Assembly: GCA_029100965.1 (NCBI GenBank) | Contig: JAQXQC010000038.1 | Span: forward strand, 1-47,053 | DNA length: 47,053 nucleotides | Source of the DNA: Bacilli bacterium | GTDB lineage: Bacteria; Bacillota_I; Bacilli_A; RF39; UBA660 | Direction: 5' to 3' | Part shown: in pieces, positions 1 to 47,053 of the stretch | Layout of the letters: every line of letters begins with the position of its first letter | Position numbering within the stretch: the first letter of the stretch is position 1 | The notes under the pieces: model-generated | The model's input: only the letters and a program-made list of their open reading frames with translations | Told to the model about the DNA's origin: nothing | The model's database searches: none | Position numbers and translations under genes: made by a program

Positions 1-204
1 GATTTTGTAAATTGTACTTTATGGGGAGGTATTGCTGAAAATACAGCAAATTATTGTAAAAAAGGTGATGTTGTCGGTGTTAAGGGCAGAGTGCAAACTA
101 GGTTGGTTGAGAATGAAAATAAGTTAGAAATTGTTGCTGAAAAGCTTACTTTTTTAACTAAGGCAAAAGAAAAAGAAATGGAAAAAGATGAAGAAGAAAG
201 GTAG
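1..204 (+). CDS. ssb: Single-stranded DNA-binding protein, C-terminal fragment (5' end outside the window)
   Basis: Frame 1 reads DFVNCTLWGGIAENTANYCKKGDVVGVKGRVQTR..., an OB-fold SSB core, followed by an acidic tail EKDEEER and a stop at 202-204. Confidence 0.8.
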   Translation, partial: DFVNCTLWGGIAENTANYCKKGDVVGVKGRVQTRLVENENKLEIVAEKLTFLTKAKEKEMEKDEEER

Positions 205-213
205 TGGTATATT

Positions 214-555
214 ATGGGTTTTGTGAATAAAAGACCACCAGTTAGTTTGAAGTTACAGGTAAAAGAGTATAATTTGTTATTAACAATTCTAGAAAGAAAT
301 CAATTGTTGGATAATGAATTAATCGTTGAAGATGCAAAAAAGTTATATGGAAAATTGTTAAAGTATAGTATTCCAATGACAGATGATGATTCTAAAACAG
401 AATATGTTCATGTTGGATTTTATGCTGAGGAGGCTAAAAATATGGTAACACAGTTTTTAGTTTTTTATGATGATGAAGTAGTAGATAGAGACTATTATAC
501 TTTGCTTTTAGAAATTAGGCATAAGTATTTAGAAAGTAAAAATGCAAGTGTATAA
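214..555 (+). CDS. Hypothetical ICE protein (113 aa)
   Basis: Intact ORF starting right after ssb; no motif recognised. Confidence 0.5.
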   Translation: MGFVNKRPPVSLKLQVKEYNLLLTILERNQLLDNELIVEDAKKLYGKLLKYSIPMTDDDSKTEYVHVGFYAEEAKNMVTQFLVFYDDEVVDRDYYTLLLEIRHKYLESKNASV

Positions 556-620
556 ATTTATTTTTTATACATTTGTTTTCTATTTATGTTTTTATTATTA
601 TGATTGTGGGAGGAAAAAAC

Positions 621-851
621 ATGAGTAATAATATTTATCAATTAGTAAGAAATAATATAAAATTTTATCGTAAACAAAAGAATATGACTCAAAATGAATT
701 ATCAGAAATTACTGGTTTTAGTCATGAGTATATAAGAAAGTTAGAATCGTCCAAGTATTGTGGAGGTTTATCACTTGATAGTCTTTATGTTATTTCTAAA
801 GCATTAAAAGTACCTATTTCTAAATTTATGGAGAGTAATTATGAAGTATAA
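621..851 (+). CDS. XRE-family helix-turn-helix transcriptional regulator
   Basis: KFYRKQKNMTQNELSEITGFSHEYIRKLES is a typical HTH_3 motif. GGGAGG RBS at 607-612 favours the ATG at 621 over the ORF-track start at 573. Confidence 0.8.
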   Translation: MSNNIYQLVRNNIKFYRKQKNMTQNELSEITGFSHEYIRKLESSKYCGGLSLDSLYVISKALKVPISKFMESNYEV

Positions 852-1167
852 TAATGATGATTTGTTTTGTGATTTTGCTAAAGCAGAGTTCGATAATTAC
901 TTAGCAGGCTTTTTGTATTCCCTTCAATTTAGTGATGAAAAATATAAAAAGTTAAAAGAAGAACAAAAAGAAATTACCAATCATTATCCAGTAATCGCTA
1001 AAGTTTTATATGATAATGAGATTGAAATTTTGAATGAAGAGCAGATAAAAGCAATGATTAAGGTATTAGAAATAGAAGAAGAAATAAGAATGATAGAAGA
1101 AAAAGAATTATTTTATTGTGGAGGTAAAGAGTTCTATCATTATTTAAAAAAAATGAAAATTTTATGA
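841..1167 (+). CDS. Hypothetical acidic, helical protein, translationally coupled to the XRE gene
   Basis: Its start overlaps the XRE gene's stop region by 11 nt; no motif recognised. Confidence 0.5.
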   Translation: MKYNNDDLFCDFAKAEFDNYLAGFLYSLQFSDEKYKKLKEEQKEITNHYPVIAKVLYDNEIEILNEEQIKAMIKVLEIEEEIRMIEEKELFYCGGKEFYHYLKKMKIL

Positions 1168-1248
1168 TAGAGGCATACTTATTTTGATAGGTATGTTTTT
1201 TTATTTGATGATAATCTATGCTATAATATTTTTATAGGAGTGATTGTA

Positions 1249-1842
1249 ATGAAGACAATAAAATGTAAAGAATGTGGGAAAATATTATCAAAAAAAGCAA
1301 AAATTTGTCCTAATTGTGGATGTGGTATAAATTGGGGTAAGAAATTTCTTAAAATATTTTTAGTTATATTAATTATATTTGTTATAATTTTAGGGTTGTC
1401 ATTTGTTCCAAATTTAATAAAAGATTATAAGTTTCAAAAATTAAGTAAAAAATATTCTGGTACATGGGACTTAAAAACAGATAATGATCAGTATTATCAA
1501 AATGATGGTGAAAGATTGAAAATCCTTTTGGATAAAGAATTAATCTTTGGTACTGATGTTATATTATCGGCATCAGATAATGTTGGAGAAGTATCTATGT
1601 GTATACCAGAAGAATTTGATGAAAAATTTGTTAAGAGATGTCCTGAATCATTTGTGAGACTTTATTCATACATTGAAGTACCAGATATAGTATACATTAA
1701 TTTTATTGATGAAAATGGAAGTCTTATATTTATAAAATTTAAGTATAGTGATGAAACTTTAAAACAAACTAGTTGCCATAATGGAGAATTTTGGGGACAA
1801 TGTGTTGATGAAAAATTAAAAATAACTTATGAAAAAAAATAA
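1249..1842 (+). CDS. Zinc-ribbon membrane protein
   Basis: CKECG-x11-CPNCGC zinc ribbon, then one TM helix (FLKIFLVILIIFVIILGLSFV) and a Cys-containing extracytoplasmic domain. AGGAG RBS lies 8 nt before the ATG at 1249. Confidence 0.6.
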   Translation: MKTIKCKECGKILSKKAKICPNCGCGINWGKKFLKIFLVILIIFVIILGLSFVPNLIKDYKFQKLSKKYSGTWDLKTDNDQYYQNDGERLKILLDKELIFGTDVILSASDNVGEVSMCIPEEFDEKFVKRCPESFVRLYSYIEVPDIVYINFIDENGSLIFIKFKYSDETLKQTSCHNGEFWGQCVDEKLKITYEKK

Positions 1843-1939
1843 ATGCTTTTGTAAAATTATCATACTTGCTTTTGAGTGAGTATGTTTTTATTTGTAATTT
1901 TTTTATTAATATTAAAAAATAGAGAGAAAGGTGAAGTGA

Positions 1940-2365
1940 ATGGATAAAAGAATTGAAAAATTAATTGATACAATAAGAAAGGAAAGAATTAGACAGGGAT
2001 ATTCCTTACGACAGTTAGCAAAAGAATGTGATACAAGTCATTCATGTATCTTTGATTTAGAGCATAGTTATAATTCAAAAATTGATTTAATAAAATTATT
2101 AAAAGTTTGTGAAGTTTTAGAGATAGATTTTTATGATTTACTTGTGAAAAGTGGTTTAATTTTTAGTGATAAGGTATTCCATTGTTATGAGATTGATGTT
2201 TATTTAGATGATGAATTATTTTATAAATTTGATGTAAGTGAGACAACTGAAGATAGGGCAATTAAACTATTAAATGAATACTTAGAAATAAACAATTTAA
2301 TATATGAAGATTGTGAATTGGAATTTGAAATTAGAGAAAAAATACCAAGATCATTAAAAAAATAA
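1940..2365 (+). CDS. XRE-type HTH domain protein with an unknown C-terminal domain
   Basis: IRQGYSLRQLAKECDTSHSCIFDLEH HTH motif at the N-terminus; about 70 aa of extra C-terminal sequence. Confidence 0.7.
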   Translation: MDKRIEKLIDTIRKERIRQGYSLRQLAKECDTSHSCIFDLEHSYNSKIDLIKLLKVCEVLEIDFYDLLVKSGLIFSDKVFHCYEIDVYLDDELFYKFDVSETTEDRAIKLLNEYLEINNLIYEDCELEFEIREKIPRSLKK

Positions 2366-2414
2366 TTAAAAAATAGAATAATAGGGTATAATAACATCTG
2401 TGGTGAGATAGAGT

Positions 2415-2648
2415 ATGAATGAAGATAAATTAAAATTGTTTGTTAATGAATTAAATTATAAAAAACAAGTTAGTTTTTATTTGTTTAATGTTAAATATAT
2501 TATTACTTATGAGGAAAAAAGGTATAAGATAAAGCAAGAAAATTTATCAACGTATCATTCATATTCTAGTATTGTTGATTTATTTAATGAATATTACATC
2601 TATGGAAATGCACTAAAAGATTTATTTGAGGAAATTATAATAATTTAA
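2415..2648 (+). CDS. Hypothetical protein (77 aa)
   Basis: ORF only; followed by a terminator. Confidence 0.45.
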   Translation: MNEDKLKLFVNELNYKKQVSFYLFNVKYIITYEEKRYKIKQENLSTYHSYSSIVDLFNEYYIYGNALKDLFEEIIII

Positions 2649-2705
2649 AATAAAATACTTATAAATTAAGTTCATTTAGATAGTAAACTTTATTGTTATG
2701 AAAAG

Positions 2706-2735
2706 AAAAATCCAAGAAATTGGGTTTTTATTTAT
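2706..2735 (+). terminator. Rho-independent terminator
   Basis: AAAAATCCAA-GAAA-TTGGGTTTTT, a 10-bp stem (one G-U pair) with a GAAA loop and a T-rich tail. Confidence 0.6.
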
Positions 2736-2926
2736 GTTTAGCAAGCATTGAATTTTTACTCCCACAGAGAAAAATTCTATTTATGGGAATTTCCCATACC
2801 CTATTAAGCAATTGGTGAGAGAATGATAATATATTTTGGATTATTAGTAGTAATGCCAATTCTATTTTTTATTTATATTTGTTGTTTATTAAGTGGTTAT
2901 TGTTCTAGGCAAGAGGAATTAATGAG

Positions 2927-3238
2927 ATGCGTAAACGAAATAGAAAAAAACAATTTTGGTTATCATTCGAAGAAGAACGGCAATTAAGGCTAAATGCAAT
3001 TAAAGTTGGACTTTCAGAATCTGAATATGTTAGAAGTTTGATTATGGGATATCATCCAAAAGAGAAACCGTCTAAGGATTTTTTTGATTTAATGATGGAA
3101 TTAAGAAAGATTGGAATTAATATTAATCAAATTGCAAAAAAAGTGAATTCTACAGGAAAAATCGATATTGGTTATTTTCAATATGAAATGGATAAATTAA
3201 ATAGTATAGTTGATAGGATGAAGAATGAATATCTTTAG
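2927..3238 (+). CDS. mobC: MobC-family relaxosome accessory protein
   Basis: LSESEYVRSLIMG ... MELRKIGININQIAKKVN pattern typical of MobC; lies directly upstream of the relaxase. Confidence 0.8.
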   Translation: MRKRNRKKQFWLSFEEERQLRLNAIKVGLSESEYVRSLIMGYHPKEKPSKDFFDLMMELRKIGININQIAKKVNSTGKIDIGYFQYEMDKLNSIVDRMKNEYL

Positions 3239-3261
3239 TTTATTTTAATTTGGAGAATTTT

Positions 3262-4587
3262 ATGGCAGTAGTAAAAATATGGAAAGTTAAAAGCAATTTA
3301 AATAAAGTAATTGATTATGTAAGTGATGAAAATAAAACTTTAAAAGATGAAGATAGTAGTTTATTGAAAGAATTACATCAAGTAATTGAATATACAACAG
3401 ATAGTTTTAAGACAGAAGAAAAGTGTTATGTCACAGGAATAAATTGTATTCCTGCAACAGCCTATCAGGATATGATTGATACAAAGAAAAGGTTTCAAAA
3501 GACAGATGGTATATTAGCATATCATAGTTATCAATCTTTTAAAGAAGGAGAAGTTACACCAGAGATTGCTCATGAAATAGGAGTTAAGCTTGCTGATGAA
3601 ATGTGGGGAGATAGATTTGAGGTTGTAGTATCAACCCATTTAAATACAAATCACATTCATAATCATTTTGTATTAAATTCTGTTTCTTTTTTAGATGGGA
3701 AAAAATATTATGATAATCGAAGTAATTATGCAGAGATGAGAGCAATTTCTGATAGTTTATGTGAAGAATATCATTTATCAGTATTACCTGAAAAGAAGTG
3801 TAAAAGTGGTATTAATTATAGTTATTATTCTAAAAAAAATTTAGTAAATACTAACTATTATAAAATTGTTAAAAATGATTTAGATTTAGCTATTAAATTA
3901 GCATATACTTATGAAGATTTTGAAAGAATCATGAAATCATGGAATTATGAGTTATTTTATCGCTCTGGAAATTTGACTGTGAGAAAATATCCCTATCACA
4001 AAAACATTAGAGTATTTAGAAATTATGGAGAAGAGTATAGTATAAATCGAATTAAAGAAAGAATAAAAATAGAATTTTTTAAGATACCAAATAAGAAAAA
4101 GTTAAACTATAGTTCTCCTCCATATTTTAATTTAAAGCATAGTTATTTATATAAAAAGTATGTTCATTATTTGTATTTATTAAAGATATATCCTAAAAAA
4201 TATCCTAGAAGTTATGTATCTCCAGAAATTAGAGCAGAAGCTAGAAAGATGGATATGTTATCTGATGAAGTGAGATTGTTGGTTGCAAATGATATAAAAA
4301 ATCATGAGCAACTTTTTTTGTATCAAAATAAGGTGAATAATCAGTTAGATATTTTACTTCATCAAAAGAATATATTATGGAATCGTTACAAAAAAACTGA
4401 AGACATCATTGGAAGAGCAAAGATAAAAGTAGAAATAGATACATTATATCAAAAAATTAAAAAGGTAAGAAAGGAAGTGGTTTTATGTCGTGATATTGAA
4501 GAACGAACACCTAAGATAATTAATAATTTAGAACAACAAGAAAAAGAAATAAATCTGTTAAAAGAAAGGAAAGGGATGAAAAGATGA
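3262..4587 (+). CDS. Relaxase / mobilization nuclease domain protein
   Basis: Histidine-triad region STHLNTNHIHNHFVLNSV, N-terminal relaxase fold and a coiled-coil C-terminus. The ATG at 3262 follows a GGAG RBS; the ORF-track TTG at 3250 is an alternative start. Confidence 0.85.
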   Translation: MAVVKIWKVKSNLNKVIDYVSDENKTLKDEDSSLLKELHQVIEYTTDSFKTEEKCYVTGINCIPATAYQDMIDTKKRFQKTDGILAYHSYQSFKEGEVTPEIAHEIGVKLADEMWGDRFEVVVSTHLNTNHIHNHFVLNSVSFLDGKKYYDNRSNYAEMRAISDSLCEEYHLSVLPEKKCKSGINYSYYSKKNLVNTNYYKIVKNDLDLAIKLAYTYEDFERIMKSWNYELFYRSGNLTVRKYPYHKNIRVFRNYGEEYSINRIKERIKIEFFKIPNKKKLNYSSPPYFNLKHSYLYKKYVHYLYLLKIYPKKYPRSYVSPEIRAEARKMDMLSDEVRLLVANDIKNHEQLFLYQNKVNNQLDILLHQKNILWNRYKKTEDIIGRAKIKVEIDTLYQKIKKVRKEVVLCRDIEERTPKIINNLEQQEKEINLLKERKGMKR

Positions 4588-5354
4588 ATTCAAGTGAATC
4601 GGCTGAAGCAGTTGTGAAAATGGCGTTACAAGGTTCAGAGGTTGCATTAAAAATTAGTGGAGAAGGAACAAAAGAAATACTAATTATGCTTTATGCTATC
4701 TTAAATGGATCTCAAAAAATAAAAGGAAAGACAAAACTTACCAATATGTTGAAATCAGGTAAAGAGTTAAAAATATTTTCTCTTAAACAAGAAGATTTAA
4801 AAAAGTTTACTGAAGAAGCTAAGAGATATGGTATTTTGTTTTCTGTTTTAGTAGATAAGAAAAATATAAATCCAGATGGTTTGGTTGATATTATGGTTAA
4901 AACGGAAGATTCCTATAAAATTAATCATATTGTAGAAAGATTTGAATTAGCTTCTGTTGATAGGGTAAAATTGAAATCTGAAATAGAAAAAGAATTAGTA
5001 GATAAATTAGCAAATGATGTTAAAAATAAAGGAGAAAAAGTTCCTGTTTTAAATGATGAATTTATTGAAAAAATATCAAAAAATGTTCCTTCACAAAAAG
5101 AATTAAACGAAATGTTAAACCCCTCTACGGCGAAGATGGAAAAAAGCCCTCTGTCCGAGCCTTCATCCAAGAACAAAGAGAATTTAGAGGTTACTAAGAA
5201 ATCATCAGTTCGAGAAAAATTAGAGAATATAAAACGGGAGCAACAGGAAAAAGAAATTAGCAAGAATGAGGTTCAACATGAAAAGAGTAAGAGGACAAAG
5301 ACTACCATACATAAGAATCCAAAAGTTAAAGTATCAAAAGTTAAAAGTCGTTGA
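4584..5354 (+). CDS. PcfB-family (DUF3801) conjugation protein
   Basis: KLTNMLKSGKELKIFSLKQEDLKKFTEEAKRYGILFSVLVDKK...VDIMV matches the PcfB pattern as I recall it. The start overlaps the relaxase stop by 4 nt. Confidence 0.7.
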   Translation: MNSSESAEAVVKMALQGSEVALKISGEGTKEILIMLYAILNGSQKIKGKTKLTNMLKSGKELKIFSLKQEDLKKFTEEAKRYGILFSVLVDKKNINPDGLVDIMVKTEDSYKINHIVERFELASVDRVKLKSEIEKELVDKLANDVKNKGEKVPVLNDEFIEKISKNVPSQKELNEMLNPSTAKMEKSPLSEPSSKNKENLEVTKKSSVREKLENIKREQQEKEISKNEVQHEKSKRTKTTIHKNPKVKVSKVKSR

Positions 5355-5377
5355 TTTGAGGAAATGGAGGAATTTAT

Positions 5378-5575
5378 TTGAGAGAAGGGATAAAAGTTTT
5401 AAAACTAGATAAATATGAGATTAATACTATTCTTAATGCTTTAAAGTTTTATAAAGAACTAGCTGATGAAGCAGATAAGGATAGTATTTTAATTTGTAGA
5501 ACTATTTTGAAAATTATAGATACTCCAGAAAAAACTAATGTTTTTAGAAGAAATGATAGAGATGAAGTTAGATAA
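5378..5575 (+). CDS. Small hypothetical conjugation-module protein
   Basis: TTG start 7 nt after a GGAGG RBS; overlaps the T4CP start region. Confidence 0.45.
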   Translation: MREGIKVLKLDKYEINTILNALKFYKELADEADKDSILICRTILKIIDTPEKTNVFRRNDRDEVR

Positions 5576-7364
5576 AAGAAATTCTTTTTTTGTTTTATTC
5601 ATTTTTGGATTGGTTATTGTAGTATGGTTATCATTGTTAATTGCTCCTTATTGGAATAGCAGTTTTATTGACATGATAGAAGGTATTTCTAAAGCATTAA
5701 GTCATCCATTTGTTATTTATTATTGTGAAGATAGTTTTAAAGTTATATTTATCTTTTTGCTAATTTATCTAATAGGAATCTTATATTATTTATCTACTAG
5801 AAGAAACTACAGAAAAAGAGAAGAATATGGTTCTGCTAAATGGGGAAATGTAAAACAAGTTAATAAGAAATATATGCAATTACCTTTATCTCAAAATAAA
5901 ATTTTAACACAACATGTATATTTAGGGTTAGATGGTAAAGTTCATAGAAGAAATCTTAATGTTCTTTTATGTGGGGGAAGTGGAGCAGGAAAAACTTTAT
6001 TTTATTGTGAGCCTAATATTATTCAGGCAAATACTAGTTTTGTTGTTTTAGATCCTAAAGGAGAACTTGTTAGAGATACAGGAGCTTTGCTTGAGGAAAA
6101 AGGGTATGTAGTTAAAGTTTTAGATTTATTAAATATGGAAAAAAGTCATTGTTATAATCCATTTGTATATTTAGAATCGGATAATGACGTTCAAAGATTA
6201 GTAACTAATTTATTTAAAGCAACTACTCCAAAGGGAAGTCAATCAAGTGATCCATTTTGGGATACTTCTGCTAGTATGCTATTACTTGCTCTTATTTTTT
6301 ATTTAAAGTATGAAGCCCCAGAAGAAGAACAAAATTTTTCAATGGTAATGGAGATGTTACGAGCTGGAGATGTAAGGGAAGAGGAAGAAAATTATTCTAG
6401 TCCGTTAGATATTTTATTTAATCAATTGGAAATTAGAAATCCAGAGCATATTGCTATTAAATATTATAAAAGTTACAGAAGTGCAGCTGCTAAAACTTTA
6501 AAATCAATTCAAATAACACTAGCTGCTAGATTAGAAAAATTTAATCTTGAAAGTTTGGCTAAACTAACAATTACTGATGAGTTAGAGTTAAAAAAATTGG
6601 GTGAAAGAAAAACTGTTTTGTATGCATTAATACCAGATAATGATACATCATTTAATTTCCTTGTCAGTATTTTATATACTCAATTGTTTCAACAGTTATT
6701 TTCTATTGCTGATTATAAATATGGTGGAAGTTTGCCAGTTCCAGTTCATTTTGTAATGGATGAATTTAGTAATATTTCTTTGCCAGATGATTTTGCTAAG
6801 ATTTTAAGTGTGATGAGATCAAGACAAGTATCTGTTAGTATTATTCTTCAAAATTTGTCTCAATTAAAGTCACTATTTGAAAAAGATTGGGAAGGAATTA
6901 TTGGAAATTGTGATACTTTTTTGTATTTAGGAGGAAATGAGCAATCAACTCATAAATATGTTTCAGAATTAATTGGAAAAGCAACAATTGATACAAATAC
7001 TTATGGAAAATCTAATGGGAGAAGTGGTAGTTATTCTACTAATTTTCAAATGACTGGAAGAGAATTATTAACGCCAGATGAGGTTAGGATGTTAGATAAT
7101 CGGTATTGTATTTTACTGATAAGAGGCGAGAAACCTATAATAGATTTAAAATATGATACTTTTCATCATCCTAATATAAGTTATACGCCAAAGGGAGGAG
7201 CTATTCCTTATAATCACGGGAAGTTAAATAAGGCAATTGCTAGTATTACACTTGAGGAAAATACTGATGGATATACATTTAATGAAGTAAAAGATGTTGT
7301 TGATGATTATGTAATTATTTCTTCAAGTGAGTTAGAAAAATATTTTAATAAGAAGGAAGGGTGA
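5538..7364 (+). CDS. Type IV coupling protein (VirD4/TraG family)
   Basis: Two N-terminal TM helices, Walker A CGGSGAGKT, Walker B-like HFVMDEFSN. The start could instead be the ATG at 5562. Confidence 0.9.
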   Translation: MFLEEMIEMKLDKRNSFFVLFIFGLVIVVWLSLLIAPYWNSSFIDMIEGISKALSHPFVIYYCEDSFKVIFIFLLIYLIGILYYLSTRRNYRKREEYGSAKWGNVKQVNKKYMQLPLSQNKILTQHVYLGLDGKVHRRNLNVLLCGGSGAGKTLFYCEPNIIQANTSFVVLDPKGELVRDTGALLEEKGYVVKVLDLLNMEKSHCYNPFVYLESDNDVQRLVTNLFKATTPKGSQSSDPFWDTSASMLLLALIFYLKYEAPEEEQNFSMVMEMLRAGDVREEEENYSSPLDILFNQLEIRNPEHIAIKYYKSYRSAAAKTLKSIQITLAARLEKFNLESLAKLTITDELELKKLGERKTVLYALIPDNDTSFNFLVSILYTQLFQQLFSIADYKYGGSLPVPVHFVMDEFSNISLPDDFAKILSVMRSRQVSVSIILQNLSQLKSLFEKDWEGIIGNCDTFLYLGGNEQSTHKYVSELIGKATIDTNTYGKSNGRSGSYSTNFQMTGRELLTPDEVRMLDNRYCILLIRGEKPIIDLKYDTFHHPNISYTPKGGAIPYNHGKLNKAIASITLEENTDGYTFNEVKDVVDDYVIISSSELEKYFNKKEG

Positions 7365-7370
7365 TAGTTT

Positions 7371-7676
7371 ATGTTAAAACAAAAGAAAAAATTGAGAGGT
7401 AAGTTATTATTTCCAGCATTAATTGGAATTCAATATTTAAATATTCCTAATGTTTATGCTGCAGAGAAAGATCCATTACAAGTAATTAATAATTTGTCTA
7501 ATTTAATGGCTAGCATTATTACTACTTTTGGGGGAATTGTTTTAATGTTTGGAATAGTACAAATTGGTTTATCTTTTAATTCTCATGATCCAAGTCAGAG
7601 AGTAAGTGGAGTAATGACTTTTGTTGCAGGAGTTATTCTTACTTGTTCTAAAGCTATAGTAGATAGAATTACATAA
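7371..7676 (+). CDS. Maff2-family small membrane protein (VirB2-like position)
   Basis: Signal peptide ending VYA-AE plus two hydrophobic helices; sits between the T4CP and the VirB6-like gene. Confidence 0.6.
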   Translation: MLKQKKKLRGKLLFPALIGIQYLNIPNVYAAEKDPLQVINNLSNLMASIITTFGGIVLMFGIVQIGLSFNSHDPSQRVSGVMTFVAGVILTCSKAIVDRIT

Positions 7677-7695
7677 TTGATGGAGGTGTTATATT

Positions 7696-8541
7696 TTGTT
7701 ATTTTTAAGTGAAAGTTGGGTAGTAGATAATATTAATAATGCCTTAAATACTTGGAATAGTAAGCTAACTGAAATATTTCAGTTAATAACGGAATCTCCA
7801 GAGACTTTTAGAAATGGAGCTATATGGAAAGTTATTTTAAATATTAATGGTGCTTTGCAGGCTATTGGTTTATCATTGTTAGTTTTGTTTTTTTTAGTTG
7901 GAGTTATTAAAACATGTGGTTCATTTGATGAGATAAAGAGACCAGAGCAGGCAGTAAAATTATTTATTCGATTTGCTTTAGCAAAAACTTTAGTGACTTA
8001 TGGCCTAAATATTATGTTATCAATATTTGAAATTGTTCAAGGAATTGTATCCAAAATGATAACAACGGCAGGCTTAACTAATTCAATGAAAGCCGTTTTA
8101 CCAAGTGCAATTGAAACAGCAATTAATAATACAAGTTTTTTAAAAAGTGTTCCTTTATGGGCTGTAACATTAATTGGGGTATTAGTAATTACAGTATTAT
8201 CCTTTGTAATGGTTTTAACTGTTTATGGTAGATTTTTTCGATTGTATTTATATACAGCAATAGCACCTATCCCTTTATCAACTTTTGCAGGTGAACCTAC
8301 ACAAAATATTGGGAGAAGTTTTTTAAAATCTTATTCAGCAGTTTGTTTGGAAGGAGTAATTATTGTTCTTTCTTGTATTATTTTTTCTCTTTTTGCTTCT
8401 TCACCTCCAACAATTGATGGTAATGTTTCAGCAGTTACACAAGTATGGAAATATTTAGGGGAAGTTATTTTTAATATGTTAATTTTAGTAGGAGCAATTA
8501 AAACTTCTGATAGAGTGGTTCGAGAAATGATGGGATTATAA
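7696..8541 (+). CDS. VirB6/TrbL-like polytopic T4SS membrane protein
   Basis: At least five predicted TM helices; TTG start 7 nt after a GGAGGTG RBS; position conserved in Firmicutes ICEs. Confidence 0.7.
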   Translation: MLFLSESWVVDNINNALNTWNSKLTEIFQLITESPETFRNGAIWKVILNINGALQAIGLSLLVLFFLVGVIKTCGSFDEIKRPEQAVKLFIRFALAKTLVTYGLNIMLSIFEIVQGIVSKMITTAGLTNSMKAVLPSAIETAINNTSFLKSVPLWAVTLIGVLVITVLSFVMVLTVYGRFFRLYLYTAIAPIPLSTFAGEPTQNIGRSFLKSYSAVCLEGVIIVLSCIIFSLFASSPPTIDGNVSAVTQVWKYLGEVIFNMLILVGAIKTSDRVVREMMGL

Positions 8542-8645
8542 AGCTTATTATTTTACTATTGTTTACAAATTATTAGTTGATTTGATGTAATAATTTAAAA
8601 AAGTATGATTCTGATAAGAATTTTATATAGAAAGAAGGTTAAATA

Positions 8646-9050
8646 TTGAAAAATAAAATAAAATGTTTATTGGTAAATCCTTACCAATTACCAAAAGAAA
8701 TTGAAATAAATAATGATTTAGAAACTTTGCAACAGTATGTAGGTGGATATATAGAAACTATTCAATACAATGATGTAATTATTATTTGTAATGATGAAGG
8801 AAAATTGAATTATATGCAACCTAATCGAGCAATTGGATCAGATATTATATTTGGTCCTTTTTTGGTTGTTGGTGATGATTTTGAAAATGCCGATTTTAAA
8901 TCATTAACAGAAAGACAAATATTAGAAAATAAAATTCGTTTTGATAAATATAGCATTAGAAAAACAAATGATAAAATTAATCAGATTCTTGGTAAAACTG
9001 TTAATGATATTATTCAAATAAAAAAAGATGAATATAATTGTGAAAGATAA
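8646..9050 (+). CDS. DUF3846-like protein
   Basis: LQQYVGGYIE ... ICNDEGKL ... GPFLVVG pattern recalled for DUF3846. Confidence 0.55.
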   Translation: MKNKIKCLLVNPYQLPKEIEINNDLETLQQYVGGYIETIQYNDVIIICNDEGKLNYMQPNRAIGSDIIFGPFLVVGDDFENADFKSLTERQILENKIRFDKYSIRKTNDKINQILGKTVNDIIQIKKDEYNCER

Positions 9051-9065
9051 TTTGGAGGTGAAAAG

Positions 9066-9605
9066 ATGCGAAGACAATATGATGATTTTACTCAGTTGAA
9101 AATAAAAGATATGAGTAAAGTAATAAGTGATATGACTTATAAGTATATAAATGAAGAAAGTAATTCTCCAACAGTAGTTCCCTCATCACATTATGAAAAA
9201 ATTCTTAGTCAAGTACAAGAAAATTATTTAGGAGAAATTACGAGTAGACAATTTTTAGTGATTATGTATAATCAATTGAATGCATTAAAAAAAGAAGATG
9301 AAAAATATTTTTATCAAGCATTATTATGTTTAGACATGGGATTAAATCCTAAAGATTTAAGATTAGATGAACAAATAGCTATTTCTTATACTTATGATTA
9401 CTTATCTAGTATGCAAAAAGTTGAGAAAAAGGATTTTCGGTTTTTAAATGAAAATATTACTGATGCTTATCATCACTATAAAGAAGATCCAGAGATTCAA
9501 AGACAAGCAATAGAGGCAAGTAATACTATAGAGAAAAAGGAGAATCCATCTTTGGTAGATGATAGTAAGAAAAATTATAATAGAAATGATATTTTTGAAA
9601 GATAA
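9066..9605 (+). CDS. Hypothetical ICE protein (179 aa)
   Basis: ORF preceded by a GGAGGTG RBS; no motif recognised. Confidence 0.5.
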   Translation: MRRQYDDFTQLKIKDMSKVISDMTYKYINEESNSPTVVPSSHYEKILSQVQENYLGEITSRQFLVIMYNQLNALKKEDEKYFYQALLCLDMGLNPKDLRLDEQIAISYTYDYLSSMQKVEKKDFRFLNENITDAYHHYKEDPEIQRQAIEASNTIEKKENPSLVDDSKKNYNRNDIFER

Positions 9606-9608
9606 TTA

Positions 9609-9962
9609 ATGGTGATGTTTATGGAAATAAAAATTAATAAAGAAATAAGAAGTTATACAGAAAATATTTATTTTGGATTGTCTTTAAGGCAATTCTTTTT
9701 TTCTGTATTAGCTTGTGTATTGGCAATAATTATATATTTTACATTTCATGGGATTCTTCCTAATGAAATTGTTTCTTGGTTATGTATATTGGTAGCAATT
9801 CTACCTATTACGATTGGTTTTGTAACATATAATGGAATGCCTGCTGAAGTATTTTTGAAAGAAATTTTTAAATTCTATTTTCTAATTCCAAGGTATTTAG
9901 TGTTCAAGCCTGTTAATTATTACAATGAAGTTTTGAAAAGGAAGGAGAACTATGATGTTTAA
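9609..9962 (+). CDS. PrgI-family / VirB3-like membrane protein
   Basis: Two TM helices; the stop overlaps the VirB4 start, the usual VirB3-VirB4 arrangement. Confidence 0.7.
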   Translation: MVMFMEIKINKEIRSYTENIYFGLSLRQFFFSVLACVLAIIIYFTFHGILPNEIVSWLCILVAILPITIGFVTYNGMPAEVFLKEIFKFYFLIPRYLVFKPVNYYNEVLKRKENYDV

Positions 9963-12285
9963 ATTAAAGAAAAAAGAAATGGAAAAGTTTATTGCTCCTA
10001 AAGGAGTACAAGATATTATTCCTGTTATAAGAATATGGGAAGATGGTATTTTTTTAGTAGGGAAAAATAAGTATTCTAAAACATTTCAATTTACAGATAT
10101 TAATTATGCAGTAGCAAGTAGAAGTGATAAGGAAGGAATGTTTCTAGATTATAGTGAATTATTAAATTCACTTGATACTGGAGCTACAACAAAAATAACA
10201 ATTTACAATAGAAGATTAAATAAAGTTGATTTTGAAAACAATATATTAATTCCTATGAATGGAGATAATTTAGATGAGTATAGAAAAGAATATAATAATT
10301 ATCTTTTAAATCAGGCAGTTGGAATTAATGGTATTATACAAGAAAAATATTTAACAGTTACTATTTCTAAAAAAACTTTAGAAGAAGCTAGAAACTACTT
10401 TAATAGAATTTACTCCGACTTGTTTTCTCATTTTTCTAAACTAGGTTCTAAATGTATTGAATTAAATGCTGATGATAGATTAAGGATAGCTCATGATTTT
10501 TATAGGGTAGGAGATGAAAATAATTATCATTTTGATATTCTTTGTAATATGAAAAAAGGACATAGTTTTGCAGATTACATTTGTCCTGATATTTATGAAA
10601 ATAATAAGGATTATTTTAAAGTAGGAGAGAAGTTTGGAAGAGTTTTATATTTAAAAGAGTATGCTAATTATATTAAAGATTCTTTTGTTACAGAGTTAAC
10701 TGATTTAAGTAGAAATATTATGTTAAGTATTGATGTTATACCAATTCCAATGGATGAGGCAGTTCGTGAAGTTGAAAATAGAAGGTTAGGAGTAGAAACA
10801 AACATTACAAATTGGCAAAGAAGGCAGAATGCAAATAATAATTTTAGTGCTATAGTCCCTTATGATTTAGAGCAACAAAGAAAAGAGAGTAAAGAATTTT
10901 TAGATGATTTAACATTAAGAGATCAGAGAATGTTTTTGTCAGTTTTAACAATGGTTCATTTAGCAGATACCAAAGAGCAATTAGATAGTGATACAGATAG
11001 TATATTATCAATTGTTAGGAAGCATCTTTGTCAATTTGCATGTCTTAAATATCAACAATTAGATGCTTTGAAAACAGTGATGCCGTATGGAGTTAATTAT
11101 ATTCATGCTTTAAGAACTTTAACTACAGAATCTTTAGCAGCTTTTATTCCTTTTAGAGTTCAAGAAGTAAATCATGAAAATGGAATTTATTATGGATTAA
11201 ATGTAATTAGTAAAAATATGATTATTGCTGATCGAAAACAGTTATTGAATGGAAATTCTTTTATTTTAGGAGTAAGTGGTTCGGGAAAATCTTTTATAGC
11301 TAAAAATGAAGCAGTTTCTATTATGCTAAAGGATAAAAATGCTGATGTAATAATTATTGATCCAGAAAGGGAATATTCTTCTTTGGTAAAGGCTTTAGGA
11401 GGAGAAGTAATTACTATTTCTGCAACGAGTGATAATCATATAAATGCTATGGATATGAATAGTGAATATGGAGATGGAGCAAATCCTGTAATATTAAAAT
11501 CCGAATTTTTATTGTCGCTATGTGAGCAATTGATTGGAAAAAATAATTTGGGAGCAAAACAAAAATCAATTATTGATAGATGTACAGCAAGTACTTATCG
11601 GCATTATCAACAAGGAAATTATAAAGGTATTCCACCGACACTTCAAGATTTTAGAGAAGAACTTTTAAAACAAGTAGAACCAGAAGCAAAGGATATTGCT
11701 CTTGCTTTAGAATTATTTACAAATGGTAGTTTAAATACTTTTGCTAAAAATACAAATGTTGATACAAATAGTAGATTAGTTTGCTACGATATTTTAGATT
11801 TAGGTAAACAGTTATTACCGATTGGAATGCTAGTAGTGTTGGATAGTATTTTGAATAGAATTACTAAGAATCGCTATGCAGGGAAAAATACTTATATATT
11901 TATTGATGAAATATATTTATTGTTTAATTATGAATATTCTGCAAACTTTTTATTTACTTTATGGAAAAGAGTAAGAAAATATGGGGCTTATTGTACTGGA
12001 ATAACACAGAATGTTGAAGATTTGTTGCAAAGTCATACTGCAAGAACAATGCTTTCAAATAGTGAATTTATTGTAATGTTGAATCAAGCAAGTATTGATC
12101 GAGATGAGTTAGCAAAATTATTAAATATTTCTGACTTACAAATGAATTATATTACTAATGTTAAAGAGGGGAATGGTCTTATTAAAATTGGTAGTATTTT
12201 AGTTCCTTTTATGAGTAATTTTCCTAAAAATACAAAGTTATATCAGTTGATGACGACAAAACCTAATGAAAATGGTGTAAATTAG
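9952..12285 (+). CDS. VirB4-like conjugal transfer ATPase
   Basis: 777 aa; Walker A GVSGSGKSF, Walker B YIFIDEIY. Confidence 0.9.
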   Translation: MMFKLKKKEMEKFIAPKGVQDIIPVIRIWEDGIFLVGKNKYSKTFQFTDINYAVASRSDKEGMFLDYSELLNSLDTGATTKITIYNRRLNKVDFENNILIPMNGDNLDEYRKEYNNYLLNQAVGINGIIQEKYLTVTISKKTLEEARNYFNRIYSDLFSHFSKLGSKCIELNADDRLRIAHDFYRVGDENNYHFDILCNMKKGHSFADYICPDIYENNKDYFKVGEKFGRVLYLKEYANYIKDSFVTELTDLSRNIMLSIDVIPIPMDEAVREVENRRLGVETNITNWQRRQNANNNFSAIVPYDLEQQRKESKEFLDDLTLRDQRMFLSVLTMVHLADTKEQLDSDTDSILSIVRKHLCQFACLKYQQLDALKTVMPYGVNYIHALRTLTTESLAAFIPFRVQEVNHENGIYYGLNVISKNMIIADRKQLLNGNSFILGVSGSGKSFIAKNEAVSIMLKDKNADVIIIDPEREYSSLVKALGGEVITISATSDNHINAMDMNSEYGDGANPVILKSEFLLSLCEQLIGKNNLGAKQKSIIDRCTASTYRHYQQGNYKGIPPTLQDFREELLKQVEPEAKDIALALELFTNGSLNTFAKNTNVDTNSRLVCYDILDLGKQLLPIGMLVVLDSILNRITKNRYAGKNTYIFIDEIYLLFNYEYSANFLFTLWKRVRKYGAYCTGITQNVEDLLQSHTARTMLSNSEFIVMLNQASIDRDELAKLLNISDLQMNYITNVKEGNGLIKIGSILVPFMSNFPKNTKLYQLMTTKPNENGVN

Positions 12286-12362
12286 TATTTTATTTATGTA
12301 TTATTAATTAATTTATGTTAAAATGTAGTAGAGCCTAAAGGTAGTAGAATGGGGTGAAATTA

Positions 12363-12638
12363 ATGAAAAAATCTGAAATTATTGCATTAATTGCTGAGAA
12401 TACTGAATTAAGTAAAGCAGATGTTGAAAGAGTTTATAATGCAACTTTTGATTTGTTTAAGGATGAATTAGCAAAAGGTAATAAAATTTCAGTTTCAGGA
12501 TTTGGTACTTTTGATATTTCTGAAAGAGCAGAAAGAGAAGGTAGAAATCCTCAAACTGGTGAAACAATTAAGATTGCTGCTAGTAAATCAGTAAAATTTA
12601 AAGCTGGTAAAGAATTAAAAGAAAAAGTTAATGGTTAA
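12363..12638 (+). CDS. hup: HU-family DNA-binding protein
   Basis: GFGTFDISERAEREGRNPQTGETIKIAASKSVKFKAGKELK is a canonical HU beta-arm signature. The ATG at 12363 is preferred over the GTG at 12354. Confidence 0.9.
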   Translation: MKKSEIIALIAENTELSKADVERVYNATFDLFKDELAKGNKISVSGFGTFDISERAEREGRNPQTGETIKIAASKSVKFKAGKELKEKVNG

Positions 12639-12641
12639 TAT

Positions 12642-14189
12642 TTGGAAAACATAATTCAAACGAGATTTTTATATATTTTAAGCAATGTATTTAAATCTTT
12701 TTTTTTTTGTGGGGTGATTGACATAAAGATAAAGGTAAAAAATATTTCTAAAAACGGAATAAAATTACTAAAAAAAGAAATTATTTTAGCTGATAAGTTA
12801 AAAGATAATGTAGTTGATATAAAAAATAAAAGTAATGAATTAGTAGCCAAAGATGATTGTAATATTACTGAGTACGCTAATAATAAAGTTAATGAATTTA
12901 CAAAATTATCTACGGAAAAAAACTTAAAAAAAATTAATGGAATTGGGCGTAAATCATTTAGAAACACAAAGAAAAATTTCATAAAATTAAAGAATAAAAT
13001 ATCAAAAAATAAAAGTAATAAGAGAAATAAAACTAATATAAAAATAAAATCCTCAAATAACAACTTAAATAATGTTCAAACTATGAATAAAATAGTAAAA
13101 AGAGATTCACAAAATCAGTCATTAAATTTTTTAAAAAGAAAATTAAGAAATTCAATAGTAATTGTAAAAAAATCAGTAAGAGCAGCATTTATTACTATTA
13201 AAAATACAATAACAGGCATGAAGGCAGTAGTAGAGTTATTGATAGCTGGTGGTTGGGTTATAGTAATTATTATAATTATAGTATGTATTGTTGGAATATT
13301 GTGTACTTCTAGTTTTGGTATCCTTTTTTCCAATGAGCAAGATGATGATAGTTTGAAAATATCTGCTATTATAGTAGAAATTAATAATGATTTAAGCAGT
13401 AAAGTGGAAGAAATAAAAAGAAATAATATTTATGATAATTGTAATATTAATACTAGTATTTCTAATTGGAAAGAAATATTAGCTTTTTATAGTGTTTATG
13501 CAATTAGCAATAACAAAGATTCTATTACTTTTGATAGAGATAAAGTAAGTGATATTAAAAGAATTTTTTGGGAATTTAATACTATAAATTATAGATTAGA
13601 TTTAAATAAAGTTTTATATATAGATATTAATAGTAAAAGTTTAGAGAAAATGATGAATAATTATAATTTTTCTTTAGACCAAAAGGAGGAAGTTAATAAT
13701 TTATTAAATAGTGAACTTGATTCAATGTGGAATGGAATTATATATAATAGCACAAATAATAATAAATGGATATTTCCTGTAAGTGATTTTTATGTTATTA
13801 CAACTTATTATAGTCAAGAGCATCAGGCTTTAGATATAGCGTCATCATATAATACTAATATTCATTCAATCGCGGATGGAACAGTTATTTTAGTAAAAAA
13901 TGGGTGCGTTGCTGGTAATTTATCTTGTAATGGTAAAGCAGGTAATTATATAACAATTAAACATGACGGAGGATATTATTCTCAATATATGCATTTAAAT
14001 AAAATAATGGTAAATGTAGGGGATAAGGTTAGTGCAGGAGATGTGATTGGAACTATGGGAAATACTGGAAATGTTATTCCAATTCCTCCTAATTCATCTT
14101 CAAAATTAGGAACGCATTTGCATTTTGTACTATATGATGGGCAAAGAAAAAATTTAAAAATAAATCCAACTATCTTTTTTAATTTGTAA
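12642..14189 (+). CDS. Membrane-anchored M23 metallopeptidase (T4SS cell-wall hydrolase). Start uncertain.
   Basis: C-terminal HQALDIA ... GNYITIKHDGGYYSQYMHL ... GNTGN ... GTHLHF M23 motifs; one TM helix (LLIAGGWVIVIIIIIVCIVGILC); K/N-rich N-terminal region. The TTG at 12642 has no clear RBS. Confidence 0.8.
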   Translation: MENIIQTRFLYILSNVFKSFFFCGVIDIKIKVKNISKNGIKLLKKEIILADKLKDNVVDIKNKSNELVAKDDCNITEYANNKVNEFTKLSTEKNLKKINGIGRKSFRNTKKNFIKLKNKISKNKSNKRNKTNIKIKSSNNNLNNVQTMNKIVKRDSQNQSLNFLKRKLRNSIVIVKKSVRAAFITIKNTITGMKAVVELLIAGGWVIVIIIIIVCIVGILCTSSFGILFSNEQDDDSLKISAIIVEINNDLSSKVEEIKRNNIYDNCNINTSISNWKEILAFYSVYAISNNKDSITFDRDKVSDIKRIFWEFNTINYRLDLNKVLYIDINSKSLEKMMNNYNFSLDQKEEVNNLLNSELDSMWNGIIYNSTNNNKWIFPVSDFYVITTYYSQEHQALDIASSYNTNIHSIADGTVILVKNGCVAGNLSCNGKAGNYITIKHDGGYYSQYMHLNKIMVNVGDKVSAGDVIGTMGNTGNVIPIPPNSSSKLGTHLHFVLYDGQRKNLKINPTIFFNL

Positions 14190-14208
14190 TAATAAAATTA
14201 AAAAAATA

Positions 14209-14238
14209 TTGTACTAACTGGAAAAAATGTTATATAAT
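14209..14238 (+). promoter_or_regulatory. Candidate sigma-A promoter for the first cargo gene
   Basis: TTGTAC, 18-nt spacer, TATAAT (14233-14238). Confidence 0.4.
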
Positions 14239-14266
14239 GTAAATTGTAGGAGAGGTGTGTTAAAAA

Positions 14267-15331
14267 ATGAATAAAAAAATATTTCGATTGTTTGTAGTAT
14301 TATTGGGATTTTTATTTCCAAATTTTGTTTTTGCAGCAGAAGATTCCTCGGCGTTTTTACAAATATATTATGATGAGGGAATGAGTTCTGGAGTTTACAA
14401 ATCTGAATCTGATGTTCCTGAAGGATTGCATTCGTGCATTGAAAATTACAAAGGTTTTAGTTATGATGGGGATAAAACGGTTACATTCAACAATGTGAAA
14501 AATCCTTATGTTGTTGCTTTAAAGTCCGTGAATATAAAAATTGCGGGAAATAATAATATTAGTATGTTTGGAAATCGTGCTAGTAATGAAGAATTAGCTA
14601 AGATTTCTGTAACTGGAGATGGAGTATTAACAATTAAAAAGGCTGTAGCATTAGGAGAAAGCACTAAAGAATATACAAATAATGATTTATTAGAATATGC
14701 TAAACAATTTGTTTCAACTGATTTACCAACTTATATTAATTGTGAGGGTGATTTAGTGATTGGTGGAAAAAAACCAATTTGTGAAATCAATAAAGATTTT
14801 GTAGGAATATCAAGTGATAAAGATTTAACTGATTATTCATTGGAAGTTATCGATAATAAAGATAAAATTTCTAATGAAAAAATGGACTTAATTAATACAA
14901 ATATTGGTGGTAAATTACTATATTCGTATGATGTTAATTTGTTGAATGGAGACAACACTAAAGTTACTAGTGGTAATTTTAAAATTAAATTTCCAATTAA
15001 TGATGAGTTAAAAAAGTATAGTGAATTTAAGGCTGTTTATTTGGATTCTAATTATGATGTAAAGGAAACTTTCGAAGTAGAGAAAGTTAATGATTATTTA
15101 GTTTTTAGTACTAATCATTTAAGTAATTATGCTCTTGTTGGATTACAAACAATGGGAGATATAAATAATGATGGAAAAATTGATTTAAAAGATGTTATTA
15201 AATTATTAAAAGTATATTTAAAAGTAGAGGAAGCTCCATCAAATATTATCGAAGTTGGAGATATGAATAATAATGGTAAAATTGATATGAATGATATTAT
15301 TAAATTACTAAAAACTTATTTAAATTCCTAG
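14267..15331 (+). CDS. Secreted dockerin-bearing protein A (unknown N-terminal domain)
   Basis: Signal peptide ...FVFA-AE; C-terminal two-repeat dockerin GDINNDGKIDLKDVIKLLKVYL / GDMNNNGKIDMNDIIKLLKTYL. Confidence 0.85.
   Translation: MNKKIFRLFVVLLGFLFPNFVFAAEDSSAFLQIYYDEGMSSGVYKSESDVPEGLHSCIENYKGFSYDGDKTVTFNNVKNPYVVALKSVNIKIAGNNNISMFGNRASNEELAKISVTGDGVLTIKKAVALGESTKEYTNNDLLEYAKQFVSTDLPTYINCEGDLVIGGKKPICEINKDFVGISSDKDLTDYSLEVIDNKDKISNEKMDLINTNIGGKLLYSYDVNLLNGDNTKVTSGNFKIKFPINDELKKYSEFKAVYLDSNYDVKETFEVEKVNDYLVFSTNHLSNYALVGLQTMGDINNDGKIDLKDVIKLLKVYLKVEEAPSNIIEVGDMNNNGKIDMNDIIKLLKTYLNS
15155..15328 (+). other. Dockerin module (two Ca-binding repeats) of protein A
   Basis: A DxNxDGxIDxxD loop followed by a helix, occurring twice. 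Confidence 0.8.
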
Positions 15332-15365
15332 AAAGTAGTGTTTTTATTAATTACTACTTTTTTTG
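15332..15365 (+). terminator. Rho-independent terminator
   Basis: AAAGTAGT / ACTACTTT 8-bp stem followed by a T run. Confidence 0.65.
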
Positions 15366-15455
15366 TTTAAACTTTATAAATTTATTATTATATATTTATT
15401 GAAATTAACCATTAAATAGGTGTAGAAGATATTTTTGTAAGAAAAGGAGAAGAAA

Positions 15456-17435
15456 ATGAGAAAAAAATTATTAGTATTTATTTTAATGCTATTTCCGATT
15501 ATGGTGGATGCAAAGGTTGTAAATCAATATACTTATACAAAAAATGAATCACTTTATTGGACAGGGTTAGATACTGTTGGTTTAGGGTACAACTCTGAAA
15601 ATGTTTATCCCATATATGATTATGTGGATGAAAATGGATATTTTCATAATGTTTATCAAACTAGGGATTTAAATTATTTATATTGGAGTAGTTATGATAA
15701 AAGTATGAAAATGACCAATACCATTAAAATTCCAATGTATTTTAATAAGGATAATTTAGATACTATAGGTGAAATATTTTATCATCCTTTTGCTCAAGCG
15801 ATATATAAAGATGGTTATTTGTATGTTGCTTATACATTTCCTGCTACAAATAAAAGTCTAGGAAGTGTTTATACTCAAAAGGTATTAGCTATTGTGAAAT
15901 ATGATACAGATGGAAATGTTATTGTCTCAAAAGATTATACTGGAGAAGTATTGAATGCTTCAAATTATCAGAGTGGTGGTTCGCAGATTATTGCTTATGG
16001 GACATCATCTGTTAGTATGACTTTGAATAATGATGAATTAACTTTGTTCTTTGGTAGGAACATGTATAATAGTCATGAATCTAGTTTGTTTGCCGTTTTC
16101 GACAAAGATACATTGACACATAAAAGTGTTTTTTATAAAGATTATTCGATGGAATTAGGTGGTAAGTATTACAAACTTGCTCAATTATCCATTTCTCATT
16201 CCTTGGGGCAAAGGATAATTACAACTTCTGATAATGAGTATTTAGCGGTAGAATTGGGAGATGCCTATCCAAGAGGAGTTGTGTTAACGAAAACAGCTTT
16301 AACTTATGATTCGGAGTATGATTTAAATTATTACGAACCTAGACAATTATTAATGTCTTCATTTAGTGAATCTGCTAAAGGAAGTAATGGAAACAATATT
16401 ATAAATTATGAGTTAGGAAATATTATTGAACTGGATGATGGATATTTATTAGTTGGAGCTACTACTAAGAATTTAACTTTAAATTGGTCGAGTTATATGA
16501 ATAATCCTTATAATCTATATGTACAAAAATATAAAAAAGATATTCATAGTTGTAAAAATGCTGAAGGTTGTCAGTTGTTTAACGTTGATTCTATAAGTGC
16601 TACTGGTGATAAACCAACGGATACTTCTAGTGGTGATATTTATTTGACTGGAAAAGAAATTAATTATGGAATGAACTTTTTAACAGATTTTAATAATAGT
16701 TCTATTATGATGCTTAGAGCAGTAAAGTTAAACAATAATAATGTGGCAATATTTTTTGAAGAAAGGGCAGTAACAACTTCAAATGATAAATTAACTGTTG
16801 ATACGAGTAAAAAAAGTAGTGCTTATTACATGGTAATAGATCATGATGCTAATATAATTGTACCTAAAACAAAATTAGATAATGTAACTTTAAGTGGTGA
16901 AGAGCATTATGTGTATCATGATGGTTATGTTTATTTTAGTTCTATTTATGATAAAACGATAACAGTAAATAAGATAGATGTTTTGAATCAAATAGAAAGT
17001 ATTAATTTGGATAAAAGTGAAGTGTCTATAGATTATAATCATTCTATTAAAATAAATGCTACATTAAATCCAAGTGATACTTTTATGGATAAAACGATAA
17101 AATGGACATCAAGTAATCCTTTGGTTGCTGACGTTGATCAATCAGGCACGATAACGGCAAAGTACCCTGGTAGTGCAGTTATTACAGCAACAACTTCAAA
17201 TGATAAAAAGGCTACAGTTAAGGTAAATGTAACGGGTGATTATCCTGTAGTGAAAGGCGATATTAATGGGGATAATAAGATAACTCTTTCAGATGTATTA
17301 TTATTGATAAAGATTTATTTTGGAAAGATAACACCAACAAATGTTCAGGTAATAGCAGGAGATTTTAATGGTAATAGTAAAATAGATTTGAGTGATATTT
17401 CGTCTGAAATAAAATTGTATTTTAATAAAAATTAA
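15456..17435 (+). CDS. Secreted dockerin-bearing protein B (about 480-aa unknown domain, then Big_2, then dockerin)
   Basis: Signal peptide; Big_2-like segment at about 16990-17232 (LNPSDT..KTIKWTSSNPLVADVDQSGTITA); dockerin GDINGDNKITLSDVLLLIKIYF / GDFNGNSKIDLSDISSEIKLYF. Confidence 0.85.
   Translation: MRKKLLVFILMLFPIMVDAKVVNQYTYTKNESLYWTGLDTVGLGYNSENVYPIYDYVDENGYFHNVYQTRDLNYLYWSSYDKSMKMTNTIKIPMYFNKDNLDTIGEIFYHPFAQAIYKDGYLYVAYTFPATNKSLGSVYTQKVLAIVKYDTDGNVIVSKDYTGEVLNASNYQSGGSQIIAYGTSSVSMTLNNDELTLFFGRNMYNSHESSLFAVFDKDTLTHKSVFYKDYSMELGGKYYKLAQLSISHSLGQRIITTSDNEYLAVELGDAYPRGVVLTKTALTYDSEYDLNYYEPRQLLMSSFSESAKGSNGNNIINYELGNIIELDDGYLLVGATTKNLTLNWSSYMNNPYNLYVQKYKKDIHSCKNAEGCQLFNVDSISATGDKPTDTSSGDIYLTGKEINYGMNFLTDFNNSSIMMLRAVKLNNNNVAIFFEERAVTTSNDKLTVDTSKKSSAYYMVIDHDANIIVPKTKLDNVTLSGEEHYVYHDGYVYFSSIYDKTITVNKIDVLNQIESINLDKSEVSIDYNHSIKINATLNPSDTFMDKTIKWTSSNPLVADVDQSGTITAKYPGSAVITATTSNDKKATVKVNVTGDYPVVKGDINGDNKITLSDVLLLIKIYFGKITPTNVQVIAGDFNGNSKIDLSDISSEIKLYFNKN
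17256..17432 (+). other. Dockerin module (two repeats, divergent type) of protein B
   Basis: Two DxNGxxKIxLSD loops, each followed by a helix. Confidence 0.75.
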
Positions 17436-17515
17436 CAAGGAATGTTATTAATTTTTTATTGATTAAGTTGCTAATATATTATTAATCATAGTGTAAAAAA
17501 TAACTGACATATTTA

Positions 17516-17544
17516 TTGAAGATGGAGATTTTATATGATATAAT
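17516..17544 (+). promoter_or_regulatory. Candidate extended -10 sigma-A promoter of the scaffoldin gene
   Basis: TTGAAG, 17-nt spacer, TGaTATAAT (TATAAT at 17539-17544). Confidence 0.5.
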
Positions 17545-17565
17545 ATCATTGGAGGAGGATGTGAA

Positions 17566-20500
17566 TTGAAAAGGATACAAAAGAGCCAAAAAATGAAGGC
17601 TCAAAGAAAGGTTAAAAAGGGGGTTTTGGGCCTTGGAATATTTCTTTCTTGTTTTTTAGCGGCTATTGTTTATGTTTGTGCAGCGGATGTTCCTACATTT
17701 ACATTAAAGACTGACAATACCAAATTAGAACGTGGTCAAGAATTTACTATTTCTGTCGAGACAAGTAATATGCCAGATTCTACTGAATTAGCGGACATAA
17801 TAACTTATGATACAGATGCTTTTGAATTATCTGATTATGATGATACTACTGCTAATTTAACTAAAAAAGATGTTACTAAGTTAATTGTTCCTTCGGAAGA
17901 AGATGGAATGGTTGCATTCATTATGGGAGTAAATGATGATGCGTTAGAAGCAGGAAAAAGAATTAATTACAATGGCATTTTACATACAGTAACATTTACA
18001 GTAAAAGATTCAGCAAAAGGTGGAAAATATGAATTTCAACTTAATTCTTCATTAAATAATGTAGACACTGAAATTGATACTAAATCCCAAAATTTAAGTG
18101 TTGATGTTGTAATACCAGTTGATCAAACAAGTGTTAGTTTAGCAAAAGATACATTTGAATTGAATAAAGGTGAAACTGCTCAAATCAATGTAAATTATGC
18201 TCCAGCTGATACGACTGATTCCAAAGAATTTACATATTCGGGTTATAATGATAAGATTATTTCTGTTTCTAGTGATGGAAAAATTACTGCTCTTAGTGCA
18301 GGTACAACTACTATAACTGTAAATGCTTTTGGAAAAGATTATACAGCAAATGTAACAGTAACTAATCATATTAAAAGTGTTTCATTAGATGAGTCAACAT
18401 TAGAATTGGCAAAGGGAAATAGTAAGACATTGGTTGCTACTATTAATCCATCAGATACAAGTGATTCAAAAACAATTACTTGGACAAGCTCAGATAAGAA
18501 TGTTGCTACAGTTGATGAAAATGGTAAGATTAATGCTGTTGGAGTTGGAACTGCTAATATAAAAGCAACAACAGTAAATGGTATGGAAGCTATTTGTAAG
18601 GTAACCGTTATTGTTCCATTAACTAATGCAACTCTTAGTAGTAGTAATTTGACTGTAGAAAAAGGTGAAAGTAGAAAATTAAGTGTTACTTTAGAGCCTA
18701 AAGATACAACGGTTAATGACATTCAATGGACAAGTTCAGATGAGTCTATTGCAGCAGTTGATGAAAACGGTAATGTTACTGGAATTAGTAATGGAACTGC
18801 AAAAATCACTGCAAAAGTTGGTAATTTCACTTTAGAGTGCAATGTTACTGTAGTAATTTCATTGAAGGATATTACTTTAAGTGATACAGATATTAAATTA
18901 TTACCAACTCAGAAGAAGAAAATTGATGTTGTTTACAATCCTACTGATACTACTGATAATAAAACAATTACATGGGATAGTAATAATAAAAATATAGCAA
19001 CCGTTTCTTCAGATGGAACTATAACTGCTGTTGCTAGTGGTACAACTACAATCACAGCAAAAATTGGTAATATTACTAAAAATGTTAATGTTAAAGTTTT
19101 AGTTCCAATTGATAATGTAATTATTCAACCAAGTTCAGATATTACATTAGATAAAGGAAAAAGTACAACTTTATCTGTAAGTTTTTATCCAGATAATGCT
19201 GAAGAGGACAAGACTGTTATTTGGTCAAGTGATAAAGAATCAGTAGCAACAGTTGATAAAAATGGAAAGGTTACTGCTATTAGTGGTGGTAAAGCTGTTA
19301 TTACAGGTAAAATTGGTAGTCATGTAGTGACTGCAAATATAACAGTTGAAGTACCTGTTAATAAAGTGGAATTAAATAAGAAAACATTAAATCTTGAAAA
19401 AGGTTCCAATGAAAAATTAATTGCAACTATTGATCCTACTGATGCAACTAGAAAAGACATTGTATGGTCAAGTAATGCTAATGAAGTGGCTTCAGTGTCT
19501 TCGGATGGAGTTGTAACTGCTAAAAAGAACGGAATTGCAATAATTACTGCAACTGTTGATGGAAAGAGTGTGGATTGTACAGTAAATGTTAGTACTTCTG
19601 TTCAATCAGTATCATTAAACAAAACTACAGTTACATTGGAAAATGGTAAAACTACTGAATTAGTTGCAACAGTAAATCCAGTAGATGCTACTTATGATAA
19701 AATTGAATGGACAAGTTCAGATAAGTCTATTGCAACAGTTGTAGATGGAGTTGTAACTGCTAAGAAAAATGGTAAAGCAACTATTACAGCAACTGTTGGA
19801 GGAAAAAGTGCTTCTGCTACTGTACAAGTTATAACTTTGATTGATAAATTTGAAATATCTAAAAGTTCAATATCAATTGTTAAAGGGAAAACTTATCAAT
19901 TAGAAATAACTATTTCTCCAAGTGATACAACAGAAAGTAAAGTTGTTACTTGGGAAAGTGCTAATAAGAATATTGCAACAGTTGATAAAAATGGAGTAGT
20001 AACAGGAGTTAGTAAAGGTACTACTAAAATTACTGGTAAATTAGAAAATGGTAAAACTGTTACTTGTGATGTAGAGGTAACGATAATTCCTGTTGATTCT
20101 ATTTCTTTTGAAAATAGAGTTGTTGATGCATTAAAGGGGAAAAAATTAACTTTAAAATTAAATATTAATCCAGTAGATGCTACAGAGATAGAAGATATTT
20201 CTTATACTAGTGATGATGAAGAAATTGCAACAGTTGATAAAAATGGAGTAGTAACACCTTTAAAGAAAGGTGAAGTTACAATTACAGCAAAGATGGGTAA
20301 TTATACTGCTACGACAAAAATTGTTGTTGATGAAATTCCACTAGAAAGTATTGCATTAATTAGCACTTCCAAAAATCTTAATGTTGGAGAAAAATTAAAA
20401 TTAAACGTAGTACTTAATCCTGAAGGTGCAACAGATGAAGTAACATTTTCTTATCAATCTAGCAACGAAAAAATTGCAACGGTTGATGAAAATGGTAACG

Positions 20501-20712
20501 TGACAGGTGTTAGTGCTGGTCAAGTAACCATTACAGTTAAAGCATCAAATGGTATGGAAAGTACTATAACTTTAAACATTATTGATAAATCAAACGGAAA
20601 AGTAAGTAGTCCTAAAACTGGTGTAGTGCCAATTTCTATCTTTGGTGGTATAGCTTCAGTTTTAATCTTTGGAATAGCTTTTGTTTTAAAGAAAAAAATT
20701 GATTTAAAGTAG
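17566..20712 (+). CDS. Cell-wall-anchored scaffoldin-like protein: signal peptide, cohesin, ten Big_2 domains, SPKTG sorting signal
   Basis: TTG start 7 nt after a GGAGGAGG RBS (alternative ATG at 17593). Cohesin-like FTLKTDNTKLERGQEFTISVETSNMP...ITYDTDAFEL...NGILHTVTFTVKDSAKGGKYEFQL. Ten Big_2 repeats. C-terminal SPKTG, then a TM helix, then KKK. Confidence 0.9.
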   Translation: MKRIQKSQKMKAQRKVKKGVLGLGIFLSCFLAAIVYVCAADVPTFTLKTDNTKLERGQEFTISVETSNMPDSTELADIITYDTDAFELSDYDDTTANLTKKDVTKLIVPSEEDGMVAFIMGVNDDALEAGKRINYNGILHTVTFTVKDSAKGGKYEFQLNSSLNNVDTEIDTKSQNLSVDVVIPVDQTSVSLAKDTFELNKGETAQINVNYAPADTTDSKEFTYSGYNDKIISVSSDGKITALSAGTTTITVNAFGKDYTANVTVTNHIKSVSLDESTLELAKGNSKTLVATINPSDTSDSKTITWTSSDKNVATVDENGKINAVGVGTANIKATTVNGMEAICKVTVIVPLTNATLSSSNLTVEKGESRKLSVTLEPKDTTVNDIQWTSSDESIAAVDENGNVTGISNGTAKITAKVGNFTLECNVTVVISLKDITLSDTDIKLLPTQKKKIDVVYNPTDTTDNKTITWDSNNKNIATVSSDGTITAVASGTTTITAKIGNITKNVNVKVLVPIDNVIIQPSSDITLDKGKSTTLSVSFYPDNAEEDKTVIWSSDKESVATVDKNGKVTAISGGKAVITGKIGSHVVTANITVEVPVNKVELNKKTLNLEKGSNEKLIATIDPTDATRKDIVWSSNANEVASVSSDGVVTAKKNGIAIITATVDGKSVDCTVNVSTSVQSVSLNKTTVTLENGKTTELVATVNPVDATYDKIEWTSSDKSIATVVDGVVTAKKNGKATITATVGGKSASATVQVITLIDKFEISKSSISIVKGKTYQLEITISPSDTTESKVVTWESANKNIATVDKNGVVTGVSKGTTKITGKLENGKTVTCDVEVTIIPVDSISFENRVVDALKGKKLTLKLNINPVDATEIEDISYTSDDEEIATVDKNGVVTPLKKGEVTITAKMGNYTATTKIVVDEIPLESIALISTSKNLNVGEKLKLNVVLNPEGATDEVTFSYQSSNEKIATVDENGNVTGVSAGQVTITVKASNGMESTITLNIIDKSNGKVSSPKTGVVPISIFGGIASVLIFGIAFVLKKKIDLK
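17686..18114 (+). other. Cohesin module 1
   Basis: The spacing of hydrophobic and beta-strand signatures matches the cohesin jelly-roll pattern; read by eye only. Confidence 0.65.
18115..20600 (+). repeat. Ten tandem Big_2 (bacterial Ig-like group 2) domain repeats, each about 83 aa (about 250 nt)
   Basis: Recurring V.SVSL....L..G....L.ATI.P.DT.DK.I.W.SSD..IATVD.NG.VTA...G.A.ITA pattern, counted ten times. Confidence 0.9.
20608..20709 (+). other. Sortase sorting signal: SPKTG (20608-20622), hydrophobic helix, basic tail
   Basis: SPKTG-VVPISIFGGIASVLIFGIAFVL-KKKIDLK. Confidence 0.85.
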
Positions 20713-20720
20713 TAGAAATG

Positions 20721-20750
20721 AAGGGAACTATTATTTAGTTCCTTTTATTT
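20721..20750 (+). terminator. Rho-independent terminator
   Basis: AAGGGAACTA-TTATT-TAGTTCCTTT, a 10-bp stem (one G-U pair) plus a T-rich tail. Confidence 0.7.
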
Positions 20751-20810
20751 CTAGATTATGTGTACTTAATTATAACTTTATAATTGGTGGAGTTTTTAAA
20801 AGGAGTGAAT

Positions 20811-22325
20811 ATGGGGATTAAAGATAATTTTAAAAGGGTTTTGTTAATTATTTTATGTTTATTTACTTTAGATAGGAAAGTAATGGCTGAGTCGTATCAA
20901 GAGGTAATTGATGATATTATCAAGGATAACAAAATAGTAGTTAATAGCGTTATTCCAAAATCTTATAGTGAGGCATATACTTTTCTTAAGTATAGTATTC
21001 AATCAAACAATAAATTTAAGCAATCAAATTATTCAATTAGTGGTCTTAGTTTTAACCCTGATCAAATTAATTCTCAATTTGAAGGAGTTTATAGTTTATC
21101 TATCTGTGAAAATAGTGTGTCTAATGGTATTATAACGTGTGAAAAAGAGCATAAGTATGAAGTTAATGTAGTTTTTGATGATTCTAAAATAGATAAGTCA
21201 ATTTTAAGTAAGATAAATACTTATGATGCTGAAATTCCAAAGGGAAAGCAATATAATGTATGGAATGGTAATCCGTATGAAAATGTAGTATTTATAGATG
21301 ATATGGAGTTATTAAATTATATTTCTAAGATTAATAGTGAATATAATGACTTGATGGATTTAGATAATATTTTTAACATTTTGCGTTTTAATTCAGAATA
21401 TAAAAAGCTTACTAAGAATGTAAATTTTGCTGATTCTGGTAATGCTGCTGGCAATGGTTATGGCATTTTTTCTTCAATTGGAAGTAATGTTATTTATGAA
21501 ATTGATGGTTATATATATGGAATTTCTTCATTCCAAATTAGAGAATTTATTCTTAATGCAATATATGTAGATGAAAAGGTCGATATAACTAATAAAGATC
21601 AAGTGTTAAGTGCAGTTCAAGCAAGATTGAATGATAATTTTTCAAATGATAATTTTAATGTTTCTATTGGTGATAATACAAATTTGGAATCTTTGATAGA
21701 TGAGATACAAGAAGAATATTTATCTCCGTATGGAATGCCGTTAGATGAATCTAAAATTTCAAATCAAATTGTAAATATTAGTTTTGGAGGATATGCTTAT
21801 CCATTTTTAGTTATTCAAGATTCTTCTAAAGTTAAAAATCTTACTTTAGGTAATGTTGTAACTACTGACTTTTTAACTAATGCTTCTATTGAATATAATT
21901 CTAAATTAATACCTGCAGATTCTCAAATAAAATTAGTTCAAAATAATAATAATAGTAAAATTTTAAAAAAATTGAGATTAGCTAATGGAGACACCTTTAA
22001 TATAAATTTGTTTTCTAATACTGTTAATGATTATTTTCAATCAACTTCTAAAGATAATTTTAAAATTTCAATTCCAATCAGTGATAATTTAAAAAATAAA
22101 GATTTATTGGCTTATAGTATTGATGATGATGGAAATGTTGAAGAATATAATATTACAATAAACGATAATTATGCAATTTTTGAAAGTGATCATCTTGGGG
22201 AATATACAATTGGCTACCTTTCTAAAAGTGATGATACTAATCTAATTGGAGATATGAATAATAATGGTAAACTTGATTTAAATGATGTTATTATTTTATT
22301 GAAAAAAGTATTAGGAATAATTTAA
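20811..22325 (+). CDS. Secreted protein D with a single-repeat (half) dockerin
   Basis: The ATG at 20811 follows an AGGAG RBS. Signal peptide; unknown domain of about 470 aa; C-terminal GDMNNNGKLDLNDVIILLKKVL, present once. Confidence 0.8.
   Translation: MGIKDNFKRVLLIILCLFTLDRKVMAESYQEVIDDIIKDNKIVVNSVIPKSYSEAYTFLKYSIQSNNKFKQSNYSISGLSFNPDQINSQFEGVYSLSICENSVSNGIITCEKEHKYEVNVVFDDSKIDKSILSKINTYDAEIPKGKQYNVWNGNPYENVVFIDDMELLNYISKINSEYNDLMDLDNIFNILRFNSEYKKLTKNVNFADSGNAAGNGYGIFSSIGSNVIYEIDGYIYGISSFQIREFILNAIYVDEKVDITNKDQVLSAVQARLNDNFSNDNFNVSIGDNTNLESLIDEIQEEYLSPYGMPLDESKISNQIVNISFGGYAYPFLVIQDSSKVKNLTLGNVVTTDFLTNASIEYNSKLIPADSQIKLVQNNNNSKILKKLRLANGDTFNINLFSNTVNDYFQSTSKDNFKISIPISDNLKNKDLLAYSIDDDGNVEEYNITINDNYAIFESDHLGEYTIGYLSKSDDTNLIGDMNNNGKLDLNDVIILLKKVLGII
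22248..22322 (+). other. Single dockerin repeat of protein D
   Basis: One Ca-loop plus helix; the stop codon follows immediately. Confidence 0.7.
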
Positions 22326-22333
22326 TTTAAGTT

Positions 22334-22367
22334 AAAATCTTTTTCAAGAAATTGAAGAAGATTTTTT
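22334..22367 (+). terminator. Rho-independent terminator
   Basis: AAAATCTTTTTC / GAAGAAGATTTT 12-bp stem (one G-U pair), 8-nt loop, T run. Confidence 0.6.
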
Positions 22368-22407
22368 GCATTACTAAGTACTTAAAGTGAAACCTGTTTT
22401 TAAATAA

Positions 22408-22436
22408 TTTACATCTTAATATATACATGTTATAAT
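22408..22436 (+). promoter_or_regulatory. Candidate extended -10 promoter of the cohesin2-srtB-CAP operon
   Basis: TTTACA, 17-nt spacer, TGtTATAAT (TATAAT at 22431-22436). Confidence 0.5.
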
Positions 22437-22465
22437 GAAAACGTAGAGAATGTTAGGAGGTAGAG

Positions 22466-23287
22466 ATGAGAAAAAATGTTTTTTTGATACAAATTTTTCT
22501 TATTATACTATTATTTGTATTTTGTAATAATGTTTATGCAGAAGAGAAAACTGTTTTTTCAATGAATACTGTTACTTCATCATCTGGGGAAGATGTAACA
22601 CTTAAGTTGAGAATGGATAATAATCCAAAATTTGGATTGCTTTTTGTAAAAATATTGTATGATACAAATAAGTTAGAATATGTTGATTCAGAAGTAGTTG
22701 GATTAAAGAAAGCTTTGATAAAAGGTGTTGATCAAAATAAACAGAAAAATGTTGTATTGTATGCTTTAACAATTGATTCTAATAAATTGTTAGATGATAC
22801 TGGGGATATTTTAAAACTTAAATTAAAGATTAAAAATGATTGTAAAGAAGACACAGAAGTAAAGATAGATGTTACGGATTATGGTGTTGATGAAAATACT
22901 TCACTAGATTATGAAGTAAAAAATGGCATGGTGAAAGTAAAAAAGAATATAAAAAGTATAGATATCAGTAAAAATAATGATTTTTCTATTGCAGAAGAAG
23001 TGAAAGAGAAAAACTTAAAAAATATTACTTGGACAAGTAGTGATGAGAAAATTGCTACAGTTGATAAAAATGGAAATGTTCATTTTAAGAAAGATGGAAA
23101 TGTAACAATAACAGCGCGTGATGGAAATAAGGTTGTTTTATCAAAAGAATATTATGGTAATGAAAAGATAAAAAAACAGTTATCTATCTCGAAAAAAGTA
23201 TTATTTATTGCAGCAGGAATATTGCTTGTATTTGTAATTTTATTAATCAGTTTGTTTATACGAAAAAAGAGGAAAAATATAAAGTGA
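22466..23287 (+). CDS. Membrane-anchored cohesin protein: signal peptide, cohesin, one Big_2 domain, C-terminal TM helix
   Basis: Cohesin-like FSMNTVTSSSGEDVTLKLRMDNNPKFGLLFVKILYDTNKLEYV...GDILKLKLKIKNDCKEDTEVKIDV; Big_2 ITWTSSDEKIATVDKNGNV; C-terminal VLFIAAGILLVFVILLISLFI-RKKRK with no PxTG motif. Confidence 0.8.
   Translation: MRKNVFLIQIFLIILLFVFCNNVYAEEKTVFSMNTVTSSSGEDVTLKLRMDNNPKFGLLFVKILYDTNKLEYVDSEVVGLKKALIKGVDQNKQKNVVLYALTIDSNKLLDDTGDILKLKLKIKNDCKEDTEVKIDVTDYGVDENTSLDYEVKNGMVKVKKNIKSIDISKNNDFSIAEEVKEKNLKNITWTSSDEKIATVDKNGNVHFKKDGNVTITARDGNKVVLSKEYYGNEKIKKQLSISKKVLFIAAGILLVFVILLISLFIRKKRKNIK
22544..22939 (+). other. Cohesin module 2
   Basis: Same signature layout as cohesin 1 but highly divergent in sequence. 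Confidence 0.6.
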
Positions 23288-24021
23288 AAAAGAAACAAAT
23301 ATTGTTGAATTTATTGCTAGTGTTATTAATTTTCTTGCTTGGAATATGCATTTATAATATTTTTAAATTGTATAGAGATAATAACAGTACTTCAAAAATT
23401 ATTAGAAATATCGAAAATAAAGTTGTTATTCCAAAAATTGATCCTAGTGATGCTAGTATAATTCAACAAGAAGATAAGTTAGAACTAGAAAATGACTTTT
23501 CTAAATTAAGTAAAATAAATTCAGATACAGTTGCGTGGATAACGATAGAAAAAACGAATATTAATTATCCAATTGTTCAAACGACTACTAATAGTTATTA
23601 TTTGAATCATTCTTTTGATAAATCTTTAAATGTCAATGGTTGGATTTTCTTAAATACATTAAATGCTGGCGATTTTAGTGATAAAAATACAATAGTTTTT
23701 GGACATAATACGAATGGAAGTACTATGTTTAGTCAGTTAAAGGGAATTTATAATGGTAAGTATGGAAATGAAATAAAAATTTATATTTATTTAAGAGATA
23801 TTGTTTATAGGTATGATACTTTTTCAGTATTTTTAACAGATGAAAATGATGAAAATCCACTGGATAAATTTATAGATTATGAAAAGATATTAGAATATCA
23901 AAAACAAAGTAAGGTTAAATTTAATGTTAGTGTCAATGAAAATGAAGATATATTAACGTTGTCTACTTGTTATAATACAACAAATCAGAAAGTTATATTA
24001 ATGGCAAAGAGACTAAATTAA
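23284..24021 (+). CDS. srtB: Class B sortase
   Basis: N-terminal TM anchor; His motif TIVFGHNT; catalytic Cys in ILTLSTC; C-terminal Arg (MAKR). The GTG start overlaps the upstream stop. Confidence 0.85.
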   Translation: MKKKQILLNLLLVLLIFLLGICIYNIFKLYRDNNSTSKIIRNIENKVVIPKIDPSDASIIQQEDKLELENDFSKLSKINSDTVAWITIEKTNINYPIVQTTTNSYYLNHSFDKSLNVNGWIFLNTLNAGDFSDKNTIVFGHNTNGSTMFSQLKGIYNGKYGNEIKIYIYLRDIVYRYDTFSVFLTDENDENPLDKFIDYEKILEYQKQSKVKFNVSVNENEDILTLSTCYNTTNQKVILMAKRLN

Positions 24022-24058
24022 TGAAAAATATTATAAGTGAAATTTTACGGAGGAAGAA

Positions 24059-26266
24059 ATGAAAAAACGAATTATTGTACTATTTTCTTTATTATTATTT
24101 TTAGCAATTCCAAAGGTTTATGCCTTATCTACTGATGAGTTGTTAATTGTAAATGGTAATGTAATTAAAAAAAATCATACAATAGAAGATGTAAAAAAAA
24201 TGTTTGGTGATCCAATTGTTACTACAAAGTCTGCGTTTGGAGGAGAAGCATATTCTTTTAGTAGTTATGGGGATAATACTTATTATTTGTATATTGAAAC
24301 AAATGCGGATGGTGTTATTAAATCTTATGGTGCTTTGTATGGTAATTTTGAATCAAAGAATCGTAAGTATGGGGATAGTTGGTCAGATAATGGTTATGGT
24401 ATGGGAGGAGATCAAATAACTGATAATAGTGATAAAGTTTTTGGAAGTCTAGATTATAATACTACTCGTACAGAATATAATGATTATTGGAAAAAGTTAG
24501 TAGAGAATAATCGCTATCTTTATGATATGCAAAAACATACAATTGAGGCTAAAAGAATTTATAATTTAGTACAAAATTATGAATTTACGCAAACTTATGT
24601 CAGTGAAGATTTATTTGATATTGCATGGCAGTTATACACGAATAATTCTTCTTTGTATGATTATGCTAAAATTTCTAATAATCAGAAAAAAATTAGTTTG
24701 ATTAATAGTAGATCTGTTAACTACAATAATTTTTCTTTGCCTAATCCATTAAGATTATTTTCAACTGCCAAAAATTATTTCAAGGGCAGTGGTTATAAAT
24801 ATTTATTTTATGGAGTTTACCCTAATGATAATGGAACTTGGGCTTCAGAAACCTTATTTATTGATCCAACTTTTTTAGATAAAAAGGTCGAAGTACCTTT
24901 AACTAATGAAGAAAAAATAAAGTTTGCAAATGTTAAGAATCAGTATTCTATTTATAAAACGCATGCTTCAAAAATTGAAAATCCAATAGAAGAAAAATGG
25001 GATTATTCTACTTTGCCTTTAAAAGAAGGAAAATACTCAGAAGATTACTTACAATTAGTTACTGAATATTTAAATATTGCTAGAATAGGGATTGGGTTGA
25101 ATCAATTAAAGTTAAATTTGGATATGTCTGATGCTGCTCAGAAAAAAGCTGCTTTAGTTATGTACAATAATATCAATAATTTAGGGAGTGGTCATTTTCC
25201 TGAAAAACCTAGTGGAGTTACGGATGAATATTATAAAAAAGCACAATCTTATATGAATGAAAATTTATACAGTGGTGATCCACAGACAAGTATCATTAAT
25301 GCTTTGAATGATGCTTATGGTGATCCTGTAACATGTGGGCATCGATATAATTTACTTAATCCATATTATTTAGAGTGGGGGGTTGGCTCTGTAGGATCAG
25401 GTATTTCTATGGGATGGCAAGGAGCACATAAGTTTTCAGGAATGGGTTCATCTAATGTAGATTTAGTTGCATGGCCTAGTAATGGCATTTTTCCAATCGA
25501 TTTTGCTTATAATGGTATTGGAAATTGGACAGCTTATTTCTTTAATGGTTATCGGTCTACAAGTGATACTTATGTGGTGATTAAGAGGCTGAACGATAAT
25601 AGTGAATATATTATTAATAAAGATAATTTATCTTCTACAAAAGTATTAAGTTTGAATGGTAGTTTAGTAACGTTTAGGGATGATGCTATAACTTATACTG
25701 ATGGGGACGTTTTTGAAATTAATATTTATAATTTGAATGATGGTTCTGGAAATTTAGTAAATTATGCTTATCGGAGTGTTTTTTACAATTTTCCTAATGT
25801 TGATAATATTGTTGAGGCAACAGATATTTCTCTAAGTCAGGATAATGTTACAATCAAAAAGGGAGAATTAGTTCGTGTAATTGCTAAAGTATTACCAGAA
25901 GATTCTAATAATAAGTTAATGAATTTTAAAATCAAAAATTCATCAATTGCAACTGTTAGGCAAGATGGAACTATTGTTGGTGTTAAACCTGGAAAAACAT
26001 CAGTTACTGTTGAGAGTGGAAATGTTTCTAGAGTAATTAATGTTAATGTTAGTGATGAAAATGGAAATGTTCCAGATTATTTGATGGGTGACATGAATCA
26101 AAACGGGAAAATAGATTTGAAGGATATTATTATTTTAATTAAAATATATATTGGTTCAAAGCAACAAAGTGATTTAGATCTTACTATTGGGGATATGAAT
26201 CAAAATGGTAAAATAGACTTATCTGATATTATATTGACCCTTAAATTATATGTAAATCAAAAATAG
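24059..26266 (+). CDS. Secreted CAP/SCP-domain protein with Big_2 and a two-repeat dockerin (protein F)
   Basis: Signal peptide VYA-LS; CAP-like region at about 25061-25394 ending GHRYNLLNPYYLEWGVG; Big_2 at about 25818-26052; dockerin GDMNQNGKIDLKDIIILIKIYI / GDMNQNGKIDLSDIILTLKLYV. Confidence 0.8.
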   Translation: MKKRIIVLFSLLLFLAIPKVYALSTDELLIVNGNVIKKNHTIEDVKKMFGDPIVTTKSAFGGEAYSFSSYGDNTYYLYIETNADGVIKSYGALYGNFESKNRKYGDSWSDNGYGMGGDQITDNSDKVFGSLDYNTTRTEYNDYWKKLVENNRYLYDMQKHTIEAKRIYNLVQNYEFTQTYVSEDLFDIAWQLYTNNSSLYDYAKISNNQKKISLINSRSVNYNNFSLPNPLRLFSTAKNYFKGSGYKYLFYGVYPNDNGTWASETLFIDPTFLDKKVEVPLTNEEKIKFANVKNQYSIYKTHASKIENPIEEKWDYSTLPLKEGKYSEDYLQLVTEYLNIARIGIGLNQLKLNLDMSDAAQKKAALVMYNNINNLGSGHFPEKPSGVTDEYYKKAQSYMNENLYSGDPQTSIINALNDAYGDPVTCGHRYNLLNPYYLEWGVGSVGSGISMGWQGAHKFSGMGSSNVDLVAWPSNGIFPIDFAYNGIGNWTAYFFNGYRSTSDTYVVIKRLNDNSEYIINKDNLSSTKVLSLNGSLVTFRDDAITYTDGDVFEINIYNLNDGSGNLVNYAYRSVFYNFPNVDNIVEATDISLSQDNVTIKKGELVRVIAKVLPEDSNNKLMNFKIKNSSIATVRQDGTIVGVKPGKTSVTVESGNVSRVINVNVSDENGNVPDYLMGDMNQNGKIDLKDIIILIKIYIGSKQQSDLDLTIGDMNQNGKIDLSDIILTLKLYVNQK
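26087..26263 (+). other. Dockerin module (two repeats) of protein F
   Basis: Two near-identical DMNQNGKIDLxD loops. Confidence 0.8.
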
Positions 26267-26392
26267 AAAAATATTAATGATACTTTATTTCGTTTACTTT
26301 TTAGAAATTAAGTATCGAATTAGTCTTCAAAATAACTAATTAGATATAATTACATTTTTTTGAAAAAAATTAAACTAAACTACTCTTAGAAG

Positions 26393-26443
26393 GGTAGTTG
26401 CTAGTGAGTTGTATTTCTTACTGGGAACTACCTTTTCTTTTTG
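26393..26443 (+). terminator. Rho-independent terminator T1 (long hairpin)
   Basis: GGTAGTT (26393-99) pairs with AACTACC (26426-32). Inner AGTGAG/CTTACT pairing. Followed by TTTTCTTTTT. Confidence 0.6.
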
Positions 26444-26480
26444 CTGATTTGAAGTATTAAAGTCAACTCACCCAATGTAG

Positions 26481-26510
26481 CTATCTCTTTATTGGAGATG
26501 GTTTTTTCTT
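26481..26510 (+). terminator. Rho-independent terminator T2
   Basis: CTATCTCT-TTATT-GGAGATGG (8 bp, two G-U pairs) followed by TTTTTTCTT. Confidence 0.6.
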
Positions 26511-26527
26511 ATGTGCTTGGTAGTGGC

Positions 26528-26634
26528 GAGGGGCAGTTGTATTTTAGTTTTTAACTATAAAATAAAAGATAAAGAAGAGAGCAAAGTTACTGTAACTATT
26601 GTTTATAGTAATTTTGCCCTCTTTTTTATTTTTG
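26528..26634 (+). promoter_or_regulatory. Long imperfect hairpin plus T tract (terminator, attenuator or other structured element) upstream of the sigma-like gene
   Basis: GAGGGGCA (26528-35) pairs with TGCCCTC (26615-21). Inner ACTATAAA/TTTATAGT pairing. A 13-bp palindrome AGTTACTGTAACT (26585-97). Followed by TTTTTTATTTTT. Confidence 0.4.
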
Positions 26635-26710
26635 ATATTTATTTTTTTTGGATTAGAGGACCACCATCTCTTATCAATTTGAAAAATCGAATTGATAGGA
26701 GGATATGAAA

Positions 26711-27187
26711 ATGGATTTACGTCCAAAAAGAAGAAAAAATAAAGATAATCCATATAAATTAAGTTGCATAAAAGATAAAAATTTATATTTTATTACTTTT
26801 AAAGATAGTAGAGGAATACTTCAAAATGTAAAAGTAACTTTAGAAGTATTTAATTTATTTAATGATTATGAACTTAAAGATATATCATTTATGAATGAAT
26901 ATGATAATCATATAGAACATATTAATCTTGAAGAGGAGCAGGTATATATGAGAATGTCTGATAAACCTAATGATTTATCTCAACAAGTACTAGAAAAAAT
27001 TAGAGTTAAAGAACTAATGCTAGAGATAAAAAAATTGCCAGAAATTCAGAGAAGAAGGTTTGTTAAGTATTATTTTGAGAATAAAACTTATGATGAAATC
27101 GCTTTAGAGGAGCATTGTACTAAAATGGCAATAAAGTTTAGTGTGGATAAAGCATTTGAAAAAATTTCAAAAAAATTACAAAAATAG
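26711..27187 (+). CDS. Sigma-70 region-4-like ICE regulator
   Basis: LPEIQRRRFVKYYFENKTYDEIALEEHCTKMAIKFSVDKA is a region 4 HTH. The AGGAGG RBS at 26697-702 fits the ATG at 26711 better than the ORF-track ATG at 26705. Confidence 0.7.
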   Translation: MDLRPKRRKNKDNPYKLSCIKDKNLYFITFKDSRGILQNVKVTLEVFNLFNDYELKDISFMNEYDNHIEHINLEEEQVYMRMSDKPNDLSQQVLEKIRVKELMLEIKKLPEIQRRRFVKYYFENKTYDEIALEEHCTKMAIKFSVDKAFEKISKKLQK

Positions 27188-27212
27188 GCTATACTTTTGG
27201 CTTCTAACTTAG

Positions 27213-27260
27213 GAATAAGATGAGGAGGTATAAATACTTCCAAAGTCTTATTCTTTTTTT
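27213..27260 (+). terminator. Rho-independent terminator
   Basis: GAATAAGA / TCTTATTC outer stem, GGAGGTA / TACTTCC inner stem, then seven Ts. Confidence 0.75.
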
Positions 27261-27563
27261 GAATGAGATAAAGTTCTTTGAAAATTTAATCATTATCATT
27301 AAATACATTCCTATTATAGTTGGAAACGACTAGCACATTAGTAAGTTCGCTTGCGACCAAAACTTGACTATAAATATAGAGTTGCTCTCTATAGTGCGAT
27401 GATAAATAATAGGGACAATGATACTTCTGCTTAGCCACAATCTCAAATAATGGGAGCAGTTCTGTGCGAACCACAGGAAGGTGAGATACCTATGGAATTG
27501 ATTAGCAATCAATCATTTAATGATAAATATATTTAACTTAATATGAAAGGATGGAGAAAATGA

Positions 27564-27785
27564 ATGAATATATATAAAGTTATTGTAAGAAAAGTATTTA
27601 AAGCAGAAATGAATGTAAATGCAAAAAATGAACAAGAGGCTTTAAATAAAACTATTGATTTAATGAGTAGCTGTGATAAGAAAACTTTGGATTCGGATAA
27701 ATTATTTGATTCTACACCAATACTTAATTATGAAGTGGAAAAATGTTTAGCTGAATTAGATAGTCTAATGGATGAATGTAATTAG
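27564..27785 (+). CDS. Hypothetical small protein (73 aa)
   Basis: GGAG RBS 7 nt upstream; no motif recognised. Confidence 0.45.
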   Translation: MNIYKVIVRKVFKAEMNVNAKNEQEALNKTIDLMSSCDKKTLDSDKLFDSTPILNYEVEKCLAELDSLMDECN

Positions 27786-27885
27786 AAAAAATTAATTGTC
27801 AATCATACAATTTGAGTATTTTTAAAATTGTTTTAAAAGAATAGCAGTGTTATTATGATTAAAATTTTATGAGGGAGGTAAAAAA

Positions 27886-28071
27886 ATGGATGAGAAAAAA
27901 GTTTATACTGCAGTTGAAATTCAAAAAATGTTGAATTTGAGTAAAAGCAAATTATATATATTTCTTGATGAAGCATATAGGCGACAAGATCCATTTAAGG
28001 TATTAAAAATTGGTAAGTTATATAGAATCCAAAAAGATTCTTTTGATAAATGGATAAATGGTGAGGTGTAG
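27886..28071 (+). CDS. xis: Excisionase-family (MerR-like HTH) DNA-binding protein
   Basis: YTAVEIQKMLNLSKSKLYIFL...KIGKLYRIQKDSFDKWI pattern; lies directly upstream of the integrases. Confidence 0.75.
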   Translation: MDEKKVYTAVEIQKMLNLSKSKLYIFLDEAYRRQDPFKVLKIGKLYRIQKDSFDKWINGEV

Positions 28072-28076
28072 AAATA

Positions 28077-29249
28077 TTGGAAAAAAAGAGTGTAGCCTTT
28101 TTTGAGAGAGGTTCATGGTATCATAGATATAAATTAGTTTTGGACGATGGAACAGTAAAGTATTTAAAAAAAGGTGGCTTTAAGACAGAAAGTGAAGCAG
28201 TTGATTCATATAAAAAATACTTAGAAATATATGAGAATAAAATATCAAATTATAAAATTTTAGTAGAAAAAGATATTAGTTTTATTAGTTATTTGAAATA
28301 CTGGTTTGAAAATATTTTTTCTTTAAGAATAGAAGATACAACCAAAAGTGTTGGCTCTTATATTATTTATAATTTGATTATTCCTAATATTGAATATGAT
28401 ATTAAAATTACCCAGATAACTTCGGATTATTTAGATGACATTATTGCCAGGTGTAATTCTATAACCTCTTGTGGAGGCTATTCTTCAAAATCTTATATTT
28501 ATATGGCCTTAAAAGATGCTGTAATAAACGGATATATTAATAGTAATCCATGTTTGAAAGTCAAAACTTATAGAAGACCTAAGCCAAAGATAAATGTTTA
28601 TAATAAAGAAGAAATTAAAAAGTTTTTAAAAGAAGCTTATAAAACTAATTGGTACTTAGAAATTTTATTGGGATTATTTTGTGGACTTAGAAAAGGTGAA
28701 ATATTAGGATTAAAGTTTTCTGACTTTGATTTAGAAAATAATATTTTAAGTATTAATAGGCAGATTGGGATAGAATTGAATTTGGAGAAAGAGAGTTGTA
28801 AATCAATTACTAGAAAGCAAGTAGAAAAGCACTTAAAGACACCAAATAGCAAAAGAATTTTGAAGGTTTCTGATGTTATTATGAAAGAAGTTAGAAAAAG
28901 ATATAAATATAATAATAATTTAAAAAAAGGCCAGAAAGAGTTTATTGATGAAGATTATGTTTCTTGCCAAAAAAATGGGAAACCCAAAAATATTTCTTCT
29001 ATGAATACAGCTATTAATAAAATAGCTGATAGGGCAAATTTGAAAAGAATATCTGTTCATGGGTTAAGACATATGTTTGCAACGATACTTTTGGAACAAG
29101 GGGTATCCTTGCCTAAAATATCAGCTGTTATGGGACATTCTTCTGTTCATACTACGTTTGATTATTATTGTGATGTTATGGATGAAAATGATAAAATTAT
29201 CGCCTTTATTAATGATACTTTTGCTGTAGAAGATGATGATAAGTGTTAA
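28077..29249 (+). CDS. int: Tyrosine-type site-specific integrase 1
   Basis: Catalytic signatures LRKGE, HGLRHMFAT, GHSSVHTTFDYY. N-terminal Arm-type domain (GSWYHRYKL...GGFKTESEA). TTG start 8 nt after GAGGTG. Confidence 0.9.
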   Translation: MEKKSVAFFERGSWYHRYKLVLDDGTVKYLKKGGFKTESEAVDSYKKYLEIYENKISNYKILVEKDISFISYLKYWFENIFSLRIEDTTKSVGSYIIYNLIIPNIEYDIKITQITSDYLDDIIARCNSITSCGGYSSKSYIYMALKDAVINGYINSNPCLKVKTYRRPKPKINVYNKEEIKKFLKEAYKTNWYLEILLGLFCGLRKGEILGLKFSDFDLENNILSINRQIGIELNLEKESCKSITRKQVEKHLKTPNSKRILKVSDVIMKEVRKRYKYNNNLKKGQKEFIDEDYVSCQKNGKPKNISSMNTAINKIADRANLKRISVHGLRHMFATILLEQGVSLPKISAVMGHSSVHTTFDYYCDVMDENDKIIAFINDTFAVEDDDKC

Positions 29250-30547
29250 ATTTAAAAGAGAGCGAATATAGAGATTATATAATATATTCTGTAACTAGGT
29301 TAAAGAAAAAATATGGTTTTAGGGTTAAATTAATATATGGTGATAATAATTTTGAAATACAACAATTTGGTGGCTTTAAAACAAAAAGAGAAGCTAATAG
29401 TTATAAAAATGTAATTACTGCTCAATTATATAATAGAACCTTTGTGATTATAAGAAAAGTTAGAGTGGAAGATTTTTTTAATTATTGGCTAGAAAATGTT
29501 GTTAAAAAAAATTTCACATATAATACATATTATTCTTATAAATTAACAGTAAAAAATCATATAGTACCTTTAATTGGAAATCATTTTATAAACAGTCTTA
29601 ATCAAAGTCATATTCAAAAATTATATAATAGTTTATATGATAAATCTCCTTGTATAGCGAAGAATGGAAAATCTGTAATGAATTCTGCTTTTCAATTTGC
29701 ACTTGATAAACAACTGATAAGTTGTAATATTGTTAAAAATGTTAATTTACCTAAGAAAAGTTTATATGATTACGATAAATTTGATTCTAAGTATATAAGA
29801 ATAAATATTGAAAAAACATTGAATATAACACAGATAAATACTTTGATAAATGCAAGTAAGACTACTCCTATATATTTACATATTCTTTTTGCTGTTTTGA
29901 TGGGATTAAGAAAAAGTGAAATCAACGGACTTAAGTTTTCTGATGTAGATTTTGTTCATAGAAAATTAAGTGTTCAAAGACAATTGGGAATTGATCCTAA
30001 TAAATCTAAAGAAGAATGTCAAAAGAAAACTTACACTACTCAGGAGATTAAACTAAAGACTTTCTCTAGTAAAAGAGTTTTAGATATTCCGGATATGGTA
30101 TTTGAAGCAATTTTAGAAGAAAGAAAAAGATATGATGCAAATAGAAGTAGAAGAAAAAATGATAAACATAATCCATTTAGAGATTTGAATTATATATGTT
30201 GTTCAACTTATGGAAAACCAAGAAGTTTAGGATATATTCAAAAATACTATAAAAGTCTATTAAAAGAAAATGGGTTACCTAATATTAGATTTCATGATTT
30301 GAGACATACATATAGTACAATTTTGTTAAAAAATAATTATGATGTAAAAGCAGTTTCAAAATTACTAGGACATGCTCACTCTATTATAACAGTTGATGTA
30401 TATACGGATAAAAATGAACTTGCAATCGATTGTTTGGCTGAATTGGAACCATTTATTAATGATGTTGTTCCAAAGCAAAAAAATTCTGAAAATAATTACA
30501 CGAATTTGCAAAAATTGATTAATTTAGATAATTTTCTTGAAGACTGA
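29243..30547 (+). CDS. Tyrosine-type site-specific integrase 2 (divergent paralog)
   Basis: LRKSE, FHDLRHTYST, GHAHSIITVDVYTD; N-terminal YGFRVKLIYG...GGFKTKREA. The GTG start overlaps the int1 stop by 7 nt. Confidence 0.85.
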   Translation: MLNLKESEYRDYIIYSVTRLKKKYGFRVKLIYGDNNFEIQQFGGFKTKREANSYKNVITAQLYNRTFVIIRKVRVEDFFNYWLENVVKKNFTYNTYYSYKLTVKNHIVPLIGNHFINSLNQSHIQKLYNSLYDKSPCIAKNGKSVMNSAFQFALDKQLISCNIVKNVNLPKKSLYDYDKFDSKYIRINIEKTLNITQINTLINASKTTPIYLHILFAVLMGLRKSEINGLKFSDVDFVHRKLSVQRQLGIDPNKSKEECQKKTYTTQEIKLKTFSSKRVLDIPDMVFEAILEERKRYDANRSRRKNDKHNPFRDLNYICCSTYGKPRSLGYIQKYYKSLLKENGLPNIRFHDLRHTYSTILLKNNYDVKAVSKLLGHAHSIITVDVYTDKNELAIDCLAELEPFINDVVPKQKNSENNYTNLQKLINLDNFLED

Positions 30548-30726
30548 AAATTACAAATAGTTTATTTCTTGAACTGTTGTAATTATTAGTCTTTTTTGCT
30601 ATAATTAATCTAGATGTTATTTTATTTTTTTTGCTGTTAGTTTGTGGCCGTTTAAGAATTTGATTCGTGTAATGAAAAAACTCTCTTAAAATTGTGGGAA
30701 AATTACACGAATTCTTACACGAATTC
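30494..30726. repeat. Four copies of a TTACACGAAT-core motif at the ICE right junction: three direct, one inverted
   Basis: AATTACACGAATTT at 30494-30507 (inside the int2 3' end); ATTCGTGTAAT at 30663-30673 (inverted); AATTACACGAATT at 30701-30713; CTTACACGAATTC at 30714-30726. Confidence 0.7.
30577..30605 (+). promoter_or_regulatory. Candidate extended -10 promoter reading toward uvrB
   Basis: TTGTAA, 17-nt spacer, TGcTATAAT (TATAAT at 30600-30605). Confidence 0.45.
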
Positions 30727-30760
30727 ACTGGCTGATAGTGCGATTTTTGGAGGTGGCCAC

Positions 30761-32707
30761 ATGTTTAAATTGGTATCAAAATATCAGCCAAATGGGGATC
30801 AACCTGAGGCAATAAAAGAGTTAGTTAGTGGGATTAAAAATGGGCGTAAAGAGCAGGTTTTATTGGGTGCAACGGGTACTGGAAAGACATTTACAATTGC
30901 TAATGTTATCAATGAAGTTCAGAAACCAACTTTGGTTCTTGCTCATAACAAAACTTTGGCTGGTCAATTGTATTCTGAGTTGAAGGAATTGTTTCCAGAT
31001 AATCGTGTTGAGTACTTTGTATCATATTATGATTATTATCAGCCAGAAGCTTATGTTCCTAGTACAGATACTTATATTGAAAAGGATAGTTCAATTAATG
31101 ATGAAATTGATGAATTGAGGCATAGTGCAACTTCTGGATTATTGTCTAGACGTGATGTTATTGTCGTAGCGTCTGTTTCTTGTATTTATGGGATTGGTGA
31201 AGTAGAAGATTATAAAAATAAAATACTTACTTTGAATGTTGATGATGAGATAGAAAGAGAAGAAGTATTAAAAAGACTTGTTGATATGTTGTATGAAAGA
31301 AATGAAATGGATTTTAAGAGGGGAACGTTTCGTTCTAAGGGAGATGTTATTGAGATTATTCCTAGTTATGAAAGAAAAAATGGGATTCGTATTGAATTTT
31401 TTGGAGATACGATTGATCGAATTTCTTCTTTTGATGTAGTAACTGGTCAGGCTTTAAGTCATAAAAAGTCGATTTCTATTTTTCCGGCTTCTCACTTTGT
31501 TACTGATGAAGAGAAATTAAAGATTTCTATTGAAAGAATCCGTAAAGAATGTGATGAGAGATGTAAGTATTTTAAAGAACATGGTAAATTCATTGAAGAA
31601 CAGAGAATTCGTGAGAGATGTAATTATGATATGGAAATGCTTGAAGAGACTGGTTTTTGTCATGGAATTGAAAATTATTCTAGACATATTGCTTTAAGGA
31701 AAGAGGGAGAGACGCCTACTTGTTTGATTGATTTTTTTCCTAAGGATTTTTTGATGGTAATTGATGAGTCACATGTTACGATTCCTCAGGTAAGGGGAAT
31801 GTATAATGGAGATAGAGCAAGGAAGATGAATTTGGTTGAGTATGGATTTAGGTTACCTAGTGCGTTGGATAACCGTCCTTTAAAGTTTGATGAATTTGAG
31901 GAAAAAATTAATCAAGTAATCTATGTTTCTGCTACTCCAGGGGATTATGAAATGGAACATGTTAAAGGAGAAGTTGTGGAGCAAATTATTCGCCCAACAG
32001 GTCTTTTAGATCCGCTAATTGAGGTTAGGGGGACGAAAAATCAAATTGATAATTTGGTAGAAGAGATTGATAAACGTATTTCTCTTAATGAGAGAGTATT
32101 AATTACAACTTTGACGATTCGAATGGCTGAGGAGTTATCTAATTATCTTAAGAATATTGATATTAAGGTAGCTTATTTGCATAGTGAGATAAAGACTTTA
32201 CAGCGAATGCAGATTATTCATGATTTACGTGTTGGAAAGTATGATGTTGTGGTTGGTATTAATTTGCTTCGTGAAGGGATTGATATTCCAGAAGTTAGTT
32301 TGATTGCCATTATGGATGCCGATAAGCAAGGCTTTCTTCGAAGTACAAGAAGTTTAATTCAGACGATTGGAAGATGTGCTAGAAATAGTCATGGGAAGGT
32401 TATTATGTATGCAGATACTATTAGTGATAGTATGCAAGAAGCCATTTCTGAAACGGCTAGAAGAAGAAAAATTCAGGAAGAATATAATACTTCTCATGGA
32501 ATTGTTCCTAAGACAATTATGAAAGAAATTCGTGATGTTATTTCTAATGAAGAAGAAGTACATGTTGAAGAAAAGAAAATGACGAAAAAAGAAAAAGAGG
32601 AAATGATAGATAATTTGAATAGGGAAATGAGGCAAGCAGCTAAGGAACTTGATTTTGAGCGTGCTATGGAATTGAGAGATATTTTATTTGAGTTGCAAAG
32701 TGAATAA
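30761..32707 (+). CDS. uvrB: Excinuclease ABC subunit B
   Basis: [22 protein letters not shown]..., Walker [13 protein letters not shown] box, C-terminal UVR motif [12 protein letters not shown]. The ATG at 30761 follows GGAGGTGG; the ORF-track start at 30692 is an upstream read-through. Confidence 0.97.
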
Positions 32708-32730
32708 TATTTTATAAAAAATAAAAAAAT

Positions 32731-32765
32731 AAAAAAAGATAATGACAAGTTATCTTTTTTTTGTT
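32731..32765 (+). terminator. uvrB terminator
   Basis: AAAAAAAGATAA-TGACAAG-TTATCTTTTTTTT. Confidence 0.7.
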
Positions 32766-32770
32766 ATAAT
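32742..32770 (+). promoter_or_regulatory. Candidate extended -10 promoter
   Basis: ATGACA, 17-nt spacer, TGtTATAAT (TATAAT at 32765-32770). Confidence 0.4.
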
Positions 32771-32809
32771 TGCTTTAATAATAGTAGATAATAGTAGTGG
32801 GTGGTATGT

Positions 32810-33457
32810 ATGGTACAAAGAATGATTTTAAAAACACAAGATAAGTGTATTTATGAAATAGAAGAAAAAAATTTAAAATTTTATTTATTGATTCCTAATA
32901 CAAAGAAAGTTTTTTTGACGATATGTTTGATGGAGAATCCGACAGATGTATCAATTCAAAAAATTATTCAAGAACCAAATAAGGTATTAGTTATACCTAT
33001 GGTGGAAAGTAATATTTTATCTTCTGTTTCATTAAATCAAGAAGAGGCTTTTCATTATTTAGATCAATATATTTCGGGATTGATTAATTTGTCTCATCAA
33101 ATTTTAGTTTATAATCATATTGAAGTAGAAAATGTTGTTTATTTTAATAGCGCATTGTTTCCTAATTTTGAGAAGTGGTTTATTCAAAAATATCAAGGTA
33201 GGGTTGCTAGTGTGAAGATTAATTATCAATCTAGTGAGAAGGTAAATCCTATTATTCAAGAACCAGATACGATTGATAATACAATGACTTTAGCTGCTTC
33301 TATTTCTCAGTCTCAGAGTGCCGATGTTCCTTTAGTTGATGAGGAGAAGACTCCTGAAGTTCAGGAGAATAGTCATGATTTTGGTTTTGTTTCTTATGTC
33401 TTATTAGGGGTAATCGTTGCAGTTGTATCATTAGTTTTTCTTTATTTAATTATTTAA
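32810..33457 (+). CDS. Hypothetical protein with a C-terminal TM anchor. Start uncertain (32801, 32810 or 32822).
   Basis: ORF with the C-terminal helix FVSYVLLGVIVAVVSLVFLYLII; no other motif recognised. Confidence 0.5.
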   Translation: MVQRMILKTQDKCIYEIEEKNLKFYLLIPNTKKVFLTICLMENPTDVSIQKIIQEPNKVLVIPMVESNILSSVSLNQEEAFHYLDQYISGLINLSHQILVYNHIEVENVVYFNSALFPNFEKWFIQKYQGRVASVKINYQSSEKVNPIIQEPDTIDNTMTLAASISQSQSADVPLVDEEKTPEVQENSHDFGFVSYVLLGVIVAVVSLVFLYLII

Positions 33458-33487
33458 AAAAGCTTATTGTTGAGATAAGCTTTTTAT
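33455..33487. terminator. Bidirectional terminator between convergent genes
   Basis: AAGCTTAT-TGTTGAG-ATAAGCTT flanked by A and T runs. Confidence 0.7.
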
Positions 33488-33738
33488 TTTATGTACATTG
33501 CAATTGTTGCAACAATTGATCCTACCATTAAAATTAACATGATGATAGCAAAAATTCTTGCGCCTAAATTATGGCTGTATGTATTTTTTTGTTTCTTTTT
33601 CTTAGGAGGATTCTTTTTTTCTTTTTTCTTTTTGCTCTCTTCTTTTTTCTTTTTATTTAGATCATATAATTCTTTTTTTGATGGTCCTTGTTTTTCTTCT
33701 ACAACAATTTCTTCTTGTTTCTTTTTCTTTTTACTCAT
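33484..33738 (-). CDS. Lysine-rich tail-anchored small membrane protein (84 aa)
   Basis: The ATG at 33738 follows an AGAGGTG RBS. MSKKKKKQEE...KKKKEESKKKKEKKNPPKKKKQK, then the TM helix IFAIIMLILMVGSIVATIAMYI. Confidence 0.6.
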   Translation of the reverse strand: MSKKKKKQEEIVVEEKQGPSKKELYDLNKKKKEESKKKKEKKNPPKKKKQKNTYSHNLGARIFAIIMLILMVGSIVATIAMYIK

Positions 33739-33817
33739 GTTTGTCACCTCTTTTAACATTATAACGGAAAATAGGTATAAATACAAGGGGAAGGTAATAT
33801 ATTTAAGTGGTGATAAG

Positions 33818-34456
33818 ATGAAAAAAGGAACAGGGAAAAAAATACGATTAAGAGAGTTGATTTTACCCAATAAAAAATTAAATTATTTTGCTGGGATGAT
33901 AATATTATTAGGAGTTTTATCGGGATCTATTTTTTTAATGTTATCTAGTGCGACAGATAAAAATAATGTGATTAAGCAAATAGAAGTATTTTTTACCAAT
34001 ATTAGTAGGGGAGGGGTAAATTGTGGACTAGCATTTAAGAATAGTATGATTATTAATTATTTATTTGTTTTTGTTATATGGATATTTGGACTTAGTATGA
34101 TTGGTGTTTTTTTTAATATTTTTATTGCCTATTTAAAGGGATTTTTGGTGGGATTTTCTATTTCTTCACTTTTTTTAACTTATCAATTAAAAGGATTTTT
34201 GGGTGTGCTTTTTTATACTTTTCCTAGTCAAATTTTAAATATATTTGTTGTTTATCTTTTAACTATTTATAGTTTTATGTTTTCTTCTCATTTGTTTAAA
34301 ATTGTATTATCTAAGAAAGGAAATAATCGAAGTATGTTAAAGAAGTATGGGGTTATTTTAATGTTTTGTATTATTTTGAGTTTTGTTTCTAGTGTTTTGG
34401 AAGTTTATGTTTTTCCTAAAGTATTAAAATTATTTATTTCAATTTATATTTCTTGA
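33818..34456 (+). CDS. spoIIM: SpoIIM-family (stage II sporulation protein M / DUF95) membrane protein
   Basis: GLSMIGVFFNIFIAYLKGFLVGFSISSLFL resembles the SpoIIM core. The in-frame ATG at 33818 is used; the ORF-track 5' extension is antisense to the K-rich gene. Confidence 0.7.
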   Translation: MKKGTGKKIRLRELILPNKKLNYFAGMIILLGVLSGSIFLMLSSATDKNNVIKQIEVFFTNISRGGVNCGLAFKNSMIINYLFVFVIWIFGLSMIGVFFNIFIAYLKGFLVGFSISSLFLTYQLKGFLGVLFYTFPSQILNIFVVYLLTIYSFMFSSHLFKIVLSKKGNNRSMLKKYGVILMFCIILSFVSSVLEVYVFPKVLKLFISIYIS

Positions 34457-34487
34457 TTATTTTCTCATACTAGTAGTAGGTGAGATT

Positions 34488-35573
34488 ATGGATACAAAGA
34501 AAATAGAGAGAAATTCTTTTTTTTATCATTTATTTTTATTTTTTTCTTCTTTTACTAGGGGATTAGTAGAGGTTTTTTCTTTGGTTCTTTTATATAAGAA
34601 AGGATATTCAGTAGATGCTCTTTTTTTCTTTTTGTTTCTTTTATATTTTGTAGGTATTTTTGTTAATATTGGTAGTCTTTTATTACCTTATCGTTTAGTA
34701 CTTATCTTTTCTACACTTTTATATGGGGGCAGTTTTTTTTATTTATCTGTGATGAAAAATACTTATTTATCTTTAATTCTTTTTAGTATTCTTTTATCGT
34801 GTAGTAATTATTCTTATCATTGTGTAAGGCATTATTTAGCTTGTTGTATGCTTGCTCGAAAGAATCTTCAAACGAATAGATTAGTTTTGATGATGTATTT
34901 AGGGGTAATCTTTTCTTCTTTAGTGGGAACTTTTTTTGTGAGTAAGTTACCAATTATTTATAGTGGAACTATTATTTTTATTCTTTCTTTAGTTTCTATT
35001 ATTCCTGTTTTTTTAGGAAAAATACAAATAGAAGAAAGAAAAAGGGTTAAAATTCCTAGATTAAGTAAGAATAAAATCTTATTTAGTATTTTTGAACAAT
35101 TTAAAGTGATTTTTTTGGAAATACAACCTTTATTTCTTTATCTTTATGTGAAAAAATCTATTTTTTATGTGGGAATATTTCATGTGGTGATTCATCTTTC
35201 TTCTTTATTAGTTGTTTATTTCTTTTCTAAGAAATTAAAAGAAAAGCATTTTTTATGGATTAGTTTTGGGATAGCTTTTGTCTTTTTTTTGAAACTGAAT
35301 CTTAAAAATGAATTTATTTTGTTATTTGTTGCTTTGTTAGAGGGAATAGGAGTGAAGATGTATGAAGTATTTAGTTTAAATAATCTTTATGATTTTAAAA
35401 AATTAGATGTTCGATCTTATTTATTGATGGAAGAAGTTATCTTTTTTGGTACGAAATCTATTTTTATGGCAATTGTATGTTTATTTCATTTTTCTATTTA
35501 TTGGGTTTTATTGATTTGTATTATTGGGGTTTTGGCTAGTGGATTTTTTTTGCAAGAAAAAAAGTATCTTTAA
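34488..35573 (+). CDS. Polytopic membrane protein (about 10 TM helices), family not recognised
   Basis: Hydrophobicity pattern only. Confidence 0.55.
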   Translation: MDTKKIERNSFFYHLFLFFSSFTRGLVEVFSLVLLYKKGYSVDALFFFLFLLYFVGIFVNIGSLLLPYRLVLIFSTLLYGGSFFYLSVMKNTYLSLILFSILLSCSNYSYHCVRHYLACCMLARKNLQTNRLVLMMYLGVIFSSLVGTFFVSKLPIIYSGTIIFILSLVSIIPVFLGKIQIEERKRVKIPRLSKNKILFSIFEQFKVIFLEIQPLFLYLYVKKSIFYVGIFHVVIHLSSLLVVYFFSKKLKEKHFLWISFGIAFVFFLKLNLKNEFILLFVALLEGIGVKMYEVFSLNNLYDFKKLDVRSYLLMEEVIFFGTKSIFMAIVCLFHFSIYWVLLICIIGVLASGFFLQEKKYL

Positions 35574-35580
35574 AGGATAC

Positions 35581-36324
35581 TTATGAACGGGCTGCGCCAT
35601 CTACTTGAAGAATTTCTCCTGTTGTGTAATTTGCCATATCACTTGCTAAATATAAGAATGCATTTGCAATATCGATTGGTTTGCCAATTTTTCCTAGAGG
35701 AATTGTTTTAATTAATGGTTCAATCACTTCTTTTGGTAAAGCAGATACCATATCGGTTTCTGTAATTCCTGGAGCAACAGCATTTACTCGAATGTTTAAT
35801 GAGGCTAATTCTCTTGCTAAGGATTTTGTTAGTCCGTTGACAGCAAATTTGCTTGCTGGATACATACAACCACTTGGTTGTCCATAAATACTTACCATAG
35901 AACTTGTGTTTAAGATTACACCATTTCCTTGTTCTTTCATGTAAGGTACTGCTACTTTAGAACATAAGAATACAGATTTAATATTGATATTAATGATTTT
36001 ATCTAATTCTTCTTCTGTATAACTTGTTAATGGAGTAGCAGAAGAAATTCCTGCATTATTGATTAAAATATCAATATGTCCAAATTTTTCGTATACTTTT
36101 TTGAAAGCTTCTGCTATTTCTTTTTCATTATTTAATGTAGGATGTAGTCCTATTACTTCATAATTACTATTTTCTTCTTTTAATTTATTTAGTGCATGAT
36201 TAACGGTTTCTTCTCTTGAACCAAATAATGCTACTTTAGCTCCATTTTGTAAGAATAATCTTACTGTTTCAAAGCCAATTCCTCTAGTACCACCAGTAAT
36301 GATGGCTACTTTGTTTTCTAACAT
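35581..36324 (-). CDS. Short-chain dehydrogenase/reductase (FabG-like)
   Basis: TGGTRGIG, NNAG, YPASK catalytic motif. The ATG at 36324 gives the usual N-terminus; the ORF extends to 36351. Confidence 0.9.
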   Translation of the reverse strand: MLENKVAIITGGTRGIGFETVRLFLQNGAKVALFGSREETVNHALNKLKEENSNYEVIGLHPTLNNEKEIAEAFKKVYEKFGHIDILINNAGISSATPLTSYTEEELDKIININIKSVFLCSKVAVPYMKEQGNGVILNTSSMVSIYGQPSGCMYPASKFAVNGLTKSLARELASLNIRVNAVAPGITETDMVSALPKEVIEPLIKTIPLGKIGKPIDIANAFLYLASDMANYTTGEILQVDGAARS

Positions 36325-36459
36325 ATTTATCACCATACTTTCCTTAATCATTATAACTTATTTTTTGATTTAGGAAAATACTTTAGAAGTATTTTTTGGT
36401 AAGAAAAAGGGAAACTTGACAATTATTTTCTTATTGTTTAGAATATTCTTCAAGTTGAG

Positions 36460-37431
36460 GTGATTTATGTGGAAGATAAGAATGAATTTTTTAGTAATAT
36501 TATTGCTCAAGAAAGATTTTTGCGGTTTAAAGAAACGCTGGAAAAAGAACAGTATGATTTTTCTTTAAAAAATAATTTAATTTTGAAATTTTTACTTGAG
36601 GCAAAAAAAGACTATGAAAGGAATTCTTTTATTTTTTATTACAATTATTTTGATGTTTTGGTATCTTATGATAGAATTATTAAAAATTTTTCAACATTAA
36701 AAAGTAAACTAGAATTAAATGATGCTCTAGATATTTCTATTTTATTTTCTTTTTTATTATGGAATGGGTATTTCTCTTCTGAGAAGAAACTTCATTATTG
36801 TAGTTCAAAAAATTTAAATAAAATTGGTTTTTTAGGTCTTGAGGTAATGGAAGGACAAGGTTGTTGTCTTCATTTTAGTGCTTTGTTAAAAGATTTTTTG
36901 CGTGCTTGTGGATATGATAGTGCAATTTTATTAAATCATTTGGAGAAAGTAGATTATACGCATATTTATTTTCCTAATATTCAAAGAAAAAAAGAAAATA
37001 TTTCTAAGGATAAACCTTTTCTTTCAAAAACTTTTATAAAGTTATGTGTTTATGTCATGGGAGATCATGCTTTTAATTTGATTAATGATTCGGGTAATTT
37101 ATCTATTTATGATGCAACAAATTTATTGTATGTTCCTATTTCTGATTGTACTGATGGTAGGATTGTGGGTAAGTTTGTACATGGAAAGTTGTATCCTAAT
37201 TTTAGTTATATTTTTAATTTAGAGAAAGAAGCTATTCAAACATTAGATTTGTTTCATATTGGAGAAAGGGGCAGTTATTTTGATTGGATAGAATATGAGA
37301 GAAAAAGTGAAGAATTATTAAAGAGATTTGGGAATAATCAAGATTTACTTTTATCTTCTTATCAGGATTCTTGTGATGATATTTCTATTGTTTCTAATGG
37401 AGTAAAAAAATTTAAAAAGTTAGTTCGTTAG
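36460..37431 (+). CDS. Hypothetical protein, possibly with a transglutaminase-like cysteine-peptidase fold
   Basis: GQGCCLHFSALLKDFLRACGYDSAIL ... GDHAFNLI ... IYDATN resembles the Cys/His/Asp layout of transglutaminase-core proteins. Confidence 0.5.
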   Translation: MIYVEDKNEFFSNIIAQERFLRFKETLEKEQYDFSLKNNLILKFLLEAKKDYERNSFIFYYNYFDVLVSYDRIIKNFSTLKSKLELNDALDISILFSFLLWNGYFSSEKKLHYCSSKNLNKIGFLGLEVMEGQGCCLHFSALLKDFLRACGYDSAILLNHLEKVDYTHIYFPNIQRKKENISKDKPFLSKTFIKLCVYVMGDHAFNLINDSGNLSIYDATNLLYVPISDCTDGRIVGKFVHGKLYPNFSYIFNLEKEAIQTLDLFHIGERGSYFDWIEYERKSEELLKRFGNNQDLLLSSYQDSCDDISIVSNGVKKFKKLVR

Positions 37432-37527
37432 TATTTAGTAAAGAGATGCTTACTTGTCAAAGTGTCTTTTTTTTGGTATACTTATTAAGTCTTTGAACTT
37501 GTTAATATACAGAAAGGAGAGATTATT

Positions 37528-39174
37528 TTGAGTAAAATTAAGATATTTAGTTTAGGTGGATTAAATGAAATTGGAAAAAATATGTATGTTATAGAAATTG
37601 ATAAAGATATTTTGGTTATTGATGCAGGATTAAAGTATGCTGATGATCAAATGCTTGGTATTGATTATGTTATTCCTAATATTGAATATTTAAAAGAAAA
37701 TAAGAAGAGAATAAAGGGGATTTTTTTAACGCATGGTCATTTTGAGAATGATGGAGCTATTCAGGATATTGCTGAATCTTTAAGTGGAATTCCTATTTAT
37801 GGATCTAAATTTACGATTGCTTTATTGAAAAAAGAGTTAGAGATGAAGAAGGTATCTACGAAGAATCTGGTGGAAATTCCTGCATATAAGACTTTGAATG
37901 TTGGGCATGTTAAGGTTTTTCCTGTTGGGTTATCTCATTCTATTCCTGATAATTTAGGGTATGCTATTTATACAAAAGATGGAGTAATTTTTTATGCTTC
38001 TGATTTTGTTTTTGATGCGATGATGAGAGGGCATTATCAAACAGATATGGGAAAACTTGCTTATATTGGGAAACAAGGTGTACTTTGTTTAATGGCAGAG
38101 TCTGTTTATGCGAATAAGGTTGGTCATACTTCTCCTAATCATCGTATTTCTAGTTTGATTCGTGAGACTTTGAGTAAAGCTGAAGGAAGAATTATTTTTA
38201 ATGTATTAAGTTCACATTTGTATCGGATACAAGAATTGTTTAATGAAGTATCAAAGACAGATCGTAAGATTATTATTATGGGAAAGAAGTTACAAAGTAT
38301 TGTTGAATATGCAACACAAAATAATTATTTATTTGTTGATTCTAAGTGTATTGGAGATTTATCAAATATCAATGATCCTGATGTTGTAATTATTAATTCT
38401 AATGATCGTGAAAGGCCATATTCTACTATTTATAAAATTGTTAATGGGTATGATAAATTTGTAAAATTAAAACCTAGGGATACAGTATTTTTAGCAACTC
38501 CTATTTATGAAGGAAGGGAAAAGACTTTTTACAAGTTATTAGATGATATTTCTAGATTAGATGTTGAAGTGGTGACTCTTTCTAAAGAGAATTTATCTCA
38601 TCATGCTTCTTCTGAAGATTTAATGATGATGATGGATTTGATGAAACCAAAATATTATTTTCCTATAAAAGGGGAATATCGTCATCAAGTAGCTAATGCT
38701 AATTTAGCTATGCAAGTTGGTATTCCTGCTAATCATATTATCTTAAAAGAAAATGGTTTTGTTGCTAGTTTTGTGAATGGAAAGTTAAATGAAAATGATT
38801 TTTCTAAGATTCCATGTGGGGATATCTCTATTGATGGTGATTCTAGTGATGATATTGGAGAGGTTGTTTTAAGAGATAGAGAAATGTTATCGGATAATGG
38901 AATTATTGTTATTTCTGCTACTTTATCAAAGAAGACAAAGAAGATTATTGCTGGTCCAGAAATTTTAACTAGAGGTTTTGTATATGTTAAAGATAGTACT
39001 GAGTTAATTGAACAAATTAAAGAGATTTGTACTAAGGTAATTGTAGAAAATGTTCATGATAATTATGTTGATTATGGTAAGATTAAGAGTGGTATTCGTG
39101 AGAATTTGAGTAAGTATTTAAATGGTCAAACTGGAAATAAGCCTATGATTATTAGTGTACTTCAAGAAATATGA
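37528..39174 (+). CDS. rnj: Ribonuclease J family protein (paralog with a degenerate metal-binding motif)
   Basis: KIFSLGGLNEIGKNMYVIEID...VIDAGL...GIDYVIPNIEYL; beta-CASP and C-terminal domains. Motif II reads HGHFEND rather than HGHEDH. Confidence 0.85.
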   Translation: MSKIKIFSLGGLNEIGKNMYVIEIDKDILVIDAGLKYADDQMLGIDYVIPNIEYLKENKKRIKGIFLTHGHFENDGAIQDIAESLSGIPIYGSKFTIALLKKELEMKKVSTKNLVEIPAYKTLNVGHVKVFPVGLSHSIPDNLGYAIYTKDGVIFYASDFVFDAMMRGHYQTDMGKLAYIGKQGVLCLMAESVYANKVGHTSPNHRISSLIRETLSKAEGRIIFNVLSSHLYRIQELFNEVSKTDRKIIIMGKKLQSIVEYATQNNYLFVDSKCIGDLSNINDPDVVIINSNDRERPYSTIYKIVNGYDKFVKLKPRDTVFLATPIYEGREKTFYKLLDDISRLDVEVVTLSKENLSHHASSEDLMMMMDLMKPKYYFPIKGEYRHQVANANLAMQVGIPANHIILKENGFVASFVNGKLNENDFSKIPCGDISIDGDSSDDIGEVVLRDREMLSDNGIIVISATLSKKTKKIIAGPEILTRGFVYVKDSTELIEQIKEICTKVIVENVHDNYVDYGKIKSGIRENLSKYLNGQTGNKPMIISVLQEI

Positions 39175-39187
39175 TATTGATTTTTAG

Positions 39188-39220
39188 AAAAATACTGATA
39201 AAGAGTGTTTTTCTTTTTTC
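39188..39220 (+). terminator. Rho-independent terminator
   Basis: AAAAATACT-GATAAAG-AGTGTTTTT followed by CTTTTTT. Confidence 0.65.
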
Positions 39221-39256
39221 TTTTGCATGCTATAATGATAATAGGAGAGTGATAAA

Positions 39257-40138
39257 GTGGAGTATAGGAAATCGTATCCAACGGATGCTTATTTATTGGT
39301 TCAGTTAAGGAATGAAGTATGGAAAAATACTTATTATGATATTTTACCTAATGGAATTTTACAATATATGAAGGAAAATAAAGAAGAGATGGTAAGTCAT
39401 CTAAGAGATCAGATTATGGAGAATAATCGGATTATTGTTGCGTTAGAAGATAATAAAATAGTAGGGTATATCTTTTATGCAAAATCTCAAATTGATTTAT
39501 ATGATACGGCTGCTGAGATTAGAGAAATTATAGTATTACCGCATTATCAAAGAAAGGGAATTGGAAGAAAGTTATATCAGTTGGCGAAAAAAGAATTGAA
39601 GAAACTAGGATATCATACTTTGATTGTTAGCTATCCTTCTGTTGGTAAGGATAAAGAGTTTTTTCAATGTTTAGGGGGAGAGATGAAGGAGAAGTTTTCT
39701 CGTGATATTTTAGGATATCCTATTTCTTGTGACCTTTTTTCTTTTCAGTTAGATGATACTATAGAAAATACTTCTTCAGATTGGCAAGTTTTATATCAAG
39801 AAGTTCAGAAAAAAATAGGACTTTTAAATGATATAAATAAAGAAATAGCAGCGGTGATGAGTTCTCAGGGAAATATTTATTTTGGACTAGGGATAAAAAA
39901 TAAAGTTTGTCCATTAGAAGGTGCTTTATCTAATTTATATTTAAGTGGAGAAAAAGAGATTAGTAAAATTATGATTATGAATAAAAATAGTAAGGTTGTT
40001 TTGCCTTGTGGAAAATGTAGAGATTTATTCATTTACTTAGGTTATGGTAAGGCTGAGATTTTATTTGATATGGGTTCTTTGAAGGTTATTTCTTTAAAAG
40101 ATTTAAATCCTTATTATAAAGCTGAAGAAAAAGTATAA
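39257..40138 (+). CDS. GNAT acetyltransferase fused to a cytidine-deaminase-like C-terminal domain
   Basis: GNAT motif A at VLPHYQRKGIGRKLYQLA. The C-terminal half has LPCGKCRDLF (a CDA-type PCGxCR motif). Confidence 0.7.
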   Translation: MEYRKSYPTDAYLLVQLRNEVWKNTYYDILPNGILQYMKENKEEMVSHLRDQIMENNRIIVALEDNKIVGYIFYAKSQIDLYDTAAEIREIIVLPHYQRKGIGRKLYQLAKKELKKLGYHTLIVSYPSVGKDKEFFQCLGGEMKEKFSRDILGYPISCDLFSFQLDDTIENTSSDWQVLYQEVQKKIGLLNDINKEIAAVMSSQGNIYFGLGIKNKVCPLEGALSNLYLSGEKEISKIMIMNKNSKVVLPCGKCRDLFIYLGYGKAEILFDMGSLKVISLKDLNPYYKAEEKV

Positions 40139-40164
40139 GAGATTTGGTTCTTATACTTTTATTT
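40133..40164. terminator. Bidirectional terminator between convergent genes
   Basis: GTATAAGAG-ATTTGG-TTCTTATAC followed by TTTTATTT. Confidence 0.55.
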
Positions 40165-41025
40165 ATATAATTCTTTTTTTAATTCGTTGATATTATTGGT
40201 CATGATAGTAATGTAGTTTTCGTTGCTATTGGTAATGTTTCCATCAGTAGAGTGCATAGTATTTATTGTGATTTGTTCTAAGTTATTATCTTTAATTAGT
40301 TTTGTTACTGTATCATTCGTTTTTGATGTTGCAGAGTATATATATTTAATTTGTTTTTCGTTGATTAGATTTTTTACTTCTTCGATTTTGTTGGTACTTA
40401 GGTCTTTGTTTTCTTCTAGTGAAATGACTTTTAATCCATATTTTTCTAGAAATTTAAAAATATCACTATCAGTTACAATAATTTTATATTTTGCGTTGGT
40501 TATGGCTTCTGTTAGATTGGCATCTAATTTAGATATTTCATATTCTAAGTCTTTATATTTGTCGTTTATTTCTTCTACTAAATATGGGTTAGTAATATAT
40601 TCAGCAAGTCCATTTTTTAGATTTTCTGCCATCATTAAATAGTTATTGGGACTTAGCCATAATTCTTCGATTGAATTGTTATACTTCATTCCTGTTGCCA
40701 CATCAATTACTTTTAACTTAGAATTTAGGTTAATCATTTTAACTGCATAATCTCTATCTTTATCTAAACTATTAAAGACAAATAAGTCACTTTTGCTGTA
40801 TTCTTCTAATTTTCTAGTGGATAATTCATATTTATCTACGTCTACTCCTGTTGGATAGACACTATATACTTTAGCATGATCTTCGTATAGTTTATTAATA
40901 ATAAAATTAATAGGGTATGTTGTAGTATAAATATTGATATTATCCATTTTTGTTTCAGTTTTTTCACAGCCACTTAGTAGTCCTATACTAAAAAATATAA
41001 TTAGTAAATATATTATTTTCTTCAT
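40159..41025 (-). CDS. TroA/ZnuA-like ABC substrate-binding lipoprotein (orphan)
   Basis: Lipobox LLSGC; overall layout NIYTTTYPI...SDLFVFNSL...IKYIYS resembles cluster-9 metal-binding SBPs. Confidence 0.65.
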   Translation of the reverse strand: MKKIIYLLIIFFSIGLLSGCEKTETKMDNINIYTTTYPINFIINKLYEDHAKVYSVYPTGVDVDKYELSTRKLEEYSKSDLFVFNSLDKDRDYAVKMINLNSKLKVIDVATGMKYNNSIEELWLSPNNYLMMAENLKNGLAEYITNPYLVEEINDKYKDLEYEISKLDANLTEAITNAKYKIIVTDSDIFKFLEKYGLKVISLEENKDLSTNKIEEVKNLINEKQIKYIYSATSKTNDTVTKLIKDNNLEQITINTMHSTDGNITNSNENYITIMTNNINELKKELYK

Positions 41026-41139
41026 TTCTATTCTCCTATCTAATATAATATATTTTACAGTATTTTAAACTTTTTGTAAACAGATACAAAATAAAAGACT
41101 AAAAAATTAAAATTATGCTATAATAAAATAGTTAGGAAA

Positions 41140-41793
41140 ATGGGTGATAGAATGGAAATTTTAGATAGACTAAATCTTCATACAAATGAAGATTTATATA
41201 GAAAAGCATTTACTCATACTTCGTATAGTAATGAACATGATGTAGAGAGTTACGAGAGATTGGAGTTTTTAGGGGATGCTGTTTTAGAACTTACGATTAG
41301 TGATTATTTATATAATGAGAAACATTTGGAAGAAGGAACAATGACTAAGATGAGGGCTTCTTATGTATGTGAGGAGGCATGTGCTACTTATTCCAGAGAA
41401 CTTGGATTTGAAAAGGAGATTTTGTTAGGTAGTGGAGAGAGTGAAGCAAATACAACGATACTTGCTGATGTTTTTGAGTCTTTTATTGGGGCAATGTATA
41501 TTGATCAGGGATTTTCTTATACAAGTAAGTTTGTGATGAATATTATTATTAAATATATTGAAAAGAAAGTTGATTTTTTACATGATTATAAATCAGAATT
41601 ACAAGAGTTAGTTCAGACTGTTCGTAAAAGTGTAAGTTATGAAATTGTTGATGAAAAAGGACCTGCTCATCATAAGACTTTTGTTTGCCAAGTTTTAGTA
41701 GATAATATTGTGATGGGGACGGGAAGTGGTAGTAGTAAGAAGGCTGCTGAACAGGCTGCTGCAAAGATAGCTTTGGAAAAACAAGTGAAGTAA
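41140..41793 (+). CDS. rnc: Ribonuclease III
   Basis: ERLEFLGDAVLEL signature; C-terminal dsRBD with KKAAEQAAAKIAL. Alternative ATG at 41152. Confidence 0.95.
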   Translation: MGDRMEILDRLNLHTNEDLYRKAFTHTSYSNEHDVESYERLEFLGDAVLELTISDYLYNEKHLEEGTMTKMRASYVCEEACATYSRELGFEKEILLGSGESEANTTILADVFESFIGAMYIDQGFSYTSKFVMNIIIKYIEKKVDFLHDYKSELQELVQTVRKSVSYEIVDEKGPAHHKTFVCQVLVDNIVMGTGSGSSKKAAEQAAAKIALEKQVK

Positions 41794-41806
41794 GTAGGAA
41801 AGAAAA

Positions 41807-42361
41807 ATGAAGTATTTTAGTTATTTACAATATAATTCTTTAGTGATTTTGTCCTATTTTTTTCTTTCTTTATTTGTGTTATTATTGGGATATATATCAA
41901 AAGGAAAAAGTACTTACTTTTTTTCTTCTGGGAGAGGTAAGGCTTTTTCTTTCGTTACTTATGTGAGGATGTTTACTCATGTTTTAGGGCATGCAGATTG
42001 GAATCATTTTCGAAATAATTTCATTTATATTTTGTTAGTTGGTCCAATGATTGAAGAGAAATATGGGAGTCTTCCTTTACTGAAAATGATTTTAATTACG
42101 GCATTTATTACAGCATTAATTAATATTATTTTTAGTAAGAAAGATATTTTAGGAGCTAGTGGTATTGCATTTATGTTGATATTACTAAGTTCTTTGGTGA
42201 ATATTCAAAGTGGGAAGATTCCTCTTACCTTTATTCTTATCTTTTTCTTTTATGTCATTAGTGAAGTAATTGATGGACTTTTTAAGAAGGATAATATTTC
42301 TCATTTGTCTCATTTAATTGGTGCTGTTTGTGGTTTTATTTATGGTTATTATTTATTTTAA
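41807..42361 (+). CDS. Rhomboid-family intramembrane serine protease
   Basis: HADWNHFRNN, GASGIAF (catalytic Ser), HLSHLIGAVCG (catalytic His). Confidence 0.8.
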   Translation: MKYFSYLQYNSLVILSYFFLSLFVLLLGYISKGKSTYFFSSGRGKAFSFVTYVRMFTHVLGHADWNHFRNNFIYILLVGPMIEEKYGSLPLLKMILITAFITALINIIFSKKDILGASGIAFMLILLSSLVNIQSGKIPLTFILIFFFYVISEVIDGLFKKDNISHLSHLIGAVCGFIYGYYLF

Positions 42362-42373
42362 GGGGGTGAAATA

Positions 42374-42586
42374 ATGAAGAGATTAGAACGTTTAAAATCA
42401 AAGATACTTTTGTCTAAAATGAAAACTCTTCTTATTGAAGAGAGAAGAAGAGGCTATTACCGAGATGAGATGAATGTAAAAGAATTTATTCCTTTAGAGG
42501 AAAATAAAAAGTTAGTGGTATATGAAAATGGGATGATTGATTTTGTTCAGTATCATTCCAAGAAATTAATAAAAGAAAGAAGATGA
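42374..42586 (+). CDS. Hypothetical small basic protein (70 aa)
   Basis: GGGGGTG RBS upstream; no motif recognised. Confidence 0.45.
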   Translation: MKRLERLKSKILLSKMKTLLIEERRRGYYRDEMNVKEFIPLEENKKLVVYENGMIDFVQYHSKKLIKERR

Positions 42587-42603
42587 ATTTTCTTCTTTCT
42601 TTT
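42571..42603. terminator. Bidirectional terminator
   Basis: AAAGAAAGAAGA / TCTTCTTTCTTT perfect 12-bp stem, with the stop codon of the + strand gene in the loop. Confidence 0.65.
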
Positions 42604-43738
42604 AGTTGGTATATCTTAGACTTTCATTTGAAACATTAAAAATCATTCCTACTAATAACATATAGGATAGAAGGGAAGAACCACCATAGCTGATAAACGG
42701 TAAAGTAATTCCCATGATAGGAAGTAATCCTATGGTCATAGAAATATTTTGTACTTGTTGGAATAAGAGTACAGCAATGACTCCTCCGATTGCATATTTA
42801 TCCATAAAATCGTTTGCTTTAAAGGTTGTATGAATTAAGTTCATATCAAAGAATATGATTAATAAAATTAATAAACTTGCGCCTAATAATCCAAAGTTTG
42901 ATGCTATGACGGAAAAAATAAAGTCGGTTTGCATTTCTGGAAAATAAATAGGAGTATGATTAAAACCATGACCAAATATTCCAGCTGAACCAATAGCAAT
43001 TAAAGAATTTTTTAATTGCATTCCGCTGCTAGCGGACCAATTGGTAATTCTATCTATTCGGTAAAATAGTCCTGTACCAAAAATTTTGATAAATAAATCT
43101 TGATTACTAATATAGATTAATGTTCCTGTACCGAGTATGGCTCCTACTAATAGGATAGCAATGATAAACCATCTTTTTCTGATTCCTCCAATAAATAACA
43201 TGGTTGCTGTAATAATTAAATAAATCATTACAGCTCCTGTATCAGGTTCGATAAATGTTAATGCAGAAGGGATGGCTACTAGGATTAAAATTTTTATTAG
43301 GAATTTGAACTCTTCTTGAATAGTTGGCTCAATATATTTTTCATTAAATTCATGAATTAATCTTGCTAGGATAATAATTAAGAATACTTTCATAAATTCA
43401 CTTGGTTGAATCGTTCCTATATAAGGAATTTTGAACCAACAAGTGGCATTTTTTCTGGTTACTCCAAAGAATAAAACTAATATTAAGGAGAGTACACCGA
43501 AAGAGTAAAACCACCAAGCATTATTATATAAAAATTTATTTCCTAGAAACATCATAAAATAGGCAAGGGAAAAACCAATAACATACCATATTCCTTGTTT
43601 TAGCCAATAGTCTTGAAATTCACTTCCTAGAGCACTCTTGGTACAATAGATAGAAATAATACTAATAATACCAAATAAAATAAGAGGAATAATCACTCCA
43701 TTTTCTACTTTAAATTTTGAAATATTTTTTATGATCAT
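42602..43738 (-). CDS. SEDS-family peptidoglycan glycosyltransferase (FtsW/RodA/SpoVE)
   Basis: PSEFMKVFLIIILA, EPDTGAVMIY, TDFIFSVIA, GITLPFISYGGSS. Confidence 0.9.
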   Translation of the reverse strand: MIIKNISKFKVENGVIIPLILFGIISIISIYCTKSALGSEFQDYWLKQGIWYVIGFSLAYFMMFLGNKFLYNNAWWFYSFGVLSLILVLFFGVTRKNATCWFKIPYIGTIQPSEFMKVFLIIILARLIHEFNEKYIEPTIQEEFKFLIKILILVAIPSALTFIEPDTGAVMIYLIITATMLFIGGIRKRWFIIAILLVGAILGTGTLIYISNQDLFIKIFGTGLFYRIDRITNWSASSGMQLKNSLIAIGSAGIFGHGFNHTPIYFPEMQTDFIFSVIASNFGLLGASLLILLIIFFDMNLIHTTFKANDFMDKYAIGGVIAVLLFQQVQNISMTIGLLPIMGITLPFISYGGSSLLSYMLLVGMIFNVSNESLRYTN

Positions 43739-43872
43739 CACCACATTTCTAGAAATATTTTAACACATATTAAAAAGTTTTGAAACTATTTATTGAAAGA
43801 TTAAAAAAATTATGATAAAATTTTATTAGAATAGTGCTTGATAATAGATAAGAGAATAATTTTTGAGGCTAG

Positions 43873-45747
43873 GTGATTGTATTGGGTAATTTTATTGAAA
43901 AATTTTATCAGTTTGTAGATAAGATTGGGAAACAAAATTTTATTTTAATTGTTTTTATTTTATTTGTTATTTTATTAACGGGGTTATATCAAACATTTTC
44001 TCTATTTACTTCTAGTGAGGGAATGGATATTGTTGATGGGGTAAAGACTTATCATTTTATTTTAAATAATGATATTAATGAGAATACAATTACTATTCCT
44101 GCTAATAGTAGTAGAAATATTCAAGTAACAATATCTAATCCTGGGGATGTGAGTTTAAAATATGGGTTATATTATAGTTCTTCTAGTGATTTAACTTTAG
44201 TTTCTTTAGGATATTTAATTTATAGTACTTATTTACCTACAGGATTAATTTCTTCTAAAGATAGTTGTGAGGTATCTTTAAAAATTAATAATCGATCTGA
44301 TAATGATATTTCTGTTAAACTTGGGGTTGCTTATGGATTAGAAAATGGGGGAGATTTATTATTAGATACAAATAGTCATTGGTTTAGTTTATATTATAGT
44401 CCTTTAAGTGATATGCCAGTTGGTAGTTATGTTAAGTATGTTGGAAATAATGGATGTTCTGGAAAGGCTTGTGAAGGACAGAATGCTAACTATGTAAGTG
44501 AAGATAATATGGGGTATTGTAATTATTCTGAACAAAAGTTTAAAACAAAAGGTTGGAGAATTGCTTATGTAGAGGATGGTTCAGCTTATTTAATTAGTGC
44601 AGGTTCTCCTGAATGTATGTGTACTGGTAGTGATGGGACAATTGGAAGTTGTAGTAGTGCAGAAACAACAACTGGGTTACCTAAACATATGGATAATTTA
44701 AATAAGACCGCTTTAAAATATTGTAATAGTACTTATGCTTATGGGGGAGAATGTAATAGAAGTAATACTTGGAATATGAATGATAATGATTTTAAGAAAT
44801 TAACTGGTTATGCTTTAAATGATAATTTAAATAAAAGTGGTTATTATTCTTCTAATGATTTAATTAATAATGGTAGTGCTTATTGGTTTACTGCTCCTAA
44901 TGGGACAGAACTTGCTTATGGATGGAGACCAACTAATCTTGATGTAGATATTTATCATTCTACTTATGCACTTGGAGTTAGACCAATTACTAAGTTAAAA
45001 TCTTCTATTGTAGTTACTGGAGGAAGTGGAACTTATGCTGATCCATATACTATTGAAAATAAAGTATTAACACCATTTAAATTATCAGAAGCAGATCCTG
45101 GTTCTTATGTAAAATATACTGGTAATAATGGATGTTCTGGAACAGCTTGTGAGGGACAGAATGCGAATTATGTAAGTGATTCAGATATGGGATATTGCTA
45201 TGATTCTAATTATAAATTTAATGCAAATGGTTGGAGAGTAGCTTATAGTAAGGATGGTACAGCATATATAACGAGTGCTGGTGCACCCGAATGTATGTGT
45301 ACTAATTCAAGTGGAGTTGCAGGGACATCTTGTTCTGACTATGAAACGACTGCTGGAGTCCCTAAACATCTTGCTAATTTAAATGCAAAAGCTTTAACTT
45401 ATTGTAATTCTTCGTATGCTTACGGAGAAAAATGTGATAGTAATAGTGCGTGGAATATGAATGATACTGATTTTCAAAATCTTACAGGCGATACACTTAA
45501 GCTTGCTTATGGCAAAGATTTTGGTTTTTACGATGATTTTTCTCTTATTAATAATAATGGATACTATTGGTTTGTTACATATAGTATTTCGTCGACGATT
45601 ACGTTCAACTGGGATCCGTCTTATCGGAGTGTGGACTACTACAACTCGCACGTTGCGATTGGTGTTCGCCCCGTCCTACGTCTTAGGTCTTCAGTCAAAG
45701 TTGTTAGTGGATTAGGTACTTATGCAGACCCTTATGTGATTGAATAG
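43873..45747 (+). CDS. Membrane-anchored, Cys-rich extracellular protein with an internally duplicated domain of about 220 aa
   Basis: N-terminal TM helix. Two copies of GSYVKY.GNNGCSG.ACEGQNANYVS...GW R.AY..DG.AY..SAG.PECMCT...GVRP...L.SS..V..G.GTYADPY.IE. Confidence 0.75.
   Translation: MIVLGNFIEKFYQFVDKIGKQNFILIVFILFVILLTGLYQTFSLFTSSEGMDIVDGVKTYHFILNNDINENTITIPANSSRNIQVTISNPGDVSLKYGLYYSSSSDLTLVSLGYLIYSTYLPTGLISSKDSCEVSLKINNRSDNDISVKLGVAYGLENGGDLLLDTNSHWFSLYYSPLSDMPVGSYVKYVGNNGCSGKACEGQNANYVSEDNMGYCNYSEQKFKTKGWRIAYVEDGSAYLISAGSPECMCTGSDGTIGSCSSAETTTGLPKHMDNLNKTALKYCNSTYAYGGECNRSNTWNMNDNDFKKLTGYALNDNLNKSGYYSSNDLINNGSAYWFTAPNGTELAYGWRPTNLDVDIYHSTYALGVRPITKLKSSIVVTGGSGTYADPYTIENKVLTPFKLSEADPGSYVKYTGNNGCSGTACEGQNANYVSDSDMGYCYDSNYKFNANGWRVAYSKDGTAYITSAGAPECMCTNSSGVAGTSCSDYETTAGVPKHLANLNAKALTYCNSSYAYGEKCDSNSAWNMNDTDFQNLTGDTLKLAYGKDFGFYDDFSLINNNGYYWFVTYSISSTITFNWDPSYRSVDYYNSHVAIGVRPVLRLRSSVKVVSGLGTYADPYVIE
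44401..45744 (+). repeat. Tandem intragenic duplication (repeat 1 at about 44401-45060, repeat 2 at about 45082-45744)
   Basis: The two halves align over their full length with many conserved Cys residues, roughly half identical by eye. Confidence 0.8.
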
Positions 45748-45766
45748 ATGATTATTAATAAAATTA

Positions 45767-45807
45767 TTCCTCAAGTGTTTTTTTAGAAAATACTTGAGGA
45801 GTTTTTC
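45767..45807 (+). terminator. Rho-independent terminator
   Basis: TTCCTCAAGTG ... TACTTGAGGAG stem followed by TTTTT. Confidence 0.7.
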
Positions 45808-45879
45808 AAGATAAAGTATAGATAAGTATTTTAATTTAAAAAAAATCATTATATAATATAATAGAGATGAGGGAATAAT

Positions 45880-46338
45880 ATGAGAGTTGTTGTACAAAGA
45901 TGTATGAAGGCAAGTGTTTCTGTAGAAAATAAAATAGTAGGGAAAATAGATAAAGGATTAATGTTATTAGTAGGTTTTACTTATGGAGATACTGAAAAAG
46001 AAATTGATTATATGGTAGATAAGATTGTTCATTTGAGAATTTTTGATGATGAGAATGGGGTGATGAATCAATCTTTATTAGATGTTAGTGGCGGTATTTT
46101 ATCGATTAGTCAATTTACTTTATATGCAGATACTAGAAAAGGAAGAAGGCCTTCTTATATTAAGGCATTAAATGGAGATGAGGCAAAGGGTTTGTATCAG
46201 CTTTTTAATCAAAAATTAAGAAATGCTGTTGAATTGGTAGAAGAAGGAATTTTTGGTGCAGATATGAAGGTTGATTTTATTAATGATGGACCAGTTACTA
46301 TTATTTTAGAGAAAGAAGGAAATTTGGATGGAAAATAA
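45880..46338 (+). CDS. dtd: D-aminoacyl-tRNA deacylase
   Basis: MRVVVQR...GLMLLVGF...SQFTLYADTRKGRRPS...GPVTIIL. Confidence 0.95.
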   Translation: MRVVVQRCMKASVSVENKIVGKIDKGLMLLVGFTYGDTEKEIDYMVDKIVHLRIFDDENGVMNQSLLDVSGGILSISQFTLYADTRKGRRPSYIKALNGDEAKGLYQLFNQKLRNAVELVEEGIFGADMKVDFINDGPVTIILEKEGNLDGK

Positions 46339-47053
46339 AGTAAATTATAAATTATTAAATCTTTTACTTGGAATTTTAATTGTTTGTTTATTATATTTTA
46401 TTCGTGATTTATGGCTTGGTATTTTTGCGAAAGTTATTGCTATTTTACTTCCTTTTTTGGTTGCTTTTGCTGTTTCTTATGCGATTTATCCTTATTGTAA
46501 AAAGTTAGAAGGATATGGTCTTCCTAAATGGCTTTCGATGTTTGTTATTTATTTTATTATTATTGGTTTTCTTATATTAATTGGAATTACAGTTGTACCA
46601 ATGCTTTATGATCAGGTAGTATTATTTTTGAGTAATATTTCTGCTGTTGTTACAGATATTTCTTCTAAGTACGAAGTGGATTTGGGTATTTTGCAGAAGT
46701 CGATTTCTACAGTTTCTAGTGATATTTTGAAAGATGTAGGAACTTATATTTCTAGTGGGGCAATTAATATATTAAATGCTTCTATTAGCGTTCTTACGAA
46801 TTTGATTATTGTAGTTGCTGTTAGTGTTTACTTTTTATGGGATATGGATTCTATTCGTGATACAATTAAGAAGACTTTAAAAAGAATGAAGGGAAGATAT
46901 TATTCTTATGTAAAGAGATTAGATACGGAGATTAATAATTATTTTAGTGGTTTATTTAAGACAATTTTAATTCAATTTATTGAATATACGATTGTTTTTA
47001 AATTAATTGGTCATCCTAATTATTTAATTTTAAGTATTTTAGCTGCTATTACT
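46328..47053 (+). CDS. AI-2E family (PerM/UPF0118) transporter, 3' end outside the window
   Basis: Open frame from the ATG at 46328 (overlapping the dtd stop) to the window edge. Multiple TM helices with the LLPFLVAFAVSY...YFLWD pattern. Confidence 0.7.
   Translation, partial: MENKVNYKLLNLLLGILIVCLLYFIRDLWLGIFAKVIAILLPFLVAFAVSYAIYPYCKKLEGYGLPKWLSMFVIYFIIIGFLILIGITVVPMLYDQVVLFLSNISAVVTDISSKYEVDLGILQKSISTVSSDILKDVGTYISSGAINILNASISVLTNLIIVVAVSVYFLWDMDSIRDTIKKTLKRMKGRYYSYVKRLDTEINNYFSGLFKTILIQFIEYTIVFKLIGHPNYLILSILAAIT

Follow-up and report, generated by a model that had tools for sequence, protein, structure and literature searches.

A candidate cohesin-dockerin surface-display module with its own sortase carried as accessory cargo by an ICE of a human-gut Firmicute

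Results

Organization of the locus

The window, a stretch of 47,053 nucleotides analyzed at its full length, originates from an uncultured human-gut Firmicute of low GC content (about 27%). It contains a large part of an ICE, whose left end falls outside the window, with the following features:

1-30322, + strand, portion of the ICE inside the window, defined by gene content and by comparison with ICE-free strains
3250-4587, relaxase
5538-7364, T4CP
7696-8541, TrbL-like protein
9609-9962, PrgI-like protein
9952-12285, VirB4 of the CD1110 family
12354-12638, HU
12642-14189, M23 hydrolase
26705-27187, sigma-r4 protein, following the cargo
28077-30547, two tyrosine integrases

The assignment of the locus to a conjugative element in the preliminary description is upheld by the relaxase, T4CP, TrbL, PrgI, VirB4, the M23 hydrolase and both integrases. 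Directly 3' of the M23 peptidase and the VirB4-like ATPase, the list of open reading frames places seven consecutive + strand genes (p1-p7) between positions 14267 and 26266. Their translations all start with a signal peptide or membrane anchor, and the account of a run of exported-protein genes following the T4SS hydrolase is thus confirmed. The genes and associated sites are:

14267-15331, + strand, p1, 354 aa, dockerin protein (Pfam Dockerin_1)
15456-17435, + strand, p2, 659 aa, beta-propeller dockerin protein (Pfam, AlphaFold2)
17516-17544, + strand, promoter-like site upstream of p3 (TTGAAG, 17 nt, TG-n-TATAAT; consensus match only)
17566-20712, + strand, p3, 1048 aa, anchoring scaffoldin (Big_2, cohesin profile, sorting-signal scan)
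20713-20753, + strand, terminator-like hairpin directly 3' of p3 (hairpin search)
20811-22325, + strand, p4, 504 aa, half-dockerin protein (motif scan)
22408-22436, + strand, promoter-like site upstream of p5-p6-p7 (TTTACA, 17 nt, TG-n-TATAAT, 11 of 12 matches; consensus match only)
22466-23287, + strand, p5, 273 aa, membrane-anchored cohesin (Pfam Cohesin and Big_2)
23284-24021, + strand, p6, 245 aa, class-B-type sortase (Pfam Sortase, TIGR03064)
24059-26266, + strand, p7, 735 aa, CAP-domain dockerin protein (Pfam, AlphaFold2, Foldseek)

This kit comprises two cohesin carriers (p3 and p5), a sortase (p6) and the dockerin carriers p1, p2 and p7, with p4 as a doubtful fourth. A six-frame motif scan of the whole 47 kb detected exactly seven dockerin Ca-loop repeats, all within p1, p2, p4 and p7, and one sorting signal, at the end of p3, where SPKTG is followed by a hydrophobic stretch and KKK. 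Together with the two cohesins, these elements form a set that is closed within the window, and both the scan and the domain matches thus support the description of a cohesin-dockerin system with its own sortase. Pfam searches located Dockerin_1, Cohesin, Sortase and Big_2 in the expected proteins, with the cohesin of p3 requiring a profile search.

A second terminator-like hairpin follows position 26266. The proposal that the genes have their own promoters and terminators stands as far as the strong extended -10 sites before 17566 and 22466 and the hairpins after 20712 and 26266 are concerned, although the totals in the region do not exceed those of shuffled sequence (117 against 121 +/- 12 promoter-like and 4 against 2.8 +/- 1.6 terminator-like sites). 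Expression of the kit independent of transfer is plausible.

Cohesin carriers and sortase

The scaffoldin p3 consists of a signal peptide, a single N-terminal cohesin (about residues 43-186), ten Big_2 stretches (E 2e-121 in Pfam), the SPKTG motif, a hydrophobic segment and a KKK tail. Although its cohesin was missed by Pfam, a profile of four orthologous N-termini matches the solved cohesins 5LXV (1.3e-6), 3L8Q (7.7e-6) and 4UMS (1.1e-5), and hhalign relates it to the cohesin family of p5 (98.4%, E 7e-15), which marks it as a genuine cohesin. In p5, a signal peptide precedes a cohesin (residues 32-158, E 3.4e-11 in Pfam), a Big_2 domain (residues 155-221, 1.6e-11), a C-terminal TM helix and a basic tail, with the alignment containing no sorting motif ahead of the TM segment. 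The presence of a cohesin in both carriers is thus corroborated by profile and hhalign for p3 and by Pfam for p5. The p5 family includes about 15 clusters, and in every locus with genes listed, a sortase gene is located immediately 3' of its member.

The start of p6 overlaps the stop of p5 by 4 nt and the two genes are translationally coupled. The protein matches Pfam Sortase (E 9.8e-14) and the class B sortase model TIGR03064 (E 2e-43), where its 148.4 bits are just under the NCBIfam cut-off of 153.75, and its catalytic motifs are intact, with GHN, TLSTC and AKR readable in the translation. Its closest relatives among those compared are the sortases of clusters in L001, L004, L005 and L010 (43-54% identical), whereas identity to the backbone sortase of related ICEs is limited to about 30%. 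In C. difficile, the class B sortase cleaves the motif (S/P)PxTG (PMC4155245, PMC5569036), and with either SPKTG or SPQTG terminating all four scaffoldin orthologues, we infer that p3 is the substrate of p6.

Dockerin carriers and their passengers

Two-repeat dockerins are found at the C-terminus of three proteins, all scoring above the Pfam gathering cut-off of 22.9 bits. In p1 (28.0 bits), a signal peptide is followed by an unannotated passenger (residues 24-206) that matches no PDB, PHROG or NCBIfam family, a beta-sandwich spacer (residues 207-294) resembling the C-terminal domain of the p4 family (hhalign, 96.4%) and the dockerin (residues 297-353) with the Ca-loops DINNDGKIDLKD and DMNNNGKIDMND. 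In p2 (37.3 bits), a signal peptide and a beta-propeller passenger of ~490 residues precede Big_2 (4e-10) and the dockerin. The AlphaFold2 model of p2 residues 20-510 (pLDDT 84, pTM 0.89) is all-beta and shows generic propeller matches in Foldseek, the best to PL24/PL25 ulvan lyases (E 1e-8, TM only 0.33), followed by GH43, sialidases and lectins. In p7 (25.6 bits), the signal peptide is followed by a passenger of several domains, with CAP/SCP at its center (about residues 336-447), by Big_2 (1.2e-11) and the dockerin. The CAP assignment remained below threshold in Pfam (18.6 against 21.1 bits), but the fold is confirmed in an AlphaFold2 model (pLDDT 88.7) that matches the CAP proteins MpPR-1i, GAPR-1, Pry1 and the CAP domain of PrgA in Foldseek (TMt 0.33-0.64). 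Within the six full repeats of these proteins, every Ca-coordinating position is occupied by D or N, except for one T.

The protein p4 had been counted as a fourth dockerin carrier, which does not hold to the same extent. Following a signal peptide and a passenger of an uncharacterized surface-protein family, it contains a single dockerin-like Ca-loop/helix repeat, DMNNNGKLDLND, and ends with GII at its stop codon, with no second repeat downstream in any frame. Since there is only one repeat and no match in Pfam (nor in NCBIfam or PHROG), p4 is at best a half-dockerin.

The payloads thus include a beta-propeller (p2), a CAP-domain protein (p7) and two uncharacterized surface-protein modules (p1, p4). 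Homologues of three of them carry other anchors. Members of the p2 family and of the p7 family (about 95 clusters) end in dockerin or SLH domains. In the p4 family (534 representatives), the nearest homologues end with a sorting signal, in which NPKTYD or NPETYD precedes a TM segment and basic residues, and others contain SLH or choline-binding repeats. The passengers p2, p7 and p4 thus represent general surface modules in which one anchor can be exchanged for another.

Homologous clusters in other loci

The same cluster, at 39-54% identity, recurs in no fewer than three further metagenomic loci of low GC content. L004, L005 and L010 each encode dockerin proteins, a Coh-Big_2 scaffoldin of ~1060-1084 aa (39-43% identical to p3) ending in SP[KQ]TG, a Coh-Big_2-TM protein and a sortase, and in every locus the gene of the cohesin-TM protein either overlaps the sortase gene or directly adjoins it. 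Their payloads are LRR_5, CAP or unannotated, and their visible flanks consist of housekeeping genes and contain no ICE genes. The gene order, the identity of the domains and the conservation of the set as a unit are established.

Dockerins are on average 66% identical within loci compared to 42% between loci, and the L005 orthologue of p7 carries a dockerin of the L005 type (67-73% identical to its neighbors and 45% to p7). Such likeness is as expected from a shared local binding partner, and dockerins thus appear to evolve in concert within a locus. The dockerins of p1, p2 and p7 are 46-51% mutually identical, no closer than those of different loci. By this measure they may have no partner in common, and at least one of them may bind nothing here. 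Relatives such as L013 contain many dockerin genes, and cohesins or dockerins encoded on the chromosome may cross-talk with the kit or be needed for its function.

Family searches identified no GH, CBM or protease in any dockerin protein, in line with the non-cellulolytic appearance noted before. The p2 propeller might still be taken as a sign of a minimal glycan-degrading assembly resembling an amylosome or mucinolysome, with p2, and perhaps p1 or p4, acting as unrecognized polysaccharide lyases or glycosidases that are retained on the cell surface and feed the cell. Besides the ulvan lyase matches, this would accommodate the residues Y130, H229, Q233, R234 and R254, which are invariant in the p2 family; tyrosine, histidine, glutamine and arginine are residue types used by lyases. 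Gut bacteria with cohesin-dockerin enzyme systems directed at substrates other than cellulose are also known (PMC4611034, PMC12997984). However, the TM-scores of p2 are low (0.30-0.46), and the match thus reflects the propeller fold in general. Moreover, neither p1-p7 nor the payloads of L004, L005 and L010 contain a detectable CAZyme, CBM or sulfatase, the single cohesin per scaffoldin precludes multi-enzyme assembly, and the cluster is devoid of a sugar transporter or catabolic gene. We thus consider a glycan-degrading complex unlikely.

The kit as cargo of the ICE

At the right junction of the ICE, homology starts at 30322 in the ICE-free L097 and L099 and at 30441 in L094, and the element is missing from strains whose uvrB flank is 96-97% identical. 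ICE-free strains retain part of the integrase gene from its 3' end, and the ICE-free state may thus reflect deletion rather than an empty attachment site. With the left end beyond the window and no att repeats found, we infer rather than observe the current mobility of the ICE. This ICE is also present in a second human-gut assembly, where it is inserted at the same position, with 0-1 SNP per kb in the part spanning T4SS and cargo compared to 14 per kb in uvrB.

On a near-identical ICE backbone, the kit is polymorphic for presence and absence. Copies with a 98.5%-identical transfer module encode a 2069-aa RHS/YD protein in its place, homology to the alternative-cargo copies L101 and L104 stops at 14128, and in a 79% relative the slot is occupied by BREX genes. 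A search for the same cargo in 80 related ICEs (VirB4 74-79% identical) revealed no homologue of p1-p5 or p7, and thus neither scaffoldin, cohesin protein nor dockerin proteins. The kit is therefore swappable and dispensable accessory cargo. The idea that the block moves as one unit is supported by its discrete presence or absence on the 98.5%-identical transfer module and by the recurrence of the gene set elsewhere.

These observations bear on a role in conjugation, which had been suggested by position. Scaffoldin and payloads would in this case constitute a PrgB-like mating-aggregation adhesin and p7 a PrgA-like surface-exclusion factor. The cluster is indeed located directly 3' of the T4SS hydrolase, and a sortase gene lies downstream of VirB4 in 71 of the 80 related ICEs, indicating that sortase-anchored surface proteins belong to the biology of this ICE family. 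CTn1 and CTn7 of C. difficile are known to carry SPKTG adhesins (PMC5569036), and the structural matches of the p7 model include the CAP domain of PrgA from enterococci (6Z9K, E 1.5e-3). The PrgA match, however, is not better than those to CAP proteins of fungi, plants and mammals and has a lower TM-score (0.33), and the p7 family is common outside ICEs with SLH anchors. Together with the absence of the kit from all 80 relatives, the RHS or BREX genes in its slot, the housekeeping surroundings of homologous clusters and the greater proximity of p6 to the sortases of such clusters than to those of ICE backbones, this leaves the mating-adhesin proposal without support, and we regard it as very unlikely.

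It could also be argued that the cluster was gained by illegitimate recombination and is a decaying remnant that no longer works in its host. This would be compatible with the half-dockerin of p4, which in the sister ICE copy L006 also carries a nonsense mutation (Q85*), with the unusual divergence between the dockerins of p1, p2 and p7 and with the acquisition by the ICE of an HU gene region of chromosomal origin (95% identical to L094). Still, both copies examined have intact reading frames for six of the seven genes, most SNPs relative to L006 in p5, p6 and p7 are synonymous (five of eight in p5), the Ca-coordinating positions and the catalytic motifs of the sortase are preserved, and the p5 cluster at ≥90% identity contains 24 member sequences from several human-gut samples. 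Degeneration of the system thus seems highly improbable.

Discussion

The features of the locus are likely best explained by a self-contained module for surface display, which is anchored by cohesin-dockerin docking and which constitutes accessory cargo of a CD1110/VirB4-type ICE. All components would be exported by Sec, and p6 would cleave the SPKTG motif of p3 and join the protein to peptidoglycan, leaving the ten Big_2 domains as a stalk that presents a single cohesin at its distal end. A second cohesin of distinct sequence would be retained in the membrane by p5 on a stalk with one Big_2 domain, with the overlapping genes permitting stoichiometric production of p5 and p6. The C-terminal dockerins of p2, p7 and p1, and doubtfully p4, would dock non-covalently and in a Ca2+-dependent manner to the cohesins of p3 and p5, thereby placing surface proteins at two depths, in the zone of membrane and wall and at the outer tip. 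Binding, its specificity and the two-tier topology are in this respect predictions from domain architecture. The dockerin would thus stand in for the SLH, choline-binding or sortase anchors in homologues of p2, p7 and p4, and the single cohesin per scaffoldin suggests an anchoring device rather than a platform for multi-enzyme assembly. As for the activity of the payloads, we speculate that they most likely bind or modify an external ligand, such as a host or dietary glycan, a lipid or sterol, or other cells, instead of breaking down cellulose. A cell receiving the ICE would acquire the two cohesin sockets, the sortase and the dockerin plugs in a single step.

The kit belongs to the non-cellulosomal cohesin-dockerin systems, a kind that is already known. 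With PrgA and PrgB of pCF10, it shares wall-anchored surface proteins on a conjugative element and the CAP domain found in PrgA and p7, but no sequence homology was detected between them, the CAP match is generic and the cluster is dispensable cargo on the ICE backbone. A resemblance is also found in bacteria such as Lachnoclostridium sp. MSJ-17, which was described as 'scaffoldin-containing' and non-cellulolytic and whose single-cohesin proteins end in TM helices (PMC11557425), and in C. perfringens, where according to a summary cohesins and dockerins on glycoside hydrolases mediate glycosidase complexes (PMC12997984). Common features are single-cohesin proteins, some of them TM-anchored, in organisms judged non-cellulolytic, and dockerins fused to non-cellulase domains. 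The kit is set apart by their descriptions, which, in the case of C. perfringens in summarized form, report no link to a mobile element or dedicated sortase, and by the location of the C. perfringens modules on glycoside hydrolases.

The C. difficile proteins CD0386 (CTn1) and CD3392 (CTn7) are SPKTG-anchored adhesins on conjugative transposons (PMC5569036) and thus share with the kit a surface protein with this motif, a class B sortase and a conjugative element of a gut Firmicute. Whereas these are individual proteins of the collagen-binding type and rely on SrtB encoded on the chromosome, the anchored p3 is a cohesin-tipped stalk proposed to recruit further proteins, and its sortase travels along. 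Sortase-anchored cohesin-dockerin systems are known from Ruminococcus and relatives, including anchoring scaffoldins of the ScaE type in R. flavefaciens, the amylosome of R. bromii and cSca5 of the Limousia mucinolysome, with the latter two serving functions other than cellulose degradation (PMC11557425, PMC4611034, PMC12997984). In these systems, and by prediction in the kit, a sortase signal ties a cohesin protein covalently to the wall and secreted proteins carry C-terminal two-repeat dockerins. However, Ruminococcus-type systems contain multi-cohesin scaffoldins, dockerin CAZymes scattered on the chromosome and a general cell sortase, whereas the kit combines one cohesin per scaffoldin on a stalk of ten Big_2 domains, payloads without CAZyme domain and a dedicated class-B-type sortase coupled to a second, membrane-anchored cohesin, with the entire set confined to one 12-kb block on an ICE.

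Cohesins, dockerins and sortase of the seven-gene cluster

The region between positions 14267 and 26266 contains seven open reading frames on the + strand, whose products we refer to as p1 to p7:

14267, + strand: p1, 354 aa, dockerin carrier
15456, + strand: p2, 659 aa, dockerin carrier
17566, + strand: p3, 1048 aa, scaffoldin with an N-terminal cohesin
20811, + strand: p4, 504 aa, protein with half a dockerin
22466-23287, + strand: p5, 273 aa, membrane-anchored cohesin
23284, + strand: p6, 245 aa, sortase
24059, + strand: p7, 735 aa, dockerin carrier

Direct reading of the translations confirmed the preliminary description in that all seven proteins are exported, each starting with a signal peptide or, in the sortase p6, with a membrane anchor. 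Among the domains for which Pfam matches had been anticipated, Cohesin in p5, Dockerin_1 in p1, p2 and p7, Big_2 and Sortase were recovered, whereas the CAP domain of p7 remained below threshold, the N-terminal cohesin of p3 was missed and p4 gave no match. The assignment of two cohesin carriers nevertheless holds. In p5, the Cohesin family scores above its cut-off (E 3.4e-11). With the single sequence of p3, a search returned a weak match to the solved cohesin 4UMS (E 1.2e-3), and a profile prepared from four orthologous p3 N-termini matched the solved cohesins 5LXV (E 1.3e-6), 3L8Q (E 7.7e-6) and 4UMS (E 1.1e-5), and also the cohesin family of p5 upon comparison with hhalign (98.4% probability, E 7e-15). 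The cohesins of p3 and p5, which are only about 19-24% identical to each other, are therefore both real. Each protein contains a single copy, the remainder of p3 consisting of ten Big_2 domains (E 2e-121); Big_2 is also found in p2, p5 and p7. The C-terminus of p5 is a transmembrane helix followed by a basic tail, devoid of a sorting motif.

From the four dockerin carriers proposed initially, three were retained. Dockerin_1 was detected with two repeats each in p1 (28.0 bits), p2 (37.3 bits) and p7 (25.6 bits) at a gathering cut-off of 22.9, whereas p4 contains only one repeat. A six-frame motif scan located exactly seven dockerin Ca-loop repeats in the 47 kb, two each in p1, p2 and p7 and one in p4. 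The possibility that a second repeat of p4 would be hidden by a frameshift was ruled out, since none is present in any frame downstream.

The sortase p6 was assigned by Pfam (E 9.8e-14, 51.6 bits at a cut-off of 26.6), and its score against the class B model TIGR03064 of NCBIfam (148.4 bits, E 2e-43) is just below the cut-off of 153.75 and far ahead of other classes. Its translation shows His, the Cys of a TLSTC motif and Arg. The end of p3, SPKTG-VVPISIFGGIASVLIFGIAFVL-KKKIDLK, constitutes the sole sorting signal in the 47 kb detected by a six-frame motif scan, and p3 orthologues terminate with SPQTG or SPKTG. The motif (S/P)PxTG is that of the class B sortase SrtB of C. difficile (PMC4155245, PMC5569036), which cleaves it (PMC5569036).

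The earlier impression that the cluster does not look like a cellulosome, drawn from the failure to recognise a GH, CBM or protease, is supported by the absence of GH, PL, CE and CBM families from all seven proteins in Pfam and NCBIfam searches. A cellulosome in the strict sense was rejected, as these searches found neither a plant-cell-wall CAZyme on the dockerin proteins nor a CBM on the scaffoldin, and the payloads of related loci are equally free of CAZymes. Likewise, assemblies of the cellulosome, amylosome or mucinolysome type were rejected, as p3 and p5 are both single-cohesin proteins and a multi-cohesin primary scaffoldin is missing. The presence of one cohesin per scaffoldin thus argues for anchoring rather than the clustering of enzymes.

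Passenger proteins and their anchors

Residues 20-510 of p2 were modelled as an all-beta propeller (pLDDT 84, pTM 0.89), for which Foldseek retrieved generic propellers, the best being PL24/PL25 ulvan lyases with an E-value of 1e-8 and TM-scores of just 0.30-0.46. Tyr, His, Gln and Arg residues are found at invariant positions of the p2 family. A glycan-degrading role of the protein is conceivable but rather unlikely, no family match having pointed to it, and the structural matches are too generic to assign an enzymatic activity. As a surface passenger, p2 belongs to a family whose members carry either dockerin or SLH domains at their C-termini. The model of p7 (residues 23-590, pLDDT 88.7) contains a CAP/SCP domain that matches MpPR-1i, GAPR-1 and Pry1, and also the CAP domain of enterococcal PrgA (E 1.5e-3), the latter being only a generic match of the CAP fold. 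Its homologues form about 95 clusters, again with dockerin or SLH domains at the end.

Two loci with p7 homologues illustrate different surroundings of this family. In the related low-GC genome represented by L013 (8337-19390), the homologue groups with five other small dockerin genes and lies close to the gene of a Transglut_core-LRR_5-dockerin protein, in a chromosomal setting with trigger factor, ClpP, ClpX and GH94; some relatives therefore have far larger dockerin repertoires. At the second locus, L012 (10001-22223, GCA_037193285.1), the homologue P0101 stands alone, with no cohesin nearby, and adjoins a Mob_Pre relaxase and an AlwI-type restriction-modification pair.

The family of p4 is unannotated and comprises 534 representatives. 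The members nearest to p4 end with NPKTYD or NPETYD, a transmembrane segment and a basic tail, which together form a sortase-type signal, and other members contain SLH or choline-binding repeats; a Pfam search of 38 members found nothing but anchor domains, each in single members. With this family p1 has only a pre-anchor beta-sandwich in common, and its passenger region did not show any homologue in PDB sequences, PHROGs, Pfam or NCBIfam. The C-termini found in the families of p2, p7 and p4 thus identify the dockerin as one of several interchangeable anchors of these surface proteins.

Recurrence of the cluster

Only about 15 clusters make up the p5 family, all of them from metagenome or MAG sequences. 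In every locus with listed genes (L001-L011), the gene of the membrane-anchored cohesin is immediately followed by a sortase gene, the two abutting or overlapping (by 4 nt in case of p5 and p6). The three loci with upstream sequence (L004, L005 and L010) also encode a scaffoldin of about 1060-1084 residues with an N-terminal cohesin, Big_2 repeats and an SPQTG or SPKTG signal, together with two or three dockerin proteins. The identity to the respective proteins of the window is 39-43% for the scaffoldin, 44-48% for the membrane-anchored cohesin, 43-54% for the sortase and 50% for the p7 orthologue of L005. The payloads differ among loci and include p2-type propellers, p7-type CAP proteins, LRR_5 proteins of the BspA-type and unannotated others. 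The GC content is 22-29% in all cases. Collectively, these features define the cluster as a conserved unit.

Dockerins are on average 66% identical within loci compared to 42% between loci, and the p7 orthologue of L005 carries a dockerin of the L005-type, a pattern that would be expected if dockerins track a shared local cohesin. The three dockerins of the window, which are mutually 46-51% identical, are an exception.

A scan of 185,579 species genomes with a six-sequence alignment detected a single locus (L005, from a MAG labelled 'uncultured Bacilli bacterium'), the family thus being either scarce among reference genomes or insufficiently covered by them. A megablast search of PLSDB plasmids with the 12-kb region did not return any match. 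In L001, L010 and L005, the cluster is directly followed by housekeeping genes encoding a sigma factor, RNase HII, BipA and ClpB, or RuvX and MltG, without an integrase in between, and the unit is therefore, as judged from the downstream side of these loci, also found in apparently chromosomal settings.

The conjugative element and its integration site

In the window, the cluster is flanked by the following genes:

Upstream of the cluster: MobA/VirD2 relaxase, DUF3801, VirD4-type coupling protein, VirB4-like ATPase, HU and M23 peptidase
Downstream of the cluster: small sigma-70 region-4 protein, two tyrosine integrases, then uvrB and other housekeeping genes

With relaxase, coupling protein, VirB4, wall hydrolase and integrase in one block, the proposed location inside a conjugative element was substantiated: transfer genes upstream and integrases downstream place the cluster within an ICE. 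Relatives of VirB4 in annotated plasmid records carry the label 'CD1110 family', and the corresponding genes of L100, a sister copy of the element with the same backbone, are annotated as TrbL_2 and PrgI.

Strains with a 96-97% identical uvrB flank are devoid of the ICE and show PolA-Fpg-...-uvrB at this place. At the right junction, their homology to the window starts at 30322 (L097, L099) or 30441 (L094), both positions falling within the 3' terminal part of the second integrase gene, a 77-codon fragment of which is kept in ICE-free strains. In L097 (7551-7784), this 77-codon reading frame corresponds to the last ~75 codons of the integrase (window 30322-30547) including its catalytic C-terminus, and in L094 the remnant is limited to about 106 bp. 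Integration ahead of uvrB seems to have taken place repeatedly, with remodelling of the site, and the ICE-free state may stem from deletion. When the right junction was compared with positions 1-12000 of the window, just a 12-mer chance match emerged as a direct repeat, the left end of the ICE being located beyond the window.

Several other observations concern the element. The HU gene and about 230 bp upstream (12125-12637) are 95% identical to positions 3737-4227 of the ICE-free strain L094, where HU is encoded on the chromosome about 4 kb ahead of uvrB. An exchange of DNA between the ICE and the host chromosome appears to have occurred. In the window, HU occupies the spot where most related ICEs have a sortase shortly downstream of VirB4. 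Between the sigma-70 region-4 gene and the first integrase (27415-27495, + strand) there is a pemK RNA motif (RF02913, 57.4 bits at a gathering threshold of 34.8), which is the sole Rfam match in the window; no c-di-GMP or other riboswitch, as considered in analogy to the sortase substrates of C. difficile, was found ahead of the cluster genes at gathering thresholds. A promoter scan as a whole was not above chance.

The cluster as exchangeable cargo

A PrgB-type mating role, which had been suggested for the cluster, is not supported: no match to PrgB or PrgA was found in Pfam or PDB sequences, and 80 related ICEs as well as other copies of this backbone (L101, L102 and L104) do not contain the cluster. 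In the 80 related metagenome ICEs, whose VirB4 proteins are 74-79% identical, tblastn searches with p1-p5 and p7 gave zero matches. A sortase is found downstream of VirB4 in 71 of these 80, usually less than 2 kb away, and is only about 30% identical to p6. In L015, the closest relative examined (VirB4 79%), the BREX genes of BrxA, BrxB and BrxC (9158-14124) are located after the gene following VirB4.

Copies of the same ICE provide a closer comparison. L101 and L104 are 98.2-98.5% identical to positions 1-14128 of the window, and the VirB4 protein of L102 is identical to its counterpart. All three diverge past the hydrolase gene, followed by a sigma-70 region-4 gene that is only about 70% identical to that of the window. 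In L101 and L104 (14525-22331 each), a Gp10_C protein and an RHS/YD-repeat protein of 2058-2069 residues are encoded, and neither cohesins nor dockerins were found in L101, L102 or L104. The cluster is cargo in this ICE and not part of its transfer machinery. At their left ends (L101 1-370, L102 1-370, L104 1-368), these copies reveal an ICE-backbone sortase upstream of the SSB gene, just left of the start of the window.

In a second human-gut assembly (GCA_902476575.1, L006 and L100) this ICE is present as well, and the cluster occupies an identical site. Compared to the window, the assembly shows 0-1 SNP/kb over the part from the hydrolase to p4 as opposed to 14/kb in uvrB, which fits an element that has spread or recombined between diverged strains. 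The sole difference in p4 is a C-to-T exchange at position 21063 that introduces the nonsense mutation Q85* and splits the reading frame of L006 into 84 and 402 residues. Most of the changes in p5, p6 and p7 are synonymous. Between both copies, 10-17 SNPs/kb were counted in p5 (22466-23287) and the sigma-70 region-4 gene (26705-27187), 6 in the second integrase (29243-30547) and 0-1.4 in neighbouring genes, a patchy distribution that suggests recombination patches within the element.

Discussion

In the reading best supported by our sequence analysis, the cluster would encode a self-contained surface display module. In this module, the sortase p6 would join p3, with its cohesin at the tip of a Big_2 stalk, to the cell wall, the second cohesin p5 would remain at the membrane, and dockerin-tagged passengers would dock on the cohesins of p3 and p5. 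The strict coupling of p5 and the sortase suggests that both may act together at the membrane. A more far-reaching proposal, which we regard as tentative and rather unlikely to hold in full, is that the ICE delivers a complete, host-independent plug-and-socket display with its own sortase, a long-stalked wall cohesin, a second cohesin at the membrane and dockerin payloads to match. A single transfer would then re-dress the surface of a naive gut bacterium, with consequences for its adhesion or niche. In this proposal, the membrane cohesin and the sortase, a strictly conserved pair with translational coupling, would act as a loading station that catches fresh dockerin proteins at the membrane and passes them to the scaffoldin during sorting. 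To our knowledge, no cohesin has been described in such a role.

Cohesin-dockerin systems are usually viewed as chromosomal machinery for the breakdown of fibre, starch and mucin. Here, the pair would constitute a plain anchor, swappable with SLH, choline-binding and sortase anchors, that serves uncharacterised surface proteins of abundant, uncultured low-GC bacteria of the human gut. The whole anchoring system is confined to one compact 12-kb unit including a dedicated sortase and is carried as cargo on a conjugative element, on a backbone that elsewhere bears defence (BREX) or toxin (RHS) genes in its place. If its parts bind as predicted, gut Firmicutes could gain a surface architecture horizontally in one step, and the cluster would offer a small and closed natural orthogonal display toolkit that comprises two cohesins and three dockerins along with a sortase and its single substrate. 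It also points to two widespread passenger families of uncharacterised function, a propeller of about 490 residues and a CAP-domain protein.

Individual elements of this arrangement have precedents. Sortase-anchored scaffoldins and cohesin-dockerin systems not directed towards cellulose are established in Ruminococcus, the R. bromii amylosome and the Limousia mucinolysome (PMC11557425, PMC4611034, PMC12997984), transmembrane-anchored single-cohesin proteins have been catalogued in non-cellulolytic bacteria (PMC11557425), and conjugative transposons of C. difficile carry SPKTG adhesins (PMC5569036). In the literature, we did not find a paper that joins cohesin-dockerin systems to ICEs or conjugative elements. 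What is new is the combination of a compact closed kit and its dedicated sortase, a cohesin on a stalk of ten Big_2 domains together with a sortase-coupled membrane cohesin, uncharacterised payloads and their transport as swappable ICE cargo.
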